Shown piece by piece: positions 1 through 64,000 of a stretch of DNA of 64,000 nucleotides. The stretch spans positions 1,489-65,488 of the forward strand of contig JAZQVI010000028.1 of the NCBI GenBank assembly GCA_045631745.1, written 5' to 3'. The notes under the pieces were generated by a model, which did no database searches, was not told the DNA's origin, and saw nothing but the letters and a program-made list of their open reading frames with translations. This DNA comes from Eubacteriales bacterium. GTDB taxonomy: Bacteria > Bacillota > Clostridia > Oscillospirales > CAG-272. How positions within the stretch are numbered: position 1 is the first letter of the stretch; each line of letters opens with the position of its first letter. Both the position numbers and the translations under genes were made by a program.

Positions 1-2767
1 AGGAAGCCGCCGTCCTCGGTGTGCTCGCCTGCCTCGGAGAAGCTCCAGCATCTGTCGCACTTGCAGCCGTCTGCAGGCTCTACCAGAACACCCACGCCCG
101 ATGCACCGTCGGTGAGTGCGTTTGCAGGTGCATCCGCATCACTCAGCTTCACGCCCGATACGATGAAGACCGTAGGCAGCTCTTTGCCGAACGCCTCGAG
201 AAGCGCCTTCTTGTCAGCATCCTTGGTATAGAGCGTAATCTTTGCCTCAAGAGACTTTCCAACCATCTTCTCGGCACGAGCAAGCTCCAGCGCCTTCATG
301 ACGTCGTCTCTCATCTCAAACAGGCAGTCCCAACGCTCGCGGATCTCTGCATAGATCAGAGCAGGATCAAACGCGGGCATATCGTTGAGATATACACTTT
401 CCTTAGTATCGCTCTCGGCATGCGGGATCGCCTGCCACATCTCCTCTGCGGTGAACGCGAGGACGGGCGCGAGCAAGCGGATCATGCCGGACAGAACGAA
501 GTACATCACGGTCTGCGCGCTGCGGCGAGCGATGCTGTCTGCGCGCTCGGTGTAAACGCGATCCTTGGTGATATCGATATAGAGCTTGGACAGCTCTGTC
601 GTGCAGAAGTTTCCGATCTCGTGGTAAACGATATGGAACTCATAATCGTTGTAAGCCTGGATCACGGTCTTGGTCAGATCGTTCATCTTGGAGATCATCC
701 ACAAATCGATCTCCTGAAGCTGATCAAACGATACCGCATCCTTGTTGGGATCAAAGTCACTCAGGTCGGCAATCAGGATACGAACGGTGTTTCTGATCTT
801 ACGGTACGCATCGGAAAGCTGACGGAAGATGGGATCGGACACGCGAACGTCCACGCGATAGTCGGAGGACGCCACCCAAAGACGAACCAGGTCAGCTCCG
901 TACTTGGGGATCACCTCGGAGGGGAGAATGCTGTTGCCGAGAGACTTGTGCATTGCCTTGCCCTCTCCATCTACAACCCAGCCGTGTGTCAGAACGGTCT
1001 TATAGGGCGCGATGGGCTCCTTGCCTGCTCCCACAGCGGTGAGCAGCGAGGACTGGAACCATCCTCTATACTGGTCAGCGCCCTCCAGATAGAGATCTGC
1101 CGGCCACTTGTAGTTGGGATTATCGTGGAGAACCGAGAAATGGGAAGAACCGGAATCAAACCAGCCGTCTAGAGTATCGGTCTCCTTGGAGAAGTGCTTG
1201 CCGCCGCAGTGGGGGCAAACAAACGTATCGGGAAGCAGCTCGGCAGCTTCCTTTTCGTACCAAACGTTGGAACCATATTCGCCGAACGCCTTGGAAACAA
1301 TCTCAATCGTCTCATCGGTGCATACGGGCTTCTTGCAATCGTCGCAGTAGAAGACGGGAATGGGAAGTCCCCAGTGACGCTGACGGGAGATACACCAGTC
1401 TGCTCGGTCCCTGACCATCTGCTTGATGCGCTCTCCACCCCACTCGGGCAGCCACTGTACGTTCTCGCAAGCCTTGACGGCATCTTCCTTAAATGCGTCC
1501 ACAGAACAGAACCACTGCGGCGTTGCGCGGAAGATGATGGGCTGCTTACATCTCCAGCAGTGCGGATACTCGTGCTCCAGCTCCTCGGATGCAAAGAGAG
1601 CACCGGTCTCCTTCATATCGGAGAGGATCGCCTCGTTGGACTCGTCATAACGAAGTCCTGCAAACTTCCCTGCCTCCTCGGTCTGATATCCTCTGTCGTC
1701 CACGGGAACGAGGGGAGGCAGTCCGTAGCGACGGCAGGTGATGTTGTCATCTGCACCGAAGCCGCCTGCGGTGTGCACGCATCCGGTACCGCTATCCATG
1801 GTAACATAATCCGCAACAACAACCAAGGAATCGCGATCCAGGAAGGGGTGCTGCGCGGTCATGTATTCAAAATCCTTGCCGCAGAAGGTTGCAACCGTCT
1901 CGTAGGTGGAAAATCCGCCTGCCAGCATCGTCTTGGCGCAGAGCGCCTCTGCAACGATATAGCACTCGCCGTTCTCTGCCTTGGCAAGCACGTAGGTCTC
2001 GGTAGGATTGAGGGCGATCGCCTGGTTTCCGGGGAGCGTCCATGTGGTGGTCGTCCAGATTACAAAGTAGGTCTTGGAGAGATCCACGAGAGAAGAAAGC
2101 TTTCCTGCGTCGTCCTTGACTTGGAACTTGACATAAATGGAAGTACAGGGATCGGTCTTATACTCGATCTCCGCCTCTGCCAGAGCCGTCTCGTCCACAG
2201 GGCACCAGTAAACCGGCTTGAGTCCCTTGTAGATATAGCCCTTCTTATACATCTCGCCAAACACCTGAACCTCACGAGCCTCGAACTCCTTGGACATGGT
2301 CAGGTAGGGATTCTCCCAATCTGCCGTAACACCAAGTCGCTGGAACTGCTCCATCTGGCGGTTTACGAAGTCCTGCGCGAAATCCTTGCAGGCATTTCTG
2401 AACTCGGGAATAGACATCTTCTTTCTGTCCAGCTTGCTCTGCTTGATGATGGCAGACTCGATGGGCATACCGTGGTTATCCCAACCGGGGGTAAAGGGAA
2501 CGTGATAACCCGTCATGAGCTTGGTCTTGTTGATAATATCCTTGAGGATCTTGTTCATCGCCGTGCCCATGTGAATGTTTCCGTTGGAAAAAGGAGGGCC
2601 GTCGTGCAGCATGAAAAGGGGCTTGCCCTCGCCCTTCTCCTGCATCATGCGATAGAGGTTGATCGAATCCCAATACTTGAGCATATCGGGCTCTCTCTGC
2701 GGCAGATTTGCGCGCATGGGGAACTCGGTATTGGGAAGGTTTAGTGTGCTTGTGTAATCCTTTGCCA
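1..2767 (-). CDS. ileS: isoleucine--tRNA ligase (N-terminal ~922 codons; C-terminus lies beyond the window start)
   Basis: Absent from the ORF track because it has no stop in the window. My minus-strand translation from the ATG at 2767 gives MAKDYTSTLNLPNTEFPMRANLPQREPDMLKYWD..PLFMLHDGPPFSNGNIHMGTAMNKILKDII..GWDNHGMPIE..KPVYWCPVDETALAEAEIEY. SD aggaga lies upstream and an Ile T-box leader precedes it. The plus-strand ORFs 21..1172 and 1194..2744 are antisense artefacts. Confidence 0.93.
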
Positions 2768-2799
2768 TGTCTTGTCTCCTATATCTCTTGAAGATTGTT

Positions 2800-3085
2800 C
2801 AGTTTTATTGACGAGAGCTCGCGAAAAAAGAAAAAGCCTCATAGCATACAGCCATGAGACGGACAGATCCGCGGTACCACTCACGTTTGCCGCAAAGCGG
2901 CACACTCTGCCGGCTTTTCGCCGACGTGGGCATTAACGCTGCCATACGGGCGTGCCTAAAGGAAGGATTCGTTCAGCGCGCCAACTCGGAAGGGATACCG
3001 CTTGATGGCGCTCCGTCATCGGCCTCTCACCTTCGCCGACTCTCTGTAAACATCCTGCCATCGGGCTCTTCGTCAACATCATTGT
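2800..3085 (-). promoter_or_regulatory. T-box riboswitch leader with Ile (AUC) specifier, controlling ileS
   Basis: Minus strand shows the stem I elements ACAGAGAGTCGGCGAAGGTGAGAGGCCGATG. A specifier-like GCGCC-ATC-A falls at plus 3004-3006. The conserved T-box GTGGTACCGCG is at plus 2870-2880. It is followed by a terminator hairpin GTCTCATGG..CTATGAGGC plus TTTTTCTTTTTT (plus ~2826-2862). Confidence 0.85.
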
Positions 3086-3089
3086 GCAT

Positions 3090-3118
3090 AGTTTACCACA
3101 CTTTTTTCGGTTTGTCAA
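3090..3118 (-). promoter_or_regulatory. sigma-A type promoter for the ileS leader
   Basis: Minus strand TTGACA (3118-3113), 17 nt spacer, TAAACT (3095-3090). Confidence 0.55.
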
Positions 3119-3323
3119 TATCTATTTCCTTTATTTATATATAATTTTGCTTTCTTTTTAGAACGAATTTAGTTCTTATTCTTAATTTTCGGCATAAAAT
3201 GGCATTTTCAGACACGCGGCATAGACTGTAAATAGGCGGCTGAATTGGCTTTTTCCATGAAAAAGCGCGGCACGCCAAAGCTATTATTTCTTTTTTCGGA
3301 AAGTAAAACAAGGAGACCACGAG

Positions 3324-3674
3324 ATGTACAATCCCAATCAATCCGCATCCTCAAGGCGCGCGGCAGAAGAGCTTTTGCGCCGAATGAATCAGTCGGCGCC
3401 CTTCGGCTGCGCGTGCGGAGAAATCCGACCGCGGCAGGAGCTGCCCCCCATGCAAAACGGTTGCGGCTGTAACTGCAACGATCACGCGCACAGCCAGGGC
3501 TGCGTACCGTCCGGCACCCCCGATATGCCCGCACTCGCGATGGTGTATTCCCCTCGTCAGTCGTGGACGTGTCTGATGGATACCCCCGAGATGGCACTGG
3601 CGCACGGAACGCTCTTTCACGAGCTTTTCAAGCCCTTTGAAGGAAACGGCGTCCGCCGCTCTCCAAAATGCTGA
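3324..3674 (+). CDS. cotJA: spore coat-associated protein CotJA
   Basis: C-terminal signature PALAMVYSPRQSW..ALAHGTLFHELFKPFEG matches the CotJA pattern (LAMAYVPWQ..GTIFPEL..PF). SD aaggag lies 8 nt upstream. It is the first gene of a cotJABC arrangement. Confidence 0.8.
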   Translation: MYNPNQSASSRRAAEELLRRMNQSAPFGCACGEIRPRQELPPMQNGCGCNCNDHAHSQGCVPSGTPDMPALAMVYSPRQSWTCLMDTPEMALAHGTLFHELFKPFEGNGVRRSPKC

Positions 3675-3689
3675 GGGAGGTAAAAGACG

Positions 3690-3959
3690 ATGGAACAGAC
3701 AACCTGCAAGAGCTGTGCTCTGATCATGAAAAAGCTGCGCGAGGTCGATTTCTGCCTGAACGAGACGGTGCTCTATCTTGACGCCTACCCCGACCATGCG
3801 CAGGCACTCGATTACTATCACAAATTGCTCTGCGAGCGCGCCTCTCTCATGGAGCAATACCAAAAGAACTGCGGTCCGCTCACCTTCTACGGCAACGAGA
3901 GCCACACCTCATGGGATTGGGTAAAGACCCCCTGGCCATGGGAAGCCGACGCTGACTGA
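3690..3959 (+). CDS. cotJB: spore coat protein CotJB
   Basis: 89 aa with LREVDFCLNETVLYLDAYPDH..AL..Y and a C-terminal W.W...PWPWE motif typical of CotJB. Confidence 0.85.
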   Translation: MEQTTCKSCALIMKKLREVDFCLNETVLYLDAYPDHAQALDYYHKLLCERASLMEQYQKNCGPLTFYGNESHTSWDWVKTPWPWEADAD

Positions 3960-3985
3960 CTACAACACGAAAGGACCGAATCATC

Positions 3986-4606
3986 ATGTGGACTTATGAA
4001 CGAAAGCTGCAATATCCCGTCAAGATCAAGAAGCCGAACGCCAAGGCGGCCCAGCTGATCATTTCTCAGCTCGGCGGCCCCGACGGCGAGCTCAACGCCT
4101 CCATGCGCTATCTTAACCAGCGCTACTCTATGCCCTACCGCGATGTGGTGGGCATTCTGACCGATGTTGGCACGGAGGAGCTCGCCCATCTCGAAATGGT
4201 GGCAACCATCCTCTATCAGCTCACCAAGGGGCTGAGCGAATGCGAGATCGAAAACAGTCCCTTTGCCCCCTATTTCATCGATCACACCACGGGGATTTAC
4301 CCCTGTGCATCGGCCGGCTTCCCCGACACCATGAGCGCGATTGCCGTCAAGGGAGACATCATCACCGACCTCAACGAGAATCTGGCGGCAGAGCAAAAGG
4401 CGAGAACCACCTATGACAACATTCTGCGCCTGGTGGACGATCCCGACGTCCGAGATCCCATCAAGTACCTGCGCGAGCGCGAGGTCGTGCATTATCAGAG
4501 ATTTGCCGACGCCCTCCGTCGAACCCAGGAGCATTTGGACAGCAAGAATTTCTACGCGTTCAATCCCTCCTTTGAAACGGGTACCGGAAAGACGAAAAAC
4601 TGCTGA
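3986..4606 (+). CDS. cotJC: spore coat protein CotJC (manganese catalase family)
   Basis: MWTYERKLQYPVKIKKPNAKAAQLIISQLGGPDGELNASMRYLNQRY..GTEELAHLEMVATI shows ferritin-like Mn-catalase motifs. The last ~33 codons are duplicated downstream of fic. Confidence 0.9.
   Translation: MWTYERKLQYPVKIKKPNAKAAQLIISQLGGPDGELNASMRYLNQRYSMPYRDVVGILTDVGTEELAHLEMVATILYQLTKGLSECEIENSPFAPYFIDHTTGIYPCASAGFPDTMSAIAVKGDIITDLNENLAAEQKARTTYDNILRLVDDPDVRDPIKYLREREVVHYQRFADALRRTQEHLDSKNFYAFNPSFETGTGKTKNC
4502..4584 (+). repeat. direct repeat copy A (cotJC 3' end); copy B is at 5524..5606
   Basis: 83 nt tttgCcgacgccctccgtcgaacccaggagcatttggacagcaagaatttctacgc.. recurs 1022 bp downstream with 4 mismatches. The copies diverge after gggtac. 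Confidence 0.9.
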
Positions 4607-4622
4607 AATATCAAACAAAAAA

Positions 4623-4660
4623 GGGCGGCTTGGATTTTTCGAGCCGCTCTCTTTACTTTT
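4623..4660 (+). terminator. putative intrinsic terminator after cotJC
   Basis: Hairpin gggcggct..agccgctc followed by tctctttactttt. Confidence 0.5.
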
Positions 4661-4742
4661 CTGCAGATTTGTGATACAATTCACATTCGATTGATATATC
4701 CGATAAAAATCACATATCATTCAAAGAAAAAACGTGATTCAC

Positions 4743-4771
4743 TTGCAATCAGCGGAGTTTTGTGATATAAT
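4743..4771 (+). promoter_or_regulatory. sigma-A promoter for fic
   Basis: TTGCAA (4743-4748), 17 nt spacer, TGaTATAAT extended -10 (TATAAT 4766-4771). Confidence 0.55.
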
Positions 4772-4798
4772 ATAGACAGCAAAAGAAAGGAGATCGAC

Positions 4799-5407
4799 AT
4801 GGTTCTCGATAATAAGCTTGGCATTACCAATTCCGCTGATCTTGCTCGCGAGGAGGAACGAATCAGCAAATTGAAGGCAGTCGAACTGTTTGAAACGAAT
4901 TATTTGGATACACTCAAAGCAGGAACATTCGACGCACTTTGCAAAATCCATGCCTTCCTTTTTTCAGAAATCTATCCGTTTGCGGGAAAGCTCCGAACGG
5001 TGAATATTTCAAAAAGCAATTTCCGATTTGCGCCACTCATGTATCTGGAGGCAGCACTGGCAAACATTGAAAAAATGCCTCAGCACACATTCGATGAGAT
5101 CGTTGAAAAATACGTAGAAATGAACATCGCCCACCCCTTCCGTGAAGGAAACGGCAGAAGCACGCGAATCTGGCTTGATCACATTCTGAAAACCGAATTG
5201 GGAATGGTGGTGGATTGGAGCCTTGTGGACAAGGAGGATTATCTCCTTGCAATGGAACGAAGCCCAATCAAGGATATTGAAATCAAGCACCTCCTAAAAA
5301 ATGCTTTAACCAACAAAACCGACGATCGCTTGGTGTTCATAAAAGGCATCGACCACAGTTATTACTACGAGGGATATTCGGTTTATAAGACCGAGGATTT
5401 GAAGTAA
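4799..5407 (+). CDS. fic: Fic family AMPylase, class III (C-terminal auto-inhibitory helix)
   Basis: Active-site HPFREGNGRSTR matches the Fic motif HxFx(D/E)GNGRxxR. The C-terminal SYYYEG matches the inhibitory (S/T)xxxE(G/N) motif. 202 aa with SD aaaggag. GC is visibly lower than the flanks. Confidence 0.9.
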   Translation: MVLDNKLGITNSADLAREEERISKLKAVELFETNYLDTLKAGTFDALCKIHAFLFSEIYPFAGKLRTVNISKSNFRFAPLMYLEAALANIEKMPQHTFDEIVEKYVEMNIAHPFREGNGRSTRIWLDHILKTELGMVVDWSLVDKEDYLLAMERSPIKDIEIKHLLKNALTNKTDDRLVFIKGIDHSYYYEGYSVYKTEDLK

Positions 5408-5523
5408 TCAAACAGCAAAAAAACAACGCTTTTGCCTTGTTTTAAGCGATTTTTAGAAACACTGCAAAATGCGAAAAGCCTTATGCCGCAAGGCAAAAAA
5501 CGGCATTTGTTTGAAACAGTCGG

Positions 5524-5622
5524 TTTGGCGACGCCCTCCGTCGAACCCAGGAGCATTTGGACAGCAAGAATTTCTACGCATTCAACCCCTCCTTTGAGAC
5601 GGGTACAAAGCACGGAAAGTAA
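5524..5622 (+). pseudogene. orphan duplicate of the cotJC 3' end (last ~32 codons, no start)
   Basis: In-frame reading gives ..DALRRTQEHLDSKNFYAFNPSFETGTKHGK*, versus cotJC ..DALRRTQEHLDSKNFYAFNPSFETGTGKTKNC*. A strong terminator follows. Confidence 0.75.
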
Positions 5623-5628
5623 AAAAGC

Positions 5629-5662
5629 AGGAGACGCAAGCCAACATGGCTTTGCGTCTCCT
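5629..5662. terminator. bidirectional intrinsic terminator
   Basis: Hairpin aggagacgcaagcc..ggctttgcgtctcct, with T-runs on both strands. It sits between the cotJC remnant (+) and the phosphoesterase gene (-). Confidence 0.7.
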
Positions 5663-5682
5663 GTTCGTTTGTATGACGTAAA

Positions 5683-6732
5683 TTAAATCAAACGGAACGT
5701 TCCGCTCGAGATCTGTGTATCTCTGCCGAACTTCTCGTCGGGGGCAATGTTTGCATACCAATCGGACCGATCTCCCTCGATGATGACCTCACCGTCGGTG
5801 CTGACCGTCACGATCGCCGACAGGGGCTTTGCAAAGTACCAGGTCTGCTTTGACATCCACAAGTCATTGAGTGCATAGTTGTAGGTGCAGACAGGATCGC
5901 CGTTTTCATTATATTCAGTGTAGGGGATGCTAAGTCCGTTATAATGCTCCAGGTCGGGAGTGTGTTGCCAATGACCGTTGCGGACGGTGTTGACGTCAAA
6001 ATGCACCACGCCATCGATCTCCTTCAGATGGTTGGTGTGAAGATGTCCGCTGGCAGAGAGCAGAACCGTTCCCTTTCGTTTCTCATTGGCACGGTCAAAG
6101 ATCGCCCGAACCTCTTTCCAATCGGGGGTAGATTCCCACTCGCCCGAAAAACCGGTGTGCGAAAAGATCAGACAGCGCAGATCCTTCTCTGCCGCATCCA
6201 TCAGGATTTTTTCGAGCCATTTGAGCTGAACTTCCCCTAAAGAATTGATCTTTTCATTCCCTGCAGGCGCGCCCCAGCTGGCGGTGCGGTTGTGCTCCAT
6301 CTCACCTGTAGTAGGATTCAGAGAATAGTTACTGTCCAAGCCGATCACGCGGAAGCCGCGCACATCAAAATAGAAATATCCAATGGTTCCGTCTCCGATC
6401 TTGCCGTCCGTCGTACCCCAAACAACCTCTCTGTTGCAGAGCATGGGCGTCACAACTTCCATGCTGTTCCCTGCAGATTCCAGCTCGTGGTTGCCGTAGA
6501 TACCATACACGGGGAGATCATAGCGATTTTTCAGATACGCCTTCATAAGCTCGGGAGATTTGCCGTAATCGTTGCAGAAATCCCCAACGTGCAGCGCAAA
6601 ATCCGCCTCGCTCTCATGTGCGCGATCCAGGATCGCGTTCATGTCCTCGATGGAGGTGATGTACATTCCCTTTTTGTAGTGAAGATCGGCAAACAGGGAG
6701 AATTTAATGGTGTTCTTTTTCTTGTCGCTCAT
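5683..6732 (-). CDS. metallophosphoesterase (calcineurin-like)
   Basis: FADLHYK.., HVGDFCND, GNHE, SHTG and GHLH motifs occur in the canonical order of calcineurin-like phosphoesterases. Confidence 0.85.
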   Translation of the reverse strand: MSDKKKNTIKFSLFADLHYKKGMYITSIEDMNAILDRAHESEADFALHVGDFCNDYGKSPELMKAYLKNRYDLPVYGIYGNHELESAGNSMEVVTPMLCNREVVWGTTDGKIGDGTIGYFYFDVRGFRVIGLDSNYSLNPTTGEMEHNRTASWGAPAGNEKINSLGEVQLKWLEKILMDAAEKDLRCLIFSHTGFSGEWESTPDWKEVRAIFDRANEKRKGTVLLSASGHLHTNHLKEIDGVVHFDVNTVRNGHWQHTPDLEHYNGLSIPYTEYNENGDPVCTYNYALNDLWMSKQTWYFAKPLSAIVTVSTDGEVIIEGDRSDWYANIAPDEKFGRDTQISSGTFRLI

Positions 6733-6775
6733 AATCAGATACCTCTTTTGGGATTGTGAATGTAATTTTAAACGT

Positions 6776-7666
6776 TTAGAATAGGTGGTCGGGATACATT
6801 CCCTTCTTGTGCAACGCCTGCAATGCCGCCTGTGTGAGCGCGATGTCCTCGCGGTAGGTCAAACCAAACCAGCAGTCGTTCGATTCCTTTGCTCGAACAG
6901 TAATGCGTCCGTCCGCGAGAAAATCGTTGACCATAATAGGAAGCAGGCACTCGGCCTTCGTCTCATTCGGCGGAAGGCTTTTGAGAAACGCCTCAAAGTA
7001 CGCCTCGATCGCAGGGATCGCATCGGGATGGAACCCCCAGACGTTCATGGAAACAGGAAGCATCGGCGAGAGCTCGCCTGCATCCGAGAGAACCGCACGA
7101 TCCGCTCCGAAATGAATGTTTTTCGTCTCACGCACAGCCTGCAGAACGCCGTCCTTGATCCTGCAAACACCTCGCGTCACGCCGCCGTTCTCGCTCATGG
7201 TATTTCCGAGAATATACGGCACCATCACGGCGTCCTCCGCGCACTCCAATTTTTCCAGCATGGATGAAAGAATTTTGTAGGCATCCTTGCCGTAATAATC
7301 GTCTGCATTGATGGTTGCAAAGGGAGTATCCAGGTATTCCTTGGCGCAAAGCAGGGCGTGCACCGTTCCGAAGGGCTTGGTGCGCTCCTTTGGAATGGCG
7401 TAAAAGCTTGGAATTGAGGAATAATCCTGAACCGCGTACTCCACGTGCACACGGCTTTCCAAACGCCGACCGATCCTGTCACGGACCGTCTCTACCATAT
7501 CCGGCTTGAGGATAAACACCACTCGGTCAAAGCCTGCCTCGATGGCGTCATAGATGGAATATTCCATCAGACACTCCCCGTGCGGCCCGACCTGTGAGAT
7601 CTGCTTGTCACCGCCAAAGCGGCTGCCAAGCCCCCCCGCCAAAATAACCAGCGTGTTATGTTTCAT
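6776..7666 (-). CDS. sugar-phosphate nucleotidyltransferase family protein
   Basis: N-terminal VILAGGLGSRFG matches the GxGxR nucleotidyltransferase loop. 296 aa. Confidence 0.78.
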   Translation of the reverse strand: MKHNTLVILAGGLGSRFGGDKQISQVGPHGECLMEYSIYDAIEAGFDRVVFILKPDMVETVRDRIGRRLESRVHVEYAVQDYSSIPSFYAIPKERTKPFGTVHALLCAKEYLDTPFATINADDYYGKDAYKILSSMLEKLECAEDAVMVPYILGNTMSENGGVTRGVCRIKDGVLQAVRETKNIHFGADRAVLSDAGELSPMLPVSMNVWGFHPDAIPAIEAYFEAFLKSLPPNETKAECLLPIMVNDFLADGRITVRAKESNDCWFGLTYREDIALTQAALQALHKKGMYPDHLF

Positions 7667-7721
7667 GTTATCTGCACAACGCGATCCGTCAGAATCGCAT
7701 TGACTCCTTTCTTTTTCGGAG

Positions 7722-8489
7722 TTAAATCACCCGAATCCGATTGCTGTCGGCCACCGTCACAGTCAGCGCGGGATCCAGCTCCAAAAGCATTTCTTGAAGC
7801 GTCTGACACACGGGATTTTCGGTATAAAAATGACCTGCCGCCACGAGGTTAATTCCGAGCTCCGGCGTATCGGTCAGGTGATGGTGCGCGATCTCTCCCG
7901 AAAGATAGGTGTCCGCACCGGCAAGTGCTGCTGCGGGAACCTCATCTGAGCCGCTGCCTCCGAGGAGCGCCACATGGTGCACGGGAAGTCCTGCGTCCGA
8001 GACGGTCACCAAAGGCGCGCCCGTTGCGCGCTTGACAAGAGAAGCAAACTCGTCCAGCGTCATCGGCTTTGCAAGCTCTCCCACTCTTCCAAGGCACTCG
8101 TCCCCTTCTCCGAAGGGAACTGTATTCTCAAGACCAAGCGCCGCCGCCAGGGTGTCGTTGACACCTCCGCAAACTGCATCCAATCTTGTATGAAAACTCA
8201 TCACAGAAATCCCCGATGTAAGCAGACGGATCACCTTTTTTGCTACGTGATTGGAGGGCTCGATGGCCTTGAGAGGACGAAAAACGAGGGGGTGGTGAGA
8301 AAGAATCAGGTCGTACCCCTCTGTCACCGCGCGCTCGGCAATCTCTGCCGTTACGTCCAAAGCTATCAGCACGCGGCGTACAGCCGCATCGGGATCGGGA
8401 CAGCACATCAGTCCGTCATTATCCCACTTGCAGGACAGCTCCCGCGGGATCCGCGCCTCCAGGGCAGCATACAGTTCTTTTACGGTCAT
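7722..8489 (-). CDS. Nif3-like dinuclear metal centre protein (YqfO family)
   Basis: KWDNDGL..LDVT..A...G.DLILSHHPL.F.. at the N-terminus and GHFYTE at the C-terminus. It overlaps trmK by 4 nt, as in the conserved trmK-nif3 pair. Confidence 0.88.
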   Translation of the reverse strand: MTVKELYAALEARIPRELSCKWDNDGLMCCPDPDAAVRRVLIALDVTAEIAERAVTEGYDLILSHHPLVFRPLKAIEPSNHVAKKVIRLLTSGISVMSFHTRLDAVCGGVNDTLAAALGLENTVPFGEGDECLGRVGELAKPMTLDEFASLVKRATGAPLVTVSDAGLPVHHVALLGGSGSDEVPAAALAGADTYLSGEIAHHHLTDTPELGINLVAAGHFYTENPVCQTLQEMLLELDPALTVTVADSNRIRVI

Positions 8490-9211
8490 TTCCTCTCCTC
8501 CCCCATCTCTTCAAGACGTGCCTCGATGGCTCTCACAAGCCTCATTTCAAGCGCCACGTCGGCATTTCCCTTGTTCTTCCCCGCAATCACGGCATTAAGC
8601 GTCTTGGCGCGCCCCTTCAGATATCCCTCTAAAAGCGGAGAATCGCTCGAAAGGATCTCCCTGCCGAAAAACAATTCCTCCTCGGTCAAGGTATACGTCT
8701 CGCCGTGAAATCGCGCGTAAATCGTTTGATAATATTGATCCTCCCACGTCAAGGTCTCTCCCTCGATAGAGAAGCCTTGCTCCGACAACCATCGCCGTAG
8801 GATCTCGGCATGGCTCATAGGCTGCAGGATCAATCCGATTCCACCGTCCTTCACCCAAGGTGCCTCGGACAGGATCTTTACGATCAGCTCTCCACCCATG
8901 CCAAAAATGAGGATGTCTGTGGGGTGAAATCGCTCGACGCCGTGCAAGCCGTCGGTCTGCAGGGTGTCAATGCGGTCGGCAAGCCCAGCCGCCTCGATAT
9001 TGCGTCTGGCAGACTCGATCGGGCCAAGATTGATATCACAGGCGACTGCCCTCTGACTCAACCCTTTTTTTATGATTTCGATGGGCAGGTATGCATGATC
9101 GGTTCCGATATCCGCCACGGTTCCGCCTGCCGTCAGATAGGCAAGGGCGCTGCTCAAGCGTGCGCCAAGCTTTTTTTCGGTTGCCAAGGGGAACACTCCT
9201 TCCATCGTCAT
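8486..9211 (-). CDS. trmK: tRNA (adenine22-N1)-methyltransferase TrmK
   Basis: VADIGTDHAYLPI.., AVACDIN.GP.. and ILIFGMGGELI motifs of the TrmK/YqfN family. Confidence 0.87.
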   Translation of the reverse strand: MTMEGVFPLATEKKLGARLSSALAYLTAGGTVADIGTDHAYLPIEIIKKGLSQRAVACDINLGPIESARRNIEAAGLADRIDTLQTDGLHGVERFHPTDILIFGMGGELIVKILSEAPWVKDGGIGLILQPMSHAEILRRWLSEQGFSIEGETLTWEDQYYQTIYARFHGETYTLTEEELFFGREILSSDSPLLEGYLKGRAKTLNAVIAGKNKGNADVALEMRLVRAIEARLEEMGEERK

Positions 9212-9220
9212 GTCATCATG

Positions 9221-9260
9221 TAAAAAAGAGGGCTGTCATGGAACCTCCCACGGACAGCCC
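9221..9260 (-). terminator. intrinsic terminator after the DUF1858 gene
   Basis: Hairpin gggctgtc..gacagccc, followed on the minus strand by tctttttta. Confidence 0.6.
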
Positions 9261-9273
9261 ATTCACAAGCGCA

Positions 9274-9480
9274 TTATTTGCTCTTGCTTGCAAGAAATTC
9301 GTTGATCTGCTTGATCAGCGCGTCAGCATCGGTTCCGTGAACGGCACAAGCGTCCTCAACCGACTCCCCTCTGGATGCAGGGCATCCCAGGCAATGCATT
9401 CCGATTGCAAAGAAGAATTGCGCGGTCTCGGGATCAAAATCAAGAATGTCTCCGATAATGGATTGCTTCGTAATCTGCAT
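9274..9480 (-). CDS. DUF1858 / hybrid-cluster-protein-associated redox disulfide domain protein
   Basis: 68 aa with MQITKQSIIGDIL..DPETAQFF...GMHCLGCPAS..ES.EDAC.VHG.D.., typical of this small family. Confidence 0.75.
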   Translation of the reverse strand: MQITKQSIIGDILDFDPETAQFFFAIGMHCLGCPASRGESVEDACAVHGTDADALIKQINEFLASKSK

Positions 9481-9630
9481 GATATTTCTCTCCTTTCATG
9501 CCACACGGGCAAGCTTTGAATCCACCCTTGGATTCCACTCCTATTATACCTCAAATGCCCCCGTCTGTCAATCACTCTCTGCTTTTTTTCAGAAAAAGTC
9601 TCCGCGCGCACGAAAAACCGCCGCCTTCCC

Positions 9631-9659
9631 TTGACAACCTGTCAAAAAACTGATATAAT
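9631..9659 (+). promoter_or_regulatory. sigma-A promoter for holB-yaaT
   Basis: TTGACA (9631-9636), 17 nt spacer, TGaTATAAT (TATAAT 9654-9659). Confidence 0.6.
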
Positions 9660-9696
9660 AATAAAGTATATGCAAATAAACCAGGAAGGACGTGAG

Positions 9697-10734
9697 ATGA
9701 TGGCTCGTGATTTTGACGATATTCTCGGCAACGAACGCTTACGTGAGCGTTTGGGGCGGGACATACGCGCCGACAAACTCTCTCACTCCTATATCCTGGA
9801 GGGAGCACCCGGTTTTGGAAAGCATCTGATGGCACTGGAGATCGCCGCCGCATTGGCGTGTGAGCATCGGGAATCGAGCGAGCACTCCATTCCCTGCCAT
9901 TCCTGTCCCTCTTGCAGAAAGATCCTGTCGGGCAACTCCCCCGATGTGATATATATCAATCGCGGAGAGTACGCCACCCTCGGTGTGGATGCAATCCGAG
10001 CCATGCACGCCGACGTGTACGTTGCGCCAAACGACTGCGAAAAGAAGGTTTACGTCATCGAGGAGGCGCATCTGATGACCACGCAAGCGCAAAACGCCTT
10101 GCTTCTGATCCTGGAGGAGCCTCCCGCCTACGTACAGTTTCTCCTGCTTTGCGACCGTGCAGAGGCACTCCTTGAAACAATTCGAAGCCGCGCACCGGTC
10201 CTCCGTCTGCAGCCCATTGATCGGCATGTACTCGACGAGCACCTCTCTCGGACGCTGACCGAGGCCAAAATGCTCAAAAGCCAGTCTCCCGACGAATTTG
10301 AGGAGCTTCTCATCGCAGCAGGTGGCAGTGTCGGAGTTGCAAAGAACCTGCTCGATGCCAATCGGCGAAAGCCCATCCTCGAGCGCCGCGCCGCAGCACG
10401 GGAGTTTCTGTCGCTTTGCGGAAACGGTCGCCAAAGCCTTGCCGCTCTGTCCTATCTCAGCGGGCTCGGCACCAAGCGAGACATGATCGTCAGACAGCTG
10501 GAGGAAAATATCATCTGTCTGCGAGATCTTTTGGTCTGCAAACAGACCGAGGAGGCTCCTCTTTGCTTTTTTGCAAAACGGGAGGAGGCGTGCGAGCTTT
10601 CCTACCGATTTTCCACGCCCGAGCTCTTTCGCATCTGCGAGGGACTGGAGAAGGCGATCAACGCTCTGCAGGCAAACGCCAACGTCCGTCTGACGCTGAC
10701 GCAACTTGCAATCGACATTGGAATGATGTCTTAA
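9697..10734 (+). CDS. holB: DNA polymerase III subunit delta'
   Basis: HSYILEGAPGFGK (P-loop-like), zinc module C..C.SCRKI, KVYVIEEAHLMT..AQNALL..LEEPP and ETIRSR. The start was moved to the ATG at 9697, behind SD ggaagga; the track ORF begins at 9631, inside the promoter. Confidence 0.88.
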   Translation: MMARDFDDILGNERLRERLGRDIRADKLSHSYILEGAPGFGKHLMALEIAAALACEHRESSEHSIPCHSCPSCRKILSGNSPDVIYINRGEYATLGVDAIRAMHADVYVAPNDCEKKVYVIEEAHLMTTQAQNALLLILEEPPAYVQFLLLCDRAEALLETIRSRAPVLRLQPIDRHVLDEHLSRTLTEAKMLKSQSPDEFEELLIAAGGSVGVAKNLLDANRRKPILERRAAAREFLSLCGNGRQSLAALSYLSGLGTKRDMIVRQLEENIICLRDLLVCKQTEEAPLCFFAKREEACELSYRFSTPELFRICEGLEKAINALQANANVRLTLTQLAIDIGMMS

Positions 10735-10758
10735 CCCATGAGAGAAAGGAATCGATAA

Positions 10759-12156
10759 ATGGACGAACAGAACAAGACCGCTCCCGCCCCCGAAGCAGGC
10801 GGCGCGAAGAAGTCAAATCATCATAGAAGACACCGCAGAGGCCACAAGCACGGCGCTCAAAAGCCTGCAAACGGTCAGCCCCAGCAGTCGAACCAGGCAG
10901 CGTCAAGCGAGGCGCAAAAGCCTGCCGCACCGGAACAAAAGGGACAGCAGGCGCAAAACGCCAGCCAGAATGCCGGCGGCGATCGTCAGAAGAAAAACAA
11001 TAAGAATCGAAACAACCGTCGTCATAACGGAGACAAAAAGAAGAATCCAAGCGGTGGCAATCCCTATGCCAAGCGCGGACCGGAGGATCTTTACGGACAC
11101 CCCACCGAGGACGACGTTCTGACCATGGAGGAGCTCCGCGCAAAAATCGTGCTCAATGCAACAAAGCCGACCGCTCCCGCGCCGACAAAGGAGGAAGAGA
11201 TTGTCTCTCCCATCCCCGAGGAGCTTTTGATCCCCATGGATGAGAATCCCCCTGAGGCAACCTCCGAAGAGGAGTGCTTGGAGGTGGTGGGAATCCGCTT
11301 CCGCACGTCGGGAAAGGTCTACTATTTTGACCCCAAGAAGAACAAGCTTGCAAAGGGGCAATTCGCCATCGTAGAAACGGCAAGAGGGCCCGAATTCGGT
11401 GAGGTAACCTTTGGCAACCGCATGGTGAAAAAATCCTCCACAGTCTCCCCGCTTCGCCCCGTTTTGCGCGCGGCAAGCGATGCAGACGTTCAGAAGAATC
11501 AAGAGAATATCAAAAAGGAAAAGGACGCCCTGGAGATCTGCCGCAAGAAGATCGAGGAGCACAAGCTGGAGATGAAGCTGATCGACGCGCAATACGCCTT
11601 CGATAATTCCAAGATTCTCTTCTACTTCACTTCGGAGGGACGTGTGGACTTCCGCGAGCTGGTAAAGGATCTGGCATCTGTTTTCCGCACCAGGATCGAG
11701 CTTCGTCAGATCGGTATCCGCGACGAGGCAAAGATGCTGGGAGGACTGGGCGCGTGCGGACGTCCGCTCTGCTGCTCCAGCTTCCTGTCCGACTTCGCAC
11801 AGGTATCCATTAAGATGGCAAAGGAGCAGGGACTCTCCCTCAACTCCTCCAAAATTTCGGGTGTTTGCGGCAGACTCATGTGCTGTCTGCGCTATGAATC
11901 CGAGGTCTATGCCGAGGAGATCCGCAGAACACCTCCCGTTGATTCTACCGTCAACACCCCGGATGGTGTAGGCACAGTGATCGGAACCAGCCCCCTCGCA
12001 GGCACGGTAAAGGTGCTTTTCAAGAATGCTCCCGACACGCCTCCCAAACAGTTCCACCGAGACGAGGTCACGGTTCTGAGCCGTGAAAAATCCCGTGCAA
12101 AAGGAGAGGATAAAAAAGCCTCTGAATCCAGCCCCGAATCCAATCAAAAGGGTTGA
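10759..12156 (+). CDS. yaaT: PSP1 domain protein / stage 0 sporulation protein YaaT (RicT) with a ~175-aa low-complexity N-terminal extension
   Basis: The core VVGIRFRTSGKVYYFDP..FAIVETARGPEFGEV..ILFYFTSEGRVDFRELVKDLA..FRTRIELRQIGIRDEAK.LGG.G.CGR.LCC..FL..F..VSIKMAKEQ.LSLN..KISG.CGRLMCCL.YE is canonical PSP1. It follows holB as in Bacillus. Confidence 0.88.
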   Translation: MDEQNKTAPAPEAGGAKKSNHHRRHRRGHKHGAQKPANGQPQQSNQAASSEAQKPAAPEQKGQQAQNASQNAGGDRQKKNNKNRNNRRHNGDKKKNPSGGNPYAKRGPEDLYGHPTEDDVLTMEELRAKIVLNATKPTAPAPTKEEEIVSPIPEELLIPMDENPPEATSEEECLEVVGIRFRTSGKVYYFDPKKNKLAKGQFAIVETARGPEFGEVTFGNRMVKKSSTVSPLRPVLRAASDADVQKNQENIKKEKDALEICRKKIEEHKLEMKLIDAQYAFDNSKILFYFTSEGRVDFRELVKDLASVFRTRIELRQIGIRDEAKMLGGLGACGRPLCCSSFLSDFAQVSIKMAKEQGLSLNSSKISGVCGRLMCCLRYESEVYAEEIRRTPPVDSTVNTPDGVGTVIGTSPLAGTVKVLFKNAPDTPPKQFHRDEVTVLSREKSRAKGEDKKASESSPESNQKG

Positions 12157-12232
12157 TCTCCCTGTGCGGGAAAAGGATTGTACCTTTTACAAAAAAAATT
12201 TTGAAAAAAATTAAGTTTTTTCAGAAAAATAG

Positions 12233-12260
12233 TTGAAAAATATAAAAAATGTGATACAAT
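12233..12260 (+). promoter_or_regulatory. sigma-A promoter for the ferredoxin gene
   Basis: TTGAAA (12233-12238), 16 nt spacer, TGaTACAAT (TACAAT 12255-12260). Confidence 0.6.
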
Positions 12261-12294
12261 AGAATCACCATACTATATCAAGGAGGTCTTTATC

Positions 12295-12465
12295 ATGGCT
12301 TACAAGATTACCGATGATTGTGTATCCTGCGGCGCTTGCGTTGAGGCTTGCCCCGTTGAAGCGATCGCTGAGGGTGACGGCAAGTACGAGATCGACGCTG
12401 ACAAGTGCCTCGGCTGTGGCGCTTGTGCTGACGCTTGTCCCGTTGGCGCTCCTCAGGAGGACTGA
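12295..12465 (+). CDS. 2x[4Fe-4S] clostridial-type ferredoxin (56 aa)
   Basis: Below the ORF-track size cut-off. My translation is MAYKITDDCVSCGACVEACPVEAIAEGDGKYEIDADKCLGCGACADACPVGAPQED, with two CxxCxxCxxxCP motifs. SD aaggagg lies upstream. Confidence 0.92.
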   Translation: MAYKITDDCVSCGACVEACPVEAIAEGDGKYEIDADKCLGCGACADACPVGAPQED

Positions 12466-12482
12466 TACATCACCACTGTTAG

Positions 12483-12516
12483 CGGAGCAGGCGCGTTTGC
12501 CGTCTGCTCCGTTTTC
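12483..12516 (+). terminator. intrinsic terminator after the ferredoxin gene
   Basis: Hairpin cggagcag..ctgctccg followed by tttt. Confidence 0.6.
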
Positions 12517-12545
12517 ACAAAAAATCCGTTTAGGAAACGACTGAT

Positions 12546-13379
12546 ATGAACATGGTACCGTGCACGCCCTCGCTGCTCGATGACGAGCGACTGGACGAGG
12601 TAAACGAGCATATCCGACTCATTCAAAAAAAACAGGGTTTAACCTTTGGCACAGACGCCTATCTGCTTGCCGCATTCGTGCGAAGCTCCCCTACGGCTCG
12701 CGCCGTTGATCTCGGGAGCGGAACGGGAATCATTCCCCTTCTCCTGTGCTCAAAAAACAAAGTGAAATCGGTCACGGCGGTGGAGCTTCAGGCTTCCTTC
12801 GCTGATTTGATCCAACGAAACGCACAGCTCAACGGGATGCAGGAGCGCATCTCGGTCTGCAACGCCGACGTACGAGGAATCAATTCCGCCACCGTTGGAG
12901 GCGAGGTTGATTTGGTATGCTCCAATCCCCCGTATCTCAAAGCCAACGCAGGGAAATCCAACCATGCAGAGGAAAAAGAGATCGCGCGGCACGAGGTGCA
13001 CGGCACAGTCTTTGATTTCTGCGCGGCAGCATCCCGTCTGCTCAAAACGAAGGGGCGCTTTGCCTGCGTGTTTCGCACCGAGCGACTTTCGGAGCTGTTT
13101 GCTGCGATGAAGGAAAACCGCCTGGAACCCAAAAGAATGGTGATGGTGCACGCCGATCCCGCAACCCCTCCGTGTATGGTTTTGGTGGAGGCGATGAAGG
13201 ATGCAGCCCCCTCGCTGATCGTGGAGCCGCCGCTCTTTCTGTATGAAACGCAGACGGTGAGCGGATCCTCACGAGAAATGACGGCACAGGCAAAAGAAAT
13301 CTATCGAACATGTTCCTTTCCAAAGCGAGGAAAGGCAGAAATAAAAATCCAAAAAGGAGAACATCATGAAGAAGCTTGA
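12546..13379 (+). CDS. SAM-dependent methyltransferase, tRNA1(Val) m6A37 TrmN6/YabB-like
   Basis: SAM motif VDLGSGTGIIPL and N6-adenine motif CSNPPY. Position is equivalent to Bacillus yabB, near yaaT. Confidence 0.82.
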   Translation: MNMVPCTPSLLDDERLDEVNEHIRLIQKKQGLTFGTDAYLLAAFVRSSPTARAVDLGSGTGIIPLLLCSKNKVKSVTAVELQASFADLIQRNAQLNGMQERISVCNADVRGINSATVGGEVDLVCSNPPYLKANAGKSNHAEEKEIARHEVHGTVFDFCAAASRLLKTKGRFACVFRTERLSELFAAMKENRLEPKRMVMVHADPATPPCMVLVEAMKDAAPSLIVEPPLFLYETQTVSGSSREMTAQAKEIYRTCSFPKRGKAEIKIQKGEHHEEA

Positions 13380-13659
13380 ACCCAAACAGATCGCTGCTCT
13401 TGCCGCTCTGACGGTAGGCGCGCTGGTAATTGGCAAGATCGCCAAGGATGTCAAGAAGATCTGCCAGATGGCAAATGAAAAAGAAGAAATCCTGCCCGAC
13501 GCAGACGAGGAGATTGCCCCCGCTCAGGCTGAGGTTATTGAGGCAGATGTGATTGAGGAAGCACCTGTTGCAGAGGAGATCCTTGAGGTCGCCGAGACCC
13601 CTGTTGCAGCCGAGACTGCAAACACGGAGACCGCAACGGTTGAAACCATCACCGAATAA
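13366..13659 (+). CDS. hypothetical membrane-anchored acidic protein
   Basis: Good SD (aaaggag, 6 nt spacing). One N-terminal hydrophobic helix (IAALAALTVGALVIG) is followed by an E/A/V-rich acidic tail. No recognisable family. Confidence 0.5.
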   Translation: MKKLEPKQIAALAALTVGALVIGKIAKDVKKICQMANEKEEILPDADEEIAPAQAEVIEADVIEEAPVAEEILEVAETPVAAETANTETATVETITE

Positions 13660-13746
13660 GGAGAACTCGGGAAGAAAGGACTGCGTGTAGACCCAAGGCC
13701 AATCCTTGGCGTTCCGTTTGCGCGGTCTTTTTTCTCTTTTCAACAT

Positions 13747-14547
13747 ATGGAACACATCAAACGAATTTTAAGTTATGCCCGCCGTGCGCTGGACGACTAC
13801 GAAATGCTCCGTCCGGGTGACCGCGTTGCCGTGGGCGTGTCTGCGGGAAAGGACTCGCTGGCGCTTCTTTGCGCTATGGCAGAGCTCCGCAGATTTTATC
13901 CCATTCCCTTTGAGCTCCACGCCGTCACCATTGACATGGGATTTGAGGGAGGAATGGACTTTGACCCCATCCGAGAGCTCTGCGAGGAGCTGGACGTTCC
14001 CTATACCGTCGTCCCCACCCAGATCTCAAAGATTATCTTTGACATTCGCAAGGAATCTTCTCCTTGCTCGCTCTGCGCAAAAATGAGACGTGGAGCGCTT
14101 CACAACGCAGCCAAGGATCTCGGCTGCAACGTGGTGGCACTGGGGCACCATTTTGACGATGCGATCGAAACCTTCATGCTCAACCTCTTTTTTGAGGGAC
14201 GCATCGGTTGTTTCTCCCCCGTGTCCTATTTGTCCCGCACCGATCTGCGCTTGATCCGCCCCTTGATCTACCTTCCCGAAAAGGATGTGCGTTATTTTGC
14301 GAGCAAGGTAAATCTGCCCGTCATCAAATCTCCATGCCCTGCCGACGGAAACACCCAGCGCGAGGAGATGAAGCAGCTCCTTGCAAAGCTCGACCGCGAA
14401 AACCGCGGACTGCGTTACCGCATCTTCGGCGCCATGCAGCGCGGGGAAATCGACGGCTTTAAGCCTGTGAAGAAAATGCAGGGAATTTCCGCATACGCGC
14501 AGGACGAGGAGTCCCAAAATACATCTGAAAACGGTGAAACAGAATGA
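13747..14547 (+). CDS. TtcA-family PP-loop ATPase (tRNA 2-thiocytidine biosynthesis-like)
   Basis: PP-loop VGVSAGKDS, CSLCAKMRRG, LGHHFDD and SPCP motifs. Confidence 0.84.
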   Translation: MEHIKRILSYARRALDDYEMLRPGDRVAVGVSAGKDSLALLCAMAELRRFYPIPFELHAVTIDMGFEGGMDFDPIRELCEELDVPYTVVPTQISKIIFDIRKESSPCSLCAKMRRGALHNAAKDLGCNVVALGHHFDDAIETFMLNLFFEGRIGCFSPVSYLSRTDLRLIRPLIYLPEKDVRYFASKVNLPVIKSPCPADGNTQREEMKQLLAKLDRENRGLRYRIFGAMQRGEIDGFKPVKKMQGISAYAQDEESQNTSENGETE

Positions 14548-16556
14548 ATGCCATCAATCAATCGGACAACTTATTCTTACCGATCAACCGACAAGACATG
14601 GAAGCGCGAGGCTGGGACCGCCCCGACTTCGTTTACGTCACGGGTGATGCCTACGTGGATCATCCCTCTTTTGGCGTGTCCATCATCTCAAGAGTTTTGG
14701 AGCACGCGGGCTACCGCGTTGCCATTCTCTCTCAGCCCGATTACCGCTCCTGCGACGCCTTTCGCGAGTTTGGACGGCCGAGGCTGGGATTTCTCGTCAC
14801 GTCGGGAAACATCGACAGCATGGTGGCGCATTATACCGCCGCCAAGAAAAAACGATCCTTTGACTATTATTCGCCGGGAGGAAGGATGGGAAACCGTCCC
14901 GACCGCGCGGCGATCGTGTATACCAACCGCATCCGCGAGGCATACGGTGACGTGCCGGTAATCCTCGGAGGACTGGAGGCATCGCTGCGCCGCTTCGCGC
15001 ATTACGATTACTGGGATGACAAGGTGCGCCGTTCCGTTTTGGTGGACAGCCGTGCCGATCTGTTGACCTACGGCATGGGAGAGAACATTCTCCTTCGTAT
15101 CGCCGAGCTCTTGGATCGCGGTGTGCCGATCAAAAAGATCCGCGACGTGCGTGGCACCGTTTACCTCTGCGATCCCGCGGACAAGATCCACTACGACGTG
15201 GCGGCTACCTTTGACTACAACGAACTCAAAACCGACAAACGCAAATACGCAGAGGCATTTGGGATCCAATACAAAAATCAGGACGCGCTCAACGGCCGTG
15301 CCATCTGCGAGCGGTATGACAACAAGCTCCTGGTGCAAAATCCCCCCATGCCACCGCTGGAACGTGAGGAACTCGACAAAGTATATGCACTCCCCTACCA
15401 GCGCGCTTATCACCCATCCTATGAGCCGATGGGCGGCGTGCCCGGTATCGAGGAGGTGCAATTCTCGGTTACCCACAACCGCGGATGCTTTGGCGGCTGC
15501 AACTTCTGCGCCCTGGCCTTCCATCAAGGTCGGACGGTGCGCTCAAGAAGCATTCAAAGTGTGGTGGAGGAAGCGCGCAAGATCACGCAGCTTCCCGGCT
15601 TTAAGGGCTATATTCACGACGTAGGGGGCCCCACTGCCAATTTCCGCTATCCCGCCTGCGACAAACAGCTGAAGGACGGGGTATGCGCAAACCGCAAGTG
15701 CCTTGCTCCCACCCCTTGCAAAAACCTCAAGGTCGATCACCGCGAGTATCAGCGGCTGATTGAAGAAATTGAAGCTCTCCCAAAGGTCAAAAAGGTGTTT
15801 ATCCGAAGCGGAATCCGCTTTGATTATCTACTGCTCGATCAGAACGAGGACTTTTTCAAAAAGCTGGTACGGGACAACGTTAGCGGTCAGCTCAAGGTAG
15901 CCCCCGAGCATTGCTCGGACGGGGTGCTTTCCTGCATGGGCAAGCCCTCCTTTGACGTCTACAGTCGCTTCCGCCGCCGCTTCTTTGAGATCACCAAGGA
16001 GATGGGCAAGGAGCAATATCTCGTTCCCTATCTCATGTCCAGCCATCCGGGCTCTACATTGGATGATGCCATTGAGCTGGCGCTCTGTCTGAAAGAAAAC
16101 GGATACGCCCCCGAGCAGGTGCAGGACTACTACCCCACCCCCGGAACGGCATCCACAGTGATGTATTACACCGGCATCAATCCCCTCAACATGAAGCCCG
16201 TTTACGTGGCGACCGATTATCATGAGAAGCAGCTGCAACGCGCACTGCTGCAGTACAACCGTCCGCAGAACGCAGATCTCGTGCGCGAGGCGCTCAAAAA
16301 AGCAGGACGTGAGGATCTGATCGGATACGGCAAGGAATGTCTGATCCGTCCCGATCCCCGACACGCGCAGGACACAAAAGCGAAGGACGGCGCAAAGCGC
16401 CGCGGAAACGCGCCGCAGGGCAGACCCTCCGCAACAAAATCCAAATCGAGTGGAAAGGGCAAGCCGGGCAACCGTGCAGCAAGCGCAAAGCCGCAAAAGA
16501 AATCGGCGCCCTCACAAAAAAAGAACGCGCGGCAGGATTCCCGTCGCAAGCATTAA
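14544..16556 (+). CDS. YgiQ family radical SAM protein (UPF0313) with a basic C-terminal tail
   Basis: N-terminal FLP....M..RGWD..DFV.VTGDAYVDHPSFG, radical SAM cluster CFGGCNFC, ATGA overlap with the upstream gene, and a K/R/S/A/P-rich last ~70 aa. Confidence 0.9.
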   Translation: MNAINQSDNLFLPINRQDMEARGWDRPDFVYVTGDAYVDHPSFGVSIISRVLEHAGYRVAILSQPDYRSCDAFREFGRPRLGFLVTSGNIDSMVAHYTAAKKKRSFDYYSPGGRMGNRPDRAAIVYTNRIREAYGDVPVILGGLEASLRRFAHYDYWDDKVRRSVLVDSRADLLTYGMGENILLRIAELLDRGVPIKKIRDVRGTVYLCDPADKIHYDVAATFDYNELKTDKRKYAEAFGIQYKNQDALNGRAICERYDNKLLVQNPPMPPLEREELDKVYALPYQRAYHPSYEPMGGVPGIEEVQFSVTHNRGCFGGCNFCALAFHQGRTVRSRSIQSVVEEARKITQLPGFKGYIHDVGGPTANFRYPACDKQLKDGVCANRKCLAPTPCKNLKVDHREYQRLIEEIEALPKVKKVFIRSGIRFDYLLLDQNEDFFKKLVRDNVSGQLKVAPEHCSDGVLSCMGKPSFDVYSRFRRRFFEITKEMGKEQYLVPYLMSSHPGSTLDDAIELALCLKENGYAPEQVQDYYPTPGTASTVMYYTGINPLNMKPVYVATDYHEKQLQRALLQYNRPQNADLVREALKKAGREDLIGYGKECLIRPDPRHAQDTKAKDGAKRRGNAPQGRPSATKSKSSGKGKPGNRAASAKPQKKSAPSQKKNARQDSRRKH

Positions 16557-16558
16557 AG

Positions 16559-16599
16559 AACAGAACGGCACAAGCCAGGCTTGTGCCGTTCTGTTTTAT
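16559..16599. terminator. bidirectional intrinsic terminator
   Basis: Long hairpin aacagaacggcacaag..cttgtgccgttctgtt plus ttttatt, between convergent genes. Confidence 0.65.
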
Positions 16600-18314
16600 T
16601 CCAGTCCTCGGAACTGCAGGCGGTAAAGCTCTGCGTAGGTTCCGTTTTGTTCCAAAAGCTCCTCGTGCGTTCCCTGCTCGGTGATCTCACCGCCCGCAAT
16701 GACTGCGATCTCGTCGGCGTTCTTGATGGTGGAAAGCCGATGCGCCACCACGATGGTGGTTCTACCCTGGCAGAGCTCGTCCAGCGCCTGCTGAATGAGG
16801 ATCTCGGTGGTATTGTCGAGTGCACTCGTCGCCTCGTCCAGAATCAGAATGGGGGGATTCTTGAGGAATACTCTTGCGATACTCAGCCTCTGCTTCTGTC
16901 CGCCCGAGAGCTTGACGCCTCTCTCACCGATCTGCGTGTCATATCCCTTCTCCAGAGTCATCACATAATCGTGAATGTTGGCGCGCTTTGCCGCCTCAAT
17001 CACTTCCTCCTCGGTCGCATCGGGCTTGCCGTAGAGAATGTTGTCCCGAATGCTCGCGTTAAAGAGGTAGACATCCTGCTGAACGATGCCGATGTTGCGC
17101 CGCACCGATTCCGCTGTGAGGTTGCGAATATCCTTGCCGTCGATGAGAATTGATCCCGACGTCAGGGAATAAAAGCGAGGAATCAAATGACAAACGGTGG
17201 TCTTGCCTCCGCCGGAAGGCCCAACCAGTGCAAAGGTCTTGCCCTTCTCAATCGAAAGGCTGACACCGCGCAAAACGTCATGCTGACCGTCATAAGCGCA
17301 CACCACGTCGCGCAGCTCGATCTTGCCCTCGGCAACGCCGAGATCGACCGCTCCCTCTGCATCTGCTTCGGGAACCGCATCCATGATCTCCAAAAAACGC
17401 TCAAAGCCCGTCACACCGTTCTGATACTGCTCCATAAAATTGATGAGCGTAGTCACCGGGGTGATGAACAGTCCAACCGAAACCACAAAGGCAGAATAAT
17501 CCCCCAAAAGGATCTTGCCATTGTAGAGAAAGAGTCCGCCCGCGATCAGCACCACCACGTTGAATACGTCGGTGATAAAGGACGTTCCCGAATGGAACTT
17601 TCCCATCGCGCGGAAGGCTTCCCCTCTCGACTGCACAAATTCTCGGTTTCCGACCTCAAACTTTTCCTGCTCTCGATCGGCATTGTTAAACGCCTTGGTC
17701 ACACGAATGCCCGAGATACTGCTCTCGACTGAAGAATTGATGAGCGCAACCGCCTCTCGGCTCTTTTGGAAGGCACGCTTCATCCTCTTACGAAGGGAAA
17801 AAGAAATCACCAGCAAAAAGGGCACACAACAGAAAATGATCAGGGTGAGCCAGATGTTGATGCTGGCAAGATACGTAAAGGATACCACTACCGAAAGGGT
17901 GGAAATGATAAGATTCTCGGGACCATGATGCGCCAGCTCGCTGACCTCAAAGAGGTCGTTGGTCATGCGCGTCATCACCTTTCCCGTCTCGTGGTTGTCA
18001 AAGAAGGAGAACGGCAGCTTTTCGAGGTGCGCGAACAGCTCGGAGCGCATCTGCGCCTGCATCCGCACGCCCATGACGTGTCCCTTATATTGAATGAAAT
18101 AATTGAGCATCATTCGGACAAAATACAGCCCCAAAAGAAGAAGCCCGAATCCCACCACCGCACGATACTCGCGGTTGGGGATCAGATCGTTGAGCATTCT
18201 TCTGGTCACAATGGGATAAACCACACCAACGAGCGACACGAGCAAAGACGCCAGCATATCCAGGATAAAGATCTTTTTATGCGGCTTGTAGTATGACAAA
18301 AATCGCTTAAGCAT
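16596..18314 (-). CDS. ABC transporter ATP-binding/permease fusion (MsbA/multidrug exporter type)
   Basis: N-terminal six-helix TMD. NBD carries Walker A GPSGGGKTT, signature LSGGQKQR and Walker B ILILDEATSALD. Confidence 0.9.
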   Translation of the reverse strand: MLKRFLSYYKPHKKIFILDMLASLLVSLVGVVYPIVTRRMLNDLIPNREYRAVVGFGLLLLGLYFVRMMLNYFIQYKGHVMGVRMQAQMRSELFAHLEKLPFSFFDNHETGKVMTRMTNDLFEVSELAHHGPENLIISTLSVVVSFTYLASINIWLTLIIFCCVPFLLVISFSLRKRMKRAFQKSREAVALINSSVESSISGIRVTKAFNNADREQEKFEVGNREFVQSRGEAFRAMGKFHSGTSFITDVFNVVVLIAGGLFLYNGKILLGDYSAFVVSVGLFITPVTTLINFMEQYQNGVTGFERFLEIMDAVPEADAEGAVDLGVAEGKIELRDVVCAYDGQHDVLRGVSLSIEKGKTFALVGPSGGGKTTVCHLIPRFYSLTSGSILIDGKDIRNLTAESVRRNIGIVQQDVYLFNASIRDNILYGKPDATEEEVIEAAKRANIHDYVMTLEKGYDTQIGERGVKLSGGQKQRLSIARVFLKNPPILILDEATSALDNTTEILIQQALDELCQGRTTIVVAHRLSTIKNADEIAVIAGGEITEQGTHEELLEQNGTYAELYRLQFRGLE

Positions 18315-18329
18315 CTGACATCTCCTCCG

Positions 18330-19667
18330 TTATTTTACAACTCTGATCCGCTTGATTCCGTAATAAGAAAAGGCGCGGATCGCATCCCTATCCAACCGCT
18401 CTCCGCATACCGCGATGGGCACGGCAGGGGGACATCCTACCGATGCCGAGGCAAGAATTCTTCCCTCGCACCGCTCGATCTCCAAAAGCTCGGAGGGGGC
18501 AAGCAAGGCATCCCTTGGAGACATAACGCGCTCACAGGGCTTGACCTGCGGAGGTGCATCGGCGATGACTGCTCGTCTTGGGATCGCTTGCATCGCATTC
18601 CACAGACGAGCAACACCTGCGTTCCCTACGTCGGGGGTCAGCATCAGCACCACGAAATCGGGATCGGCAAACTCGCACTCAATGCCGCTCTTACGCAAAA
18701 GCGCCGCGTAGTCAGCGCCGAGATATCCGTATTCCTTACTTCTGATGGTTAATTTCATAGGCTCGTTTCCGACGAACACGTAGCCCAACTTCTCTACCTC
18801 TGCGCGCAGATGCGCGACCTGCTCTGCAAACGCCGCTAAATCCTTTGGATATGTGCCCGAGAGGATCGCATTTGCGCCGTCCAACGACTGCAGGATGAGA
18901 TAGGATGGGCTGGTGGAGCCAAACACCGCCATGGAGTCCTTTGCACGCTCCGCAAAGCAGGCGGGTGCGCTCGGTGCAACGTGCAGATAGGCGCCCCCCG
19001 TCAAAACGGGCAGGGTCTTGTGCGCCGAGGAGCAGCACAGATCGGCACCGTGATCGGTAGGATAGCGCGAGGTCTCCAAAAAGCGCAGATAGGCGCCGTG
19101 CGCGCAATCTGCCGCAAGGAGCACCCCGTGGCGGTGGCATACCGCTGAAATTGCCGCCCAATCGATGTCATTTCCAAGATAATCGGGGGCGGTCAGATAC
19201 ACCGCCACCGGAGGCTCTTTCATGGACAAAAGTCTTTCCTCCAGCCTATCGGCGCGGATATCACAGGTGAGGTAGGAATCCCCCTCCCCATAGATCCATT
19301 CCACATCCAGATCCAGGAGAGATACTCCCGAAAGAAAGGTCTTATGAGCGTTTCTTCCCGCAAGGATCAAGGGCTCGCGTCCCATCTCCTTTGCGTATTG
19401 GCGCAACAGAAGGAGCATGGCGCGAATGCAGAGAGAGGATCCCTCCGTTGAATAAAAGGTTTCGCAGCCAAAGAGTGCGGATGCGTTTTTCTCGCTCTCG
19501 TGAATGATCCCATCGGCGTCAAAGAGGCTATCCGCCCCCGTCACCTCGGTCAGATCAAAGGGCTCGCACCCTTGTCTTTCCGCTCCCTTGTGTCCCGGCA
19601 TATGCAATCGGAGCACGTCCGAGTCGGCATAGCGTCTGACAAAATCACAGATGGGAGTTTTCATCAT
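18330..19667 (-). CDS. PLP-dependent Orn/Lys/Arg decarboxylase family protein (YaaO-like)
   Basis: LHMPGHKG.., STEGSS.. and SAHKTLP (PLP lysine) motifs. The start was set to the ATG at 19667, which overlaps the scfB stop (ATGA); the track start at 19712 lies inside scfB. Confidence 0.84.
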   Translation of the reverse strand: MMKTPICDFVRRYADSDVLRLHMPGHKGAERQGCEPFDLTEVTGADSLFDADGIIHESEKNASALFGCETFYSTEGSSLCIRAMLLLLRQYAKEMGREPLILAGRNAHKTFLSGVSLLDLDVEWIYGEGDSYLTCDIRADRLEERLLSMKEPPVAVYLTAPDYLGNDIDWAAISAVCHRHGVLLAADCAHGAYLRFLETSRYPTDHGADLCCSSAHKTLPVLTGGAYLHVAPSAPACFAERAKDSMAVFGSTSPSYLILQSLDGANAILSGTYPKDLAAFAEQVAHLRAEVEKLGYVFVGNEPMKLTIRSKEYGYLGADYAALLRKSGIECEFADPDFVVLMLTPDVGNAGVARLWNAMQAIPRRAVIADAPPQVKPCERVMSPRDALLAPSELLEIERCEGRILASASVGCPPAVPIAVCGERLDRDAIRAFSYYGIKRIRVVK

Positions 19668-21049
19668 TTCTTTCCCGAAAGCTGACGGGCAACCGCCACC
19701 ATGATGGCGCACTCCATGCGCTTGCGGAACAATTCACAGCCATAGCGATAAACACCTGTGACCGATCCCGTGGAGTGATATGCGTTTGCGGCGCATCCGC
19801 CCGAGCAGTAGAGCTTCGCCCAGCAATCACGGCACTCGGGGCGCGCGTAAACGTTGCAAGCAGCAAACTCACACTGCTTTTCCTTGTTGGTCACACCCGT
19901 CCAGATATCTCCCAAACGGAAGGCTTCCTCCCCCACGAACTGGTGGCAGGGATAGAGATCTCCCCAGGGAGTAACCGCCATATATTCGGTTCCCGAGCCG
20001 CATCCCGAGATGCGCTTGTAGATGCAAGGACCTCCCGTGAGGTCAATCATATAGTGATAGAAGGTAAAGGGCCTTCCCTCGCGGTCTCTCTCCAGCATCA
20101 GCTCCGCCAGCTTCTCGTACTGATCGAGCACGATGGGAAGATCCTCCTGCGTCAGCTCCGAAGGATCTCCCTCAGCGCAAACCACAGGCTCCATGCTCAG
20201 CTCGGTAAATCCCAGGTCGAGCATCTGACGGATGTCCTCGAGAAAATCGGGGTTCGCGTGGGTGAAGGTGCCTCTCATGTAATAATTCTTGCCCCCTCTT
20301 GCCTCCACGAGCTTCTGGAACTTGGGAACGATGCGCTCCCAGCTTCCCTTGCCCGCATAGTCCACACGGAAGCGGTCGTGAATCTCTTGGCGACCGTCCA
20401 GACTGAGCACCACGTTGCTCATCTCGCGGTTGGCAAAATCAATCACGTCATCGTCAATGAGCAGACCGTTGGTGGTAAGAGTGAAGCGGAAATTCTTCCC
20501 CTTCTCCTTCTCCACGCTTCTGGCATACGCCACCAGCTGCTTAACCACGTCAAAGTTCATCAAGGGCTCACCGCCAAAGAAGTCTACCTCAAGGTTGCGG
20601 CGGCTGCCCGAGTTTTCGATCAAAAAATCCAGAGCGCGCTTGCCCACCTCAAAGCTCATCACCGCACGGTCACCGTGATATTTGCCTTGGCTGGCAAAGC
20701 AATAGGAACAGTTGAGATTGCAGGTGTGTGCGATATGCAGGCAGAGTGCCTTCACCACGCCCGAAGTCTTTTCCTTGAGCTTGCCCGCCATAGGCTCGAA
20801 GGTGTCGGGCGCCCACAGCTTACCCGCCTCACGCAAAGAAAGGATCTGATCGTAGCATTCCGCCACCTCTTCCTCGGTCACCTCGGGCAGATGGGCGTAC
20901 TTATTGTACACGTCGGCGATTACCGTCTCGCGATCGGCACGCTCAAACATCTCAATAATGTCATACGCGACCGCATCTACCGAATGAACCGATCCCGAGC
21001 AGCTGTCAAGAACAATGTTATATCCGCCCAATTTGTACTGATGTATCAT
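19664..21049 (-). CDS. scfB: SCIFF peptide maturase ScfB (radical SAM/SPASM thioether-forming enzyme)
   Basis: MIHQYKLGGYNIVLD.., radical SAM CNLNCSYC, and C-terminal SPASM cysteines (GCGSG..C..C..CWAKLYCSGGC). It lies directly downstream of a SCIFF precursor. The start was set to the ATG at 21049, behind SD aaaggaga. Confidence 0.92.
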   Translation of the reverse strand: MIHQYKLGGYNIVLDSCSGSVHSVDAVAYDIIEMFERADRETVIADVYNKYAHLPEVTEEEVAECYDQILSLREAGKLWAPDTFEPMAGKLKEKTSGVVKALCLHIAHTCNLNCSYCFASQGKYHGDRAVMSFEVGKRALDFLIENSGSRRNLEVDFFGGEPLMNFDVVKQLVAYARSVEKEKGKNFRFTLTTNGLLIDDDVIDFANREMSNVVLSLDGRQEIHDRFRVDYAGKGSWERIVPKFQKLVEARGGKNYYMRGTFTHANPDFLEDIRQMLDLGFTELSMEPVVCAEGDPSELTQEDLPIVLDQYEKLAELMLERDREGRPFTFYHYMIDLTGGPCIYKRISGCGSGTEYMAVTPWGDLYPCHQFVGEEAFRLGDIWTGVTNKEKQCEFAACNVYARPECRDCWAKLYCSGGCAANAYHSTGSVTGVYRYGCELFRKRMECAIMVAVARQLSGKK

Positions 21050-21148
21050 AATAAAAACCTTGTCTCCTTTGAAAATGATCCGTAACACATGGAAAAGGGG
21101 AAACCTCAAAAGAAGTTTCCCCCTCCACCACAAGCAATCCGCGTTTGA

Positions 21149-21289
21149 TTACTTGTTTTCGCACTCCTGGTTTGCGATACCGCAGCTGGTCTTGCAAGCA
21201 GACTGGCAGGAAGTCTGGCACTCGCCGCATCCGCCGTTCTTTGCGCTGTCGCACAGGTTACGAGTCTCAATGGTTTCAATATGCTTCAT
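21149..21289 (-). CDS. scfA: SCIFF (six-cysteines-in-forty-five) radical-SAM-modified RiPP precursor
   Basis: Under 60 aa, so absent from the track. My translation is MKHIETIETRNLCDSAKNGGCGECQTSCQSACKTSCGIANQECENK (46 aa), containing the GGCGECQTSCQSACKTSC core. SD ggagga lies upstream. Confidence 0.92.
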   Translation of the reverse strand: MKHIETIETRNLCDSAKNGGCGECQTSCQSACKTSCGIANQECENK

Positions 21290-21320
21290 TGTGATGTCCT
21301 CCGTAAAACTAAGATACTAT

Positions 21321-21349
21321 ATTATAGCACGCCGACCGAAACTTGTCAA
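21321..21349 (-). promoter_or_regulatory. consensus sigma-A promoter for scfA-scfB
   Basis: Minus strand TTGACA (21349-21344), 17 nt spacer, TATAAT (21326-21321). Confidence 0.65.
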
Positions 21350-21411
21350 TAACTTTATCACTTTTTATCGGATTTTCGTTTGACAAGCCCTGACGGCGCC
21401 GATAATCGAAT

Positions 21412-21603
21412 TCAATAGCGCTTGGAATAGCCGTCCTCTCCCTCGTTCGGGATCTCGGGCAAGGGTGCTGTCGTGGTTTCGGGCTCGGACGTGTCAGCGT
21501 CGGGGATGTTCCCCATATCCGGCTCCTCCCCACCGCCCCCATACACGCAGGAAGACAGGGTGAGAATTAGCGCCATTACAAGCATCAAAAACAGTCTTTT
21601 CAT
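21412..21603 (-). CDS. small hypothetical lipoprotein
   Basis: Signal peptide MKRLFLMLVMALILTLSSC with lipobox LSSC, followed by an acidic, proline-rich mature part. Confidence 0.55.
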   Translation of the reverse strand: MKRLFLMLVMALILTLSSCVYGGGGEEPDMGNIPDADTSEPETTTAPLPEIPNEGEDGYSKRY

Positions 21604-21752
21604 CCTTCTTCCCCCTTCCTTTGTCTTTACTTTATTGTATCATCTTTTCCTTTCGTTGTCAAGCCAAAGTCCAAAGATCGGCAGCTTTCAAAATTTTTTT
21701 CGCACTCTCCCTTTTGCCAAGGTGAAATGTTGCACAAAACTATAAGATTTGC

Positions 21753-21781
21753 TTGACAATAAGAAAAATTTCCAGTATAAT
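21753..21781 (+). promoter_or_regulatory. consensus sigma-A promoter for the MBL hydrolase-GH30 unit
   Basis: TTGACA (21753-21758), 17 nt spacer, TATAAT (21776-21781). Confidence 0.65.
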
Positions 21782-21861
21782 GTACATGAATGGGCACCCC
21801 CGAGGTGTGGGGCGCCAAACGGTCCTTGAACCGCAAAAATGCACACGAAAGGAGCTCCGCC

Positions 21862-22635
21862 ATGAAACCATGGGAGCATTATATCAAGCCGCACCACATC
21901 TACGGTAACCTTTATTTTGTCGGCTCGCGGCACGGCTCCACGCATCTGATCAACAGCGAGGACGGGCTGATCCTGATTGACTCGGGATACCCTCAAACGC
22001 TCTATCTTTTGCTGGAAAACATTCGCGCGCTGGGCTTTGACCCCGCCAATATCCGTCACATCCTGCACTCTCACGGCCACTACGACCATCTGGGCGCAAC
22101 GAGAGCCCTGATTGAGCTTTATCATCCCAAGACCTATCTTGGAGAAAAAGACGTGGACTATGCAACGGGCAAGCGTGACCTGACCTGGGCACGTGAATTG
22201 GGCTTCTACTATGACGAGCAGTTCACTCCCGACGTCCTGGTTCGCGACGGAGACAAGCTGACCATCGGCGGCATTGAGTTTTCCTTTTTGGAGTGTCCCG
22301 GACACACCGAGGGCGCGATGTCCATCTTCTTCTCCATTGACGGAGACATGGGCATGAAACGCTGTGCGATGTTCGGCGGCGCGGGATTCAATTCCCTCAA
22401 CATTCCCTTCCTGGATCGCTACGGACTCCCCCACTCCCTGCGCGACGATTTCGTAAGATCGCTCAAGAGAGCCGACGAGGAGCACGTGGATATTCACCTC
22501 GGAAACCACATCAACTGCAACCGCATGGAGGAAAAGCTGGCAAAGCAGGCGACAGAGGGGGGCAATCCCTTCGTCGATCCCGAATGCTGGCACCGCTTTT
22601 TGCGCGAGACACTCGCAAACTTCCTCAAAACCTGA
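21862..22635 (+). CDS. MBL-fold metallo-hydrolase (cytoplasmic)
   Basis: HSHGHYDH (HxHxDH) and CPGHTEG motifs, no signal peptide. The start was set to the ATG at 21862, behind SD aaaggag. Confidence 0.85.
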   Translation: MKPWEHYIKPHHIYGNLYFVGSRHGSTHLINSEDGLILIDSGYPQTLYLLLENIRALGFDPANIRHILHSHGHYDHLGATRALIELYHPKTYLGEKDVDYATGKRDLTWARELGFYYDEQFTPDVLVRDGDKLTIGGIEFSFLECPGHTEGAMSIFFSIDGDMGMKRCAMFGGAGFNSLNIPFLDRYGLPHSLRDDFVRSLKRADEEHVDIHLGNHINCNRMEEKLAKQATEGGNPFVDPECWHRFLRETLANFLKT

Positions 22636-22671
22636 CCCGATACTACCGCAACCGAAAGGAATAACGATACT

Positions 22672-24039
22672 ATGAAAATGATCAAATCCATGCCCCTGCA
22701 GGGCACCTACTTCCAGGAGCACACCCTTGAGCGCGGCAACGCCCCCGAGAGCACAGAGCTCTGCGTGGTAAACGTCTTTGACGAATTTGAATACCAGGAC
22801 GTCATCGGCTTTGGCGGCGCATTTACTGAGGCAGCTGCCTACAACTATTCCCTGCTCACCGATGCGCAGAAGAAGCAGTTCATGGAGGCTTACTTCGACC
22901 GCGAGAAGGGCATCGCCTACAACTTCGGCAGATGCCACATCGGCTCCTGTGACTTCTCTCTGAACATCTACTCCAATGTAGTAGAAGGAGACGATAATCT
23001 TGAAAACTTCTCCATTGAGCGCGACCGCAAATACATCATTCCCTTTATCAAGGACGCTCTCAAATACACCGGAGAGGATTTGATGCTCTTTGCATCTCCC
23101 TGGAGCCCTCCCGCCTTTATGAAGACCAACAACAACGAGGTTCTCGGCGGCTCTCTCAAGAAAGAGTATCGTCGTCTTTGGGCAAGATGCTACGCCAAGT
23201 TCATCAAGGCGTACGCCGCTGAGGGAATCAAGATCTCTGCGATCACGGTTCAGAACGAGCCCATCGCAATCCAGACTTGGGAAAGCTGCTACTACTCCGC
23301 AGAGGATGAGCGCGACTTCATCGAACAGGCTCTCGCGCCCGTGCTGGACGAGGAGGGACTCGGCGACATCAAGCTCCTGATCTGGGACCACAACAAGGAA
23401 AGAACCTACGACAGAGCAAAGCAGACCTTTACCTCTGAATCGGTTGAAAAGCGCGTTTGGGGTATTGCGCACCACTGGTACTCGGGCGACCACTTTGACA
23501 CCATGCGCCTGGTTCACGAGAAGTTCAACAAGCCCATGATCAGCTCCGAGATCTGCGGCGTGATGGGACCGATGGAAAGTGCAACCGACCTTGCAGAGAA
23601 ATACGCAAGAGAGATCTGCGGCGACTTTGCAAACTTCACGGGTGGCTTCTGCGACTGGAATCTGCTCCTGGACGAAAACGGAGGTCCCTACCACAACAGA
23701 ACTGCCAACGAGCCTGCAGAGGGCCCCAGCTACGAGGATAAGTCCATCGGCTGCTTTGCCCCCATCATCTACGACAAGAACAAGGGCGAATTGATCTTCA
23801 CTCCCATCTACTACTACGTCGGCCACTTCTCCAAGTTTGTCAAGCGCGGCGCCAAGAGAATCGCAACCTCCAAGTACTGCGAGGAGCTTCAGGTTTGCGG
23901 ATTCAAGAACCCCTGCGGCGAGCTGGTGCTGTTTGTTGCCAACATTGGAAACGAGAATCTCCCTGTGATCGTCCGACACAACGGCATTTGCACCAAGACC
24001 ACCATGGAGGCGCATACAGCTGCAACCTTTATTCTTTAA
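22672..24039 (+). CDS. glycoside hydrolase family 30 (glucosylceramidase-like), no signal peptide
   Basis: GFGGAFTEAAA.., ASPWSPPAFMK.., ITVQNEP (acid/base Glu region) and WDHNK motifs. The 775-aa minus-strand ORF 21688..24015 is its antisense artefact. Confidence 0.86.
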   Translation: MKMIKSMPLQGTYFQEHTLERGNAPESTELCVVNVFDEFEYQDVIGFGGAFTEAAAYNYSLLTDAQKKQFMEAYFDREKGIAYNFGRCHIGSCDFSLNIYSNVVEGDDNLENFSIERDRKYIIPFIKDALKYTGEDLMLFASPWSPPAFMKTNNNEVLGGSLKKEYRRLWARCYAKFIKAYAAEGIKISAITVQNEPIAIQTWESCYYSAEDERDFIEQALAPVLDEEGLGDIKLLIWDHNKERTYDRAKQTFTSESVEKRVWGIAHHWYSGDHFDTMRLVHEKFNKPMISSEICGVMGPMESATDLAEKYAREICGDFANFTGGFCDWNLLLDENGGPYHNRTANEPAEGPSYEDKSIGCFAPIIYDKNKGELIFTPIYYYVGHFSKFVKRGAKRIATSKYCEELQVCGFKNPCGELVLFVANIGNENLPVIVRHNGICTKTTMEAHTAATFIL

Positions 24040-24058
24040 ATTCCATACAATTCATAAA

Positions 24059-24092
24059 ACGAGCCGTCCACATGGATGGCTCGTTTTGTCTT
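24059..24092 (+). terminator. intrinsic terminator after GH30
   Basis: Hairpin acgagccgtcca..tggatggctcgt followed by ttttgtcttt. Confidence 0.65.
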
Positions 24093-24190
24093 TCTCACTC
24101 CATCGGAGCAGCCTGTCAGTCAGATGCCCAAAAAGTTTCAAAAAGTCCCACAAAAGAGAGCTGAATTGTTTCAAAATCATCATTTATCTA

Positions 24191-24219
24191 TTGACAAACA
24201 TATGGGAATCTGTTAAAAT
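24191..24219 (+). promoter_or_regulatory. sigma-A promoter for the oxidoreductase-isomerase-aldolase-dehydrogenase unit
   Basis: TTGACA (24191-24196), 17 nt spacer, TAAAAT (24214-24219). Confidence 0.6.
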
Positions 24220-24298
24220 GTAGATGTATAAGTATATAATTCTGTTGCCGTTCGGCACCGACTTTCTCGGGCTCGGAGGCAACAAAGGAGGGTATATC

Positions 24299-25342
24299 GT
24301 GAAAAAAGTACGTTTTGGAATCATTGGCGCAGGCGGAATCGCTGACAGACGCACTATGCCCGGTATGGTTTTGGCAAAGAATGCCGAAATCGTTGCGGTC
24401 ATGGAGATCAATGCAGAACTGTCCGAGCAGCTGCGTCAGAAGTACAACGCAAAATACGCTTGCACCAGCGCTGAGGAGCTTGTCAGCCTCCCCGACGTTG
24501 ACGCAGTCTATATTGCGTCCCCCGTGGTTTTCCACGCAAGCCAGGCAAAGATGGCTGCCGACCACGGCAAGCACATTCTCCTCGAGAAGCCCATCGCAAT
24601 GAACGCGGCTGAGGCAGAGGAGGTTCTGACCTACTGTGCCGACAAGGGCGTGATGGTTGCCGCAGGCTTCATGATGCGCTTTGGTGCACACGTTCAGAAC
24701 ATGAAGAAGGCGGTTGAGGAGGGTAAGATCGGACAGGTCGTTAACGGCTACTCCCAGTTCACCCTTTGGCTTCCCCCTGCAGCAGGCAACTGGCGTTTGG
24801 ACAAGAAGCACTCGGGCGGCGGTCCTCTGATGGACATGGGAGTGCACTGCATCGACCTCATGGAGTACATCACCGGCAAGCGTGTCAACGAGGCGGTTGC
24901 ATTCAATGACACCGCTGTGTTTGACTACACCGTTGAGGACTCCTCTACCGTTCTGCTCAAGCTGGACGGCAACATTCAGTGCGTGGTTCAGACCAACTTC
25001 AACATCCCCGACGAGGTCGCTCGTTGGCGTCTGGAGTTCTTCGGAACACGCGGAAGACTGATGGGTGACACCATCATCGGCCAGAACGACGGCGGAAAGC
25101 TCAGCGGCGTATTCCTGGAATCGGTCAGCGAGTACAACGCGACCCAGGACCACGCGGACGAGCAGGGCACCGAGCTGGAAGGCGACTTTGGCAACCTCTA
25201 CACCCGTGAGGTGGAAAGCTTCAGCGACTCCATTCTCAACGGCACACCTCTTGAGGTTCCCGCTTGGGACGCGCTCCACGTTCAGAAGGTCGTGGAAGCA
25301 GCATACCGCTCCTCCGAGGAGCACATCGCGGTCAAGATCTGA
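24299..25342 (+). CDS. Gfo/Idh/MocA family NAD(P)-dependent oxidoreductase
   Basis: VRFGIIGAGGIA Rossmann loop and EKP motif (LLEKPIA). GTG start at 24299, behind SD aaaggaggg. Confidence 0.86.
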   Translation: MKKVRFGIIGAGGIADRRTMPGMVLAKNAEIVAVMEINAELSEQLRQKYNAKYACTSAEELVSLPDVDAVYIASPVVFHASQAKMAADHGKHILLEKPIAMNAAEAEEVLTYCADKGVMVAAGFMMRFGAHVQNMKKAVEEGKIGQVVNGYSQFTLWLPPAAGNWRLDKKHSGGGPLMDMGVHCIDLMEYITGKRVNEAVAFNDTAVFDYTVEDSSTVLLKLDGNIQCVVQTNFNIPDEVARWRLEFFGTRGRLMGDTIIGQNDGGKLSGVFLESVSEYNATQDHADEQGTELEGDFGNLYTREVESFSDSILNGTPLEVPAWDALHVQKVVEAAYRSSEEHIAVKI

Positions 25343-25443
25343 TCGCCCACAATACATTTGAAACATTCTCATCCATACGATGAGGCGTTTATATATCAGC
25401 AAACTGATGAAAAAAATATTTTACTTTTAAGGAGTATAAAAAC

Positions 25444-26475
25444 ATGAGCAGATTTAAGTTTTCGGTAGGCCCTTGGAACGTTCACGAGGGAGCAGACGCT
25501 TACGGTCCCGCAACCAGAGACAGCATTTCCTTTGAGGAAAAGATCAAGACCTTCAAGGAAATGGGCTTTGATGCAATCCAGTTCCACGATGACGATGCAG
25601 TTCCGAACATGAACAACATGACCGAGGAAGAGATCATCGCTGAGGCTAAGAAGGTTCGCGCACTGCTCGACAAGTACGATCTGAAGGCAGAGTTCGTAGC
25701 TCCCCGTCTGTGGATGGATCCCCACACGACCGACGGTGGATTCACCTCCAACAGCAAGGAGGACCGCGACTTCGCTATGTGGAGAGCATTCCGCTCCATC
25801 GATATCGCAAACGCTCTGGGATGTGACAAGGTTGTTCTTTGGCTCGCTCGTGAGGGTACCATCTGCTTTGAGAGCAAGAGCCCCGTTGAGTCCACCAAGA
25901 AGCTGATCGACGCCCTCAACCAGATGCTGTCTTATGACAAGAACATCAAGATCATGATCGAGACCAAGCCCAACGAGCCTGTTGACCGCAGCGCATGCCC
26001 CACCATGGGTCACGCTATGGCAGTTTCCGCGGCTACCATCGATCCTTCCCGTGTAGGCGGACTGCTTGAGTCTGCACACGCTATGCTCGCAGGCCTTGAC
26101 CCCGCAAACGAGATCGGCTTTGCTCTCGCAATGGGCAAGCTCTGGGGCGTTCACCTCAACGACCAGAACGGCATGAAGTTCGACCAGGACAAGAGCTTTG
26201 GTGTTGAGAACCTCCGTACCGCATTCAACCAGATCAAGGTTCTCATGGAGAACAACTTCGGCGCAAACGGCGAGTACATCGGTCTGGACGTTAAGGCTAT
26301 GCGTACCGAGCGTCAGGAAGGCAGCTACCGTCACCTTGAGAACAGCCTGAAGATCGCAAAGATGCTGGAGAAGAAGGCTGAGAAGTTTGACTACGACTTC
26401 CAGAAGAAGTGCATTGAGGAGCGCGACTACGAGGCTCTCGAGATGTACGTAATGGAACTCCTCATGAACGGCTGA
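25444..26475 (+). CDS. xylose isomerase-family TIM-barrel sugar isomerase
   Basis: XI-type motifs FHDDD, IETKPNEP and HLNDQNGMKFDQDKSFG. At 343 aa it is shorter than classical XylA, so the substrate is unassigned. Confidence 0.8.
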   Translation: MSRFKFSVGPWNVHEGADAYGPATRDSISFEEKIKTFKEMGFDAIQFHDDDAVPNMNNMTEEEIIAEAKKVRALLDKYDLKAEFVAPRLWMDPHTTDGGFTSNSKEDRDFAMWRAFRSIDIANALGCDKVVLWLAREGTICFESKSPVESTKKLIDALNQMLSYDKNIKIMIETKPNEPVDRSACPTMGHAMAVSAATIDPSRVGGLLESAHAMLAGLDPANEIGFALAMGKLWGVHLNDQNGMKFDQDKSFGVENLRTAFNQIKVLMENNFGANGEYIGLDVKAMRTERQEGSYRHLENSLKIAKMLEKKAEKFDYDFQKKCIEERDYEALEMYVMELLMNG

Positions 26476-26493
26476 TAAACGGAGGCAAAACTC

Positions 26494-27258
26494 GTGGACA
26501 GATACGTTGCACTGAAAGAAAAATTCAAAAACCGCGATAAAATCATTGGCACGACGATGTCCATGCTCAACAATACCCTGATCCTGGAGAAAATGAACAT
26601 TCCGGATCTCGACTTCGTGTTGTTTGACGCAGAGCACGGTGTGTTTGATGCGCAGAACGTCATTCCCTGCCTGCAGATCTGCAGACTGATGGGCCTTCCT
26701 TCGTTCGTTCGCGCGCAGGACAGCGAGTACTTCCTGGCTGCAAAGCTCATCGACATGGGCGCTGACGGAATTATGATTCCCCGTACCGAGACCCTGGAGC
26801 AGCTCCGCGTTGCCGTTGATTCCCTGCTCTTCCCCCCTGTGGGAAGAAAGGGTATGGGCGGTCACGGACAGTTCCGCCCCGGCGAGAAGTTTGCAGATTT
26901 TGCAAAGACCCGCTTCCTCCTTCCTCAGATCGAGTCTCCTCGCGGCATCGAGAATCTTCCCGCTATGCTTGAGGAGTACGGAGAGTACATCGACGCCATC
27001 ATCATTGGCCCGTACGATATGTCCTCCATGGTTGGCACTCCCCAGAACATCACCAGCCCCATCATGATGGAGTCTATTCAGAAAGTGTTCGATATTGCCA
27101 ACAGCTATGGCAAGTCTGTCGGAATCTTCTGCGACAACGAGGAAAAGGCAAAGATGTTCCGCGACATGGGCGCAAACGTGCTTTGGACCGCTACGGACAA
27201 GGATTTCCTGCTCCGCGGCTACAATGAGATCATGAGCGCTGTTGCTGCTCTGAAGTGA
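26494..27258 (+). CDS. HpcH/HpaI family class II aldolase
   Basis: DFVLFDAEHG.., VRAQD.., PQIESP.G and IGPYDMS motifs typical of 2-keto-3-deoxy-acid aldolases. GTG start with SD ggagg. Confidence 0.83.
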   Translation: MDRYVALKEKFKNRDKIIGTTMSMLNNTLILEKMNIPDLDFVLFDAEHGVFDAQNVIPCLQICRLMGLPSFVRAQDSEYFLAAKLIDMGADGIMIPRTETLEQLRVAVDSLLFPPVGRKGMGGHGQFRPGEKFADFAKTRFLLPQIESPRGIENLPAMLEEYGEYIDAIIIGPYDMSSMVGTPQNITSPIMMESIQKVFDIANSYGKSVGIFCDNEEKAKMFRDMGANVLWTATDKDFLLRGYNEIMSAVAALK

Positions 27259-27269
27259 GGTATAAACCT

Positions 27270-28232
27270 ATGAAAATTGTTGTATTGGATCACCCGCGTG
27301 AAAACCCGGGCGAGATCGATTGGAGCAGACTGAGCGAGCTTGGAGAGGCTACGGTTCATTCCCGTACCCCCATTGACAAGCTGGCTGAAACCATCGGCGA
27401 CGCCGAGATCGTTCTGCTCAACAAGAGCCCTCTGACCCGTGAGGTCATCGAGGCTTGCCCCAACCTGCGCTTCATCTCTGTAATCGCAACCGGTTACAAC
27501 ACGGTGGACGTGCAGGCTGCAAAGGAAAGAGGCATTCCCGTTGCAAACGTTCCCTCCTACGGAACCGAGGCGATCGGTCAGCACGCAGTTGCGCTGCTGC
27601 TGGAGATCACCGACCGCGTGGGCTACCACGACGGCGAGGTTCGCAAGGGCAGACGCGAGTCTGAGGGTGACTGGTGCTTCTGGGATTACCCCTCCATCGA
27701 GCTGGAGAACAAGACGATGGGTATCGTAGGACTTGGACGCATCGGTAAGACCGTTGCCAGAGCCGGCTTGGCATTTGGCATGAAGGTCATCGCCGTTGAC
27801 GCCTTCCAGAGCGAGGAAATGATCGCTGCAGGCGTTGAGTACGTGGATCTTGACACGCTGCTCGCACAGTCTGATGTCATCTCCCTGCACTGCCCTCTCT
27901 TTGAAGAGACCAGACACATGATCAACCGCGAGGCGATCGCGAAGATGAAGGACGGAGCAATCCTCATCAACAACAGCCGTGGTGCTTTGGTTGACGAGCA
28001 GGCTCTTGCAGATGCGCTGAAGAGCGGCAAGCTCTATGCTGCAGGACTGGACGCGCTGGAGGTTGAACCCCCCAAGCCCGACTGTCCTCTGCTCACAGCT
28101 CCCAACTGCTACATCACGCCTCACATCAGCTGGGCGGCTCTGGACTGCCGCCGCCGTTTGATCAACTACTCGATTGACAACGTCGAGGCTTGGCTGAACG
28201 GTGCCCCCACCAATATCGTAAACGGTATTTGA
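27270..28232 (+). CDS. D-isomer-specific 2-hydroxyacid dehydrogenase
   Basis: NAD loop GIVGLGRIGKTVA, NNSRGALVDE, and catalytic TPHISW near the C-terminus. Start chosen at MKIVVL (27270). Confidence 0.88.
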   Translation: MKIVVLDHPRENPGEIDWSRLSELGEATVHSRTPIDKLAETIGDAEIVLLNKSPLTREVIEACPNLRFISVIATGYNTVDVQAAKERGIPVANVPSYGTEAIGQHAVALLLEITDRVGYHDGEVRKGRRESEGDWCFWDYPSIELENKTMGIVGLGRIGKTVARAGLAFGMKVIAVDAFQSEEMIAAGVEYVDLDTLLAQSDVISLHCPLFEETRHMINREAIAKMKDGAILINNSRGALVDEQALADALKSGKLYAAGLDALEVEPPKPDCPLLTAPNCYITPHISWAALDCRRRLINYSIDNVEAWLNGAPTNIVNGI

Positions 28233-28242
28233 TAAAAAACAT

Positions 28243-30255
28243 TCAGGCAGGTCGGATTTTCCGACCTGCCTTTTTTGTATTACCAAAACTGGCCCCGATG
28301 AAAATCGGGGCGGGTTTTGGTTTTATTGGTTGGTGTTTGCCTTTTCCTTCTTGTCTTCCGACAACGCCTTCTTCGTAGTAGATTCTCTGAATCTCTCCGT
28401 CAACAACGGCAAAGCCAACGCTCTCGTTTCCTGCAAAATAGCAGTTTTCTCTCGCAACACGTTCCACCAGCTTGTTATATCTGTCTTTATAAGATCCTTG
28501 GCCGGGAAGCGTGGAGCTGGACTGCATGATTTCAGTTGCCTGCGTCACGAACGCATATGTGGGTTGGATCTCCTCAAAGATCGCAAATATGTCGTAGATC
28601 AAGTGATGCGCGGGCATTATGATATCACTCTTGAGCGTTAACTCGGTGTATACTTTTCTCAATCTCGTTTGGGTCGGCTGACACGCGTCGCCCAGGATGA
28701 TCATAGACATCTGTCCGTTATCAAAACGGACCACCGTACTGGTATCGTTGGAGTCACCGCTACTGAAGCGACTTGTGGTGGAAGTCAAAAGCTCCTCATG
28801 CGTGTAAAGCACTTCAAGACTCACGTCAGCAATCTGAATCTTCTGACCTGCGTGCGCCTTGATCTCCTTGCAGTTCGGGTACTTGGTCTTGATGAGATTG
28901 CTCCAATCATCTAAAAGTTTGTACGACCAGGAGGTCACTTCTGTGGAGAAGGGATAGGAGGAGCCACCGCAATTTTCGATCGGAATATTGGCAAGCACTC
29001 GCTCCAACTCGTAGTTCTCGTTGTATTTCTTGAGGAACTCGAAGAATCCCATGACGTGGTCAGCATGATAGTGCGTCAGATACCAGCAAGAAACTCTTAC
29101 CTTTTCTCCGTCGGGAGTTCCGGTGATTTGATGCAGGAAGGCATCAAATGCTTCCATGACCTCATCACCGTACATCTGCGTGCCGCCGTCTCCTTCATAA
29201 GCACCGCCATCAATGATGATCACGCTGTTGTCAGCGCACTTGATGATACTGAGCGCTCCGCAATTAGGATGCCCGTTATTCTTACCATCGGTCATGGGAA
29301 GACCGTAGAGATAATACTCACTGCGCTCGCCAGCCGCGGGGGTGTAGGAATAACCAAACTCATCAACGGAGATGCCCTTGGGGTCAGAGATGATCTGTAC
29401 CTCACTGGCTGCAGGCTTGAAGGAAACGTGAACTCTCCGCTCTGCATTCTTGTAGGTCAGGAAGAGGTTTTCAACCGTAAGATTTTCGTATTCCTTCTCA
29501 AATCCGAAGCTCTCCAGCTTTGCAAGATACGCCTCAAACTCTTCCATGTTGGTCTTGTTGACGCGTTGGAGGCTAACGTCGGATTTGTTCCGATTTGCGG
29601 AAGAGAGATCGGTGATGGTGGTACCGCAAGGATAATAGTTCGGGACCAAGGTGTTGACCCCTGGGGAATACGCAGGAACACCGCTCAGCTTCCAATCCAC
29701 TCTGGTGAAGCCCTTGAGAATCTTCTTTTCAGCGAGCTCTGCAGACACGATCAACTTCTCTGCAGCGTCGCCCGAAAGATAATTCTCGATAAAGTATTTC
29801 ACAGCAGTCTCCAGCTGATAGTCATCCGAGCCGTTGATCACAATCTTGTTCCCAACAACCGCAACGGTATAGTAGGAATCGCTTCCCACAGTCACGCCCT
29901 CGGGAGTTGCGCTCTCGGGGCGGTTGGTGGCTCCAAGGAGCACCTCGAACACAGTTGCATCTGCTGAACTCTTGTCATCCCCCAAGAAGTTGGGGTTGAG
30001 GCCCGTCTTTGCCTTGAAGGCAGTGCGGAGCTTGTTTCGAAGCTCTGTCACAGCGGGTCCTGCCTCAGCGGGGTAAACGAATGCACACTGATACTTTCCG
30101 CCCTCGAAAATGACAAAATCGGTTTTTTCAAGGTCATTCCCATCATCCTTCTCTTCTTTGAATATGGAATCCAAGAGATTACAGGACGAGCAAGCCCCGA
30201 TCATGAGGCTCACCAGCAGGATCGCCGCGATCATTCTTAAAAGTTTTCTTTTCAT
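28243..30255 (-). CDS. MBL-domain lipoprotein, tandem paralog 1 (intact lipoprotein signal, C-terminal read-through tail)
   Basis: Signal/lipobox MKRKLLRMIAAILLVSLMIGAC. The N-domain pattern (FVYPAEAGPAVTELRNKL..FEVLLGATNRPES..YYTVAVVGNKIVINGSDDYQL..AVKYFIENYL) resembles GH-accessory/DUF4838-type N-domains. MBL motifs: IIIDGG, THYHADH (29056-29073), KAHAG, ILGDA, MPAHH. SD aaaggaa lies upstream. Confidence 0.85.
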   Translation of the reverse strand: MKRKLLRMIAAILLVSLMIGACSSCNLLDSIFKEEKDDGNDLEKTDFVIFEGGKYQCAFVYPAEAGPAVTELRNKLRTAFKAKTGLNPNFLGDDKSSADATVFEVLLGATNRPESATPEGVTVGSDSYYTVAVVGNKIVINGSDDYQLETAVKYFIENYLSGDAAEKLIVSAELAEKKILKGFTRVDWKLSGVPAYSPGVNTLVPNYYPCGTTITDLSSANRNKSDVSLQRVNKTNMEEFEAYLAKLESFGFEKEYENLTVENLFLTYKNAERRVHVSFKPAASEVQIISDPKGISVDEFGYSYTPAAGERSEYYLYGLPMTDGKNNGHPNCGALSIIKCADNSVIIIDGGAYEGDGGTQMYGDEVMEAFDAFLHQITGTPDGEKVRVSCWYLTHYHADHVMGFFEFLKKYNENYELERVLANIPIENCGGSSYPFSTEVTSWSYKLLDDWSNLIKTKYPNCKEIKAHAGQKIQIADVSLEVLYTHEELLTSTTSRFSSGDSNDTSTVVRFDNGQMSMIILGDACQPTQTRLRKVYTELTLKSDIIMPAHHLIYDIFAIFEEIQPTYAFVTQATEIMQSSSTLPGQGSYKDRYNKLVERVARENCYFAGNESVGFAVVDGEIQRIYYEEGVVGRQEGKGKHQPIKPKPAPIFIGASFGNTKKAGRKIRPA
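28246..28277. terminator. bidirectional intrinsic terminator
   Basis: Hairpin ggcaggtcgg-attttc-cgacctgcc followed by ttttttg on plus, and a T-run after a short spacer on minus. It is embedded in the last codons of the minus-strand gene 28243..30255. Confidence 0.7.
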
Positions 30256-30288
30256 AACATGATTCCTTTCTGTTCAGAGGTACTCATT

Positions 30289-32067
30289 TCAACCTTGTCC
30301 GACCTGACGTCCGACAACGCCTTCAACGTAGTAGCATTTCTGAATCTGTCCGTCAATCACTGCAAGCCCGACACTCTCGTTTCCTGCAAAGTAGCAGTGG
30401 TCCCTTGCAACGAGGTTCACCAGCTTGTCAAATCTATCTTTGTAAGATCCTTGACCCTCGAGTCTGTCGCTCAACTGCGTGCACTCATAGGACTGCGTCA
30501 CGAGTGCAAACGTGGGCCGGATCTCCTTGTAGATTGCAAATACGTCGTAGATCAAGTGATGCGCAGGCATCACGATATCGCTCTTGAGCGTTAGCTCCGT
30601 ATAGTTTCTTCTCAGTTTCGATTCGGTTCTCTGTCCTGCGTCCCCCAGAATGATCATCGACATCTGTCCGTTGTCAAAACGGATCGCCGTACTGGTATCA
30701 TTGGAATCGCCGGAGTTGAACCATCCTATGGGGCTTAAAAGATCCTCGTGCGTGTAGAGCACATCGAGCGTCACGTCAGCGATCTGAATCCTCTGACCTA
30801 CGTGCACCTTCAACTCCTTGCAGTTCGGGTATCTGGTCTTGATGAGATTGCTCCATCCGTCAAGCAGCTTGAACCCCCAGTTGGTCATTGCCAAGGAAAA
30901 AGGATAGGCGGAGCCGCCACAATTCTGGATCGGAATGTTGGCAACCACTCTCTCCAGCTCGTAGCTCTCGTTGTATCGCTTGAGGAACTCGAGAAAGCCC
31001 ATGACATGGTCCGCGTGATAGTGCGTCAGATACCAGCAGGAAACTCTTACCTTGTCTCCGTCTGCCGTTTTGGTGATCTGATGCAGGAAGGCATCAAACG
31101 CCCCCATGACCTCCTCACCGTACATCTGCGTACCGCCGTCCCCCTCGTAAGCACCGCCATCAATGACGATCACGCTATTGTCGGCGCACTTGATGACACC
31201 AAGCGTTCCGGCATTGGGGTGATTGTTGCCCTTGGCATCGCTCATGGGGAGACCGTAAAGGTAATACTCACTGCGCTCGCCTGCCGCGGGGGTGTAGGAA
31301 TAGCCAAACTCCTCCACGGAAATTCCCATCGGGTCAGAGATGACCTGCACCTCCATCGCGCGGGGCTTGAAGGAAACGTGAACTCTCTGATCTGCATTTC
31401 GGTAGGTCAGGAAGCGATTCTCGGCCGTGAGGTTTTCGTATTCCTTCTCAAATCCGAATCTCTCCAGCTTTTCAAGATAGGCCGCGAACTCCGCCTCGGT
31501 GGTCCTGTCGATCCGCTGAAGGGTAACGTCAGACTTGTTGCGGTTTGCGGTAGAGAGCCCGGTGATAGGAGTTCCGCAACTGTATGCGTTGGGAATCAGC
31601 TTGTTGCCACCCGTCGGATATGCTGGGATCCCCTCGAGTCTCCAATACTCTCTGGTAAAACCCTTGAGAATCTTCTGCTCGAAGAGGTTCTCCGGCACGG
31701 TCAGCACCTCTGTGACGTCACCCGAAAGATAGTTCTCAATGAAGGATCTCACTGCAACGCCGAGCTGATAGATGTCCGAACCGTTGATCACGATCTTGCG
31801 ACCGACCACGGCAACTGTGTAATAGGAATCGGATTCCTCTATCACCCTCTCGGGAGCTGCGCTCTCGGGGCGATTGGTCTTTCCCAGAAGCACCTCAAAG
31901 ACTTCCGCATCGGCGTCGATCTTGTCCTCCCCCAAAAAGGAAGGCATGACGCCCGTTTTCCTTCCAAAGGCGTCGCGAAGTTCATTTCTGAGTTTTGACA
32001 CCGCGGATTCTGCCAAAACGGGGTGAACGAACCCACAATGATACTTGCCGTTCTCAAAAATTACCAT
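30289..32067 (-). CDS. MBL-domain protein, tandem paralog 2 (signal peptide deleted)
   Basis: About 80% aa identity to paralog 1 by eye over the MBL domain, with THYHADH, KVHVG, ILGDA and PAHH all intact. The ORF starts at MVIFENGKY, which aligns to residue ~47 of paralogs 1 and 4. Only 35 nt separate it from the upstream stop. Confidence 0.7.
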   Translation of the reverse strand: MVIFENGKYHCGFVHPVLAESAVSKLRNELRDAFGRKTGVMPSFLGEDKIDADAEVFEVLLGKTNRPESAAPERVIEESDSYYTVAVVGRKIVINGSDIYQLGVAVRSFIENYLSGDVTEVLTVPENLFEQKILKGFTREYWRLEGIPAYPTGGNKLIPNAYSCGTPITGLSTANRNKSDVTLQRIDRTTEAEFAAYLEKLERFGFEKEYENLTAENRFLTYRNADQRVHVSFKPRAMEVQVISDPMGISVEEFGYSYTPAAGERSEYYLYGLPMSDAKGNNHPNAGTLGVIKCADNSVIVIDGGAYEGDGGTQMYGEEVMGAFDAFLHQITKTADGDKVRVSCWYLTHYHADHVMGFLEFLKRYNESYELERVVANIPIQNCGGSAYPFSLAMTNWGFKLLDGWSNLIKTRYPNCKELKVHVGQRIQIADVTLDVLYTHEDLLSPIGWFNSGDSNDTSTAIRFDNGQMSMIILGDAGQRTESKLRRNYTELTLKSDIVMPAHHLIYDVFAIYKEIRPTFALVTQSYECTQLSDRLEGQGSYKDRFDKLVNLVARDHCYFAGNESVGLAVIDGQIQKCYYVEGVVGRQVGQG

Positions 32068-32102
32068 GTCAGATCCCTTCTCTTCTTTGTTTTTGTTATA
32101 TT

Positions 32103-34037
32103 TCAGCCTTGTCCGACCTGCCGTCCGACAACGCCTTCAACGTGGTAGCATTCCTGAATCTTCCCGTCGATCACTGCAAGACCGACGGTCTCGTTTCCTG
32201 CAAAGTAGCAGTTGTCGCCGACAAAGGAAACCAACTTGTCAAATCTCTCTTTATAAGAGCCTTGCCCCTCAATTCTTGAATTTGCCTGCGAGCACTCATA
32301 GGACTGCGACACAAGTGCAAACGTGGGGCGGATCTCCTTGTAGATTTCAAACACGTCGTAGACCAGGTGATGCGCCGGCATCACGACATCGCTCTTGAGG
32401 GTTGCCTCGGTAAAGATCCTTCTGAGTCTCGATTCGGTTCTCTGCCCGCCGTCCCCCAAGACCATCATAGACATCTGACCGTTGTCCACACGGATCACCG
32501 TGCTGGTATCATTGGAGTCAGCGCTGTTGAAGTAGCCTATGGGAGTCAAAAGATCCTCGTGCGTGTAGAGCACCTCAAGGCTCACGTCAGCGATTCGGAT
32601 CTTCTGACCTGCGTGCACCTTGATCTCCTTGCAGTTGGGGTATCTGGTCTTGAGGAGTTCACTCCACGCCTCGATCATATTGTACACCCAGTTGGTCATT
32701 TCCAAGGAGAACTGATTGGTAATTCCGCCACAGTCCTGAATCGGAATGTTGGCAATAATTCTCTCCAGCTCGTAGTTTTCATTGTATTTCTTGAAGAACT
32801 CAAGAAGTCCTCTGGTATGGTCGCTGTGATAGTGCGTGACATACCAGCCCGAAACTCTTACCTTCTCTCCTTCGGCAGTTCCGGTGATCTGATGCAAGAA
32901 GGCGTCAAACGCCCCCATGACCTCCTCACCGTACATCTGCGTGCCGCCGTTCCCCTCGTACTCGCCGCCGTCAATGATAATCACACTGTTGTCGGCACAC
33001 TTGATCAGCGCGAGCGTTCCGCAGTTGGGGTGACCATTTGCCTTGCAATCGGTCATGGGAATGCCGTAAAGGTAATATTCACTGCGCTCACCTGCCGCAG
33101 GGGTGTAGGAATAGCCAAACGCCTCAATAGCCATTCCCTTCGGGTCAGAGATGACCTGTGCCTCGCCAATGGCGGGCTTGAAGGATACGTGAACTCTCAT
33201 TCCATCCTTTTTGTAGGTCAGGAAGAGGTTCTCCGACGTAAGATTTTCGTATTCCTTCTCAAATCCAAAACGCTCCAGCTTCGTAAGATACGCCGCGAAC
33301 TCCGCCTCGGTGCTTCGGTCGATGCGCTGAAGGCTGACATCGGATTTGTTCCGTTTTTTGACAATGCGATTGGAAATGGTGCTGCCGCACTCATATTCAT
33401 TCGGCACCAGCTTGTTGCTCCCCACAGGATATGCGGGAACGCCGCCAAGTCTCCAGTACTCCCTGGTAAAATCCTTGAGGATCTTCTGCTCACATAGGTC
33501 TGCAGGCACCGTCAGCTCTTCCACAACATCGCCCGAAAGGTAGTTCTCAATGAAGGATCTCGCAGCAACGCCAAGCTGATAGTTGTCGGAGCCGTTGATC
33601 ACGATCTTATTTCCGATCACGGCAACCGTGTAATAGGAATCGGTTTCCTCAACCACGCCTGCCGGTGTCGCGCTCTCGAGGCGGTTGGTCTTGCCAAGCA
33701 ACACCTCAAGCACCTCCGCGTTTGCACAACTCTTATCTTCTCCCAAAAAGGAAGGAATGACACCCGTTTTTTTCTCAAAAGCACTGCGAAGCTCATTTCG
33801 GATCAGCGATACCGCGCCTTCTACCAAAACGGGGTAAACAAACTTAAAATTATACTTGCCGTTTTCGAAAATTACAATATCAGTTTTCATGTTTTTTCCG
33901 TTCTTCTTGTCCTTTCCGCGTATAGAATCTACAAGAAAACAAGGCGGGGAGGCTCCGATCATGGAGCTTCCCCGCCGGACTGCCGCTATAATTCTTAAAA
34001 CGTTTTTTGCAGCACAACACCTACGACAATCGATCAT
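32103..34037 (-). CDS. MBL-domain protein, tandem paralog 3 (decayed signal peptide and start region)
   Basis: Body is intact (THYHSDH, KVHAG, VLGDG, PAHH). The N-terminus is ..IIAAVRRGSSMIGASPPC.. where paralogs 1 and 4 have a hydrophobic core plus GAC lipobox. The ancestral ATG and SD are mutated and there is no SD before 34037. An alternative internal ATG exists at 33890 (MKTDIVIFENG). Confidence 0.62.
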   Translation of the reverse strand: MIDCRRCCAAKNVLRIIAAVRRGSSMIGASPPCFLVDSIRGKDKKNGKNMKTDIVIFENGKYNFKFVYPVLVEGAVSLIRNELRSAFEKKTGVIPSFLGEDKSCANAEVLEVLLGKTNRLESATPAGVVEETDSYYTVAVIGNKIVINGSDNYQLGVAARSFIENYLSGDVVEELTVPADLCEQKILKDFTREYWRLGGVPAYPVGSNKLVPNEYECGSTISNRIVKKRNKSDVSLQRIDRSTEAEFAAYLTKLERFGFEKEYENLTSENLFLTYKKDGMRVHVSFKPAIGEAQVISDPKGMAIEAFGYSYTPAAGERSEYYLYGIPMTDCKANGHPNCGTLALIKCADNSVIIIDGGEYEGNGGTQMYGEEVMGAFDAFLHQITGTAEGEKVRVSGWYVTHYHSDHTRGLLEFFKKYNENYELERIIANIPIQDCGGITNQFSLEMTNWVYNMIEAWSELLKTRYPNCKEIKVHAGQKIRIADVSLEVLYTHEDLLTPIGYFNSADSNDTSTVIRVDNGQMSMMVLGDGGQRTESRLRRIFTEATLKSDVVMPAHHLVYDVFEIYKEIRPTFALVSQSYECSQANSRIEGQGSYKERFDKLVSFVGDNCYFAGNETVGLAVIDGKIQECYHVEGVVGRQVGQG

Positions 34038-34063
34038 GTTTCAGGATCGTTGTTTTGTAAGCG

Positions 34064-35971
34064 TCATCCGTTTTGTCTGTACTCTCTTTGGATGTCGTGG
34101 CGGATTACCTGAATCTGTCCGTCAACCACAGCGAGACCTACCGTCTCATTTCCTGCAAAGTAGCAGTTGGCCTCATCAACAAAGGAGATCAACTTGTTGT
34201 ATCTCTCGATATAAGATCCTTCTTCACCGACCTTGGACTTGGACTGCGAGCACTCATAGGACTGAGGCACAAGCGCAATCGTGGGCTGGATTGCATCATA
34301 AACCTTGAACACGTTGTTGATCAAGTGATGCGCTGGCTGAACGATGTCACTCTTGAGAGACAACTCGGTATAGATTTTTCGCAATTTCGCTTCGGTTGTA
34401 CGACCGGCGTCACCCAAGCTGAACATGGACATCTGTCCGTTATCAAAACGGGTTACGATACTGGTATCGTTGGAGTCGTTGCTGCTGAAGCGATTTATGG
34501 AATTAAGGAGATCCTCGTGCGTGAAAAGAATATCCAGGCTTACGTCAGCGATCTGAATCTTCTGACCGGAGTGCACCTTCAACTCCTTGCAGCTGGGGAA
34601 CTTGGTCTTAATAAGATTGCTCCATCCATCAAGAATTCTGTACGACCAGCCGGTCATTTCAGCGGAAAAGGAAGTAGACGAACCGCCACAATTCTCAATC
34701 GGAATATTTGCAATCACTCTTTCAAGCTCATAGTTCTCACAATAGCGCTTGAAGAACTCAAGAAGTCCTCTGGTGTGGTCGCTGTGATAGTGCGAGAGAT
34801 ACCAAGCAGAAACTCTTACCTTATCTCCGCTTGCGGTTCCGGTGATCTGATGCAGGAACGCATCAAAATCTCCCATTACCTTATCACCGTACATCTGCGT
34901 GCCGCCCTCACCCTCGTACTCACCGCCATCGATGATAATGACGCTGTTGTCAGCGCACTTGATGACAGAGAGCGTTCCGCAGTTGGGGGCATTGTTGCCG
35001 TTGCAATCGGTCATGGGAAGACCGTAGAGATAATACTCGCTGCGCTCTCCCGCCTTAGGAGTATAGGAATAACCAAACGCTTCAACAGAGGTACCATTCG
35101 GGTCGGAAATAACCTGAACCTCCGAGATCGCAGGCTTGAAGGAGACATGAACTCTCTGATCCTCGGATGTGTAGGTCAAAAAGAGATTCTCAGCCGTGAG
35201 ATTTTCGTATTCCTTCTGAAATCCGAAGCTCTCCAGCTTTGCAAGATACGCCTCGAACTCTGCCATGGTGGTCTTTTCAATACGCTGAAGCGTAACATCA
35301 GACTTATTGCGGTTTGCGTCAGAGAGATTCGTAATGGTGGTACCGCTGTTATAGGCATTTGCAATCAGAGTGTTGACACCTGCCGCGTATGCGGGAATAC
35401 CATTCAGCTTCCAGGACGCTCTGGTGAAGTCCTTGAGGATCTTCTGCTCGGAAAGATCCGCGGATACTGCCAGCTTCTCTGCAACGTCGCCCGACAAATA
35501 CGTCTCAATGAAGTACTCGACCGCAACGCCCAGCTGATAGCTGTCGGATCCGTTAATCACGATCTTGTTTCCAACAACGGCAACGGTATAGTAGGAATCG
35601 CTTCCCTCCGTCACGCCCTGGGGAGCCATGCTCTCGGGGCGGTTGGTGTTTCCCAAAAGCAGCTCAAACACTTCCGCGTTTGCGTCGCTCTTTCCATCAT
35701 CCTTGAAGGAGGGATTGATCCCCGTCTTCGCCTTAAAGGCGGTGCGAAGCTCATTTCTGAGCTCCGCCACCGAGGAATCAGCCGAAGCGGGGTAAACAAA
35801 CTCACAATTATACTTGCCGTTTTCGAAAATCACCATGTCGGAAACAACACTGCCGGGATCGCCCTGGTCCTCTTTGAAGATCGAATCGAGGAGACCACAG
35901 GACGAGCAAGCGCCCATCATGCACCCCATCAACAGAACTGTCGCTATGACTCTTAAAAAGGTTCTCTTCAT
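34064..35971 (-). CDS. MBL-domain lipoprotein, tandem paralog 4 (intact lipoprotein signal)
   Basis: MKRTFLRVIATVLLMGCMMGAC lipobox and SD aaaggaa. SHYHSDH, KVHSG, SLGDA and PAHH are present. The C-terminus diverges (..QVIRHDIQREYRQNG). Confidence 0.85.
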   Translation of the reverse strand: MKRTFLRVIATVLLMGCMMGACSSCGLLDSIFKEDQGDPGSVVSDMVIFENGKYNCEFVYPASADSSVAELRNELRTAFKAKTGINPSFKDDGKSDANAEVFELLLGNTNRPESMAPQGVTEGSDSYYTVAVVGNKIVINGSDSYQLGVAVEYFIETYLSGDVAEKLAVSADLSEQKILKDFTRASWKLNGIPAYAAGVNTLIANAYNSGTTITNLSDANRNKSDVTLQRIEKTTMAEFEAYLAKLESFGFQKEYENLTAENLFLTYTSEDQRVHVSFKPAISEVQVISDPNGTSVEAFGYSYTPKAGERSEYYLYGLPMTDCNGNNAPNCGTLSVIKCADNSVIIIDGGEYEGEGGTQMYGDKVMGDFDAFLHQITGTASGDKVRVSAWYLSHYHSDHTRGLLEFFKRYCENYELERVIANIPIENCGGSSTSFSAEMTGWSYRILDGWSNLIKTKFPSCKELKVHSGQKIQIADVSLDILFTHEDLLNSINRFSSNDSNDTSIVTRFDNGQMSMFSLGDAGRTTEAKLRKIYTELSLKSDIVQPAHHLINNVFKVYDAIQPTIALVPQSYECSQSKSKVGEEGSYIERYNKLISFVDEANCYFAGNETVGLAVVDGQIQVIRHDIQREYRQNG

Positions 35972-35997
35972 AGCATGATTCCTTTCTTCACAGGGGA

Positions 35998-37506
35998 TTA
36001 GTCGATTTCGTAGTTTTGCAGGAATTCGTCGATCTTGATATCCAGAGAATCAGCCAGCGTGGTAACGGTGGAGATTACTTCAAACTTGTTGTTCACGATT
36101 TGACGAATGTCGGTATTCTTCTCATTGATCCAAGTGTAAAGACCTGCAGTCTCCAGGCAGATGGACTTTGCAACGATGTCAAAGATCTTTGCCTCGGTCT
36201 CGTTCTGTGCATAGTTGGTCTTCATGGTGTTCTCATAGTATGCGGGGTAGATGTAGTTGTAGGAGAGCGCCATGTACAGCTCATAGAAGTACGCAGCGTT
36301 CTCGGGATTTGCAGTCTGTGCAGGAATACCGGAAACGTTGGAGTTCCAGGTGGGAAGGAAGGACTTGTACTCGCCACCTGCCGTCTCCATGGGAACGGGC
36401 AACAGGCACTCCTCAACACCAAGCAGCTGTCTTGCAGCTCCGTATGCACCAATCATACCGATCTGGAAGAGCGCCTGGCCACGGTTGAACTCTGCAGCGC
36501 TTCCATTCTCTGCAGGAATGTGAACGTACTTGGAACTGGTCTTGTCGCGAATTGCAGCCAGACGAGCCTGGTTCTCAGCGGAGTTAACGGTTACGTAGGG
36601 GAGGTCCTGACTGTTCTTTCCAATGGTGGTTCCGCCCAATGCATAGAAAAGGTTCTCACAACCGTACTCGGAAATTACAAGGGTGTACTTGTCATTCTCG
36701 TTGTTGTAAACGGTACCGGTTGCAAAATCTCCATCGTAGGTGAACAGCTTTTCAAACGTCCACTCCTTGTTGAGTGCGAGGTTGTACAGCTCCTGCTTCA
36801 GGTCCGTACCGTGCTGATCGGTCAGTGCGGTGTTGTTTACACAAGTAACCTGCGTACCCTTGATGTTACCGGTGGTGTAGTAGCCTGCGGTTGCCAACTG
36901 CTTGCCTCCAACGGAGAGCTGCTGGTTGAGGGTAGAGGTATAGTAGGTCTGGTCGTGGTGAATGAGGTTATCGTACTCGTTCAGATCCATGAGGACCTTC
37001 TCCTGAGCCAGCTTACCAAGGGTGGATCCACCGAACATGAGCAGATCATAGTCCTTGAGCATACCGCCCGAATGCAGGTCGATGAACTTTGCACTCTCAC
37101 TCTCTGTACCATCAAAGGTGTTGGGGTTCGTGCCGTATCCATTGTAAATGAGACGCGCGCCGGTCAGAGCCTCAAATTTCTGGTCGCGCTTGTAGCTTGC
37201 CTCTGCAACCTTGCTGGTTGCGATCTCATCGGTCTTGGGGGCGATGGGCTTGGGAACCCATGTGCTGGCAGATTTTCCGCCCAAGGAATAGCCAACAGTG
37301 AATTGCTCACCGTCGAAGGTCTTGTCCTCCAGGCCGGTCATGTTGTAGACCTCGTCTCTTACCTGAGCGGTGCCATTGCCGTCACCGGAACCGGAATCAT
37401 CTGCGGAGGGGTCGTTCTTCTTCCCAAACAAATCACAGGATGCGATCATCGGAAGCATCACCATGATTGCCAGGATCAGACACAGAAGTTTGCTTGTGGT
37501 TTTCAT
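35998..37506 (-). CDS. extracellular solute-binding-protein-like lipoprotein (orphan; no permease or ATPase genes nearby)
   Basis: Signal/lipobox MKTTSKLLCLILAIMVMLPMIASC, a D/S/G linker, and a ~500 aa size and composition typical of family-1 (LipO-like) SBPs. Strong SD aaaggagaa. The family assignment is by eye only. Confidence 0.6.
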   Translation of the reverse strand: MKTTSKLLCLILAIMVMLPMIASCDLFGKKNDPSADDSGSGDGNGTAQVRDEVYNMTGLEDKTFDGEQFTVGYSLGGKSASTWVPKPIAPKTDEIATSKVAEASYKRDQKFEALTGARLIYNGYGTNPNTFDGTESESAKFIDLHSGGMLKDYDLLMFGGSTLGKLAQEKVLMDLNEYDNLIHHDQTYYTSTLNQQLSVGGKQLATAGYYTTGNIKGTQVTCVNNTALTDQHGTDLKQELYNLALNKEWTFEKLFTYDGDFATGTVYNNENDKYTLVISEYGCENLFYALGGTTIGKNSQDLPYVTVNSAENQARLAAIRDKTSSKYVHIPAENGSAAEFNRGQALFQIGMIGAYGAARQLLGVEECLLPVPMETAGGEYKSFLPTWNSNVSGIPAQTANPENAAYFYELYMALSYNYIYPAYYENTMKTNYAQNETEAKIFDIVAKSICLETAGLYTWINEKNTDIRQIVNNKFEVISTVTTLADSLDIKIDEFLQNYEID

Positions 37507-37550
37507 GTTTTTTCTCCTTTTTTGTTTTTTTATTTAATGATACGATCGTA

Positions 37551-37850
37551 TCATTTTTCAGAGGTATCGCCCCAAGAGCCCTTGATGAAATCGTCATCAG
37601 ACATCTCACTCTTGTACTCTACTTCGGGAACCGGGGGTTCTGCGGGCTTTGTGGTTGCTGACGTGCCCTTGCCGTCATCCTCGTCGGAGACTTTGTCATC
37701 GCTGTTCTCGACGGGATCCGTGTCGTCGCTCTTATCTACCCAGGGAGCCTTCTCATCCAGCCAGGTCTTAAGCCCACAGGATGTAGTGAGCACGATCATC
37801 GCAAGACTGAGCACCAGCAAAAGAATTGCGCGTACGTTCATGTGTTTCAT
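37551..37850 (-). CDS. small acidic lipoprotein, unknown function
   Basis: MKHMNVRAILLLVLSLAMIVLTTSC followed by a D/E-rich mature part. The start was set to the ATG at 37850, behind SD aaaggag; the track start at 37886 overlaps the upstream gene. Confidence 0.6.
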   Translation of the reverse strand: MKHMNVRAILLLVLSLAMIVLTTSCGLKTWLDEKAPWVDKSDDTDPVENSDDKVSDEDDGKGTSATTKPAEPPVPEVEYKSEMSDDDFIKGSWGDTSEK

Positions 37851-37863
37851 ATCCATTCTCCTT

Positions 37864-40800
37864 TCACGCCAAGGGCTCGAGCGCACGATTGATCACACCG
37901 TTCTTGAAGGATACCGTCACCGCCTCTCCGCAAATGCGAAGTCCAAGCTTGCCGATCATCTTGAAGCTCTTGACCTCAAAATCGATCTGACCGATGTTGG
38001 TTGGAACGCCATCCAAAACTGCGCCGAAGATGTAGAATGCGCCAAGATCGGTTGCCAAGCAGTTGGTCATGGTTCCGTTTTCGGTTGCATTGATCGAGTC
38101 ATAAACGGTCGTTCCGCTCAAGCGGTAGAACATCTCAACGATCTTGCCGTCCGCATCCTTGTATCGCGCCGTAATCTCAAATCCTACACCGACACAGCTC
38201 GTATTGTAAACACCGCCGATAAAGCGGATGCTTTGCGTGCCGTCCTTCGCCTCGCTATACTGGATATCCACCACGTCGGAGCTATTCAGCGCCTTCTCGT
38301 AAAGCACGAAGGTCATGGGCTCGGTGATCACCAGAGCGGGATCGCCTTCCCAGGGAGGAAGCACAACCATTCCGGTTGCCTTATCCAGCCAAAGGGCATC
38401 CATTTTGGCACCTGCCTCGGGGAAGCTTTGGATCGAAACGCTGCCGTCTTCGCCAAGGAGCTCCTTTCTCAAAAGGCCGCCATTTTCATTTTCGAAGGTT
38501 ACGTACTGGAGCTGAGGCATCACGTCGGTATTCGATACCACACCCTCGTAGATGGAGATATCCTTAACATCCAGGATCTCGGTTCCATTGGCAGGCTTAG
38601 CCAACGTGCCGTAACTGGAAAATCCAACACAGAATGCAAGGGTCTTGGTGTCAAAATCAGAAAGTTTAACCCCCGCATTGGTGTTTTTCACGTTCTCGAG
38701 GTTCCAGGACATTGGCACCACCTCGTCACCGACCTTCAGGGAAATGACTCCCTTGTTGATGATCAGAACGTAACGAACGTATCCGTCCTCGTCGCATCCG
38801 TTCTTCCAAGGGTTACCCATCTTAAGACCGGTTCCGAACTCGCTGCTGCCGTCCGTTCTCATATAAATGTCCATGCCTGTGTAGAAGTTCTTGACGCCTC
38901 CGTCCATGTGGACTCGAACACCCGCAGTCTTGTTCGGGCTCTTAAGGTCATTGGTAAATCCTGCGTACATACCGGTATTACCGTTCATCTTGACATAATA
39001 CTCAACGGTATAAACGCTGTCGGTGGTCAAGGGCAGGTCGGTCAGGACACCGTAGCCGCCCCAGCCTTTGCTCGCGCCATTCTTGTCGACAACGTATGTA
39101 CTCAAGTTACTCTTGGTCACTCCGTAGGAATAGTTCTGCGTCGCATTCACGCCCTCGCGCTGATACGTGACGGCATCCTTATCCAAGCCCGAAAGCTGGA
39201 GCAAGAGAGGCCCGTTCTTGTCGAACGTCTGGCGCACAGTCAGCGCCGCGGACTCGGTAAAGGTCGTGGGAACCTGAATCTCCTCGCCGGTCGCCTTGTT
39301 GCGCCAACCCTGAAGGTTGACCATGCCAAGATCCGGGAAAGCAGTCAGCGTATAGCCGCTCTTGGGGATCTCATAGGTCGCCATCACCTTGCCTGAGCCA
39401 TTCTCAAAGGTCAGGAACTCCTGGTGCACAACCAGGATTGTCGTCTCGGTAAAGGTTGTGGATGCCAAAACATCCTCGCCGGTTCCCTTGTTGGTCCAAC
39501 CCCAAACGTTGGTAAAACCAAGATCCGGGAAGGTACCAAACGTCAGACCGTCGTCCTTGGGAATCTCATAAGTCTCCAAGACCTTGCCTTCTGCGTCCTC
39601 AAAAATCACGAACTCTTGGTGCGCAACCAGTGTCGTGGACTCGGTAAAGGTCACAGGAGTCTGAACCTTCTTGCCGGTCTCCTTGTCAGACCAATCCCAT
39701 ACATTGATCAAACCAACGTCGTGGAAGGTCTCCAGCGGCAAGCCGTCCACGGAGGGAATCTCATAGGTTGCCATGACCTTGCCGGTGCCATCCTCGTATG
39801 TCAAGAACTCCTGGTGTGCAACCAGCGTCGTTGACTCGGTAAAGGTCAAGGGGAACTCAACCTTCTCGCCGGTCTCCTTGTTATACCAGTGCCATACGTT
39901 GGTAATATCAAGCTCGGGGATCTCTTCAAGCGTCAGACCGCCCTCGAGAATCTCACGGTAGCCCAGTTCCTTGCCCGCTTCGTCCTCAAAGATCACGTAT
40001 TCTCTATATGTAGGAACTTCGGGAACCTCGGGCGCCTCATCGGGGTTGATAACGCCGGAATAGATGGAGATGTTCTTAACCTCAACAACCACATCGTCCT
40101 TTACAGGCTTGGTATAGCTGCTGCCTGCTCCCTTTTCACAATAACCCATCTGGAGGCAAAGCGTTTTTACAGTCCAATCATTTACCTTCGGGAACTGCTT
40201 GAGACCCGATCCGTTGGTATCCAGGTTCTCCGAACCTCGTGTAAGGTCATATCTTACACCGATATCCACGCCGTCAATGGAAAGCCCCATATACCGACCA
40301 TCAAAGGTCAGAACAAACCGAACAAATCCGTCCTCATCAGCCCTATCCGTCCAAACGTTGCCGTCCAACGCAACAGGTTCTCCGTTGTTCACTCCCTCTT
40401 TGTAATATCCGTTTACAAACCACTTGCTCTTCGTGCTAACCTTATTTCCAGCAGCATAAACGAGCACATCGGGGCCGTAATTGGGATAATTCAGGTTCTG
40501 GCAGAATCCCGCATAAAAGCTCATGGCATTGTTGGGATTCATCTTTGCGTAAAACTCGATGGTATAAGCCGTATCGCAGCCAAGTGGAAGGCCGGTGTTA
40601 AGCCCAATACCACCCAACACATCGCTGGAGCTACACACGATTTGCGTCGTGTCTTCGCCGCCCAACTTCACCTTGTTTCCGGAAGTTTGCGCCAGTATGG
40701 TTCCGTAAGGATTGTAGGTAACCGAATCCTTTGACAAGGAATCCATCTGCAAGAGCAGCGTCCCGTCATTGTATGGCGGAGGCACCGCAAACACCGACAT

Positions 40801-40887
40801 CGGAAGCGCCGTTGTCAGAATCAGCACGGCAAGAACAACCGCAATTAGCTTTGAAAGGGATGTTCGCTTCAAAAGGTTCTTCTTCAT
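37864..40887 (-). CDS. large secreted multidomain protein: two lectin/LamG-like jelly-roll modules, 4+1 Listeria/Bacteroides-type repeats, unknown C-terminal domain
   Basis: Type I signal MKKNLLKRTSLSKLIAVVLAVLILTTALPMSVFA. Two homologous ~240-aa modules (DGTLLLQMDSLSKDSVTY..YTIEFYAKMN..DEDGFVRFVLTFDG..VEVKNISIYSG versus NGPLLLQLSGLDKDAVTY..YTVEYYVKMN..DEDGYVRYVLIINK..LDVKDISIYEG). Four tandem 64-65-aa repeats (F.xFEDxxGKV..YEIP....L..FPDLG..NVWGW..K.TGE.V..P.TFTESTTLVAHQE). SD aaaggagga; start set to the ATG at 40887. Confidence 0.85.
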   Translation of the reverse strand: MKKNLLKRTSLSKLIAVVLAVLILTTALPMSVFAVPPPYNDGTLLLQMDSLSKDSVTYNPYGTILAQTSGNKVKLGGEDTTQIVCSSSDVLGGIGLNTGLPLGCDTAYTIEFYAKMNPNNAMSFYAGFCQNLNYPNYGPDVLVYAAGNKVSTKSKWFVNGYYKEGVNNGEPVALDGNVWTDRADEDGFVRFVLTFDGRYMGLSIDGVDIGVRYDLTRGSENLDTNGSGLKQFPKVNDWTVKTLCLQMGYCEKGAGSSYTKPVKDDVVVEVKNISIYSGVINPDEAPEVPEVPTYREYVIFEDEAGKELGYREILEGGLTLEEIPELDITNVWHWYNKETGEKVEFPLTFTESTTLVAHQEFLTYEDGTGKVMATYEIPSVDGLPLETFHDVGLINVWDWSDKETGKKVQTPVTFTESTTLVAHQEFVIFEDAEGKVLETYEIPKDDGLTFGTFPDLGFTNVWGWTNKGTGEDVLASTTFTETTILVVHQEFLTFENGSGKVMATYEIPKSGYTLTAFPDLGMVNLQGWRNKATGEEIQVPTTFTESAALTVRQTFDKNGPLLLQLSGLDKDAVTYQREGVNATQNYSYGVTKSNLSTYVVDKNGASKGWGGYGVLTDLPLTTDSVYTVEYYVKMNGNTGMYAGFTNDLKSPNKTAGVRVHMDGGVKNFYTGMDIYMRTDGSSEFGTGLKMGNPWKNGCDEDGYVRYVLIINKGVISLKVGDEVVPMSWNLENVKNTNAGVKLSDFDTKTLAFCVGFSSYGTLAKPANGTEILDVKDISIYEGVVSNTDVMPQLQYVTFENENGGLLRKELLGEDGSVSIQSFPEAGAKMDALWLDKATGMVVLPPWEGDPALVITEPMTFVLYEKALNSSDVVDIQYSEAKDGTQSIRFIGGVYNTSCVGVGFEITARYKDADGKIVEMFYRLSGTTVYDSINATENGTMTNCLATDLGAFYIFGAVLDGVPTNIGQIDFEVKSFKMIGKLGLRICGEAVTVSFKNGVINRALEPLA
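39226..39999 (-). repeat. four tandem ~195-bp coding repeats (Listeria/Bacteroides Flg_new-like modules) inside the large secreted protein gene
   Basis: Protein residues 309-566 of the track ORF divide into units of 64, 65, 65 and 64 aa, each ending in TFTES..L.V.Q. Confidence 0.8.
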
Positions 40888-40982
40888 TCTGTTTCCTCCT
40901 TTGTTGAAACTGCACAATTTCAATCCGTCGCGATATGCAAAAAGACGATACTTCGACGAAAGAAAAGTTGGTGTACGAGGCT

Positions 40983-41011
40983 ATTGTATCATATAGCAAA
41001 AATGACTTCAA
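40983..41011 (-). promoter_or_regulatory. sigma-A promoter for the 7-gene exported-protein operon
   Basis: Minus strand TTGAAG (41011-41006), 17 nt spacer, TGaTACAAT (TACAAT 40988-40983). Confidence 0.55.
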
Positions 41012-41139
41012 GCACTGTTCTTCTCTAATTATGATACTTTTGTCTTTTTTTGCGAGAATAAAGTAAAAATTTGCACGCTTTACTCTTGGAAAAGGATAAA
41101 ATTGAAATTTTCCTCACAGCACCCCCTCTTCGACAAGGA

Positions 41140-41190
41140 AAAAAGCACCAAAAAAGGGTGTCTCGAATGCGTTTTTCATTCGAGACACCC
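41140..41190 (-). terminator. intrinsic terminator after the GT8-PlsC-membrane protein operon
   Basis: 14-bp hairpin gggtgtctcgaatg..cattcgagacaccc, followed on the minus strand by ttttttggtgctttttt. Confidence 0.75.
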
Positions 41191-41204
41191 CTTTGGGGTG
41201 AGGG

Positions 41205-41780
41205 TCAGAGGGGCGGTCTTGCCCCTTCCCTTCTTTTCAGCCGCTCCAGCGCCGCCTGCAGCATAGGGGTATTATAGCGAAGCGCCAACGTCGGCAGGAT
41301 ATTTAAAAACAAATTGACAATAGCAACGGGAAGCGCAACCGTGAAGGCACAAACGTTCGGGATTGTGAGCATGGCCAAAAATCCGATGGGATAGGAGAGC
41401 CTGTGCGTGAGAACCCCCTTGTTACATTCTATAATGAAACGTTCGATATACGCGGGGTTGTCCGGCTCGCGCAGAACCTTCTTACTGAATCCCCCAAGAC
41501 CGCCAAGCTCCCAGACCCTATCCTTCCAACGTCTTACCTTTATTTTTTTATAGAGCTGTCGCTCCCACTCACTCACGCGATAGAGAGGATTCTCCACGCC
41601 AAACCATTTGTTTGGCATTTTGTTGATGGCAATCGCCCAAAAGCCGTCCAGTGCAAACTGGAGCGCGGTACACCAAACCACGGCGGCGATCACGTAATAC
41701 CACGGGGCGATTCCGACGGCAATATTAACGGCAGAGATCAACGCCATCGCGCCTCCGATGATGGATAGATAAAGTCTCAT
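41205..41780 (-). CDS. integral membrane protein, possibly glycosyl-4,4'-diaponeurosporenoate acyltransferase (CrtO)-like
   Basis: Four predicted TM segments and a central W..R.WK basic loop. ATGA overlap with the upstream acyltransferase gene. The family call is tentative. Confidence 0.5.
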   Translation of the reverse strand: MRLYLSIIGGAMALISAVNIAVGIAPWYYVIAAVVWCTALQFALDGFWAIAINKMPNKWFGVENPLYRVSEWERQLYKKIKVRRWKDRVWELGGLGGFSKKVLREPDNPAYIERFIIECNKGVLTHRLSYPIGFLAMLTIPNVCAFTVALPVAIVNLFLNILPTLALRYNTPMLQAALERLKRREGARPPL

Positions 41781-42607
41781 CTCTCACCGTACACAAGGGG
41801 CTTTTGATAAAACTCCTCGTAGACTCCTACCCACGCCTCGTAGTTTTCCCGTTTCATCTTCTCCCTCGCCTCTGCCGCCGAAAGGCTCGCGTCGGGATAG
41901 ATGGCAGGCAGGATATGAATGATGTATTCCTGCACGAAAAAGCCCTCTCCGTCCGACACGTCACTGTCCTCCATGGTGATAAAGATGGGCACGACGGGAG
42001 TCCTATTCCGCACCGCCAGCGAGAACGCGCCGTCCTGCATGGGCTTTGGCTTGCGATAGTTCCACCACATACTCTGCTCGGGATAGATCAAGATGGTCTC
42101 CCCTCTCTCCAAAAGCGTGCTCACCGCGCGCAGAAATTTCTTCATAGTCGCGGTCTGACTTGACAGAGGGAGCGTGTTGCAATGCCGCATGAAAAGACCG
42201 AAAGGCTTAGGGGGATTGGTGTAGTTCCCTTCCCGAATGACCTTGTACAGCATTTTCCCGTCCATATGATCGCGCAATGCGACCCAGACTGCATAATTGT
42301 CGCAAACACTGAAATGGTTACAGGTAACAAATCTTCCTCCCTTGACGGCGGTGAAATTCTCGATCCCGCGGATCTCCTTGATCATCAACTGACGGTTTGC
42401 AATCATGTTGTCAAAGAAGCGCGCACCGGCGATATTGGCAATCTTATTCATGATTTTGCTCGACAGCTTTTCGTTCAGATAGTCCACCTTGTCAGGCATG
42501 AGAGGATAGGTCTCGGGGTCGTCCTCAACATCCAGGTGCCACAGCTCTTTTTTTTCAAGCTCCTCGATTCGTGCGAGCAGCTCTGATTTATGCGATGATC
42601 GCTCCAT
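41777..42607 (-). CDS. lysophospholipid (1-acyl-sn-glycerol-3-phosphate) acyltransferase family protein
   Basis: PlsC-type motif CNHFSVCD (NHxxxxD) and IYPEQS (like FPEGT). Confidence 0.78.
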   Translation of the reverse strand: MERSSHKSELLARIEELEKKELWHLDVEDDPETYPLMPDKVDYLNEKLSSKIMNKIANIAGARFFDNMIANRQLMIKEIRGIENFTAVKGGRFVTCNHFSVCDNYAVWVALRDHMDGKMLYKVIREGNYTNPPKPFGLFMRHCNTLPLSSQTATMKKFLRAVSTLLERGETILIYPEQSMWWNYRKPKPMQDGAFSLAVRNRTPVVPIFITMEDSDVSDGEGFFVQEYIIHILPAIYPDASLSAAEAREKMKRENYEAWVGVYEEFYQKPLVYGER

Positions 42608-43538
42608 ACGTTCCCTCCTGTGAAAGTTTTTTTACAAACGTGTTTCCGGAATCCACGATCCGCATCGCATGATCCAGAATTTCTTTCGCCGACGCTTCCT
42701 TCTTGGCACGGTCTGCGTCACTGAAATTTTGCCTTCTGTGGCAAATTTCCTCATAGAACGGAGAACACTTGGCATACTGCCAAAAATACTCGCCGTACAT
42801 CACGTCATCATACTGCCAGGGCTTTTTGTAGAGCGCGTAATGCAGGATCCTCTCCCGCCCCTCGCATGGCAAGGGCATCGGCTCCTTGTTCCAACCGTTC
42901 GGAAGGACATGGATTCTGCCCGCGCACAGATAATTCAGATATGCCTGATCGGGATCAAGTAGGTCAAAATCATGCTCGGTAATAAGCCGAATGAATTGAT
43001 CCTCGATCCCCGCCCTTCTGTATTCCGCGAGGTTCATCAAAAGCACACCTGCATTCACATATGTATCGGGGTCAACGCCAAGCGCCTTTTCAGCGTACAG
43101 TCTGAATTCCCTCGTATTCTGCACGAACGCCTCAGGTGCCGCACCCAAAATGTGATTTCCCAGTTCGGTTTGATACAGCTCGGAGATATCCCCAAGCACC
43201 ACGAGATCACAGTCCAGATACACCGCCTTATCGTACTGTGGAAAGAGCGATGCGATAAACATTCTGTAATAGGTAACAATGGAAAAATGGTACACGTCCT
43301 TGAGGCGCGATTTGATCGACGCGAGTTGCTCGGAAATATTCACAAACTCAATCCGCACGCCCGATCGCTCGTTCTGCTTCACCGTCTCTGCACTTTTCTC
43401 GGAAACGCCCGTGTTCATAACAATGATCCTGTAGTCGTAATCCCTTGATGCATTCTCGATTAAAGAACGCAGTGCCACGTCAAGATAGGGGATGTAGTTG
43501 TCGTCGGTGGAAAAGAAAATCGGGATCTCCTTTTTCAT
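42588..43538 (-). CDS. glycosyltransferase family 8
   Basis: IFFSTDDNY.PYL.V.. and YLDCDLVV (DxD), with NAGVLLMNL. The start was set to the ATG at 43538, behind SD aaaaggag. It overlaps the downstream gene by 20 nt. Confidence 0.84.
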   Translation of the reverse strand: MKKEIPIFFSTDDNYIPYLDVALRSLIENASRDYDYRIIVMNTGVSEKSAETVKQNERSGVRIEFVNISEQLASIKSRLKDVYHFSIVTYYRMFIASLFPQYDKAVYLDCDLVVLGDISELYQTELGNHILGAAPEAFVQNTREFRLYAEKALGVDPDTYVNAGVLLMNLAEYRRAGIEDQFIRLITEHDFDLLDPDQAYLNYLCAGRIHVLPNGWNKEPMPLPCEGRERILHYALYKKPWQYDDVMYGEYFWQYAKCSPFYEEICHRRQNFSDADRAKKEASAKEILDHAMRIVDSGNTFVKKLSQEGTYGAIIA

Positions 43539-43575
43539 ACGTATTACTCCTTTTTGGTTCTGTCCTTTGAGCTCC

Positions 43576-43604
43576 ATTATATGTTTGAGATCAAGGAAAG
43601 TCAA
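43576..43604 (-). promoter_or_regulatory. sigma-A promoter for the GT8 operon
   Basis: Minus strand TTGACT (43604-43599), 17 nt spacer, TATAAT (43581-43576). Confidence 0.6.
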
Positions 43605-43689
43605 CCGACCGCTTGGAGAGAGGGGTCTACACCTTTTAATCGCATCGGTAGAGTGACCTCTCCACTGCTCTACCGACAGTAGAATCAAT

Positions 43690-43730
43690 AAAAAACGCCC
43701 CGTTTCTTGCAAAACGGGACGTTTTTTTTG
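43690..43730. terminator. bidirectional intrinsic terminator after the XRE regulator gene
   Basis: Hairpin acgccccgttt..aaacgggacgt flanked by an A-run and a T-run. Confidence 0.65.
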
Positions 43731-43734
43731 CTTT

Positions 43735-44337
43735 TTATTGGTTTTTCGGTTTGTTGATAAACGACCACAGTACGATCACGATCTGACCTGCAACCCCCAG
43801 CAAATAGATGAGAGCAACATTGACACCGCAGTACAAAAAAGTGATCTGAATCGCCGACAGCACCGACCACATCAAAAGGGATATAATCAGATAATTATGC
43901 CTGGGATTAAACCAGATCGAATTGAAAACCAGCCGCACGATCAACACAACTGGCAAGGCGTAAATAAAGTACAGCCATTGAAAAGACATCTTACCAAGGA
44001 TCAGTGTGGTGATGATAAAGGCGATGATGGCAACAATCCAGCCTACGCTTTCCGAGACGTAGGAGATGGCACGTCGGTTGTATTTTCCCCCCTGCGTCTT
44101 GGGCTCGGATACAGTCTGCTCGATACGCTCTGCTCTCACCAGATCATCCAGCGTCACGCCGAACAGATCCGCAAGTTCAATCAGCACCGAGATGTCGGGC
44201 GCAGATTCCCCCCTCTCCCATTTGGAGATCGCCTTGTCCGAATAATTCAGTTTTTCAGCAAGCTCGAGCTGCGTCATATTGTTTTTCAGACGAAGTTCGG
44301 TGATATTCCTGGCAAGATTGCCTCTTACGTCTTTCAT
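43735..44337 (-). CDS. XRE-family HTH regulator with C-terminal multi-pass membrane domain
   Basis: HTH LRLKNNMTQLELAEKLNYSDKAISKWERGESAPD, followed by ~4 hydrophobic helices. The start was set to the ATG at 44337, behind SD aggag. Confidence 0.82.
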   Translation of the reverse strand: MKDVRGNLARNITELRLKNNMTQLELAEKLNYSDKAISKWERGESAPDISVLIELADLFGVTLDDLVRAERIEQTVSEPKTQGGKYNRRAISYVSESVGWIVAIIAFIITTLILGKMSFQWLYFIYALPVVLIVRLVFNSIWFNPRHNYLIISLLMWSVLSAIQITFLYCGVNVALIYLLGVAGQIVIVLWSFINKPKNQ

Positions 44338-44388
44338 GGTATGTTCTCCTGTCGCATAGGATATCCTCTGCAAATTGCTTTGTGTAAC

Positions 44389-44417
44389 AGTATATCATAA
44401 ATCGATTAAAATGTCAA
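44389..44417 (-). promoter_or_regulatory. sigma-A promoter for the XRE regulator gene
   Basis: Minus strand TTGACA (44417-44412), 17 nt spacer, TATACT (44394-44389). Confidence 0.6.
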
Positions 44418-44461
44418 CACATGCTTTGGAATATGCCAAAACGCTACGGGTTGCAGAGCCC

Positions 44462-44780
44462 CATCGGAGAGTCTGAACTCAAACGCGCGGTGACGTGCGA
44501 TGCGGCACGTTCGTTTGGTGCTGTCGCGCGTTCTTGGCAAATTGCAAGCAATTTGCGGAGCTCTGACTCACATAAGTGAGCGACAAAAAAGAGCAGGCAT
44601 TGCGTTGCGATGCCTCTCATCGGAGAGTCTGAACTCAAACGCGCGGCAAAATACGGTGCGCCGCCCTCGTTTGGCTCGTCCGCGCGTTCTTGGCAAATTG
44701 CAAGCAATTTGCGGAGCTCTGACTCACATAAGTGAGCGACAAAAAAGAGCAGGCATCGCGTTGCGATGCCTGTTCTTTTT
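44462..44780 (-). repeat. tandem repeat (two units; copy-to-copy offset 156 bp; unit 1 44462-44617 = 156 bp, unit 2 44618-44780 = 163 bp) downstream of tRNA-Lys; each unit = terminator hairpin + conserved segment + divergent 34-nt core + pseudo tRNA-Lys 3' end
   Basis: The units are identical except for one base in the hairpin loop and the 34-nt cores (44491-44524 versus 44647-44680, ~60% identity). The cores are bracketed by the inverted repeat aacgcgcg/cgcgcgtt. Each unit ends (minus strand) in gagttcAgactctccgatg, versus gagttcgactctccgatg in the tRNA. Confidence 0.85.
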
Positions 44781-44856
44781 TGGTGACCCATCGGAGAGTC
44801 GAACTCCGGACACCATGATTAAAAGTCATGTGCTCTGCCATCTGAGCTAATGGGTC
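44781..44856 (-). tRNA. tRNA-Lys (anticodon UUU), CCA encoded
   Basis: Minus strand GACCCAT-TA-GCTC-AGATGGCA-GAGC-A-CATGA-CTTTTAA-TCATG-GTGTC-CGGAG-TTCGACT-CTCCG-ATGGGTC-A-CCA folds as a canonical 76-nt cloverleaf. Confidence 0.93.
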
Positions 44857-44874
44857 TTTTTTGGCTACCTAAAA

Positions 44875-44903
44875 ATTATACCATAAACCCGTCAGTTTGT
44901 CAA
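44875..44903 (-). promoter_or_regulatory. consensus sigma-A promoter for tRNA-Lys
   Basis: Minus strand TTGACA (44903-44898), 17 nt spacer, TATAAT (44880-44875). Confidence 0.65.
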
Positions 44904-44965
44904 GATTTATAAAAAAGATTAAACATACAAATTCAGTCTGTGTTTGAAAGCCGTTTTTGTGCAAA

Positions 44966-45502
44966 TTACACCTGTTTTTGCTTGATCTTTACCAACTCAT
45001 GTCTGGTGTAGCTTGCCATCATAGAAATGTTCTCGGGCAGCACAGACGGAAGCGTGGGGGTATATTCTCCATCGCTGATCTCGCTCTCGCGAATCTGCGT
45101 TCTCACCCATCTGAGAAACATTTTTTCAGCAACGCTTGCGCGCTCCAGCTTGAGCAGTCCGCCAAAGTTAAGCGCGGCAAAGGCACTGTCGAGGAGTAAC
45201 TTATCAAAGATATTTTGAACGTATCGCTCAAATTCATGTCCAAATCCGCAGCACAAAAAGAGTGCATGAGGCATCTCGCATAGCGCTGCCCCGTGCTCCT
45301 GCAGATAGGTGCGCAAGCTTTGTCTTGCCCGTCCGAATCTGACCGACGATCCAAGGATCACCACGTCATATTCACAGGGGCTGGGGCGCTGAATATCCAG
45401 ATCCGCCACGGTCACGTCCTGCCCCTTGAGCTCCTCGCAGAGCATCTCGGCGCACGCTTTTGCCGTTCCTGTTTTGGACGCATACCCAATCAGGATCCTC
45501 AT
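44966..45502 (-). CDS. flavodoxin-domain protein (HemG/long-chain flavodoxin-like)
   Basis: N-terminal ILIGYASKTGTA (FMN phosphate loop) and YDVVILGSS. Confidence 0.75.
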   Translation of the reverse strand: MRILIGYASKTGTAKACAEMLCEELKGQDVTVADLDIQRPSPCEYDVVILGSSVRFGRARQSLRTYLQEHGAALCEMPHALFLCCGFGHEFERYVQNIFDKLLLDSAFAALNFGGLLKLERASVAEKMFLRWVRTQIRESEISDGEYTPTLPSVLPENISMMASYTRHELVKIKQKQV

Positions 45503-45520
45503 CTCATCTCACCCCTTTTT

Positions 45521-45553
45521 GAAAAAAATACCCGACGGGCAATGCCGTCGGGT
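45521..45553 (-). terminator. intrinsic terminator after rpsU
   Basis: Hairpin acccgacgg..ccgtcgggt, followed on the minus strand by attttttt. Confidence 0.7.
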
Positions 45554-45571
45554 GTTTCTCGCCTGTACAAA

Positions 45572-45748
45572 TTACTTGTACTTGCGCTTTCTGGCTGCTT
45601 CGGACTTCTTCTTGCGCTTTACACTCGGCTTTTCGTAGTGTTCTCTCTTACGAAGCTCGGTGAGGACGCCGGAACGAGCCGTTGCACGCTTAAAGCGACG
45701 AAGTGCGCTGTCAAGAGACTCGCCTTCTTTCACTCTGATTTCTGCCAT
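45572..45748 (-). CDS. rpsU: 30S ribosomal protein S21
   Basis: Under 60 aa, so absent from the track. My translation is [60 protein letters not shown] ggagggaggga lies upstream. Confidence 0.93.
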
Positions 45749-45810
45749 TGATATCCCTCCCTCCGCCGATAAAAAGAGATAATTTCTCTCAAAAAAAACT
45801 ATCTTTTAAG

Positions 45811-45839
45811 ATTATACACGATTTCCCTTGATCTGTCAA
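45811..45839 (-). promoter_or_regulatory. consensus sigma-A promoter for rpsU
   Basis: Minus strand TTGACA (45839-45834), 17 nt spacer, TATAAT (45816-45811). Confidence 0.65.
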
Positions 45840-45901
45840 GTGTTTTTTCTCTTTTTTTCAAAATTTATGAGAAAATATTGCCACTGCCAAAATTCTGCGA
45901 T

Positions 45902-46618
45902 TTACACACCAAACGCCTCCACGAGCAATCCGAAGATCACGCGGTATCCCTCGTCGTTCGGGTGCAATCCGTCGCACAGAAGCGCATCTACGGTACGACC
46001 GTTTTCCCTACAGTACTGCAAGAACAGGTCATACAGGCTCAAAACGACGGCATCCCGCTCCCTTGCAAGCATCTTATATCCGTTGTTGATGTCATCCATG
46101 TGCAAAATACGCCAGTAATCGGCGCCGTCCTGTTCGTCCTTTTGGGACGCGGGAATGTTGGCAACAAAGACGGTAGGGATTCCCGTACCGTGAAACATTT
46201 CGTACATCCGTCTGAGCTTATCGTGAAAGTCTGCCAAATATTCCTCCCGCAGGGGCTTCTTCTCGACCTCCGAAAAATATTTGTGACGGTTATTGGTGCC
46301 GATGGTACAGATGATGAGATCATCGTCCTCCTCAACCAGCTCGGAGAAATGCTCCATCACGAACTCCACTCTCGTACCCGTGCAGGCCTTGTTGACGACG
46401 CGGGCGCCGTATTTCTCCTTCATGTAGTCGCGGAAGAGGGTCGCCCAGCAGTAGCTGTCGGGGCTTTCCGCCCAGCCCTCCACGATCTTCGGTCCGTTCT
46501 GAATCCAGCCGCTTCCACCCACGCCGTGCGTAATGGAATCTCCGATCAGCTTTATTTTGGGATTCTTTTTCTCGTTTAATACGCGGGCAAACATCTCTTT
46601 TATATTGTTAGATTGCAT
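45902..46618 (-). CDS. SGNH/GDSL hydrolase family protein
   Basis: Block I LIGDSITHG, block III GTNN, block V DGLHPN. The start was set to the ATG at 46618, behind SD acggagg. Confidence 0.82.
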   Translation of the reverse strand: MQSNNIKEMFARVLNEKKNPKIKLIGDSITHGVGGSGWIQNGPKIVEGWAESPDSYCWATLFRDYMKEKYGARVVNKACTGTRVEFVMEHFSELVEEDDDLIICTIGTNNRHKYFSEVEKKPLREEYLADFHDKLRRMYEMFHGTGIPTVFVANIPASQKDEQDGADYWRILHMDDINNGYKMLARERDAVVLSLYDLFLQYCRENGRTVDALLCDGLHPNDEGYRVIFGLLVEAFGV

Positions 46619-46637
46619 GATAAACCTCCGTTTTGGG

Positions 46638-47672
46638 TTATGATTGATGATCTGCGTTCTCAAGCTCCGAGAGGATACGGCTAAGGTCGTCAAGCGACTC
46701 TGCCGTCATAATCCGGCCTCTGGCAGCCGCCGCCCCCCTCACGCCGTGCACGTACCACGACATATGCTTTCGCATCTCGGCGATACCCACGCGCTCTCCC
46801 TTTTGTCTGACGATTTCCTCTGCATGCTCCATTGCCACCGAAAGTCTCTCGCGAACGGTGGGAGCGTGATAGATCTCTCCCTCCATCGCCGCGCGGATTT
46901 CCTCAAAGATCCAAGGATTTCCCTGCGCGCCTCTTGCCACCATCACGCCGTCGCATCCCGTCTCCTGCATCATGCGAAGCGCATCCTCCGCAGCAAAAAT
47001 ATCGCCGTTTCCGATGACGGGAACGCGCACCGCCTCCTTGACCTGTCGAATGATGCCCCAATCGGCTGCAGGAGCATACATCTGCTGTCTCGTTCTGCCG
47101 TGAACACAGATCGCCGCAGCACCCGCCTGCTCCAGCCTTTTTGCAAGCTCCACCGCATTGATGTGCTCGGCATCCCAGCCTGCACGAATCTTGACCGTGA
47201 TGGGAAGCTTGACCGCCCTTGCCATCTCGCGCACAATCGCCTCGGCACGCTCGGGATCCTTCATCAGAGCACTCCCCTCGCCGTTGGAGACGATCTTCGC
47301 CATGGGACACCCCATATTGACGTCAATGGCAACGGGAGGAATTTCTCCGCACGCGCCTCGGTATTCGCCGCTCTCCAGCATCCGAGCCGCCCTTGCCATA
47401 AAGTCGGGCTCGGCACCGAACAACTGCACCGCCATGGGATATTCCTCCTTCATGACCGCCGCCAAGGGAGCTGTCCGTACGCTTGTCTCGGTCACAGGCT
47501 TGCGGCTGTTCTGCTCATAGCAGAGCGCCTTTGCAGACACCATCTCGCTCACGGTGTACTCGGCACCGAAGCGACGCGCCATCCGACGGAAGGTGCGGTC
47601 GCTCACCCCTGCCAGCGGGGCAAGACAAAGTCCGTGAGGGATCTCAGCATCTCCGATTATAAGCTTTGCCAT
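46638..47672 (-). CDS. dus: tRNA-dihydrouridine synthase
   Basis: LAPLAGVSD..FR, DVNMGCP, VKIR.GWD, HGRT and IGNGDI motifs. Confidence 0.9.
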   Translation of the reverse strand: MAKLIIGDAEIPHGLCLAPLAGVSDRTFRRMARRFGAEYTVSEMVSAKALCYEQNSRKPVTETSVRTAPLAAVMKEEYPMAVQLFGAEPDFMARAARMLESGEYRGACGEIPPVAIDVNMGCPMAKIVSNGEGSALMKDPERAEAIVREMARAVKLPITVKIRAGWDAEHINAVELAKRLEQAGAAAICVHGRTRQQMYAPAADWGIIRQVKEAVRVPVIGNGDIFAAEDALRMMQETGCDGVMVARGAQGNPWIFEEIRAAMEGEIYHAPTVRERLSVAMEHAEEIVRQKGERVGIAEMRKHMSWYVHGVRGAAAARGRIMTAESLDDLSRILSELENADHQS

Positions 47673-47881
47673 GGGGAATCTCCTTTCTGTCTTTATTCCA
47701 AAAATCGTTCGTCACGCGCAGACATTTTCCGCCTGCGCTCCGTATGGTTCTCTATTCTTCGTCCATCTGATTAAAAATCCTTGTCAACGAGGGTCGAATC
47801 CGCCCTCTTGATTTTCGTTGACAATCCGATACCCATCTGCCATAATAAAATCAGAAGCCAAAGAGAAAGGACGTATAATCC

Positions 47882-48622
47882 GTGAAAACGCAGAACCAAA
47901 TCCTTCTGATCGCCATGGCGGTCGTCTTTGCCATCGCGCTGACGCTTACCATCGCCATCATTTGCATCTCCTCGATCCGGGATCAAACCGAGGAACCGGT
48001 CTATCCCCCCGAATGGAGCCAACCCTTCCTCTCAAACGAGCCAGATCTCTCGTCTTTACCACCCCCAGCCGAGGACGATCCTATTGTAACGACCCAAGAC
48101 CCCGGCAACGGGCTTGCATTTGAAAGCAATCGCAACGGCACCTGCACCCTGGTGGGAATCGGCTCCTGCATCGAGCAATTCATCATCATTCCGAAATATT
48201 CTCCCACGGGAGAGCTCGTGATCTCCATCGCATCGCGCGCCCTCATGGGCTGCGAGAGTGTGACCGCCATTCAGATTCCCGAGAGCGTAACCTCCATCGG
48301 GCCTTTGGCATTTGCAGACTGCAAAAATCTCGTCTACATCTCTGTAAGCAGATACAACCTTGGCTATTGCGACGTGGACGGCGTGCTCTACACCGCCGAC
48401 GGAGAGCGACTTCTCCACTACCCCGCCATGCACGCGGGGAGCAGCCTCTATCTTTCCCGTTCGGTCACCGAAATTGCAGACATGGCGTTTTATCGCTGCG
48501 CCTATCTCTCCTCTATTCGCTACGAGGGAACGGCAGAGGAATGGCACATGATCGACATCGGTTCAAAAAACTACAGTCTGACCGCCGCGTCGGTCGTCTT
48601 TTCGGCCCGCGTCGGGGCATAG
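47882..48622 (+). CDS. membrane-anchored BspA-type leucine-rich-repeat protein
   Basis: One N-terminal TM helix, then repeats of the IPESVTSIG..AF..C..L..I type. GTG start. Confidence 0.7.
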   Translation: MKTQNQILLIAMAVVFAIALTLTIAIICISSIRDQTEEPVYPPEWSQPFLSNEPDLSSLPPPAEDDPIVTTQDPGNGLAFESNRNGTCTLVGIGSCIEQFIIIPKYSPTGELVISIASRALMGCESVTAIQIPESVTSIGPLAFADCKNLVYISVSRYNLGYCDVDGVLYTADGERLLHYPAMHAGSSLYLSRSVTEIADMAFYRCAYLSSIRYEGTAEEWHMIDIGSKNYSLTAASVVFSARVGA

Positions 48623-48625
48623 ATT

Positions 48626-49336
48626 TCACGCCAAGCGATCAATATACGCCATCAGATCATTAAATCCGCCATGCGGATAATCCTCGATACAATCCCCCGC
48701 CTTGGCAATAAGGCAATCGGTCAGAAGAAAAACCTTCATGCCAACCGATGCGGCAGGCATATCGTCCGAAATATCGTTTCCAACCATGAGACATTCCTCG
48801 GGGGCATAGCCGACGGCGTCGGCAACGTCGCGATAGTACCCCGCGCTAGGCTTGCAGAATCGGGAGTTCTCAAAGGTTGTGATGTGCGTAAATTCACTCG
48901 CGTCCAGCCCCGCCCAACGGACACGGCTGTGCGTTGCCACCGCCGGGAATGCAGGCTGGGTGGCAAGTGCCACGGTATACCCGAGGCGCTTCAGCTCCCG
49001 CACCGTCTCCGCCGCCTGCGGATTATATCCGCAAACGCTCTGCACGTTTGCAAATTCCTTGGCGTAAAAATCATCGAATGAGGGGATCGCTTCCTCAACG
49101 CGTGCTCCATAGATCTCGCGCATGACCCCCCAGAAGCGATCCTCGTTTTTCATGCTGCCGTCATTTTGGATCATCGCGCCCGTCCCCCTCATGATGGAGG
49201 AGAAAAGCTCCTGCGCGTCAAACCCCAGGGGCGCAACCTTTTTGGCAAATCCCCCGAAATAAGCCTTTAAAAATACGTTTTGATCCATGGGAAGCAGCGT
49301 TCCGTCCAGATCAAACAAAACACAACGAATCGACAT
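48626..49336 (-). CDS. HAD-superfamily hydrolase
   Basis: MSIRCVLFDLDGTLL (DxDGT motif I) and GNDISDD (motif IV). SD aaaaggaga. The track ORF 48626..50815 fuses this gene to an antisense read-through of the GH3 gene. Confidence 0.85.
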   Translation of the reverse strand: MSIRCVLFDLDGTLLPMDQNVFLKAYFGGFAKKVAPLGFDAQELFSSIMRGTGAMIQNDGSMKNEDRFWGVMREIYGARVEEAIPSFDDFYAKEFANVQSVCGYNPQAAETVRELKRLGYTVALATQPAFPAVATHSRVRWAGLDASEFTHITTFENSRFCKPSAGYYRDVADAVGYAPEECLMVGNDISDDMPAASVGMKVFLLTDCLIAKAGDCIEDYPHGGFNDLMAYIDRLA

Positions 49337-49537
49337 ACGGTCTCCTTTTTCAGTCCTGCCTGCAGACAAAACCGCGAAATACCCTATCATTATACCATTC
49401 CGACGCCACCTTGTCAAGCATTTGCGCTCGACTGTGCGCGTCGGCTCTTTTTTTGGACAAAGCACTTGCAAAACGCGCATGGATATGCTATACTTAATTT
49501 GATAGAATCCCAAATATGAATCATCAGAGGTACCCCT

Positions 49538-51664
49538 ATGTACAAGCATTTTGACGCACAGATCGACGCCATTCTTGCAAAAATGTCGCTGGACGATAAG
49601 ATCGGTCAGCTCAATCAGATCTGCTATTCCGCTCGCCCCGAGCGCGTGGAAGGCATCAAGGACATGATTCGCCAAGGGCGGGTCGGTTCTCTCATTCTTG
49701 CCGAGTCCTCTACCGCGGGAAACGACACCAATTCGGTCATTGACCGCGCAATGCTGGACGAGTATCAGCGAATCGCTTTGACCGAAAGTCCGACGGGGAT
49801 TCCCCTCATCTTCGGACGTGACGTGATCTACGGTCACCACACGGTCTATCCCATTCCTCTCGCACAGTCCTGCTCCTTCAATCCCGATCTGATCGAGAAA
49901 TGCTGCGCCGAGATCGCCCTGGAGGCGACCGCAGAAGGAATCCATTGGACCTTTTCTCCCATGCTCGACCTCTGCCGAGATCCCCGCTGGGGAAGAATCA
50001 TTGAGAGCGCGGGTGAGGATCCCTACGTTGCCTCCCGCATCGCTTCCGCCGTGGTCAAGGGCTTCCAGGGTGACCTCGGAGCGGGCAAGCTGGTTGCCTG
50101 TGCCAAGCACTTTATCGGCTACGGTGCGGCGGAGGGCGGCAGAGATTACCACCACACCGAAATCTCGGACTACAGTCTCTACAATTATTATCTCCCCGCC
50201 TTCCGCTCGGCGGTAGATGCGGGAGTTGGAACGGTCATGTCCTCCTTCAACGACATCAATGGCGAGAACGTAGGATCGAGCGAGTTCTACATGAAGGACA
50301 TTTTGCGCGATCACCTCGGCTTTGAGGGATTTGTGGTGTCCGACTGGGGAGGAGTCAAGCTTCTCCGCGGTCAAGGAACGGCGGCAAACGACGCCGAATG
50401 TGCCGAGCAATGTATCAAGGCAGGCACCGACATGGATATGGTGGAAAGCGCCTACATCAACAGTCTGCACGATCTGGTCGAGTCGGGACGCGTATCCGAG
50501 GAGACCATCGATCGCGCGGTGAGAAGGATCCTGCGTATCAAGTTGGCAAAGGGGCTCTTTGAAAATCCCTATTCCACTCCCCTGCCCTATGAGCGCGCCG
50601 ATCATGTTCGCAGCGCACGCAGCCTGGCAGGCGAGAGCATGGTGCTCCTCAAAAACGACAACCACACCCTTCCCCTCTTCAAAAACGAGAAGGTGATCCT
50701 GGTTGGCCCCATGACAAACGAACGCAGAAGCCTTTTGGGAAGCTGGACGCTGGACGGACTCATTTCCGAGACCCCTACCCTGCGTGAGGCGTTCTGCCGT
50801 GCGATCGGGGATCAAAACGTGTTAGACTCCCTGAACGGAGACGCCGACACGATTGTTTTGGCACTGGGCGAGAGCAATCAGATGAACGGAGAGGCGCGTT
50901 GCCTTGCCGACATTTCCCTCTCGCAGGAACAGAAAACGCTCATCCGTGAGGCAAAGGCGACGGGAAAGCGCGTGGTTGGCGTGATGTGCTACGGCCGTCC
51001 CATGGCACTGGAGGATATTGCAAGCGAATTTGATGCGATTCTCTATGCATGGCACGCGGGCTCGGAGACCGCCAACGCAGTGTGCGACATCCTCTTTGGA
51101 GACGTCTCCCCCTCGGGCAGACTTTCGGTATCCTTCCCCAAAAAGACGGGACACATTCCTACCTATTACAATGCACTGCGCCCGGGAAAACGCGTCACCG
51201 CCTATTACAACGACATTTGGGAGGGGGCACGCACGGCTTGCTACATCGACGGCGTGGCAGAACCGATGTATCCCTTCGGCTTTGGACTGTCGTATTCGGA
51301 GTTCTCCTATGGAGAGATTTCGGTTGATAAGACCGAGCTTTCTCTCGAGGCGTTGGAAGCGGGTGAGACCTTCAAGGTGAGCATCCCTGTGACGAACGTG
51401 GGAAAGAAAGATGCCAAGGAAACGGTTCAGCTCTACGTTGCCGACAGGATCGCATCCATGATGCGCCCCCGTCTGGAGCTTAAGGGCTACGACAAGAGAG
51501 AGATCGGTGCGGGCAAGTGTGCAACGGTCACCTTTGAGATCGGCAAAAACGAGCTTGGATTCTATCTCAAGAACGGAACATTCACCCTGGAGAAAGGCGA
51601 GTTTGAGATTCTCGTGGGAGAAAATTGCTTGACGAACCGGAAAATAATCGTGTCCGTCGTCTGA
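49538..51664 (+). CDS. glycoside hydrolase family 3 beta-glucosidase (BglX-like), no signal peptide
   Basis: KIGQL.Q.., GRDVIYGH.., KHF.GYG, nucleophile region GFVVSDWGG, and a C-terminal Fn3-like domain. Confidence 0.9.
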   Translation: MYKHFDAQIDAILAKMSLDDKIGQLNQICYSARPERVEGIKDMIRQGRVGSLILAESSTAGNDTNSVIDRAMLDEYQRIALTESPTGIPLIFGRDVIYGHHTVYPIPLAQSCSFNPDLIEKCCAEIALEATAEGIHWTFSPMLDLCRDPRWGRIIESAGEDPYVASRIASAVVKGFQGDLGAGKLVACAKHFIGYGAAEGGRDYHHTEISDYSLYNYYLPAFRSAVDAGVGTVMSSFNDINGENVGSSEFYMKDILRDHLGFEGFVVSDWGGVKLLRGQGTAANDAECAEQCIKAGTDMDMVESAYINSLHDLVESGRVSEETIDRAVRRILRIKLAKGLFENPYSTPLPYERADHVRSARSLAGESMVLLKNDNHTLPLFKNEKVILVGPMTNERRSLLGSWTLDGLISETPTLREAFCRAIGDQNVLDSLNGDADTIVLALGESNQMNGEARCLADISLSQEQKTLIREAKATGKRVVGVMCYGRPMALEDIASEFDAILYAWHAGSETANAVCDILFGDVSPSGRLSVSFPKKTGHIPTYYNALRPGKRVTAYYNDIWEGARTACYIDGVAEPMYPFGFGLSYSEFSYGEISVDKTELSLEALEAGETFKVSIPVTNVGKKDAKETVQLYVADRIASMMRPRLELKGYDKREIGAGKCATVTFEIGKNELGFYLKNGTFTLEKGEFEILVGENCLTNRKIIVSVV

Positions 51665-51677
51665 CGGCACAAGAAAA

Positions 51678-51716
51678 GAGGTCTGACCGATCGGTCAGAC
51701 CTCTTCGTTGTTTTTT
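51678..51716. terminator. bidirectional intrinsic terminator
   Basis: 13-bp perfect hairpin gaggtctgaccga/tcggtcagacctc followed by ttcgttgtttttt. Confidence 0.75.
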
Positions 51717-51871
51717 CCCTCGCACAGCACGCGTCTTGCCACGATGGTATTGAGGGTGTCACTGAGCTGAACGAGGATGCTTGCAAGCAGGGTGATCTCA
51801 CCCTCGTCAAGATTGCGAGCGATGGCGTTGGCAAGCGCCGTGACCGAGCCCGTCAACTCTAAGGAATTCAT
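51695..51871 (-). CDS. small conserved-looking hypothetical protein (58 aa)
   Basis: Below the track cut-off. MNSLELTGSVTALANAIARNLDEGEITLLASILVQLSDTLNTIVARRVLCEGKNNEEV. It starts 6 nt after the cupin stop, and its own stop lies inside the terminator stem. The pattern resembles small Clostridial proteins of the ..LA.AIA..L...E...LA..F.QLGD.L.TI type (from memory, unverified). Confidence 0.45.
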   Translation of the reverse strand: MNSLELTGSVTALANAIARNLDEGEITLLASILVQLSDTLNTIVARRVLCEGKNNEEV

Positions 51872-51877
51872 ATGCGG

Positions 51878-52318
51878 TCAATGCCCCTCGTGCGCGGCCT
51901 CCTCCCTTGTCTTGTGCACCGTTCCGGCAGGATGCTGCGGTGGCGCGTAGAGGGAGTAGAGCTTGAGAGGACGGCTCCCCATATTGACAATGTTGTGCCA
52001 CGTCCCTGCGGGAATGAGAATGGCATCGTTTTCGTCCACACACGCGGTCTCACAAAGATCGCATCGGCTACTGCCCGTGCAAACCTTTCCAAATCCGCTC
52101 TCCACGCGGATGAACTGATCGACGTGCGAGTGCATCTCTGTGCCGATCTCCCCGCCGACGGGAATCGACATCAGCGTGAGCTGCAAATGGCACCCCGTCC
52201 AAAGCGTGGTGCGAAAATTTTGATTCATGGCGGCGGCGTGGTTGATATTCACCACAAAGGGCTGGGGCCCGTAATCACGAATCTCGGGATGCTCTCCGCC
52301 GCTATTGCAATTTCGCAT
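51878..52318 (-). CDS. cupin domain protein
   Basis: Cupin motifs GGEIGTEMHSHVDQF and PAGTWHN. The start probably is the second ATG (52318), because SD ggagg abuts the first one (52324). Confidence 0.8.
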   Translation of the reverse strand: MRNCNSGGEHPEIRDYGPQPFVVNINHAAAMNQNFRTTLWTGCHLQLTLMSIPVGGEIGTEMHSHVDQFIRVESGFGKVCTGSSRCDLCETACVDENDAILIPAGTWHNIVNMGSRPLKLYSLYAPPQHPAGTVHKTREEAAHEGH

Positions 52319-52362
52319 AGTCATACCTCCAAAATGTTTTTTGGTATCAGTCTATGCGCCCG

Positions 52363-53040
52363 TCACGCGTTTGGATAAAGTGCCAATTTCTCCTCCCCGG
52401 GGCGGTAAATTCCGAGAAGAATCTCCCGCGCGTCCTTGTACCCCTCTGCGCGGATCTGCTTTTCCAGCCAGCTCCCGTCTCTGCCCACGCGACGGAGATT
52501 CTCCCCCATCACGCGCCCGTCCAGAATGACCTCCACACCAATATGCGTCGCCTTTGCGGGAATTCCGAGATCCCCGGGAGTCGCGGGACGATTGGCGGCT
52601 TTTGGCAGAATGGAGAGCTTTCCGTTGTGCTCAAAAATAGCGGTCGCAATCTCTTCCAAATCAAAATATCCCTGCTCGCGGCAGAGCAACATGAATTCCG
52701 AAAGATCAAGCTTCGCCTTTTTGAGATTTTCCCGATAAAGCTTGCCATCCGTAAAGAGGATCGTGGGCGTGCCATTGATATATTTGCGGGTTCGCGGAAG
52801 CTTGTGTGCAAGCAAATTGAGCAGAACCGACGCCGCCCCGTAGATACCGAGCGCGATGAGCGGTCGCTCGGGGCTTTCCAGCTCGGTCGCCAGCTCCGCA
52901 CCGATCGAGCCGATGGTAATGCCACTGACGTAGTCGAAAAAATCGAGCTGCGCGACCTGCTTGTGCCCCATGATCTTGGTGATGACGAAAAGCGCCGCCA
53001 CCGACAGCAGCGCGGTAAGAATGCCCCGAATAATTTCCAT
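52363..53040 (-). CDS. DUF421 (YetF-like) membrane protein
   Basis: ITKIMGHKQVAQLDFFDYV..ITIGS, then a C-terminal soluble half. This layout is typical of the spore-associated YetF/YdfS/YrbG family. Confidence 0.8.
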   Translation of the reverse strand: MEIIRGILTALLSVAALFVITKIMGHKQVAQLDFFDYVSGITIGSIGAELATELESPERPLIALGIYGAASVLLNLLAHKLPRTRKYINGTPTILFTDGKLYRENLKKAKLDLSEFMLLCREQGYFDLEEIATAIFEHNGKLSILPKAANRPATPGDLGIPAKATHIGVEVILDGRVMGENLRRVGRDGSWLEKQIRAEGYKDAREILLGIYRPGEEKLALYPNA

Positions 53041-53147
53041 ATGCCCCTCCCTTTTCTTTTTAGTGTGTGACCGCCCATGTTAAAATATGCGTATAAACGT
53101 GATGAAAGAAACAAATACTTTTTCTATCAAGCTCGGGAGGATAGAAG

Positions 53148-54443
53148 ATGGAATCCATTTGGAAGGACGACGCGTCGCGTCCGCAATTTGAGGCGCTTGA
53201 CGGAGATAAAAGCACCGACGTGCTGATTATTGGGGGCGGAATCGCAGGAATCCTTTGTGCCTACAGGCTCAAAAATGCGGGGGTGGATTGTATGCTCGCG
53301 GAGGCAGACAGGATATGCGACGGCATCACGAAAAACACCACGGCAAAGATCACCCTCTCGCACGGTCTGATCTATGACAAGCTGATCCGCCGCTTTGGTG
53401 AGGAGCGTGCGAGGCTCTATCTGCAGGTGCAAGAGAGGGCAATCACGGAATACGCCCGCCTCTCAAAAAAGATTGACTGCGACTTTGAGCAAAAGGATTC
53501 CTACGTCTACTCCTTAGACGATCCGAGAAGGATTCAGAAGGAGGTCTCGGCCATCAACCGACTGGGTGGTGAGGCGACCTTCTCGACGGCGCCCGCGCTG
53601 CCCTTCCCTGTCGCGGGCGCAGTTTGCGTCAAGGATCAGGCACAGTTCCACCCTCTGAAATTTTTATATACGATCGCCCGTGATCTCCCCATTTTTGAGG
53701 ACACCAAGGTAGTAGAGCTGATGCCGTATCAGGCAAAAACCAATCACGGCGTGATTTCCTTCAAAAAGCTGATCGTTGCCACGCATTTTCCCATTCTCAA
53801 CAAGCACGGGCTGTATCCCTTGAAGCTCTACCAGCACCGCTCCTACGTTATAACCCTTGAGGGAGCGCAAAATCCACACGGCATGTACGTGGACGAGCGC
53901 GACACAGGACTTTCCTTTCGCACGTATGGCGATCTTTTGCTCCTGGGCGGCGGCTCTCACCGCACGGGAAAGAGGGGGGGAGGCTGGCAAGAGCTGCAGG
54001 ATTTTTCAGAGCATCACTACAAAAGCGCCAAGATCGTACGCCGCTTTGCAACGCAGGATTGCATGACGCTGGACGGCGTGCCTTACGTCGGACAGTATGC
54101 AAGAAACACCCCCGACGTATTTGTGGCAACAGGCTTCAATAAATGGGGCATGACCAACGCCATGGTCGCCGCCGAGATCCTCTGCGACCTCGTCCAAGGG
54201 AACAGGAATTCCGCCGCCGAGGTCTTCTCCCCTGCACGCTCCATGCTCCGCCCCCAGCTTGCCGTCAACACCTGCGAGTCCCTCATCGGACTTCTCACCC
54301 CCACCGTCCCCCGATGCCCTCACCTCGGCTGCGCGCTCAAATACAACCGCGCCGAGCATTCCTGGGATTGCCCCTGCCACGGCTCGCGCTTTACCGAGAA
54401 CGGAGAACGGATCGACAATCCTGCCACCGATGATAAAAAATAA
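53148..54443 (+). CDS. FAD-dependent oxidoreductase fused to a C-terminal Rieske [2Fe-2S] domain (YhfW-like)
   Basis: DVLIIGGGIAG dinucleotide loop. Rieske CPHLGC..(17)..CPCHGSRF. Confidence 0.86.
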   Translation: MESIWKDDASRPQFEALDGDKSTDVLIIGGGIAGILCAYRLKNAGVDCMLAEADRICDGITKNTTAKITLSHGLIYDKLIRRFGEERARLYLQVQERAITEYARLSKKIDCDFEQKDSYVYSLDDPRRIQKEVSAINRLGGEATFSTAPALPFPVAGAVCVKDQAQFHPLKFLYTIARDLPIFEDTKVVELMPYQAKTNHGVISFKKLIVATHFPILNKHGLYPLKLYQHRSYVITLEGAQNPHGMYVDERDTGLSFRTYGDLLLLGGGSHRTGKRGGGWQELQDFSEHHYKSAKIVRRFATQDCMTLDGVPYVGQYARNTPDVFVATGFNKWGMTNAMVAAEILCDLVQGNRNSAAEVFSPARSMLRPQLAVNTCESLIGLLTPTVPRCPHLGCALKYNRAEHSWDCPCHGSRFTENGERIDNPATDDKK

Positions 54444-54445
54444 GA

Positions 54446-54478
54446 GATCCCCCTTTCGGCGATGCCGAAAGGGGGATC
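54446..54478. terminator. bidirectional intrinsic terminator
   Basis: 15-bp hairpin gatccccctttcggc-gat-gccgaaagggggatc between convergent genes. The T-run is stronger on the minus strand. Confidence 0.7.
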
Positions 54479-54484
54479 CTATCT

Positions 54485-55375
54485 TTAATGATGGTGGTGA
54501 TGGTGTCCCGAGGAATGCGACGCTTCCACGTGACAATGCTCCTCGTGGCAGTGCTCGCCCTCGCGCTCCAGCTCCAGCGTCGCGTGTCCAATGCCGTGCT
54601 CGCGCAGCTCCTCGCGGATCTTGTGCTTGATCCCGTGCGCCTCCTCGTTAGTCACAATATGCATCGTAGCATAATTGCTCTGCCCGTCCAGGCTCCACAC
54701 ATGAACGTGATGCACCCCAAGCACACCCGGGATCTCACAAATGTGCTCCTCCAGCTCGTGAATCTCGATCCCGTGAGGTGTTTTTTCCAGGAAAAGCTCC
54801 AGCACCTCCTTCATGTTTTTCAGAGCATTAACGAGAATAAACGCAGCCACGCCCACCGACATGATGGGGTCGATGATAGCAAAATCAGTGAATTTCATGA
54901 CGATCGCGCCGACAAGCACCACGATCCAGCCAAGCACGTCCTCCAGCATATGGAGATTGACCGCCTTTTGATTGAGCGATCCCCCTTCACGCGTAAAGAG
55001 GGCGGCGGCGAGGTTGACACAGACGCCTATGACCGCAAACACAATCATACCGTTATAGTTGATCTCGGTAGGACTGACGATACGTGCGATGGCATTGTAG
55101 ATAACCATAACCGAGCCAAAAAGCAGAATCAGGGTGGTGATGACGCTCCCGATAACCGAATATCTCGCATAACCGTAGGTGTAATTCTCATCGGGCTGCT
55201 TCTTGCTCTTCTTTTCCAGGAAGAAGGCGACGCCAATACTTGCCGCATCCCCAATGTCATGAATTGCGTCCGACACGATCGCGACGCTCCCCGTAAACAC
55301 ACCCCCGATAAATTCAAAAACAGAAAACGATAAGTTGAGAAGAAAGGCGATCAGAATGTTCTTTTCCGTCTTCAT
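54485..55375 (-). CDS. cation diffusion facilitator (CzcD/ZitB-type) with His-rich C-terminal tail
   Basis: SVAIVSDAIHDIGD (TM2 HDxxD site), HMLEDVLGW (TM5), tail HCHEEHCHVEASHSSGHHHHHH. The start was set to the ATG at 55375, behind SD gggaggg. Confidence 0.88.
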   Translation of the reverse strand: MKTEKNILIAFLLNLSFSVFEFIGGVFTGSVAIVSDAIHDIGDAASIGVAFFLEKKSKKQPDENYTYGYARYSVIGSVITTLILLFGSVMVIYNAIARIVSPTEINYNGMIVFAVIGVCVNLAAALFTREGGSLNQKAVNLHMLEDVLGWIVVLVGAIVMKFTDFAIIDPIMSVGVAAFILVNALKNMKEVLELFLEKTPHGIEIHELEEHICEIPGVLGVHHVHVWSLDGQSNYATMHIVTNEEAHGIKHKIREELREHGIGHATLELEREGEHCHEEHCHVEASHSSGHHHHHH

Positions 55376-55467
55376 TATACCCTCCCGCGCGCTTGGATTG
55401 ATGGAATTATTGTAGCATAAGCAATCGGAATTGTCAAGACGAAGGAAAACAAATAAAGCCGAAAAGA

Positions 55468-55496
55468 TTGAAAAGTGAATCAAAATATGTTATAAT
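55468..55496 (+). promoter_or_regulatory. sigma-A promoter for the ECF sigma operon
   Basis: TTGAAA (55468-55473), 17 nt spacer, TATAAT (55491-55496). Confidence 0.6.
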
Positions 55497-55621
55497 ACAT
55501 CATTGGAAAGAAGAATTTTTACACGCCCGCCAAAAAAATCCGTTCGGTCTGTAAGATATGGAGTCTGCTTTGCGACTATATAAGTGAAAGGCCTTTGACA
55601 ACCGTGTAAGGAGGTGTCTGC

Positions 55622-56173
55622 ATGGAAGATGAGAGAATCGTTGCACTGTATTGGGAACGCAACGAAAGCGCAATTCGAGAAACCGAGAAAAAATACGGAA
55701 AATACTGCTATGCCATCGCATACAATATTCTTCATTCGCACGAGGATTCGGATGAATGTGTAAACGATACCTGGAACGGCACGTGGAACGCAATTCCTCC
55801 CGAAAAGCCAACCGTGCTGAAGTGCTTTCTCGCTCGCATAACGCGAAACATCGCCATCGACCGATATCGGTATGACGGTGCACAAAAGCGAAGCGCAGAG
55901 GTAGAAAGCGCGATGGATGAATATTGGGAGTGTATTCCAAACAAAGAGGCCTCAATCGAGGACGAATACATCCTAAAGCAGGCAATCAACGGATTTCTTG
56001 AAAGTCTGGACAAACGCACCCGCGTTATCTTTATGCGCAGGTATTGGTATTCGATGAGCGTTAAGGATATCGCCGACAGAATGCGTCTTTCGGAGGCTCA
56101 TGTCAGTGTCATCCTACACAGAACCAGAAGCAAATTTAAGGATTATCTTACGAAGGAGGGGATATTTGTATGA
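55622..56173 (+). CDS. ECF-type sigma-70 family RNA polymerase sigma factor
   Basis: Region 2 (..Y..IAYNIL.S.EDSDECVNDTW) and region 4 HTH (MSVKDIADRMRLSEAHVSVILHRTRSKFKDYL). SD aaggagg. Confidence 0.85.
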   Translation: MEDERIVALYWERNESAIRETEKKYGKYCYAIAYNILHSHEDSDECVNDTWNGTWNAIPPEKPTVLKCFLARITRNIAIDRYRYDGAQKRSAEVESAMDEYWECIPNKEASIEDEYILKQAINGFLESLDKRTRVIFMRRYWYSMSVKDIADRMRLSEAHVSVILHRTRSKFKDYLTKEGIFV

Positions 56174-58092
56174 AGAAAAAGAATTGGTATCGCGGCCTTG
56201 GCCTTGCCGATGACAAATACATTTCCGAGGCGCATCCCGATCATGAAATTACGCCAAAATGGAACAAGGTGGTTATTTCTCTTGTTGCCGCCTGCGCGTG
56301 CTTTGCGCTTGTTCTATGTAACCTGTGGCTCTTTATTCCCTTTGACACCACCCTGCCCGACGTATCGCAATATGCCGACAGTGCGTACTATGGACTGATC
56401 CAAAAATTGAACGTCCTCACGTTTGATCCGCCAAGATACAAGAACAACGCGGAAAAGCTGTGGGCAAATCTAAAAAAATTTGGCCCAACTAAATCCGATA
56501 ACGCCGACATCGCTGAGAACGGCGCTCTGTTGGGTGGAGCCAACGGAGCGGACAATTACCGGGAAATCACCGACAATCAGGTAGCGGGGATTATAGAAGC
56601 CGACCGCATCAAGCGCAGCGACACGCATATTTATTATCTCGACAACGAGGTGCTTCGCATCTACGCTATTGAACAGGAAAACACCGCGGAGATCGGCAGC
56701 TATACCCTCTACGGCGGCAGCAAGAACCATTACCTGGATCAATGGGAATTCTACCTTTCAAGCGACTGCAAAACCGTAACGGTTATAACACAGTATTATG
56801 AAAATGCCAAAGGCAATTCGAGGCGCTACGTGAATGTGATTTCGCTTGACGTCAGCGATCCTGCCAACATTGTAAAGAAGGATGAATTCAACGTCACGGG
56901 CAGTTATACGTCCTCCCGCCTGACGAACGGAAGCATCCTGCTCCTGACCGAGTTCGCGGTTTACAAGCATACGCTTGACTTTGACGACGAGAGCACCTTC
57001 CTTCCCCAGATCGACGAGGGAAACGGCGCGTACAGCATTCCCGCCGACGGCATCGTCTCTCCCGACACGCTCAGCTCCTCACGGTATACCGTTGTCATGA
57101 AGCTCGATGCGAACACCCTCGATCTCAAGGGCACCGCCGCGTATCTCTCTTATTCGGAGGACGTATACGTTTCTGAGAATCATGTGTTCCTGACACACGT
57201 TTTCGCAGAGAAAACGAAAAATAAAGATGGAACGATCACAAGAAATTCCATGACCGAGATTTCCTGCCTGACCTACGGCGGCGATCGCTTTGAGCGAAAC
57301 GGAAATGTGACGGTCAGAGGCTACGTCAAGGATCAGTGGAGCATGGACGAGTACGAAGGCATTCTTCGCGTTTTCACGACCACCAACGCCACAACGATTC
57401 GGGAGCGGTATGACGGAAACGGATCCGTATCCTCCACCATCCTTCAAACCGCTACAGGCAACTCCAATGCGAGCCTGTATTGCATCGATCTCGCAAGCTT
57501 TGAGATCGTTGCCTCGGTGATGGATTTTGCACCTCCGGGCGAGGAAATTCAGTCGGTGAGATTCGATCGGGAAACCGCATACGTTTGCACCTCGATTGAG
57601 CTTTCCGATCCCGTATTCTTCTTTGATCTGTCCGATCTTAACAACATCACCTACAAGGACACCGGCACAATCGAGGGCTTCTCAACCTCTCTGATAAACC
57701 TTGGAAACGGATATCTCCTTGGCATCGGCAGAGGGAACGGCTGGAGCGACTTTAAGATTGAGGTATATGAGGAGACCGAGAACAGCGTCCGTTCGGTATG
57801 CTCGTATGAGCTCAAAAACACGCGTTATTCTACCGTATATAAGTCCTATTATGTGGACCGTGAAAATCAACTCGTCGGACTTGGCATCATTGATAACAAT
57901 TCCTACAAAACCGACAAGAATTCGGATGAAGCAAACCGATATATCCTTCTGCATTTTGACGGCTACGAGCTTGTAGAGCTTGTGAACGTTCCGCTTGCAG
58001 GAGACCCCGTCAACCAGCGCGGTGTTTATATCGACGGCTATCTGTATCTGTTTGGTCACAACGAATTTAAGGTAGAAAAGATATTTGACTGA
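56170..58092 (+). CDS. membrane-anchored beta-propeller domain protein (Beta_propel family), in the anti-sigma position
   Basis: 4-nt overlap with the sigma gene. Short cytoplasmic N-terminus plus one TM helix (VVISLVAACACFALVLCNLWLF). Extracytoplasmic part has QWSMDEYEGILRVFTTT, VRFDRETAYVCTSIELSDPVFFFDLSDLNNI and GFSTSLINLGNGYLLGIG, which match the Beta_propel pattern. Confidence 0.78.
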   Translation: MKKKNWYRGLGLADDKYISEAHPDHEITPKWNKVVISLVAACACFALVLCNLWLFIPFDTTLPDVSQYADSAYYGLIQKLNVLTFDPPRYKNNAEKLWANLKKFGPTKSDNADIAENGALLGGANGADNYREITDNQVAGIIEADRIKRSDTHIYYLDNEVLRIYAIEQENTAEIGSYTLYGGSKNHYLDQWEFYLSSDCKTVTVITQYYENAKGNSRRYVNVISLDVSDPANIVKKDEFNVTGSYTSSRLTNGSILLLTEFAVYKHTLDFDDESTFLPQIDEGNGAYSIPADGIVSPDTLSSSRYTVVMKLDANTLDLKGTAAYLSYSEDVYVSENHVFLTHVFAEKTKNKDGTITRNSMTEISCLTYGGDRFERNGNVTVRGYVKDQWSMDEYEGILRVFTTTNATTIRERYDGNGSVSSTILQTATGNSNASLYCIDLASFEIVASVMDFAPPGEEIQSVRFDRETAYVCTSIELSDPVFFFDLSDLNNITYKDTGTIEGFSTSLINLGNGYLLGIGRGNGWSDFKIEVYEETENSVRSVCSYELKNTRYSTVYKSYYVDRENQLVGLGIIDNNSYKTDKNSDEANRYILLHFDGYELVELVNVPLAGDPVNQRGVYIDGYLYLFGHNEFKVEKIFD

Positions 58093-58102
58093 TGGAGAAC
58101 AC

Positions 58103-58133
58103 AAAAAGGAGAGCAGATGCTCTCCTTTTTGTG
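58103..58133 (+). terminator. intrinsic terminator after the beta-propeller gene
   Basis: Hairpin ggagagc-agat-gctctcc followed by tttttgtgtt. Confidence 0.7.
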
Positions 58134-58342
58134 TTGCTCCGATTTTGGGAGCAGATCTACACCGACGGCAAGCAAAGTCCTCGAAACATTTACGCCAAGC
58201 GAGAGGAATGCGAGGAAAAGCTCGTCGAAATGATCGAACGAGCGAAAGCAGAAATTGCGGAAGAGAAAGCAAAACAAAACGAGGGCACCGATTAAGGTGC
58301 CCTCAAATTTTGGTCTGCAGTAAACAAAGAAAACACGCTGAT

Positions 58343-59815
58343 TTATACTACACAAGGGATATCAATGCTGGAGAAGATAGCTCTTGCTTCAGGATATAAC
58401 GCCCACCGGAATGCAGGATGAACTTCCCAATCGTAACCAAACTCGGCATATTCAGTAGAAAGATAATTGTTGTCCTCAAAGTATTTTCGGTCAATATATC
58501 CGTCTCCCGAATCCTTTCTTGCTACTATGAAATTGATTTTATACATAAAAGCAAGCAATTCCTTAGCAGTTGCTGTATGACCATCAGCAAAAACAAAATC
58601 ACCACCCTGCATAATACCGGAGATTTTACTTAGAATTTGACTTTCTGTGTATTTATGGGAGCCAGTTAGTTTCTTTTGCTCGTGATTTGGCTTCATTCCA
58701 AGCAAAAGACGTCTAATAGATGGCAACTCATATCTATGCTCGTTGATGGTATCTTGTAATCTATTTTGTGAATACTGGGAAAAAACAGACTCCCAATCTG
58801 ATGTAGTTATTTTCTCTTCACGGTTACTACGCGCCTCTCGTGCCGCTTGTATACATAAATTAATTAAATCCCTGGGTCTCCTTCTTGTAAGTGACAAGAG
58901 AATATAGTGAATTGGTCGATTGTTCCACTTGCCATCTCCCATGAAGTGACTATCCATAATTGGATACAATAATTTTGCAATTTCAAATTGTGGTTTTTTT
59001 AGCAAATTCCTTTCTGAGACAGAGTATCCCAGATAACTTTGTATGCGCTTTGCTAAAAAAACCAACAACTCATGTTCAGTCCAGGATAGCCAAATTACAT
59101 TTCCCTCAATTTTGTCCGTTGATTCATCGGCAGTACGTACCAAGAAATAAACGTCACTACGCAAACTAATTCGGAATTGCAAACCAGAAGATTCATTCGA
59201 GAGATCGCGAACAGCATTTAAAAGCGCAGCAATTCTCTTGACGTTATTTGCTGTGCCCTCCCATGCTCTGTCTAAATCGTCAATGTATACAACCAATTTA
59301 CGATTGGCAAGATATTTTTTGCAAATAATTTGTCTTGTTTTTTCAATATCAACTTTATCGTTTATCCCTCTAATTATTGTTGTGATTTTATCTATTAATT
59401 TTACACCTTTTCCAAGAATCTCATTTGCGAGGCGAGAATCGGTGTCGATTTGAAACTCTCTCATCACTAATTCTGTGATGAGAGAATTAAGCCCATTTTT
59501 CCACTTTTCTATGAGATTTAGAGGGTTTTCATTCTCACTTACTTCACACAAATCTGAAATATCATTTGGTCGAATCCACAATGATAGTATATTTTGTTCT
59601 AAATTCTCTTCATACGACATTCTAAACAACGCGGATTTACCAACACCTTTATGAGCGACTAAAATTCTTAATGGTCGATCATTGTGGATTTGGTCATATA
59701 TGGCGCTTTTGAAAAAACTGCTTTTAAAGCGTCCAATTTCCTCGTCCTCTGCAGCAAGTTCTCCAAATAGTCCTGTAATTTGTTCTTCTGAAAAAGTTAT
59801 ACGATTCTGCACCAA
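58343..59815 (-). CDS. standalone P-loop NTPase (AAA+/ORC-like lid), on an AT-rich islet
   Basis: Walker A LVAHKGVGKSALF, Walker B KLVVYIDDLDRAW, lid-like RRRPRDLINLC, unknown ~150-aa C-terminal domain. TTG/GTG start behind gagagga. Much more AT-rich than its neighbours by eye. Confidence 0.8.
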   Translation of the reverse strand: MVQNRITFSEEQITGLFGELAAEDEEIGRFKSSFFKSAIYDQIHNDRPLRILVAHKGVGKSALFRMSYEENLEQNILSLWIRPNDISDLCEVSENENPLNLIEKWKNGLNSLITELVMREFQIDTDSRLANEILGKGVKLIDKITTIIRGINDKVDIEKTRQIICKKYLANRKLVVYIDDLDRAWEGTANNVKRIAALLNAVRDLSNESSGLQFRISLRSDVYFLVRTADESTDKIEGNVIWLSWTEHELLVFLAKRIQSYLGYSVSERNLLKKPQFEIAKLLYPIMDSHFMGDGKWNNRPIHYILLSLTRRRPRDLINLCIQAAREARSNREEKITTSDWESVFSQYSQNRLQDTINEHRYELPSIRRLLLGMKPNHEQKKLTGSHKYTESQILSKISGIMQGGDFVFADGHTATAKELLAFMYKINFIVARKDSGDGYIDRKYFEDNNYLSTEYAEFGYDWEVHPAFRWALYPEARAIFSSIDIPCVV

Positions 59816-59936
59816 TTATCATCCTCTCGTGTTTGTGCTTCTTAATACTTCATTTTCCGCAAATATATCTTCAAGTAAGAAGAATACATATTATCCAACC
59901 CCATTGCAATCGTGCGATAGGGTTGGAACATTGTTT

Positions 59937-60012
59937 TGGTCGGAATGACAGGATTTGAACCTGCGACATCCTGGTCCCAAACCAGGCGCGCTACCATCTG
60001 CGCTACATCCCG
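59937..60012 (-). tRNA. tRNA-Pro (anticodon UGG), CCA encoded
   Basis: Minus strand CGGGATG-TA-GCGC-AGATGGTA-GCGC-G-CCTGG-TTTGGGA-CCAGG-ATGTC-GCAGG-TTCAAAT-CCTGT-CATTCCG-A-CCA. Confidence 0.92.
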
Positions 60013-60110
60013 ATGATGAAATTATCTTTGGAGTTCAAATCCCGGAAGGATTCGGTCTCGCTGCGGCTCGGTTACCTCGCGGCTCTCGAGCTGCCTTTTG
60101 ATTCCTAACC

Positions 60111-60139
60111 ATTATAACAGATTCCCACCGAAAAGTCAA
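60111..60139 (-). promoter_or_regulatory. candidate sigma-A promoter upstream of tRNA-Pro (implies a ~90-nt 5' leader)
   Basis: Minus strand TTGACT (60139-60134), 17 nt spacer, TATAAT (60116-60111). I found no better promoter closer to the tRNA. Confidence 0.45.
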
Positions 60140-60191
60140 CTCCTTTCCCTTGAAAATCTGAAAAATTCGCCAACATTCTATTCCGCTCCTA

Positions 60192-60220
60192 TTGACATTT
60201 TTTTCATTCGATGATACAAT
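60192..60220 (+). promoter_or_regulatory. sigma-A promoter for glnA
   Basis: TTGACA (60192-60197), 17 nt spacer, TGaTACAAT (TACAAT 60215-60220). Confidence 0.65.
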
Positions 60221-60277
60221 AAAAGATGAAGTTTGACGTTCTTTCAAACATTTGTGTAAAATTAAAGGAGTATTGTT

Positions 60278-61702
60278 ATGGCAAACAGCATCAAGGACAT
60301 TCTCTCTCTGATCCGCGAGAAGGGAATCAAAATGGTTGACTTTAAGATGGTTGACATCAACGGCCAGTACCGTCATGTGACCATTCCTGCTGAAAATTTT
60401 TCTGAAGATACCATGAAGAGCGGAATCGGCTTTGACGCCTCCAACTATGGCTACGCTGTGGTGGAAAAAAGCGACATGGTCTTCATTCCCGATCCCGACA
60501 CGGCTGTGATCGATCCCTTCTGCGAGATCCCTACCCTCTCCATGACGGGTAACGCCATGATCATTGACACCCCCGAGAATCGTCCCCTGCCCCAGTATCC
60601 CAGAAACATTGTACTTGCCGCTGAGCAGTACATGAAGGATCTCGGAATCGCGGACACCATGCTCATTCTCCCTGAGTTCGAGTTCTATCTGTTCGACCAG
60701 GTTGGCTGGGAAGTCAGCGGCAAGAACATCGGTGTAAACGTGGATGCCAAGCAGTCCTACTGGAACAGTGCAACCGAGGGCCTTGGCGTGGTGGTGCCCA
60801 AGCAGAAGAACTACCACATCGCAAAGCCCTTTGACATCTCCTACGAGTGCCGCAGTGAAATGTGTCTGCACATGAAGGACGCCGGTATCGAGATCAACTA
60901 CCATCACCCCGAGGTTGCGGCTTCCGGCCAGTTTGAGATCGAGCCTCAGCTTGGTGTGATGTCCAAGATGGCTGATGCAACCATGATGATCAAATATATC
61001 ATCCACAACACCGCGCTCAAGTACGGCAAGACCGCAACCTTTATGCCCAAGCCCATTTACGGCGAGGCCGGAAGCGGTATGCACGTGCATATGCTTCTGC
61101 TCAAGGACGGCGAGCCTGTCTTCTCCGACGACAACGGCTACGCGCACCTGAGCGAGACCGCACACTACTTCATGGGCGGACTTCTGAAGCACATCGCATC
61201 TCTTTGCGCGCTGACCAACCCCAGCACCAACTCCTTCAAGCGTCTGGTGCCCGGATTTGAGGCTCCTGTAACCGTTGGTTACGCGACCTCCAATCGTAGT
61301 GCGGTCATTCGTATCCCCGCATACGCAAAGACCCCGAACAAGCGCCGCTTTGAGCTCCGCAATCCCGACGCGACCTGCAACCCCTATTTCTGCTATGCGG
61401 CAATTCTGATGGCAGGTCTGGACGGCGTGAAAAACAAAATCGATCCTCACGCGAACGGCTGGGGCCCCTACGATGTCAACCTCTATCACTTGAGTGACGA
61501 GGAGAAGGCAAAGCTTCACCACCTGCCCACCTCTCTGGACGAGGCGCTGAATGCACTCGAGGCAGACCACGACTATCTGACTGCCGGCGGCGTATTCCCC
61601 GAGGAGTTACTCAAGAACTTCATCGCAACCAAGCGCGCAGAGTGCAGCGAGCTCTCCAAGATTCCCCACCCCGCTGAATTCGATAAGTATTACAATCTTT
61701 AA
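60278..61702 (+). CDS. glnA: glutamine synthetase, type I
   Basis: 474 aa with V.F.MVDI.G..RHV, PEFEFYLF, NYHHPEVA.GQFEI, KP..GEAGSGMHVH and NSFKRLVPGFEAP motifs. SD aaaggag. Confidence 0.93.
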   Translation: MANSIKDILSLIREKGIKMVDFKMVDINGQYRHVTIPAENFSEDTMKSGIGFDASNYGYAVVEKSDMVFIPDPDTAVIDPFCEIPTLSMTGNAMIIDTPENRPLPQYPRNIVLAAEQYMKDLGIADTMLILPEFEFYLFDQVGWEVSGKNIGVNVDAKQSYWNSATEGLGVVVPKQKNYHIAKPFDISYECRSEMCLHMKDAGIEINYHHPEVAASGQFEIEPQLGVMSKMADATMMIKYIIHNTALKYGKTATFMPKPIYGEAGSGMHVHMLLLKDGEPVFSDDNGYAHLSETAHYFMGGLLKHIASLCALTNPSTNSFKRLVPGFEAPVTVGYATSNRSAVIRIPAYAKTPNKRRFELRNPDATCNPYFCYAAILMAGLDGVKNKIDPHANGWGPYDVNLYHLSDEEKAKLHHLPTSLDEALNALEADHDYLTAGGVFPEELLKNFIATKRAECSELSKIPHPAEFDKYYNL

Positions 61703-61708
61703 TAGAAA

Positions 61709-61750
61709 AGGCAGGCTGACGCTTTGGCGTCAGCCTGCCTCTTTTTATTT
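61709..61750. terminator. bidirectional intrinsic terminator
   Basis: 14-bp hairpin aggcaggctgacgc-tttg-gcgtcagcctgcct followed by ctttttattt. Confidence 0.75.
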
Positions 61751-62272
61751 CACCTCGCCCACCAGCTCCGAAAGAGCCTTGCGCTTTTTCTCGCGCAGTG
61801 TTTTGTCAGCAGCATAACCGATCGTAATAACCAGTCTGACGGGAGCGCTAAGTCCGCAGATTTCGCGGATCTTTCCGTCATCCAACCAACCGAGGATACA
61901 GCTCCCCAGCCCCTGCGCCGTTGCCTCGGCGGTGATATACGCCGCGAGGATGCCGATGTCCATGGATCGGTAGTCATTTTTCTTGACCTTGGCGCCGAAT
62001 GCTGCCGTTTTGACATAGGGCTCCTCTGACAGCACCAAAAGAACAGGCGCGTCTGCCGCAAAGCGGTTGATGCCCATACCCATGCAGGCAGCGCCCACCT
62101 TTTTCGCCGCCTCATCTCGACAAACCGTGATATGATAGGGCTGACCGTTGCAGGCGGAGGGAGAAAGCCTTGCCGTCTCCAGGATGGCGTTCAACTTTTC
62201 CGTCTCAACCTCGCGTGCATTGTCATACGCTCTGCAGGACTGGCGTTTTTTTGCAATCTCTGTAAAATTCAT
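61745..62272 (-). CDS. nitroreductase family protein
   Basis: RQSCRAY.., SPSA.N.QP.. and a C-terminal ..G.G.C..G motif. 175 aa. SD aaggaga. Confidence 0.82.
   Translation of the reverse strand: MNFTEIAKKRQSCRAYDNAREVETEKLNAILETARLSPSACNGQPYHITVCRDEAAKKVGAACMGMGINRFAADAPVLLVLSEEPYVKTAAFGAKVKKNDYRSMDIGILAAYITAEATAQGLGSCILGWLDDGKIREICGLSAPVRLVITIGYAADKTLREKKRKALSELVGEVK

Positions 62273-64000: not shown

What the first reader, a model, noticed from the sequence alone, without database searches (positions are those of the whole stretch)
4502..5622. Lower-GC fic cassette flanked by an 83-bp direct duplication of the cotJC 3' end
The last ~83 nt of cotJC (4502-4584) recur at 5524-5606 with 4 mismatches. 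The second copy is still in frame, ends with its own stop (..ETGTKHGK*) and is followed by a strong bidirectional terminator. The resident cotJC ends ..ETGTGKTKNC* with a weaker hairpin. Between the copies lie a promoter (4743-4771) and a 202-aa fic gene whose GC is visibly lower than that of the cot genes and the downstream phosphoesterase gene.

The simplest reading is that a ~1.0 kb fic module inserted into, or recombined at, the end of cotJC, duplicating the target. No integrase, transposase or inverted repeats accompany it, so the mobilisation mechanism is not evident.
Basis: seen in the sequence. Interest (0 to 1): 0.6.

Follow-up and report, generated by a model that had tools for sequence, protein, structure and literature searches.

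The report
Fic gene beside a fossil integration scar
The fic gene and the extra copy of the cotJC gene end are most likely the right-hand leftover of a mobile element that once cut into the spore-coat gene cotJC at a spot many related elements use; it is ordinary mobile-DNA archaeology, with one unresolved twist.

Summary
cotJC 4502-4584 recurs at 5524-5606 with 79/83 bases identical. With a 6-nt indel the repeat runs on to 4591/5619. A lower-GC, promoter-bearing 202-aa fic gene lies between the copies.

The reading "a 1-kb module duplicated its target" is only partly right. Copy 2 starts exactly at cotJC codons R-F-G-(D/E)-A. In related genomes that point is the crossover site of elements driven by a large serine recombinase (LSR). 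At least 8 genomes have cotJC split there, and in 4 of them an LSR gene abuts the 3' fragment.

The 21 nt before copy 2 (5506-5526) are the P arm of one such element family. The matching attB and attL occur in a sister species. An attP-like site sits directly behind a 95%-identical fic in another contig.

So fic plus copy 2 is a fossil attR. Copy 1, its hairpin and a promoter-like box are the normal cotJC 3' flank also seen in relatives without cargo. The two copies differ almost only at synonymous sites, which points to two alleles placed side by side rather than a duplication in place.

No recombinase remains in the assembled genome. How the intact copy was regained is inferred, not shown. 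Fic is a class III, EfFic-like AMPylase that matches PADLOC defence candidate PDC-S04.

Interest is moderate.

The parts
3324..3674 (+). cotJA
   Evidence: Pfam PF11007, E 1.8e-10
3690..3959 (+). cotJB
   Evidence: Pfam PF12652, E 5.7e-27
3986..4606 (+). cotJC, intact, 206 aa (Mn-catalase family)
   Evidence: Pfam PF05067, E 1.5e-49. It is 93% identical to cotJC of the closest genome, G024.
4502..4591 (+). Repeat copy 1: the 3' end of the intact cotJC. It is attB-like, with the core equivalent GCCGACGC at 4505-4512.
4622..4650 (+). cotJC terminator hairpin ('hairpin A'), homologous to the hairpin after cotJC in G004, G014, G416, L134, L135 and L137
   Evidence: folds at -20.3 kcal/mol
4652..4680 (+). 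Promoter-like box TTTACT-17-TACAAT, part of the conserved cotJC 3' flank. No ORF follows it here.
4686..4719 (.). Inferred join between the cotJC flank of an intact allele and the fic module. Neither homology covers this stretch.
   Evidence: By eye from the sequences printed, homology to the cotJC flanks ends near 4685. Homology to fic modules starts at 4720 (L038/L039) or 4754 (L041).
4743..4771 (+). fic's own promoter-like site (TTGCAA-17-TATAAT, TG-extended)
   Evidence: partly conserved with L041 (89.7% over 4754-4792)
4799..5407 (+). fic, 202 aa, a class III Fic AMPylase (HPFREGNGRSTR at 112-123; inhibitory SYYYEG at 187-192)
5408..5505 (+). Conserved non-coding 3' flank of fic
   Evidence: 83.5% identical to L041 over 5416-5517
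5506..5526 (+). P arm of the element's attachment site (TTTGTTTGAAACAGTCGGTTT)
   Evidence: Matches the P arm of L041 and mirrors L041's P' arm
5527..5534 (+). Core GGCGACGC, equivalent to GGTGATGC in attB, attL and attP of the sister-species set
5524..5622 (+). Repeat copy 2: the displaced cotJC 3' end (B' side of attR), in frame, with its own stop at 5620-5622
5621..5670 (.). Strong hairpin shared with the convergent phosphoesterase gene (terminator on both strands)
   Evidence: (I3)
5683..6732 (-). Metallophosphoesterase gene. It is absent from this position in G024, so it may belong to the same variable island.

Best explanation
The stretch fic / P arm / copy 2 (about 4720-5622) is the right-end remnant, a fossil attR, of an integrative element. 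That element inserted by site-specific recombination into cotJC at codons R-F-G-D-A (core GGYGAYGC). The recombinase was most likely a large serine recombinase.

fic was the last cargo gene next to the element's attachment site. It has its own promoter and is a candidate defence or addiction gene.

The left end of the element, with attL and the recombinase gene, is gone. In its place stands an intact cotJC 3' end (copy 1) with the hairpin and promoter-like box that normally follow cotJC in this clade.

The most economical route is recombination between an occupied allele and an intact allele of a close relative. One crossover was homologous, in shared flanking DNA. The other was an illegitimate join near 4686-4719.

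Shown:
- the repeat;
- the module limits;
- the att quartet;
- the hot spot and its recombinases;
- the native nature of the copy-1 flank;
- the absence of a recombinase in this genome.

Inferred:
- that the recombinase of this particular family is the LSR seen in G439;
- the route by which the intact copy was regained;
- what Fic does.
For: 1. Module limits. Homology to a 95%-identical fic in another context (L041) runs from 4754 to 5520 and stops 3 nt before copy 2.

2. Att quartet.
- attB is L143, an intact cotJC of a sister species.
- attL is L133, whose cotJC 5' part is 518/528 nt identical to L143 and which then reads ..GGTGATGC|AAATTTGACTGTTTCAAACAG.
- The attP-like site is in L041: fic, then ..GTTTGAAACGGTAAGATC GGTGATGC AAATTTGACTGTTTCAAACAG, with arms that are a 15/19 inverted repeat.
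- attR is the window: fic, then ..GTTTGAAACAGTCGGTTT GGCGACGC, then the cotJC tail.

3. The same breakpoint is used by LSR-bearing elements elsewhere.
- G037 has a 26.4-kb element with a 502-aa LSR abutting the cotJC 3' fragment, and it also carries a Fic gene.
- An LSR gene abuts the 3' fragment in G039 and G408, and a truncated one does in G416.
- cotJC is also split there in G219, G069 and G020.

4. G439 has cotJC split at the same codon, a mirrored P' arm, an LSR 2.6 kb inside the attL end, and fic directly before P arm / core / cotJC tail at the right end.

5. The hairpin and promoter-like box after copy 1 follow cotJC in loci without any cargo (L135, L137). They have diverged about as much as the gene body, apart from a few mosaic pairs.

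6. Differences between the copies fall mostly at synonymous sites. In the window 4 differing codons are synonymous and 1 is not. In the parallel case G014, 9 are synonymous and 1 is not.

7. The own genome has no LSR homologue and only one copy of the cassette.

8. fic GC is 2.4 sd below the local ORF mean.
Against: - The four att forms come from different genomes or samples.
- The core-proximal half of the window's P arm matches L041's P arm only moderately. Over the 18 nt next to the core the match is 12/18.
- The recombinase of this P-arm family is inferred from G439 alone.
- In G014 and G416 the cargo ORF fills the space between the conserved promoter and the P-arm relic almost exactly. 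That is odd for random illegitimate joins and hints at a more regular process.
- With only 5 differing codons in the window, the synonymous bias is weak on its own.
- Gene conversion between the copies could blur their history.
Confidence: 0.6

Rival explanations
1. Cassette model. The unit [cotJC tail / hairpin / promoter / cargo / P arm] is itself a small mobile cassette. As a circle its site is P arm / core / tail. A trans-acting LSR, or another recombinase, inserts it at the cotJC core. This regenerates an intact cotJC (attB) on the left and pushes the old tail downstream, so arrays build up as in an integron or an SCC composite island.
For: - The same architecture occurs in four independent genomes with different cargo: the window, G014, G416 (three tails in series) and G439 (two).
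- In G014 and G416 the cargo ORF sits snugly between the conserved promoter and the P-arm relic.
- In G416 and G439 the regenerated attB was hit again by a full element.
- cotJC tails are mosaic relative to gene bodies in some pairs: L134/L137 are 0.70 in the body and 0.87 in the tail module, while G004/G014 are 0.92 and 0.75.
Against: - LSRs are known to pair attP with attB, not a P-B' hybrid site with attB (established knowledge of the family).
- The hairpin and promoter occur after cotJC with no cargo and no second tail (L135, L137). Overall they have diverged like the gene, as a native flank would.
- In the window an orphan promoter box and a 35-nt unmatched stretch lie between the flank and fic's own promoter, which looks like an accidental join.
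- No identical cassette was seen in two genomes.
Confidence: 0.15
2. Campbell-type route. An aberrantly excised or packaged piece of an occupied locus (fic / attR / tail, or tail / hairpin / ... / fic / P arm as a circle) entered a cell with an intact cotJC. It integrated by a single homologous crossover within the roughly 90-nt tail.
For: - A single crossover in the tail gives exactly two tail copies in direct order, with the P arm before the second one.
- The copies share a 51-nt exact run and are 95% identical.
- Copy 1 looks hybrid: it is ETGT-type like copy 2 but ends GKTKNC* like the hairpin-A-type tails.
Against: - Ninety nucleotides is short for RecA-dependent integration.
- The route needs a circular intermediate that has not been seen.
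- It does not by itself explain the orphan promoter box and the unmatched 4686-4719.
- With present data it is hard to tell apart from the main explanation.
Confidence: 0.12
3. Assembly chimera. The contig joins reads of two co-existing strains of a metagenome, one with an intact cotJC and one with an occupied cotJC, so the serial arrangement does not exist in any one cell.
For: - The genome is a 95-contig, 83%-complete MAG.
- The repeat contains a 51-nt exact run.
- Read support could not be checked.
Against: - A join through the repeat would give one tail, not two in series.
- The only candidate false join (4686-4719) has no long exact repeat; the nearest is a 16-nt match at 88% (D7).
- Independent assemblies show the same architecture (G014, G416, G439).
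Confidence: 0.05
4. A 1-kb fic module transposed or inserted into the cotJC end and duplicated 83 nt of target in place.
For: Direct repeats flank a low-GC gene.
Against: - There is no transposase, no terminal inverted repeats, and no second copy in the genome.
- 83-90 nt is far beyond known target-site duplications (established knowledge).
- The left 180 nt of the supposed insert are native cotJC flank.
- Differences between the copies are biased to synonymous sites.
- A recombinase half-site precedes copy 2.
Confidence: 0.03

Closest known systems
skin-type intervening elements and prophages that split sporulation genes and carry a SpoIVCA-like large serine recombinase at their edge. Examples: sigK/skin; SPbeta in spsM (own knowledge, not checked here); a skin-like element in cotJC of Laceyella sacchari (Galperin et al., bioRxiv 10.1101/2022.02.25.481979).
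   Same: - The target is a mother-cell spore gene, cotJC itself.
- In related genomes the LSR gene abuts the 3' fragment of the split gene (G037, G039, G408, G416).
- The crossover is at a short core between imperfectly palindromic arms.
   Different: - In the window the gene is not split and no recombinase is left. Only the attR side and one cargo gene survive, next to an intact gene copy.
- Developmental excision is untested.
e14 and phage 21 in the E. coli icd gene: an integrated element flanked by a working icd 3' end and a displaced pseudo-3' end (own knowledge, not checked here).
   Same: - An intact ORF is kept.
- An orphan copy of the gene's 3' end lies at the far side of the foreign DNA.
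- The two ends differ mostly at synonymous sites.
   Different: - In icd the replacement 3' end is carried by the element, and the integrase is a tyrosine recombinase.
- Here the working 3' end has the clade's native flank, and the att sites look like LSR sites.
Recombinase-less remnants bounded by att-derived repeats at the 3' end of a conserved gene: CIMEs derived from ICESt1/ICESt3 at fda, and pseudo-SCC elements at rlmH left by Ccr serine recombinases (own knowledge).
   Same: - A small cargo block without its recombinase.
- Direct repeats derived from the attachment region.
- Arrays arise by repeated use of the same site (compare G416 and G439).
   Different: - The left repeat here is attB-like rather than attL-like, so the block is not expected to be excisable by the cognate recombinase.
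- No trans mobilisation has been shown.
Class III Fic proteins: Enterococcus faecalis EfFic (PDB 5NV5) and Neisseria meningitidis NmFic (PDB 2G03, 3S6A). Also PADLOC candidate defence family PDC-S04.
   Same: - Full-length match to EfFic, E 1.4e-83, and to NmFic, E ~5e-60.
- The Fic motif and the C-terminal inhibitory SxxxEG motif are present.
- PDC-S04 matches at E 2.8e-101 over 201/202 profile positions.
   Different: - Activity, target and any defence role are untested.
- Homologues at 73-86% identity sit in many unrelated chromosomal contexts and several phyla.

Membership tests
Class III Fic AMPylase (EfFic/NmFic type) | Catalytic motif HxFx(D/E)GNGRxxR | tested here: met
   HPFREGNGRSTR at residues 112-123; Pfam PF02661, E 3.8e-14
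Class III Fic AMPylase (EfFic/NmFic type) | Inhibitory helix motif (S/T)xxxE(G/N) at the C-terminus of the same chain | tested here: met
   SYYYEG at residues 187-192 of 202
Class III Fic AMPylase (EfFic/NmFic type) | Full-length sequence homology to solved class III members | tested here: met
   5NV5 E 1.4e-83 over residues 2-201; 2G03/3S6A E ~5e-60
Class III Fic AMPylase (EfFic/NmFic type) | AMPylation / de-AMPylation activity | not testable with these tools
   Needs a biochemical assay
PADLOC PDC-S04 (candidate single-gene phage defence) | Match to the family HMM | tested here: met
   PDLC04842, E 2.8e-101, profile positions 1-201/202
PADLOC PDC-S04 (candidate single-gene phage defence) | Protection against phage | not testable with these tools
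   The family itself is only a candidate
Integrated large-serine-recombinase element (prophage, ICE or skin-like) | Large serine recombinase gene in the element | tested here: not met
   No such ORF lies between or beside the repeats. No LSR homologue is in the assembled genome. One is present in related occupied loci.
Integrated large-serine-recombinase element (prophage, ICE or skin-like) | attR = P arm / core / B' at the right end | tested here: met
   Window 5506-5534 followed by the cotJC tail, aligned with attP-like L041 and with the attR sites of G439
Integrated large-serine-recombinase element (prophage, ICE or skin-like) | attL = B / core / P' at the left end | tested here: not met
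   The left copy is B / core / B', i.e. attB-like. attL forms are seen only in L133, G439, G416 and G037.
Integrated large-serine-recombinase element (prophage, ICE or skin-like) | attP with imperfect dyad symmetry around a short core | tested here: met
   L041 arms match 15/19 around GGTGATGC. The G416 arms are 90% complementary (I2).
Integrated large-serine-recombinase element (prophage, ICE or skin-like) | Empty and occupied alleles of the same site in one species | tested here: inconclusive
   Met in a sister species (L143 vs L133, 518/528 nt). Not testable for the window's own species.
skin-like developmentally excised intervening element | Sporulation gene split into two parts, rejoined by excision | tested here: not met
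   cotJC 3986-4606 is intact
Transposon / insertion sequence | Transposase, terminal inverted repeats and a short target-site duplication | tested here: not met
   There is no transposase ORF and no terminal inverted repeats. The repeat is 83-90 nt.

The most novel reading that the evidence does not exclude
The cotJC 3' end may be a cassette-accreting platform. Small promoter-bearing units [cotJC tail / hairpin / promoter / one to three genes / P arm] would be inserted at the R-F-G-D-A core by large serine recombinases acting on a hybrid P arm / core / tail site. Each insertion would regenerate an intact cotJC and a fresh attB. Arrays of defence and surface-protein genes would then pile up downstream (G416 has three tails, G439 two; G014 and the window have one cassette each). 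This would be functionally like an integron or an SCC composite island, but built on a spore-coat gene.
Probability: 0.12. Interest if true: 0.75.

Novelty: new variant of a known kind. Interest (0 to 1): 0.4.

Why it matters
It explains a puzzling recombinase-less "cassette" as the scar of a known kind of event. It also shows that one short stretch of cotJC (codons ~173-176) is a shared landing site for at least three families of serine-recombinase elements in small-genome gut Clostridia.

Until now cotJC interruption had been noted in passing for one thermoactinomycete.

Two practical points follow. Orphan cotJC 3' fragments are useful markers of past integration and of gene regain. cotJC genes that are "truncated" at aa ~176 or ~136 in MAG annotations are probably split by elements, not pseudogenes.

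The recurrent pattern intact gene / cargo / attR is not described, to my knowledge. If it turns out to be a regular process, it would be a new way of capturing genes.

The Fic cargo belongs to a very widespread, highly conserved candidate defence family whose function is untested.

Tried and rejected
Searches that gave nothing:
- The element's P' arm was sought in viral contigs, JGI metagenome contigs and 401 family genomes with 3 mismatches allowed. All gave 0 hits. This family is so far seen only in ENA metagenome contigs and G439.
- The empty-site junction GGTACAAAGCACGGAAAGTAA was sought in JGI metagenome contigs, with 0 hits.
- The search of earlier findings returned nothing.
- Rfam on 4400-5750 gave only sub-threshold chance hits.
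- A second P or P' arm in the own genome was sought. Matches were at control level.

Readings rejected:
- Transposon: no transposase or terminal inverted repeats.
- Duplication in place: synonymous bias and the P arm.
- Hairpin A plus promoter as a recently mobile module. I held this view at first, because the hairpin recurs across genera. I dropped it after finding it behind cotJC with no cargo and diverged about as much as the gene.
- Copy 1 as an element-borne surrogate tail. This is kept only as a rival.
Full report
**1. Observation**

cotJC 4502-4584 recurs at 5524-5606 with 79 of 83 bases identical. The longest exact run is 51 nt, against at most 14 nt in shuffles of the same 4.5 kb.

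Copy 2 is in the cotJC frame and ends with its own stop (..ETGTKHGK*). The resident gene ends ..ETGTGKTKNC*. Allowing a 6-nt indel (GGTAC[AAAGCA]CGGAAAG), the homology runs on to 4591/5619, the last sense codon of copy 2.

Pfam confirms cotJA, cotJB, cotJC, a 202-aa Fic protein and a convergent metallophosphoesterase. The promoter-like site 4743-4771 and both hairpins are present.

GC falls to 0.39-0.45 between the copies, against 0.54-0.60 in the cot genes. fic is 2.4 sd below the mean of 48 local ORFs; at third codon positions it is only 1.3 sd below.

The cassette is single-copy in the 1.64-Mb, 95-contig MAG that holds the window.

**2. What is foreign and what is not**

Fic homologues at 73-95% identity number in the thousands. 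They sit in unrelated contexts and several phyla.

DNA homology between the window and those loci covers only 4720/4754-5520. That is fic's own promoter, the gene and about 110 nt of 3' flank. It stops 3 nt before copy 2.

The 180 nt after the start of copy 1 behave differently. The cotJC tail, a GGGCGGCTTGG..CGAGCCGC hairpin, a T-rich tract and a TTTACT-17-TACAAT box are homologous to what follows cotJC in G004, G014, G416, L134, L135 and L137. In L135 and L137 nothing is inserted there at all.

In most pairs this flank has diverged about as much as the gene body. A few pairs are mosaic.

So copy 1 and its flank are an ordinary cotJC 3' end. The promoter-like box 4652-4680 is left without a gene. 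A 35-nt stretch (4686-4719) matching neither side marks a join.

**3. The right junction is an attR**

Four sequences line up on an 8-nt core.

| Site | Source | Sequence around the core |
|---|---|---|
| attB | L143, intact cotJC of a sister species (93% protein identity to ours) | ..CAAAGGTTT GGTGATGC CCTTCGTCGG.. |
| attL | L133, same species as L143 (518/528 nt identical upstream) | same up to the core, then AAATTTGACTGTTTCAAACAG.. |
| attP-like | L041, behind a fic gene 95% identical to ours | ..GTTTGAAACGGTAAGATC GGTGATGC AAATTTGACTGTTTCAAACAG |
| attR | window, behind fic | ..GTTTGAAACAGTCGGTTT GGCGACGC, then the cotJC tail |

In L133 the protein reads ..RFGDA|NLTVSNRFYTYQKG. In L041 the two arms are a 15/19 inverted repeat.

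The set has the standard attB / attL / attP / attR logic. Empty and occupied alleles co-exist in a close relative.

**4. The site is a hot spot and the enzyme is a large serine recombinase (LSR)**

cotJC is broken at the same codons in G037, G416, G219, G069, G408, G020 and G439. G010 may be a further case, but its contig ends there.

| Genome | What is at the breakpoint |
|---|---|
| G037 | A 26.4-kb element; a 502-aa LSR (Resolvase + Recombinase + Zn-ribbon) ends 20 nt before the cotJC 3' fragment. It also carries a Fic gene, a KAP NTPase and two tyrosine integrases. |
| G039, G408 | An LSR gene abuts the 3' fragment. |
| G416 | A truncated LSR gene abuts the 3' fragment. |
| G439 | Same P-arm family as the window. 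cotJC is split, the P' arm mirrors the P arm, an LSR lies 2.6 kb inside the attL end, and the right end reads HTH / HipA-like kinase / fic / P arm / core / cotJC tail. |

At least three P-arm families use the same core.

A preprint records a skin-like element in cotJC of Laceyella sacchari and notes that SpoIVCA-type recombinases sit at the edge next to the 3' gene fragment (10.1101/2022.02.25.481979).

The window's genome has no LSR homologue.

**5. Two alleles, not one duplicated**

The copies differ at five codons, four of them synonymous. In the parallel case G014 (cotJC tail / hairpin / promoter / 281-aa ORF / P-arm relic / second tail), nine of ten differing codons are synonymous.

Both tails therefore evolved as coding sequence before they were placed side by side. 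Both copies are equally far from the closest available genome, G024 (63-64/75), and close to each other (71/75). The two source alleles were thus close relatives, or later gene conversion has made the copies alike.

Synteny with G024 holds on both sides. Between cotJC and the ntp gene, however, G024 has a 448-aa membrane protein instead of fic and the phosphoesterase. The space downstream of cotJC is variable.

**6. Explanation**

The best reading (0.6) has four steps:
- An LSR element of the L041/G439 type was integrated in cotJC of this lineage or of a close relative. fic was its last gene, next to attR.
- Recombination followed between that occupied allele and an intact allele.
- One crossover was in homologous flanking DNA. 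The other was an illegitimate join at about 4686-4719.
- The result kept an intact cotJC with its native flank, and left fic / P arm / core / displaced tail behind.

The direction cannot be decided. Either the intact end was imported into an occupied locus, or the attR fragment was imported next to an intact gene.

A Campbell-type single crossover in the 90-nt tail is a close variant (0.12).

A more regular cassette-insertion process (0.15) is suggested by three things. The same architecture recurs in G014, G416 (three tails) and G439 (two). In G014 and G416 the cargo ORF fits snugly between the conserved promoter and the P-arm relic. In G416 and G439 a full element later re-used the regenerated attB. 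Known LSR chemistry does not predict it.

Assembly chimera (0.05) and literal target duplication (0.03) are unlikely.

**7. The cargo**

Fic carries the catalytic motif HPFREGNGRSTR and the C-terminal inhibitory motif SYYYEG.

It matches E. faecalis EfFic over its full length (5NV5, E 1.4e-83) and NmFic. It also matches PADLOC's candidate defence family PDC-S04 (E 2.8e-101).

It has its own promoter and lower GC than its neighbours. In G439 it is linked with an HTH/HipA-like pair, and in G037 with a KAP NTPase. It therefore looks like an accessory defence or addiction gene of mobile elements. This is inference, and no function was tested.

**8. Verdict**

- The object is a new variant of a known kind: a recombinase-less attR fossil beside a regained gene, at a cotJC hot spot for skin-like or prophage LSR elements.

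Noticed in passing
L025/L037 (G018:C26), L036 (G018:C53), L026 (G003), L027 (G009), L029 (G031): There is a second breakpoint in cotJC at about aa 136 (..NEDLAAD|). In G018 the 3' part (aa 133-202) lies on another contig, directly after a different large serine recombinase (23% identical to the G037 enzyme).
   Followed up: partly
L084 (roe deer MAG JAFTPX010000009.1), about 3590-6606: A cotJC N-terminal fragment (aa 1-65, minus strand) lies between a serine-recombinase-like ORF and a fic homologue. This may be a third breakpoint in cotJC with fic nearby.
   Followed up: no
L042 (G416:C20) 4125-6622: Three cotJC tail copies lie in series (4125-4220, 4758-4853, and a partial one at 6546-6576). 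They separate a 148-aa lipoprotein-like ORF and a 464-aa BspA-type LRR lipoprotein, each behind a hairpin plus promoter.
   Followed up: partly
window 5416-5517: About 100 nt of non-coding DNA after fic are 83% identical to the same position in L041, although the proteins come from different genomic contexts. This could hold accessory sites of the attachment region or a small RNA. No Rfam match.
   Followed up: partly
window 58343-59815 (-): A 490-aa ORF has GC 0.369 (GC3 0.31), the lowest in the window, and no Pfam match. An ECF-type sigma factor gene (55622-56173, GC 0.463) lies nearby. This is possibly another foreign island.
   Followed up: no
window 4665-4680 and 4756-4771: The two extended -10-like boxes (AGATTTGTGATACAAT and AGTTTTGTGATATAAT) are 88% alike and 91 nt apart. 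One belongs to the cotJC flank and one to the fic module.
   Followed up: partly
window 5683-6732 (-): The metallophosphoesterase gene is missing from the syntenic interval of the closest genome, G024. The variable island after cotJC may therefore be larger than the fic cassette.
   Followed up: partly
L034 (G039:C1) and G039:C5: G039 has a full-length cotJC on one contig. On another it has an LSR gene abutting a cotJC 3' fragment. This is either the same intact-plus-attR architecture or two strains binned in one MAG.
   Followed up: no

Follow-up and report, generated by a model that had tools for sequence, protein, structure and literature searches.

The four paralogous proteins P1 to P4, encoded by a seven-gene cluster in the window (the whole stretch of DNA analysed, 64,000 nt), belong to a large, uncharacterised protein family of Clostridia, mostly lipoproteins, in which the N-terminal part is an accessory domain of GH20b/NAGLU_N type, the middle is an alpha+beta domain specific to the family, and a binuclear-metal metallo-beta-lactamase (MBL) domain of the Pce/ComEC branch follows. 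We tentatively propose, at a probability of about 0.45, that these proteins are phosphodiesterases whose substrate is a glycan or glycoconjugate with phosphodiester bonds, that some isoforms work at the surface and others inside the cell, and that the locus serves catabolism.

Organization and conservation of the gene cluster

All seven co-directional genes described previously were found as minus-strand ORFs in the ORF listing of the window, spanning 28243-40887, and the reported intergenic gaps of 13–44 nt were reproduced when the start codons of that description were used. The features were as follows:

41152..41194, minus strand: strong intrinsic terminator (18-bp stem, then UUUUUU) serving the CrtO-like, acyltransferase and GT8 genes upstream
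40983..41011, minus strand: promoter-like site, TTGAAG, 17 nt, TGaTACAAT (9/12 matches plus the TG of the extended -10)
37864..40887, minus strand: gene for the 1007-aa protein (ORF call)
37551..37850, minus strand: gene for the 99-aa protein (ORF call)
35998..37506, minus strand: gene for the 502-aa protein (ORF call)
34064..35971, minus strand: paralog P4, 635 aa (ORF call)
35432-35839, minus strand: P4 GH20b-like N-domain (AF2 model and Foldseek)
34997-35419, minus strand: P4 middle alpha+beta domain (AF2 model)
34088-34984, minus strand: P4 MBL domain (AF2 model and Foldseek)
33931..33976, minus strand: GC-rich hairpin (33943-33976) and U-rich tract (33931-33942) between P4 and P3
32103..33890, minus strand: paralog P3, likely 595 aa from ATG 33890, within ORF 32103-34037 (ORF call and orthologs)
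30289..32067, minus strand: paralog P2, 592 aa (ORF call)
28243..30255, minus strand: paralog P1, 670 aa (ORF call)
28245..28321, no strand assigned: two 3′ hairpins, 28292-28311 (outer stem 28282-28321) and 28245-28271 (folding)

Every gene of the cluster is under purifying selection, with dN/dS values of 0.28 for the 1007-aa gene, 0.32 for the 99-aa gene, 0.30 for P1, and 0.19 for both P2 and P3. The survey of related genomes suggested in the preliminary description showed that the gene order is conserved beyond this genome; the array of four copies arose by a recent expansion specific to this lineage, and the number of copies in relatives ranges from 1 to 4. As had been stated, no glycosidase, permease or regulator was encoded by the seven genes in a Pfam scan.

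The cluster is insulated on its 5′ side by the terminator at 41152..41194 (dG -34.7 kcal/mol, z = -7.9), which was conserved in the related loci L001 and L014. The promoter-like site noted earlier was present, with its -35 and extended -10 elements conserved in the same two loci; over the whole region such sites were in no excess (12 versus 11.7 in shuffles). Downstream of it lies a conserved leader of about 95 nt (40888-40982), in a region with no Rfam match and no significant fold, and the 317-nt intergenic region was 82–87% identical in L001 and L014 versus 71–72% for the adjoining coding sequence. At the 3′ end, the two hairpins (dG -49.6 kcal/mol, z = -9.4) act as terminators both for the cluster and for the plus-strand operon that converges on it. 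The bidirectional terminator reported earlier was recovered as the hairpin at 28245-28271, but it is not the only such element, as a further conserved terminator-like hairpin, followed by a U-tract, separates P4 from P3. This hairpin (dG -31 kcal/mol, z = -2.7), identical in sequence in L001 and L014, sits inside what remains of a segment that once coded for a signal peptide, and its homologous counterparts in P4 and P1 gave no significant folding. It is a candidate internal terminator or attenuator, and its conservation weakens the proposal of a single transcript.

Export and integrity of the four paralogs

P1 to P4 were mutually 66–70% identical, in agreement with their description as paralogs, and all four possessed the listed MBL motifs (IIDGG, HYH[AS]DH, K[AV]H[AVS]G, LGD[AG] and PAHH). 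The claim of four lipoproteins holds for P4 (lipobox MMGAC|SS) and P1 (LMIGAC|SS), but a signal peptide is missing from both P2 and P3, so the cluster does not encode only exported proteins. P2 starts with MVIFENGKY, already at the first strand of the N-domain, and this start lies just 35 nt past the P3 stop, which leaves no room for a signal peptide. In P3, the upstream frame RIIAAVRRGSSMIGASPPC, in an ORF open to 34037, corresponds to a decayed signal sequence and lacks a ribosome-binding site; P3 orthologs in L001 and L014 are 595 aa long (81% amino acid identity to that of L001), and translation likely starts at ATG 33890, giving a product of the same length. P2 orthologs are 591 aa long and 82% identical, and all catalytic motifs are intact in P2. 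These two are the most conserved copies, having the lowest dN/dS; their orthologs in the orthologous clusters are likewise signal-less, and signal-less isoforms recur in distant loci. The system is thus not the purely extracellular one envisaged earlier, since two of the four enzymes lack an export signal and those two are the most strongly conserved.

The ORF of P1, a gene absent from L014, runs 35 codons (28246-28350) beyond the ortholog stop position and through both 3′ hairpins; at the stop site the window has CAA and a 10-nt insertion, versus TAA in L001 and L003. This C-terminal tail is read-through sequence and is not conserved.

Partner genes

The 1007-aa protein is secreted (SPase-I type signal VFA|V) and, as read from its sequence, comprises two related domains of about 240 aa (about 40-285 and 556-785), five repeats of about 65 aa (295-555, 793-865) and a C-terminal domain of about 140 aa. 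Labelled earlier as a putative lectin, it had no match in Pfam or PDB; a search of 5.8 billion proteins yielded just 8 homologs, and in more distant loci it is represented by two separate genes. The acidic, low-complexity 99-aa protein, with the lipobox …VLTTSC|G, is probably a lipoprotein, and a counterpart of 83–95 aa occupies the same position in L001, L014 and L007. The 502-aa protein is a lipoprotein (…MIASC|D) for which the earlier label, solute-binding protein (SBP)-like, drew a sub-threshold match to SBP_bac_8 (E=1.8e-5, 25.1 bits versus a cutoff of 27); SBP_bac_8 was matched by 3 and SBP_bac_1 by 2 of 14 homologs, and PDB 9kha was matched at E=0.0024. In each of the 7 independent loci with an enzyme at least 37% identical, its gene directly precedes the MBL gene. 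These data suggest that it may be a divergent SBP-like partner of the MBL enzyme.

Domain architecture and comparison with known enzymes

The profile and structure searches proposed earlier upheld both the three-part architecture and the likeness of the N-domain to those of glycosidases. In the AlphaFold (AF2) model of P4 (pLDDT 89.8, pTM 0.86), compared by Foldseek, residues ~45-180 matched N-terminal (GH20b/NAGLU_N-type) domains of GH115, GH20, GH84 and GH67 over ~150 residues at E ~1e-5 (4c90 of GH115, 1e-5; also 8pxt, 7dup, 6pwi and 1mqq), and relatives matched Glyco_hydro_20b (1.5e-5) and NAGLU_N (8.5e-5) at the sequence level. The domain, whose role in glycosidases is structural, lies N-terminal to the catalytic domain there and in the paralogs alike (PMC4449183), but in all described cases it precedes a (beta/alpha)8 glycosidase barrel, whereas here an MBL domain follows. 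No characterised protein with this fusion was found in our search either.

The nearest matches of the MBL domain were the ComEC MBL domain, as predicted, and Pce. The former (PDB 9ic4, 9vc9) was the best structural match (9ic4, 3e-12, TM 0.77 on the target), faces outward on the membrane and has a similar terminal HH motif, the PAHH of the paralogs (superfamily consensus AHHG) resembling the aligned APHHG; however, the defining parts of ComEC are a competence channel and OB-fold domains, and its substrate is DNA, while the paralogs have no membrane channel. Pce/CbpE, the teichoic-acid phosphorylcholine esterase of Streptococcus pneumoniae, is an extracellular, binuclear-metal MBL-fold phosphodiesterase acting on a glycopolymer. 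It was the best PDB profile match (E ~1e-6, with ComEC MBL domains also near) and second by Foldseek (1wra/2bib, 3e-11), and shares the motif set HxHxDH … H … D … HH, at an identity of only 13–14% (13–16% when ComEC is included). Pce is anchored via C-terminal choline-binding repeats that the paralogs lack, and has neither a GH20b-like nor a middle domain, nor a known cytoplasmic isoform or SBP-like partner. The metal ligands D348, H394, (H396), D398, H399, H467, D521, H548 and H549 were invariant or nearly so among 42 homologs and still conserved across a 65-member superfamily sample. Weak NCBIfam matches were to TIGR00361 ComEC_Rec2 (17–23 bits versus a cutoff of 190), lactonases, glyoxalase II and B3-like blaAHM.

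A search with the N and middle regions gave 889 cluster representatives, most of them MBL fusions. Instead of MBL, the N-domain was fused to Metallophos (P0179), GDPD plus Metallophos (P0170) or EEP (P0165, P0167), such fusions being rare (3 of 65 sampled proteins, plus P0167), and one giant protein with N-domains also has a GDSL esterase; none of the 65 sampled relatives had a glycosidase catalytic domain. The GDPD of P0170 recalls the teichoic-acid degrading GlpQ/GDPD glycerophosphodiester phosphodiesterases, whose fold differs from MBL; a GDPD gene shares an operon with the SBP-like/MBL pair in L037, and none was found among the Pfam-scanned window genes. The EEP fusions recall, by fold class, GlcNAc-PDase, secreted gut Clostridiales enzymes that remove phosphodiester substituents from glycans (PMC10704324), although these are single-domain proteins of 219–357 aa with a catalytic fold unrelated to MBL. 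A Metallophos gene was present in the neighbouring cluster at L011. Neighbours of relatives included AraC/PocR regulators, GH2, GH3, GH31, GH39, GH78 and GH106 glycosidases, sugar ABC permeases and an MFS transporter.

Proposed function and alternatives

Of the substrates considered previously, a phosphodiester is favoured because the metal ligands are conserved, because the nearest solved relatives, Pce and the ComEC MBL domain, are both phosphodiesterases (PMC8579336, PMC12455585), and because Metallophos, GDPD and EEP, the alternative partners of the N-domain, are all phosphoesterase folds, GDPD and Metallophos genes also occurring near relatives. MBL, metallophosphatase and EEP are, moreover, exactly those three folds for which the removal of phosphodiester groups from glycans is known (PMC10704324). 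The regulators, glycosidases and sugar transporters adjoining relatives favour a catabolic role on glycans, and the recurrence and low dN/dS of the signal-less forms favour surface and intracellular isoforms. Against this stand the diversity of MBL chemistry, the low identity to Pce and ComEC and the rarity of the alternative fusions; the seven genes themselves include no regulator, transporter or glycosidase, the GH-rich context stems from relatives of only 31–50% identity, the SBP label scores below cutoff, nothing in the window was identified as a transporter of the proposed fragments, and the structural role of GH20b-type domains means that the domain alone does not prove a glycan substrate.

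A reaction other than phosphoryl chemistry, with a glycan or a small molecule as substrate, by a sulfatase (SdsA1-type), lactonase, thioesterase or other esterase, is doubtful. It lies within the range of the MBL fold, agrees with the lactonase, glyoxalase II and blaAHM matches and with the GDSL esterase, and ester substituents are plentiful on herbivore-gut glycans; yet phosphodiesterases head both the profile and the structure matches, the first 50 Foldseek matches include neither an alkylsulfatase nor a lactonase, the final motif is ComEC-like, and the domain swaps and operon partners are phosphoesterases. The top structural match and the TIGR00361 scores, together with nucleases among EEP and Metallophos proteins, would suit a secreted or surface nuclease array degrading extracellular DNA/RNA for nucleotide/phosphate scavenging or biofilm remodelling, which we consider improbable: those scores are far below cutoff, GDPD and GDSL are non-nuclease folds, and a GH20b-like domain with an SBP-like partner has no nuclease precedent. 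Extracellular nucleic acid, another earlier candidate, also fits poorly with two conserved cytoplasmic paralogs whose active sites are intact and for which no immunity partner is visible, and with carbohydrate-catabolic neighbourhoods in which no nucleoside/nucleotide transport genes were seen.

A Pce-like role in remodelling the bacterium's own envelope, by trimming phospho-substituents of its teichoic acid or glycolipid, is similarly improbable. The Pce-like domain, the lipoprotein anchor on two copies and the GT8, PlsC-type acyltransferase and CrtO-like genes directly upstream, conserved in L001 and L014, point that way, but those genes are set apart from the cluster by the terminator, which is strong and conserved, more distant loci have AraC regulators, glycosidases and transporters in their place, and cytoplasmic isoforms with a copy number of 1–4 suit catabolism better. 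A partly decaying array, with P2 and P3 as duplicates that became pseudogenes and are no longer exported, is disfavoured and very improbable; the signal-peptide relic of P3 and the lost stop codon of P1 are outweighed by intact P2 and P3 frames with all catalytic residues kept, the lowest dN/dS, the highest ortholog identity (81–82%), and signal-less forms in distant lineages.

If P1 to P4 are glycan-directed phosphodiesterases, candidate substrates would be teichoic-acid-like polymers and glycans with phosphocholine, phosphoethanolamine, glycerol-phosphate or sugar-phosphate. P4 and P1, anchored at the surface, would attack the polymer extracellularly, at the side of and perhaps in cooperation with the SBP-like lipoprotein and the large repeat protein, and the signal-less P3 and P2 would complete the same chemistry on imported fragments, dividing the labour between surface and cytoplasm. 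The enzymes would then probably help this gut Clostridia cell to remove or cleave phosphate-linked substituents of complex sugars.

Gene content and transcription signals of the cluster

Seven co-directional genes were read as ORFs on the minus strand of the window between nt 28243 and 40887. Listed in gene order and together with their transcription signals, the features were as follows (SBP, solute-binding protein; L001 and similar designations denote genome loci of relatives, P0042 and the like homologous proteins).

41152-41194: strong, conserved terminator after the upstream CrtO-like gene (z = -7.9)
40983-41011, minus: promoter-like site
37864-40887, minus: large protein, 1007 aa, cleavable signal peptide
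37551-37850, minus: small protein, 99 aa, acidic, probable lipoprotein
35998-37506, minus: SBP-like protein, 502 aa, lipoprotein
From there to 28243, minus: P4, P3, P2 and P1, paralogous enzymes sharing 66-70% identity among the four
33931-33976, minus: hairpin and U-tract between P4 and P3, a 13-bp GC-rich stem followed by UUGUUUUCUU

With the starts used in the preliminary description, the gaps between genes were indeed 13-44 nt, and every motif quoted there was found in the sequences. Because TTA, CTA and TCA codons were nearly absent (16 of the 4100 codons of the cluster), long ORFs on the plus strand (36016-39396, 34073-35956 and many others, up to 1126 aa) mirrored the real genes, and these antisense ORFs, being explained by codon usage, were rejected as genes. 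The last 35 codons of P1 (28243-28350, minus) represented a read-through encoding a basic tail of 35 residues; the stop codon, TAA in L001 and L003, was CAA in the window, beside a 10-nt insertion, and the frame continued through both 3' terminator hairpins.

The promoter-like site was located within a 317-nt intergenic region (40888-41204), which was 82-87% identical to those of L001 and L014, whereas adjacent coding sequence was 71-72% identical. The conserved region included an AT-rich block 5' of the -35 element and a leader of about 95 nt, for which no significant fold was predicted; searching the leader and the whole window against Rfam returned only two tRNAs and spurious hairpin matches. 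Since the region is conserved with neither an Rfam match nor a significant fold, it likely contains a protein operator. The strong terminator and the conserved promoter-like region support the view, from sequence, that the cluster would be an independent transcription unit not tied to the upstream glycolipid-type genes. These co-directional genes (41205-44373, minus), predicted to encode an XRE-type HTH protein, a GT8 glycosyltransferase, a PlsC-type acyltransferase and a CrtO-like membrane acyltransferase, look like a glycolipid-synthesis set; a functional link with the cluster was rejected because of the conserved terminator lying between them and the absence of these genes from distant loci.

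Exported and non-exported enzymes

Although all four enzymes had been described as lipoprotein copies, two of them, P2 and P3, lacked a recognisable export signal, as judged from their starts. P2 started 35 nt past the P3 stop, was preceded by a plausible ribosome-binding site and had no signal peptide, its N-terminus MVIFENGKY being the first strand of the N-domain. Gene callers assigned 595 aa to the P3 orthologs, corresponding to ATG 33890 in the window. The upstream extension of the P3 ORF, RIIAAVRRGSSMIGASPPC, was a recognisable but disrupted signal and lipobox of the P1/P4 type without a ribosome-binding site, and the only in-frame ATGs were at codons 26 and 50. Synthesis of P3 as a lipoprotein from this frame was rejected: in L001 and L014 no start codon was present in the same frame upstream of the signal-like segment, the hydrophobic core was interrupted by RRGSS, and the codon-26 ATG was located in the loop of the P4-P3 hairpin. 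This hairpin, made of the former signal-peptide codons, was identical in the window, L001 and L014 and stabler than shuffled sequences (z = -2.7), whereas the corresponding P4 and P1 segments were not stabler; transcription may be attenuated or terminated there, so that the exported module would be parted from P3-P2-P1.

Comparison with the syntenic locus L001 gave dN/dS values of 0.19-0.33, that is, purifying selection on all seven genes. P2 and P3 were the most constrained (dN/dS 0.19; amino acid identity 81-82% versus 70-73% for P4 and P1), and on this ground their reading as pseudogenes was rejected. Lipoprotein and signal-less isoforms thus both occur in the cluster. Four copies were present in L001 and L003 (636/595/591/634-640 aa), three in L014, where P1 was missing, and one in loci 37-50% identical, while tandem duplication had occurred independently in at least five further lineages (L017/L034, L020, L027, L035 and L039). 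Signal-less proteins consisting of middle and MBL (metallo-beta-lactamase) domains were encoded in distant lineages (P0056, P0057, P0062, P0063 and a 437-aa protein of L035); exported and non-exported isoforms are thus repeatedly paired within the family.

Domain architecture of the four enzymes

In Pfam and NCBIfam searches, all seven cluster proteins gave sub-threshold matches only; for the MBL model PF00753, P2 scored 22.7 bits, equal to the gathering threshold (22.7), and P1, P3 and P4 scored 15.1-19.1 bits. The five conserved motifs of the MBL superfamily bind one or two metal ions. This motif set (D; HxHxDH; H; D; H) was complete in all four paralogs, forming an intact binuclear-type site; in P4 numbering, D348, H394, D398, H399, H467, D521, H548 and H549 were invariant in 42 homologs and H396 nearly so. 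An AlphaFold2 model of P4 built on these 42 homologs was confident (pLDDT 89.8, pTM 0.86) and comprised, in order, a signal helix, a disordered linker, an alpha/beta N-domain (residues ~45-180), an alpha+beta middle domain (~185-325) and the MBL domain (~330-628). The alpha-beta/beta-alpha sandwich was present: Foldseek gave 168 PDB matches at E <= 1e-3, and the best 50 of the 168 were all MBL-fold, the MBL domain dominating the matches of the whole model. The ComEC MBL domain (9ic4, 3e-12) ranked first and Pce (1wra/2bib, 3e-11) next, ahead of PNGM-1, RNase J and CPSF73; by sequence profile, the PDB matches were Pce/CbpE, the pneumococcal teichoic-acid phosphorylcholine esterase (E 8.6e-7 to 6.9e-6), and then ComEC. 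The four paralogs are members of the MBL superfamily with a Pce/ComEC-like fold.

They are nevertheless neither ComEC nor Pce. ComEC has a channel domain, whereas Pfam and NCBIfam searches of the paralogs detected neither the polytopic competence channel domain nor an OB-fold N-terminal domain; scores against ComEC/Rec2 TIGR00361 were 17.5-23.5 bits versus a cutoff of 190, and the signal peptide was the only membrane element predicted in P4. With Pce/CbpE the paralogs share, by sequence profile and model, a related MBL catalytic module, but the choline-binding repeats that Pce/CbpE carries at its C-terminus were absent: no CW_binding match was found with Pfam, and P4 ended directly after the MBL domain.

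The N-domain had been guessed to be a glycosidase accessory domain, and structural matches bore this out. A separate model of P4 residues 44-325 (pLDDT 89.4) matched 4c90, 8pxt, 4zmh, 6pwi, 7dup and 1mqq over ~150 residues (Foldseek E 1e-5 to 5e-4), that is, by family, N-terminal domains of GH115 (4c90, 1e-5), GH20 (8pxt, 7dup), GH84 (6pwi, 6pv4) and GH67 (1mqq) enzymes. The paralogs thus contained the fold of GH20/GH67/GH84/GH89/GH115 N-terminal domains (GH20b/NAGLU_N type), for which Pfam gave a sub-threshold NAGLU_N match in 3 of the 4. The GH20b domain is also present in certain enzymes of families GH84 and GH67, invariably N-terminal to the catalytic domain; it has no catalytic role in GH20 enzymes, whose stability depends on it (PMC4449183). 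A glycosidase barrel follows the domain in such glycosidases, whereas neither the paralogs nor 65 sampled relatives had a Pfam match to a (beta/alpha)8 glycoside hydrolase catalytic domain. The middle domain, kept in short homologs lacking the N-domain, had no convincing structural or Pfam match, except that a weak DUF6591 match was seen in 2 of the 65 relatives, and a profile of the N-domain plus middle region had no match in the PDB.

Distribution of the family

A word-indexed search recovered no more than 73 homologs, each from a metagenome or a metagenome-assembled genome (MAG), whereas an exhaustive search with the N-domain plus middle region yielded 889 representatives at E <= 1e-3 (155 at E <= 1e-10), from which the sample of 65 was taken. 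In this sample the lipobox cysteine was invariant, Lactamase_B was matched by 47 members (E < 0.01) and Glyco_hydro_20b or NAGLU_N by 13 (5 and 8, respectively). A few members had other domains in place of MBL: Metallophos in P0179, GDPD plus Metallophos in P0170 and EEP in P0165; a 3270-aa protein of Lachnospiraceae possessed eight N-domains together with EEP and GDSL domains. No family member had an informative name in the sources or cluster look-ups. All 20 genome loci were from uncultured Clostridia MAGs (Eubacteriales, Oscillospiraceae and Lachnospiraceae), those with a named host coming from herbivore guts, and a metagenome scan added only 2 loci. No characterised protein with this fusion had been known to the preliminary description, and searches of the literature on MBL enzymes in polysaccharide utilisation likewise turned up no N-domain plus MBL architecture.

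Synteny and partner genes

The cluster is syntenic outside this genome: all seven genes, in order and with their flanks, recurred in L001, and the same arrangement minus P1 in L014. What persisted at 37-50% identity (L007, L009, L011, L015 and L037) was a core of the large protein, frequently encoded in two parts, a small protein of 83-91 aa (missing from L037), the SBP-like lipoprotein and a single MBL fusion. The large protein corresponded to two genes with an ORF of ~47-50 aa between them in L007 (10001-13860), L015 (1699-4763) and L009 (3485-8208); either the window gene thus arose by fusion or the gene pairs of the distant loci by splitting. No PDB match was found for the large protein by profile, and Pfam searches gave nothing credible for four sub-segments of it or for the small protein.

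The SBP-like gene was directly upstream of the MBL gene in 7 of 7 independent loci whose enzyme was at least 37% identical, making it a conserved partner, and none was seen in loci with enzymes below 37%. The protein scored 25.1 bits with the Pfam family model SBP_bac_8 (cutoff 27), its homologs gave sub-threshold matches to SBP_bac_8 in 3/14 and to SBP_bac_1 in 2/14, and the single sequence matched PDB 9kha (E=0.0024), while the family profile had no PDB match. The genes for ABC-transporter SBPs adjoin those of the cognate permease and ATPase, whereas the cluster and the syntenic loci L001, L007, L009, L011, L014 and L037 contained neither. A second SBP-like gene, 70% identical to that of the window, was located at the contig end of L014 (20535-21815), ~5 kb beyond the cluster, and may point to a further related module there.

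As had been noted, no regulator, transporter or CAZyme was co-localised within the seven window genes by Pfam. The regulator/transporter/CAZyme set of Gram-positive polysaccharide utilisation loci was instead found around relatives 31-50% identical (AraC; ABC or MFS; GH2/3/31/39/78/106). Loci at 37-50% identity had AraC or PocR regulators at their head and GH2, GH31, GH39, GH78, an MFS transporter and AP_endonuc_2 as neighbours; L037 had a cytoplasmic GDPD gene in the same gene string and L011 a Metallophos gene in an adjacent cluster. Sugar ABC permeases, GH3, GH2, GH78, GH106, several GFO/IDH/MocA genes and giant secreted proteins neighboured the more distant relatives.

In the window, an operon of Lactamase_B, GH30, GFO/IDH/MocA, AP_endonuc_2, HpcH and 2-hydroxyacid dehydrogenase genes converges on the cluster. 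Its 257-aa cytoplasmic MBL gene (21862-22635, plus), directly upstream of GH30, encoded a protein 46% identical to a 257-aa MBL whose gene, in MAGs of Oscillospiraceae (L004 and L036), lies immediately downstream of the distant fusion homologs P0042 and P0046; this makes it a candidate for a further conserved MBL partner. GFO/IDH/MocA oxidoreductases were recurrent neighbours of MBL fusions. Genes for AP_endonuc_2 proteins (~300 aa, xylose-isomerase-like TIM barrel) were repeatedly 3' of the fusion in L037 (12082-13868, followed by the cytoplasmic GDPD gene), L009 (11953-12861) and L012 (14001-14876), being 26-30% identical mutually; orthology of the window AP_endonuc_2 with these was rejected (only 26% identity, partial alignment). 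A SCIFF peptide gene, MKHIETIETRNLCDSAKNGGCGECQTSCQSACKTSCGIANQECENK, was present at 21149-21289 (minus), adjoined by its radical-SAM maturase (19664-21133, minus).

Proposed function

By analogy with their nearest characterised relatives, we infer that the paralogs are phosphodiesterases acting on a glycan or glycoconjugate. Three other phosphoesterase folds replace MBL behind the same N-domain, and the folds known to remove phosphodiester substituents from glycans are MBL (Pce), metallophosphatase (PGAP5, Ted1, Cdc1) and EEP (GlcNAc-PDase) (PMC10704324). The GDPD and Metallophos operon partners and the glycan-catabolic neighbourhoods also argue for this function, the context being that of relatives 31-50% identical and the alternative-fold fusions being few. 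A non-specific nuclease, by contrast, is unlikely because cytoplasmic copies are conserved and the neighbourhoods of relatives are glycan-catabolic; another chemistry of the MBL superfamily is less likely than phosphodiester cleavage.

Beyond the glycan phosphodiesterase function of the four paralogs, a GH20b-tagged class of such enzymes is possible. Stated in full, this tentative and rather doubtful proposal is of an unrecognised CAZyme class, "glycan phosphodiesterases", in which a GH20b-type module would be joined to at least four unrelated phosphoesterase folds (MBL, metallophosphatase, EEP and GDPD) in gut Clostridia, with paired surface-lipoprotein and cytoplasmic isoforms and a dedicated orphan SBP-like partner, and would serve to de-decorate or depolymerise phosphodiester glycopolymers as nutrient. 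Candidate substrates would be teichoic acids of other bacteria, phosphoglycans and plant or fungal inositol-phosphoryl glycolipids.

Glycosidases are blocked by phosphodiester links and substituents, which occur in teichoic acids, capsules, phosphomannans and glycans modified with phosphocholine, phosphoethanolamine or glycerol phosphate; to our knowledge, very few enzymes removing them are known. The family described here joins a glycosidase accessory module to phosphoesterase folds. If the proposed function is true, these enzymes would provide new tools for glycan analysis, and the conserved division between surface and cytoplasmic isoforms, like the orphan SBP-like partner, offers a testable handle on the extracellular versus intracellular steps in Gram-positive bacteria. 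A family of ~900 representatives, here found only in uncultured, mostly herbivore-gut Clostridia, would then help explain how gut Firmicutes recycle phosphoglycans of microbial cell walls and other sources.

Follow-up and report, generated by a model that had tools for sequence, protein, structure and literature searches.

Tandem units behind a tRNA-Lys gene of a CAG-272 bacterium are copies of a genus-wide family of structured, gene-less modules inserted behind tRNA genes

The tRNA-linked repeats (TLRs) of Escherichia coli, including RtT (rttR) behind tyrT-tyrV, were reportedly treated by Egan and Landy in 1978 and by Rudd in 1999; the RtT RNA is presumably the Rfam family RF00391. We read the tyrV-rttR locus of K-12: the 178-nt unit ends in AATCCTTCCCCCACCACCA, a 19-nt copy of the tRNA that starts at the T-loop position A58, and the reverse complement of nt 59-68 occurs in the unit as well, as GGGGAAGGAT. 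In the fold of rttR, GGGGAAGGAT pairs with the terminal copy ATCCTTCCCC and forms a closing helix around a branched interior. E. coli has 22 such repeats spread over ten loci, and every copy has at its end 18-19 nt identical to the tRNA or rRNA upstream of it; their transcription is by read-through, with subsequent processing, and most are without known function (Stenum et al. 2021, PMC8144298). A search of the literature for a described counterpart of the modules presented here returned the E. coli TLR papers only, and the TLR (RtT) is the closest published thing, with a ground plan common to both.

Folded single strands also serve as recombination sites: the attC sites of integrons and the attP(+) hairpin of CTX phage are of this kind, and are recombined by IntI or by the host XerCD. 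The P4-type tyrosine integrases, in turn, place islands and CIMEs in tRNA genes at the T-loop sublocation.

We studied a stretch of 64,000 nucleotides (the window; positions 1,489 to 65,488 of contig JAZQVI010000028.1) from the assembly GCA_045631745.1 of a Eubacteriales bacterium (CAG-272), a MAG with a completeness of 83%. Two head-to-tail units are located on the minus strand, 3' of the gene for tRNA-Lys(UUU) (Table 1). Tandem Repeats Finder placed them at 44462-44771 with a period of 156 and 2.0 copies, confirming the tandem 156-nt units reported in a preliminary description of this DNA. An ungapped comparison of unit 1 (44618-44773) and unit 2 (44462-44617) showed 17 mismatches, 15 of them within the 35 positions of the core and only two, at the unit junction and in the terminator, within the 121 positions of the flanks. 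Outside the cores the units had been described as identical apart from one base, and the near-identity holds with a second differing base; the cores had been given as 34 nt long and about 60% identical, and here the divergence stands (57% identity ungapped, 63% with gaps) and the length is corrected to 35 nt. All the other parts described before were present in both units: the terminator CAGGCATCGCAACGCGATGCCTG followed by a T-run (with one stem mismatch in the copy of unit 2), the palindrome GCAAATTGC-TT-GCAATTTGC, the brackets AACGCGCG and CGCGCGTT on either side of the core, and a T-arm copy with one inserted base at the 3' end of the unit, which reads GAGTTC-A-GACTCTCCGATG as compared with GAGTTCGACTCTCCGATG in the tRNA itself. 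In unit 1 the perfect part of this copy spans 12 nt (nt 57-68), and in unit 2 it covers about nt 57-70; in both, nt 51-56 and the extra base come before it.

The promoter of tRNA-Lys was the only one found upstream of the array, and no internal promoter was found in the window's units; an intrinsic terminator separates that promoter from the modules. The ORFs running over the repeat (44444-44791 in the minus strand and 44500-44850 in the plus strand) gave no Pfam match above cut-off, and the region is open on both strands, which supports the earlier view of them as artefacts. The neighbouring gene encodes an XRE-type HTH protein whose C-terminal half is hydrophobic, and the ATG at 44337 is its likely start.

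Table 1 Features of the tRNA-Lys locus and of the two module units in the window
Feature	Position	Strand	Remarks
Promoter of tRNA-Lys	44875..44903	-	TTGACA, 17 nt, TATAAT, with TG; 12/12 consensus matches
tRNA-Lys(UUU), target gene, intact	44781..44856	-	100% identical in most genomes of the genus
Module unit 1, tRNA-proximal	44618..44780	-	A-run, terminator, spacer, three-way junction, pseudo T-arm; model R1 102.6 bits
Unit 1 intrinsic terminator	44741..44772	-	Now acts as the tRNA's terminator
Unit 1 antisense arm GTGAGTCAGAGCTC, 5' strand of P1	44714..44727	-	Pairs with pseudo T-arm
Unit 1 hairpin P2, GCAAATTGC-TT-GCAATTTGC	44693..44712	-	
Unit 1 stem P3, AACGCGCG / CGCGCGTT	44638..44688	-	Closes variable core 1 (44646-44680)
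Unit 1 pseudo T-arm GAGTTC-A-GACTCTCCGATG	44618..44636	-	tRNA nt 51-56, extra A, nt 57-68
Module unit 2, distal	44462..44617	-	Same parts as unit 1; R1 103.6 bits
Unit 2 terminator	44585..44615	-	
Unit 2 antisense arm	44558..44571	-	
Unit 2 P2	44537..44556	-	
Unit 2 P3	44482..44532	-	
Unit 2 core 2	44490..44524	-	
Unit 2 pseudo T-arm	44462..44480	-	
Neighbouring gene, outside the module	43735..44417	-	Own promoter 44389-44417; syntenic in sister strain L068

The two units of the window belong to family A, a genus-wide family of gene-less, structured modules of roughly 125-160 bp located 3' of tRNA and tmRNA genes. When the window's own assembly was searched, a locus of the same plan, with 70% identity, came to light behind tRNA-Glu. 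We then inspected the 3' flanks of all 35 tRNA genes and found a module behind Ser(GGA), Lys, Met, His, Val(CAC), Glu and Ser(GCU); the tmRNA gene also has one behind it. The copy number and tRNA association that the preliminary description had proposed to check thus amount to 15 copies of family A at eight loci, i.e., seven tRNA genes and the tmRNA gene, and because the same architecture recurs at eight loci of this genome the array pattern is far beyond chance. Other module families of a similar general plan stand behind tRNA-Leu, Tyr, Thr and Pro in the same genome.

A covariance model (R1) built from 18 module copies found the 15 copies of the window's genome; it had matches in 34 of the 41 genomes of the genus and, in an order-level search of 250 genomes, in 4 outside the genus. 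Scanning one genome per GTDB species for the exact motif yielded 21 MAGs of uncultured gut Clostridia, Eubacteriales and Oscillospiraceae from deer and other faecal samples, and a pattern scan of metagenomes yielded two contigs. Two further matches of the motif scan, in Pyrinomonadaceae and Pirellulales, lay inside coding DNA and were discarded as chance. Among 61 distinct module copies, 60 were co-oriented with the tRNA; the tRNAs served were Lys, Glu, Val, Ala, Ser, Arg, Pro, His and Met. In arrays whose tRNA was on the fetched DNA, the first unit started 31-51 nt behind it, and the remaining copies were in tandem or on fragments without a tRNA. Modules stand behind the last tRNA of a cluster, and the tRNA-Lys locus keeps a Lys module in many species.

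Comparison of sister species showed identical tRNA-Lys genes with and without a module. At the empty sites (L077, L082 and L084) the CCA was directly followed by a hairpin terminator, aacgtaacaaatccgaac...gttcggatttgtttttt. At the filled site L093, a family-A insert of 145 bp, with ...CGCGCGTTTGAGTTC-T at its end, came after the CCA; GACTCTCCGATGGGTCACCA was next, and the old terminator stood behind it. In the filled sites GACTCTCCGATGGGTCACCA is the displaced copy of nt 57-76, and the terminator behind it was identical to that of the empty sites at 66/70 (L093) and 61/70 positions. The other filled site, L092, had a 148-bp module of a second family, once more with a perfect copy from nt 57 and with an antisense arm matched to nt 57-72. 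In the sister species family A carries the full 20-nt copy, nt 57-76. The copies of the tRNA 3' end are indeed insertion junctions, the inserted thing is the 145-160-bp unit itself, and the boundary of the insertion is shown to be C56|G57. The preliminary description had considered stacked att-site scars: its insertion junctions stand, as seen from the empty and filled sites, but scars of larger elements do not, given that the unit itself is inserted, has a conserved fold and comes with no integrase. Note that one module copy, in L071, was inverted.

Turnover was also seen among strains, on contigs retrieved through close homologues of the window's flavodoxin protein. Contigs with identical flavodoxin protein, promoter and tRNA-Lys had three different terminators right after the CCA; two of these led into different modules, and the third contig ended before that point. 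Since the tRNA-proximal sequence differs among contigs that are identical upstream, the tRNA-proximal position is a hot spot. Most of the flavodoxin/tRNA-Lys contigs broke within the tRNA or within the module. The module was not seen in any excised or circular form. Some genomes of the genus have integrase-bearing islands at tRNA-Lys (e.g., G001:C79, with an integrase gene and a partial tRNA copy), and larger inserts occur between or beside modules.

RNAalifold and our own pair counts resolved the unit as a three-way junction with helices P1, P2 and P3. P1 is formed by the antisense arm (GTGAGTCAGAGCTC in the window) and the pseudo T-arm, and P2 by the palindrome; in P3 (AACGCGCG / CGCGCGTT), 99% of the cells were paired and five of the eight pairs had both-sided changes. 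The sense arm corresponds to nt 51-56 of the local tRNA, i.e., GAGTTC, GGGTTC, AGGTTC, AAGTTC or CAGTTC depending on the tRNA, and P1 covaries with the local T-arm, the GAGTTC, GGGTTC and AGGTTC variants each being matched. One extra base comes after the sense arm, and behind the module a perfect copy of the tRNA then runs from nt 57 to nt 68 (12 nt) or to nt 76 (20 nt). In the window's genome the extra base was A, and other species had A, T, C or TT there; it lies unpaired in P1 exactly between the T-loop positions 56 and 57, and we read it as a bulge or a 1x1 mismatch. Mispairs within the helices were G-T in 63 cases versus A-C in 26, a suggestive excess of about 2 to 1 that mildly favours folding of the tRNA-sense strand. 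The z-scores of the fold were modest (-2.3 and -2.5). Each module brings its own terminator. The RNA covariation analysis that the preliminary description had called for was thus positive, in P3 as in P1, and its option of a structured RNA family with a variable loop holds as to the family and, by the compensatory changes, as to the fold. An Rfam match, which it had named as a possible reason for reclassification, was not obtained: in a cmscan of 43500-45500 against all families, with E up to 10, tRNA was the sole family to approach its gathering score, and RtT gave no match.

The contrast between nearly identical flanks and divergent cores had been judged hard to explain by duplication and drift, and rightly so, since a syntenic contig of the sister strain L068 is the opposite case to the window, its two units having identical cores but different terminators and spacers. 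The tRNA-His array of the window's genome resembles the L068 pattern. The motifs AAACGA and CCGCAT are shared by the cores; core 2 is 77% identical to the L068 core, the best match of core 1 is in a Val module of another species (71%), and the median identity over all pairs of cores is 51%. The cores, being homologous to those of other modules, are not spacer-like; a CRISPR-like array of unrelated spacers was rejected on this homology (63-77% identity) and on the shared motifs. A diversity-generating retroelement was likewise rejected, as the 15 core differences involve all four bases and so are not adenine-specific, and the window's genome had no RVT_1 match. With neither spacer acquisition nor targeted hypermutation retained as the source, the contrast is a recombination mosaic, probably made by patchy gene conversion or by segment replacement among units. 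A tree of the module interiors, in which some nodes were well supported, grouped them by genome or clade across tRNA types; this clustering fits either movement between tRNAs or concerted evolution.

Five enzyme families were searched for in the 41 genomes of the genus (tyrosine integrase, serine recombinase, IS200/IS605 RAYT Y1, IS110 and reverse transcriptase), and none of them tracked module number; these genomes are incomplete MAGs, in which the absence of a gene is weak evidence. The tyrosine recombinases (PF00589) of the window's genome were one full, housekeeping Xer-like gene, placed between the gene of an MBL hydrolase and gltX, and one fragment. Xer recombinases are known for action at dif sites and not at T-arms. 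No Y1 HUH transposase (PF01797), IS110 transposase, serine recombinase or reverse transcriptase was found in this 83% complete MAG, nor an integron integrase, its sole recombinase scoring 87.8 bits against the TIGR02249 cut-off of 265. Across the genus, PF01797 had matches in 10 of 41 genomes, unrelated to module count, and the IS110 DEDD transposase (PF01548) in five of 41 above cut-off and in nine at E up to 0.001. Several module-rich genomes had a single tyrosine recombinase, and the genome with most recombinases, G016, is module-free. REP/RAYT elements and miniature derivatives of IS200/IS605 were rejected for want of PF01797 in the window's genome, and an IS110/IS1111 bridge-RNA element for want of a PF01548 transposase there. 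IS91-type targeting of GTTC was set aside because a tetranucleotide target cannot explain the restriction to tRNA genes, and tRNA-primed reverse transcription because the order of parts does not fit.

The likeness to the E. coli TLRs extends to several features. In both cases, units of about 100-180 nt stand directly behind a tRNA or rRNA gene, co-oriented with it and in one to five tandem copies; they end in a copy of the 3' part of the upstream gene that starts in the T-loop (at A58 in E. coli, at G57 in Clostridia), although in the window this copy stops at nt 68 or about nt 70, while in E. coli it comprises the last 18-19 nt; and, as rttR shows, an antisense arm and the terminal copy close a branched fold on the same plan as P1. 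The Clostridia modules show no similarity to the TLRs in sequence, and they differ in the fold of the interior (P2, and P3 with its variable core), in having nt 51-56 followed by an additional unpaired base at 56/57, and in usually having their own terminator, whereas the tyrT repeats that were read have none between tRNA and repeat. The host phylum differs as well, and empty and filled sites together with strain-level turnover are documented in Clostridia.

With attC sites and the CTX attP(+) hairpin the modules share an imperfect inverted repeat, one strand of which can fold so as to imitate the duplex of the target, bases left unpaired or extrahelical at the crossover (in the modules, the proposed one), a variable middle, and, in our reading, the addition of new units at a fixed proximal site, which gives arrays; attC in particular is, like the module, an imperfect palindrome folding on one strand with unpaired bases and a variable middle. 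As in CTX, no integrase encoded by the element would be needed, and the order of parts in the integrated module would be that of a one-strand exchange product. Unlike these systems, the target is a tRNA T-loop rather than attI or dif, the modules carry no gene, and in place of the attC consensus RYYYAAC / GTTRRRY the module sites read CCAAGAAC and GTTTGAG. The islands and CIMEs of tRNA genes resemble the modules in that a direct repeat of the tRNA 3' part, from the T-loop on, bounds the insert, the tRNA stays intact, and tandem accretion takes place at one tRNA. They differ in that the module has only about 150 bp and a conserved single-strand fold with an antisense arm, and that an integrase is found neither in the unit nor in most genomes, PF00589 counts not following module counts in these MAGs.

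Of the three options in the preliminary description (att scars, a structured RNA family, a recombination cassette) we favour the last. In our reading, to which we give a probability of roughly 0.55, the unit is an insertion module that folds by itself and has the T-loop of the tRNA as its target, in a manner like that of attC or CTX, with arrays that afterwards become mosaic by gene conversion. The module would enter through a break or exchange in the T-loop, where a folded single strand, probably of DNA, would mimic the duplex of the T-arm of the tRNA gene; a single-strand exchange would follow, to be completed by replication, and the enzyme for it would be encoded elsewhere, outside the module. 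The predicted product reads, in order: tRNA nt 1-56; nt 57-76, terminator and spacer; antisense arm; core; nt 51-56 and the unpaired base; nt 57 onward of the host; and the old terminator. We propose a one-strand exchange because the order of parts is that expected as the product of an exchange between the duplex tRNA gene and a folded strand. In the free form, ...CGCGCGTTTGAGTTC-N should accordingly be linked to GACTCTCC...CCA, followed by the terminator that the module itself carries. Arrays would grow by repeated entry beside the tRNA, or by unequal crossing-over between T-arm copies, and patchy gene conversion between units would lead to mosaics such as the identical flanks with divergent cores.

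Such an exchange would account for the antisense arm, the unpaired base at the crossover, the absent integrase and the growth of arrays at the proximal end. It also implies that a chimeric tRNA would arise if an element with its own nt 57-76 entered a different tRNA. Several points speak against it: no enzyme that reads a T-arm was found; the fold would suit an RNA equally; the copies in the window end at nt 68 and about nt 70, i.e., the old 3' end is not intact and later deletions must be assumed; and concerted evolution could give the genome-wise clustering of interiors without movement between tRNAs. A wider version of this reading, in which tRNA-linked repeats at large, the E. coli TLRs and the Clostridia modules included, form a general class of nucleic-acid-guided insertion modules, each unit folding a strand into a copy of the T-arm duplex, its crossover base unpaired, which a housekeeping enzyme (e.g., the single Xer-like recombinase) would then splice into the T-loop, is put forward tentatively, and we consider it unlikely.

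The modules may instead be functional non-coding RNAs of the RtT kind, three-way junctions excised with the tRNA-like 3' copy as a processing signal, whose gain, loss and mosaics come from homologous recombination anchored in the invariant tRNA gene. The conserved fold with its compensatory changes and with G-U pairs on the tRNA-sense strand would agree with this, as would the co-orientation of 60/61 modules and their position behind the last tRNA of a cluster, the permanence of the Lys module at one locus in many species, and the precedent of E. coli, where repeats of the same plan are transcribed by read-through and processed (PMC8144298) and the antisense arm of the rttR unit folds on the terminal tRNA copy. 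However, the window's array lies behind an intrinsic terminator that separates it from its sole promoter, with no internal promoter found, and a terminator hairpin opens every first unit that was read at other loci. Moreover, close relatives do without the module at tRNA-Lys and have no substitute there, the proximal unit varies among strains that are identical upstream, and Rfam, RtT included, gave no match. We regard an RNA function of this sort as possible and rather doubtful.

An origin of the units as classical att remnants, i.e., as cis-mobilisable deletion derivatives of integrase-bearing islands or prophages at the T-loop sublocation, stacked and then degraded, appears improbable. The direct repeat from the T-loop to the tRNA 3' end is what P4-type sites have, each unit has its own terminator, and larger inserts between or beside modules as well as the integrase islands at tRNA-Lys of some genomes (G001:C79) would be in keeping with it; yet no parent element with these ends was found, the window's genome combines 15 modules with just the Xer-like recombinase, and several module-rich genomes also make do with one tyrosine recombinase. 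Scars would not retain a three-way junction with compensatory changes or an antisense arm matched to the tRNA, and the extra base lies inside the would-be crossover region. A simple local event of no wider significance, in which the tRNA trailer was duplicated in tandem and then drifted, would leave two head-to-tail copies with near-identical flanks, as are present here, but it is refuted by the copy census, which counts a module behind eight genes here and modules in 34 of the genus's 41 genomes. Differences at 2/121 flank versus 15/35 core positions are also impossible by uniform drift, and we give this origin hardly any credence.

The modules are a variant of the tRNA-linked-repeat kind, for which the comparative evidence of insertion and rapid turnover is good and a self-folding insertion mechanism is our inference. 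In practical terms, their arrays break short-read assemblies at tRNA genes and create spurious ORFs, and they supply stacked copies of tRNA 3' ends beside which genes and islands are found. Repeats linked to tRNA genes have been known since 1978 with their origin unexplained, and this genus is a much richer case: up to 15 copies per small genome, the diagnostic unpaired base at 56/57, empty and filled alleles, and differences between strains, a combination that makes the mechanism directly testable. If true, an integron-like or CTX-like pathway to tRNA genes would answer the question of the origin of TLRs that has stood since then.

Two family-A modules, the folded, gene-less units that follow tRNA and tmRNA genes, were found 3' of the tmRNA gene of the same genome (G000), and their pseudo T-arm, GGGTTC-A-GATTCCCATCAT, is a copy of the tmRNA T-arm. 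Further module families in this genome, linked to Leu, Tyr, Thr and Pro tRNA genes (see table), share one plan: an antisense arm, a folded core and a sense copy of the 3' end. The Leu units carry an additional A ahead of GTTC and form tandem arrays of up to three; those behind Thr lack the extra base and measure 116 nt; and in the Pro unit a hairpin insert splits the pseudo T-arm at G57|A58.

The E. coli tRNA-linked repeat (TLR) shows the arrangement described for the Pro unit. In the K-12 locus examined, the TLR linked to tyrV (rttR) holds GGGGAAGGAT, the reverse complement of nt 59-68 of tRNA-Tyr, which in the fold pairs with the terminal 19-nt tRNA copy. A degenerate T-arm, AAGGTTCGACTC, is also present upstream of the interior hairpins.

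Location of the features described (G, genome; C, contig, of G000 unless stated; L, locus)
Feature	Location	Strand	Remark
tmRNA gene	G000:C30:28607-28998	minus	own genome, outside window
Two family-A modules	G000:C30, stretch 28150-28998		3' of tmRNA gene
Other-family modules, tRNA-Leu	C20, C37, C47, C58		own genome
Other-family modules, Tyr	C5		own genome
Other-family modules, Thr-CGU	C54		own genome
Other-family modules, Pro-CGG	C26		own genome
rttR locus	L131, NC_000913.3 1285900-1287300		E. coli K-12
Contig-end examples	C36, C20, C26; L119-L127; G030:C79; G025:C171		
Hybrid module behind tRNA-Glu	L059, 1387-1680		genome G262, another family of the order
Cassette between tRNA-Ser(GGA) modules	G000:C4, stretch 1-2400		1.7 kb
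Large serine recombinase genes	G064:C38, G022:C2, G029:C11, G021:C106		same genus
Four tandem paralogous genes	window 28243-35971	minus	repeat families D1-D8
Gene for 1019-aa protein	window 37864-40923	minus	
Thr_leader match	window 43642-43736		
GCAATTTGC in XRE-HTH gene leader	window 44370-44378	minus	

In G000 and its sister MAGs, many short-read contigs break off within a tRNA gene or a module, the T-arm being a frequent end point; these assemblies are systematically broken by the module arrays.

Within the window, the leader of the XRE-HTH gene beside the array contains one more copy of the 9-mer GCAATTTGC, which forms one half of the palindrome in module hairpin P2. The window has five copies of this 9-mer in all, against 0.87 expected by chance. 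The recurrence may be fortuitous or may reflect a common operator half-site. A weak match to Rfam Thr_leader (31.8 bits, below the gathering score of 55) is just a hairpin and T-run in the short gap immediately 3' of the XRE gene. The window also holds four tandem paralogues (592-670 aa each, 70-90% DNA identity) and the 1019-aa protein, which has four internal repeats of ~65 aa.

Four genomes of the genus have genes for large serine recombinases ~1.1 kb 3' of tRNA-Lys, and these may use the conserved hairpin terminator behind this tRNA (acaaatccgaac...gttcggatttgt) as attachment site. In L081, other sequence replaces the loop of this hairpin. Between two tRNA-Ser(GGA) modules, the loop of the terminator hairpin holds a cassette that has its own promoter and codes for an XRE-HTH protein bearing a helical-repeat domain.

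The module behind tRNA-Glu in G262 combines an antisense arm of Glu type with a distal copy and following terminator of tRNA-Lys type, which suggests that modules at different loci have recombined with each other.
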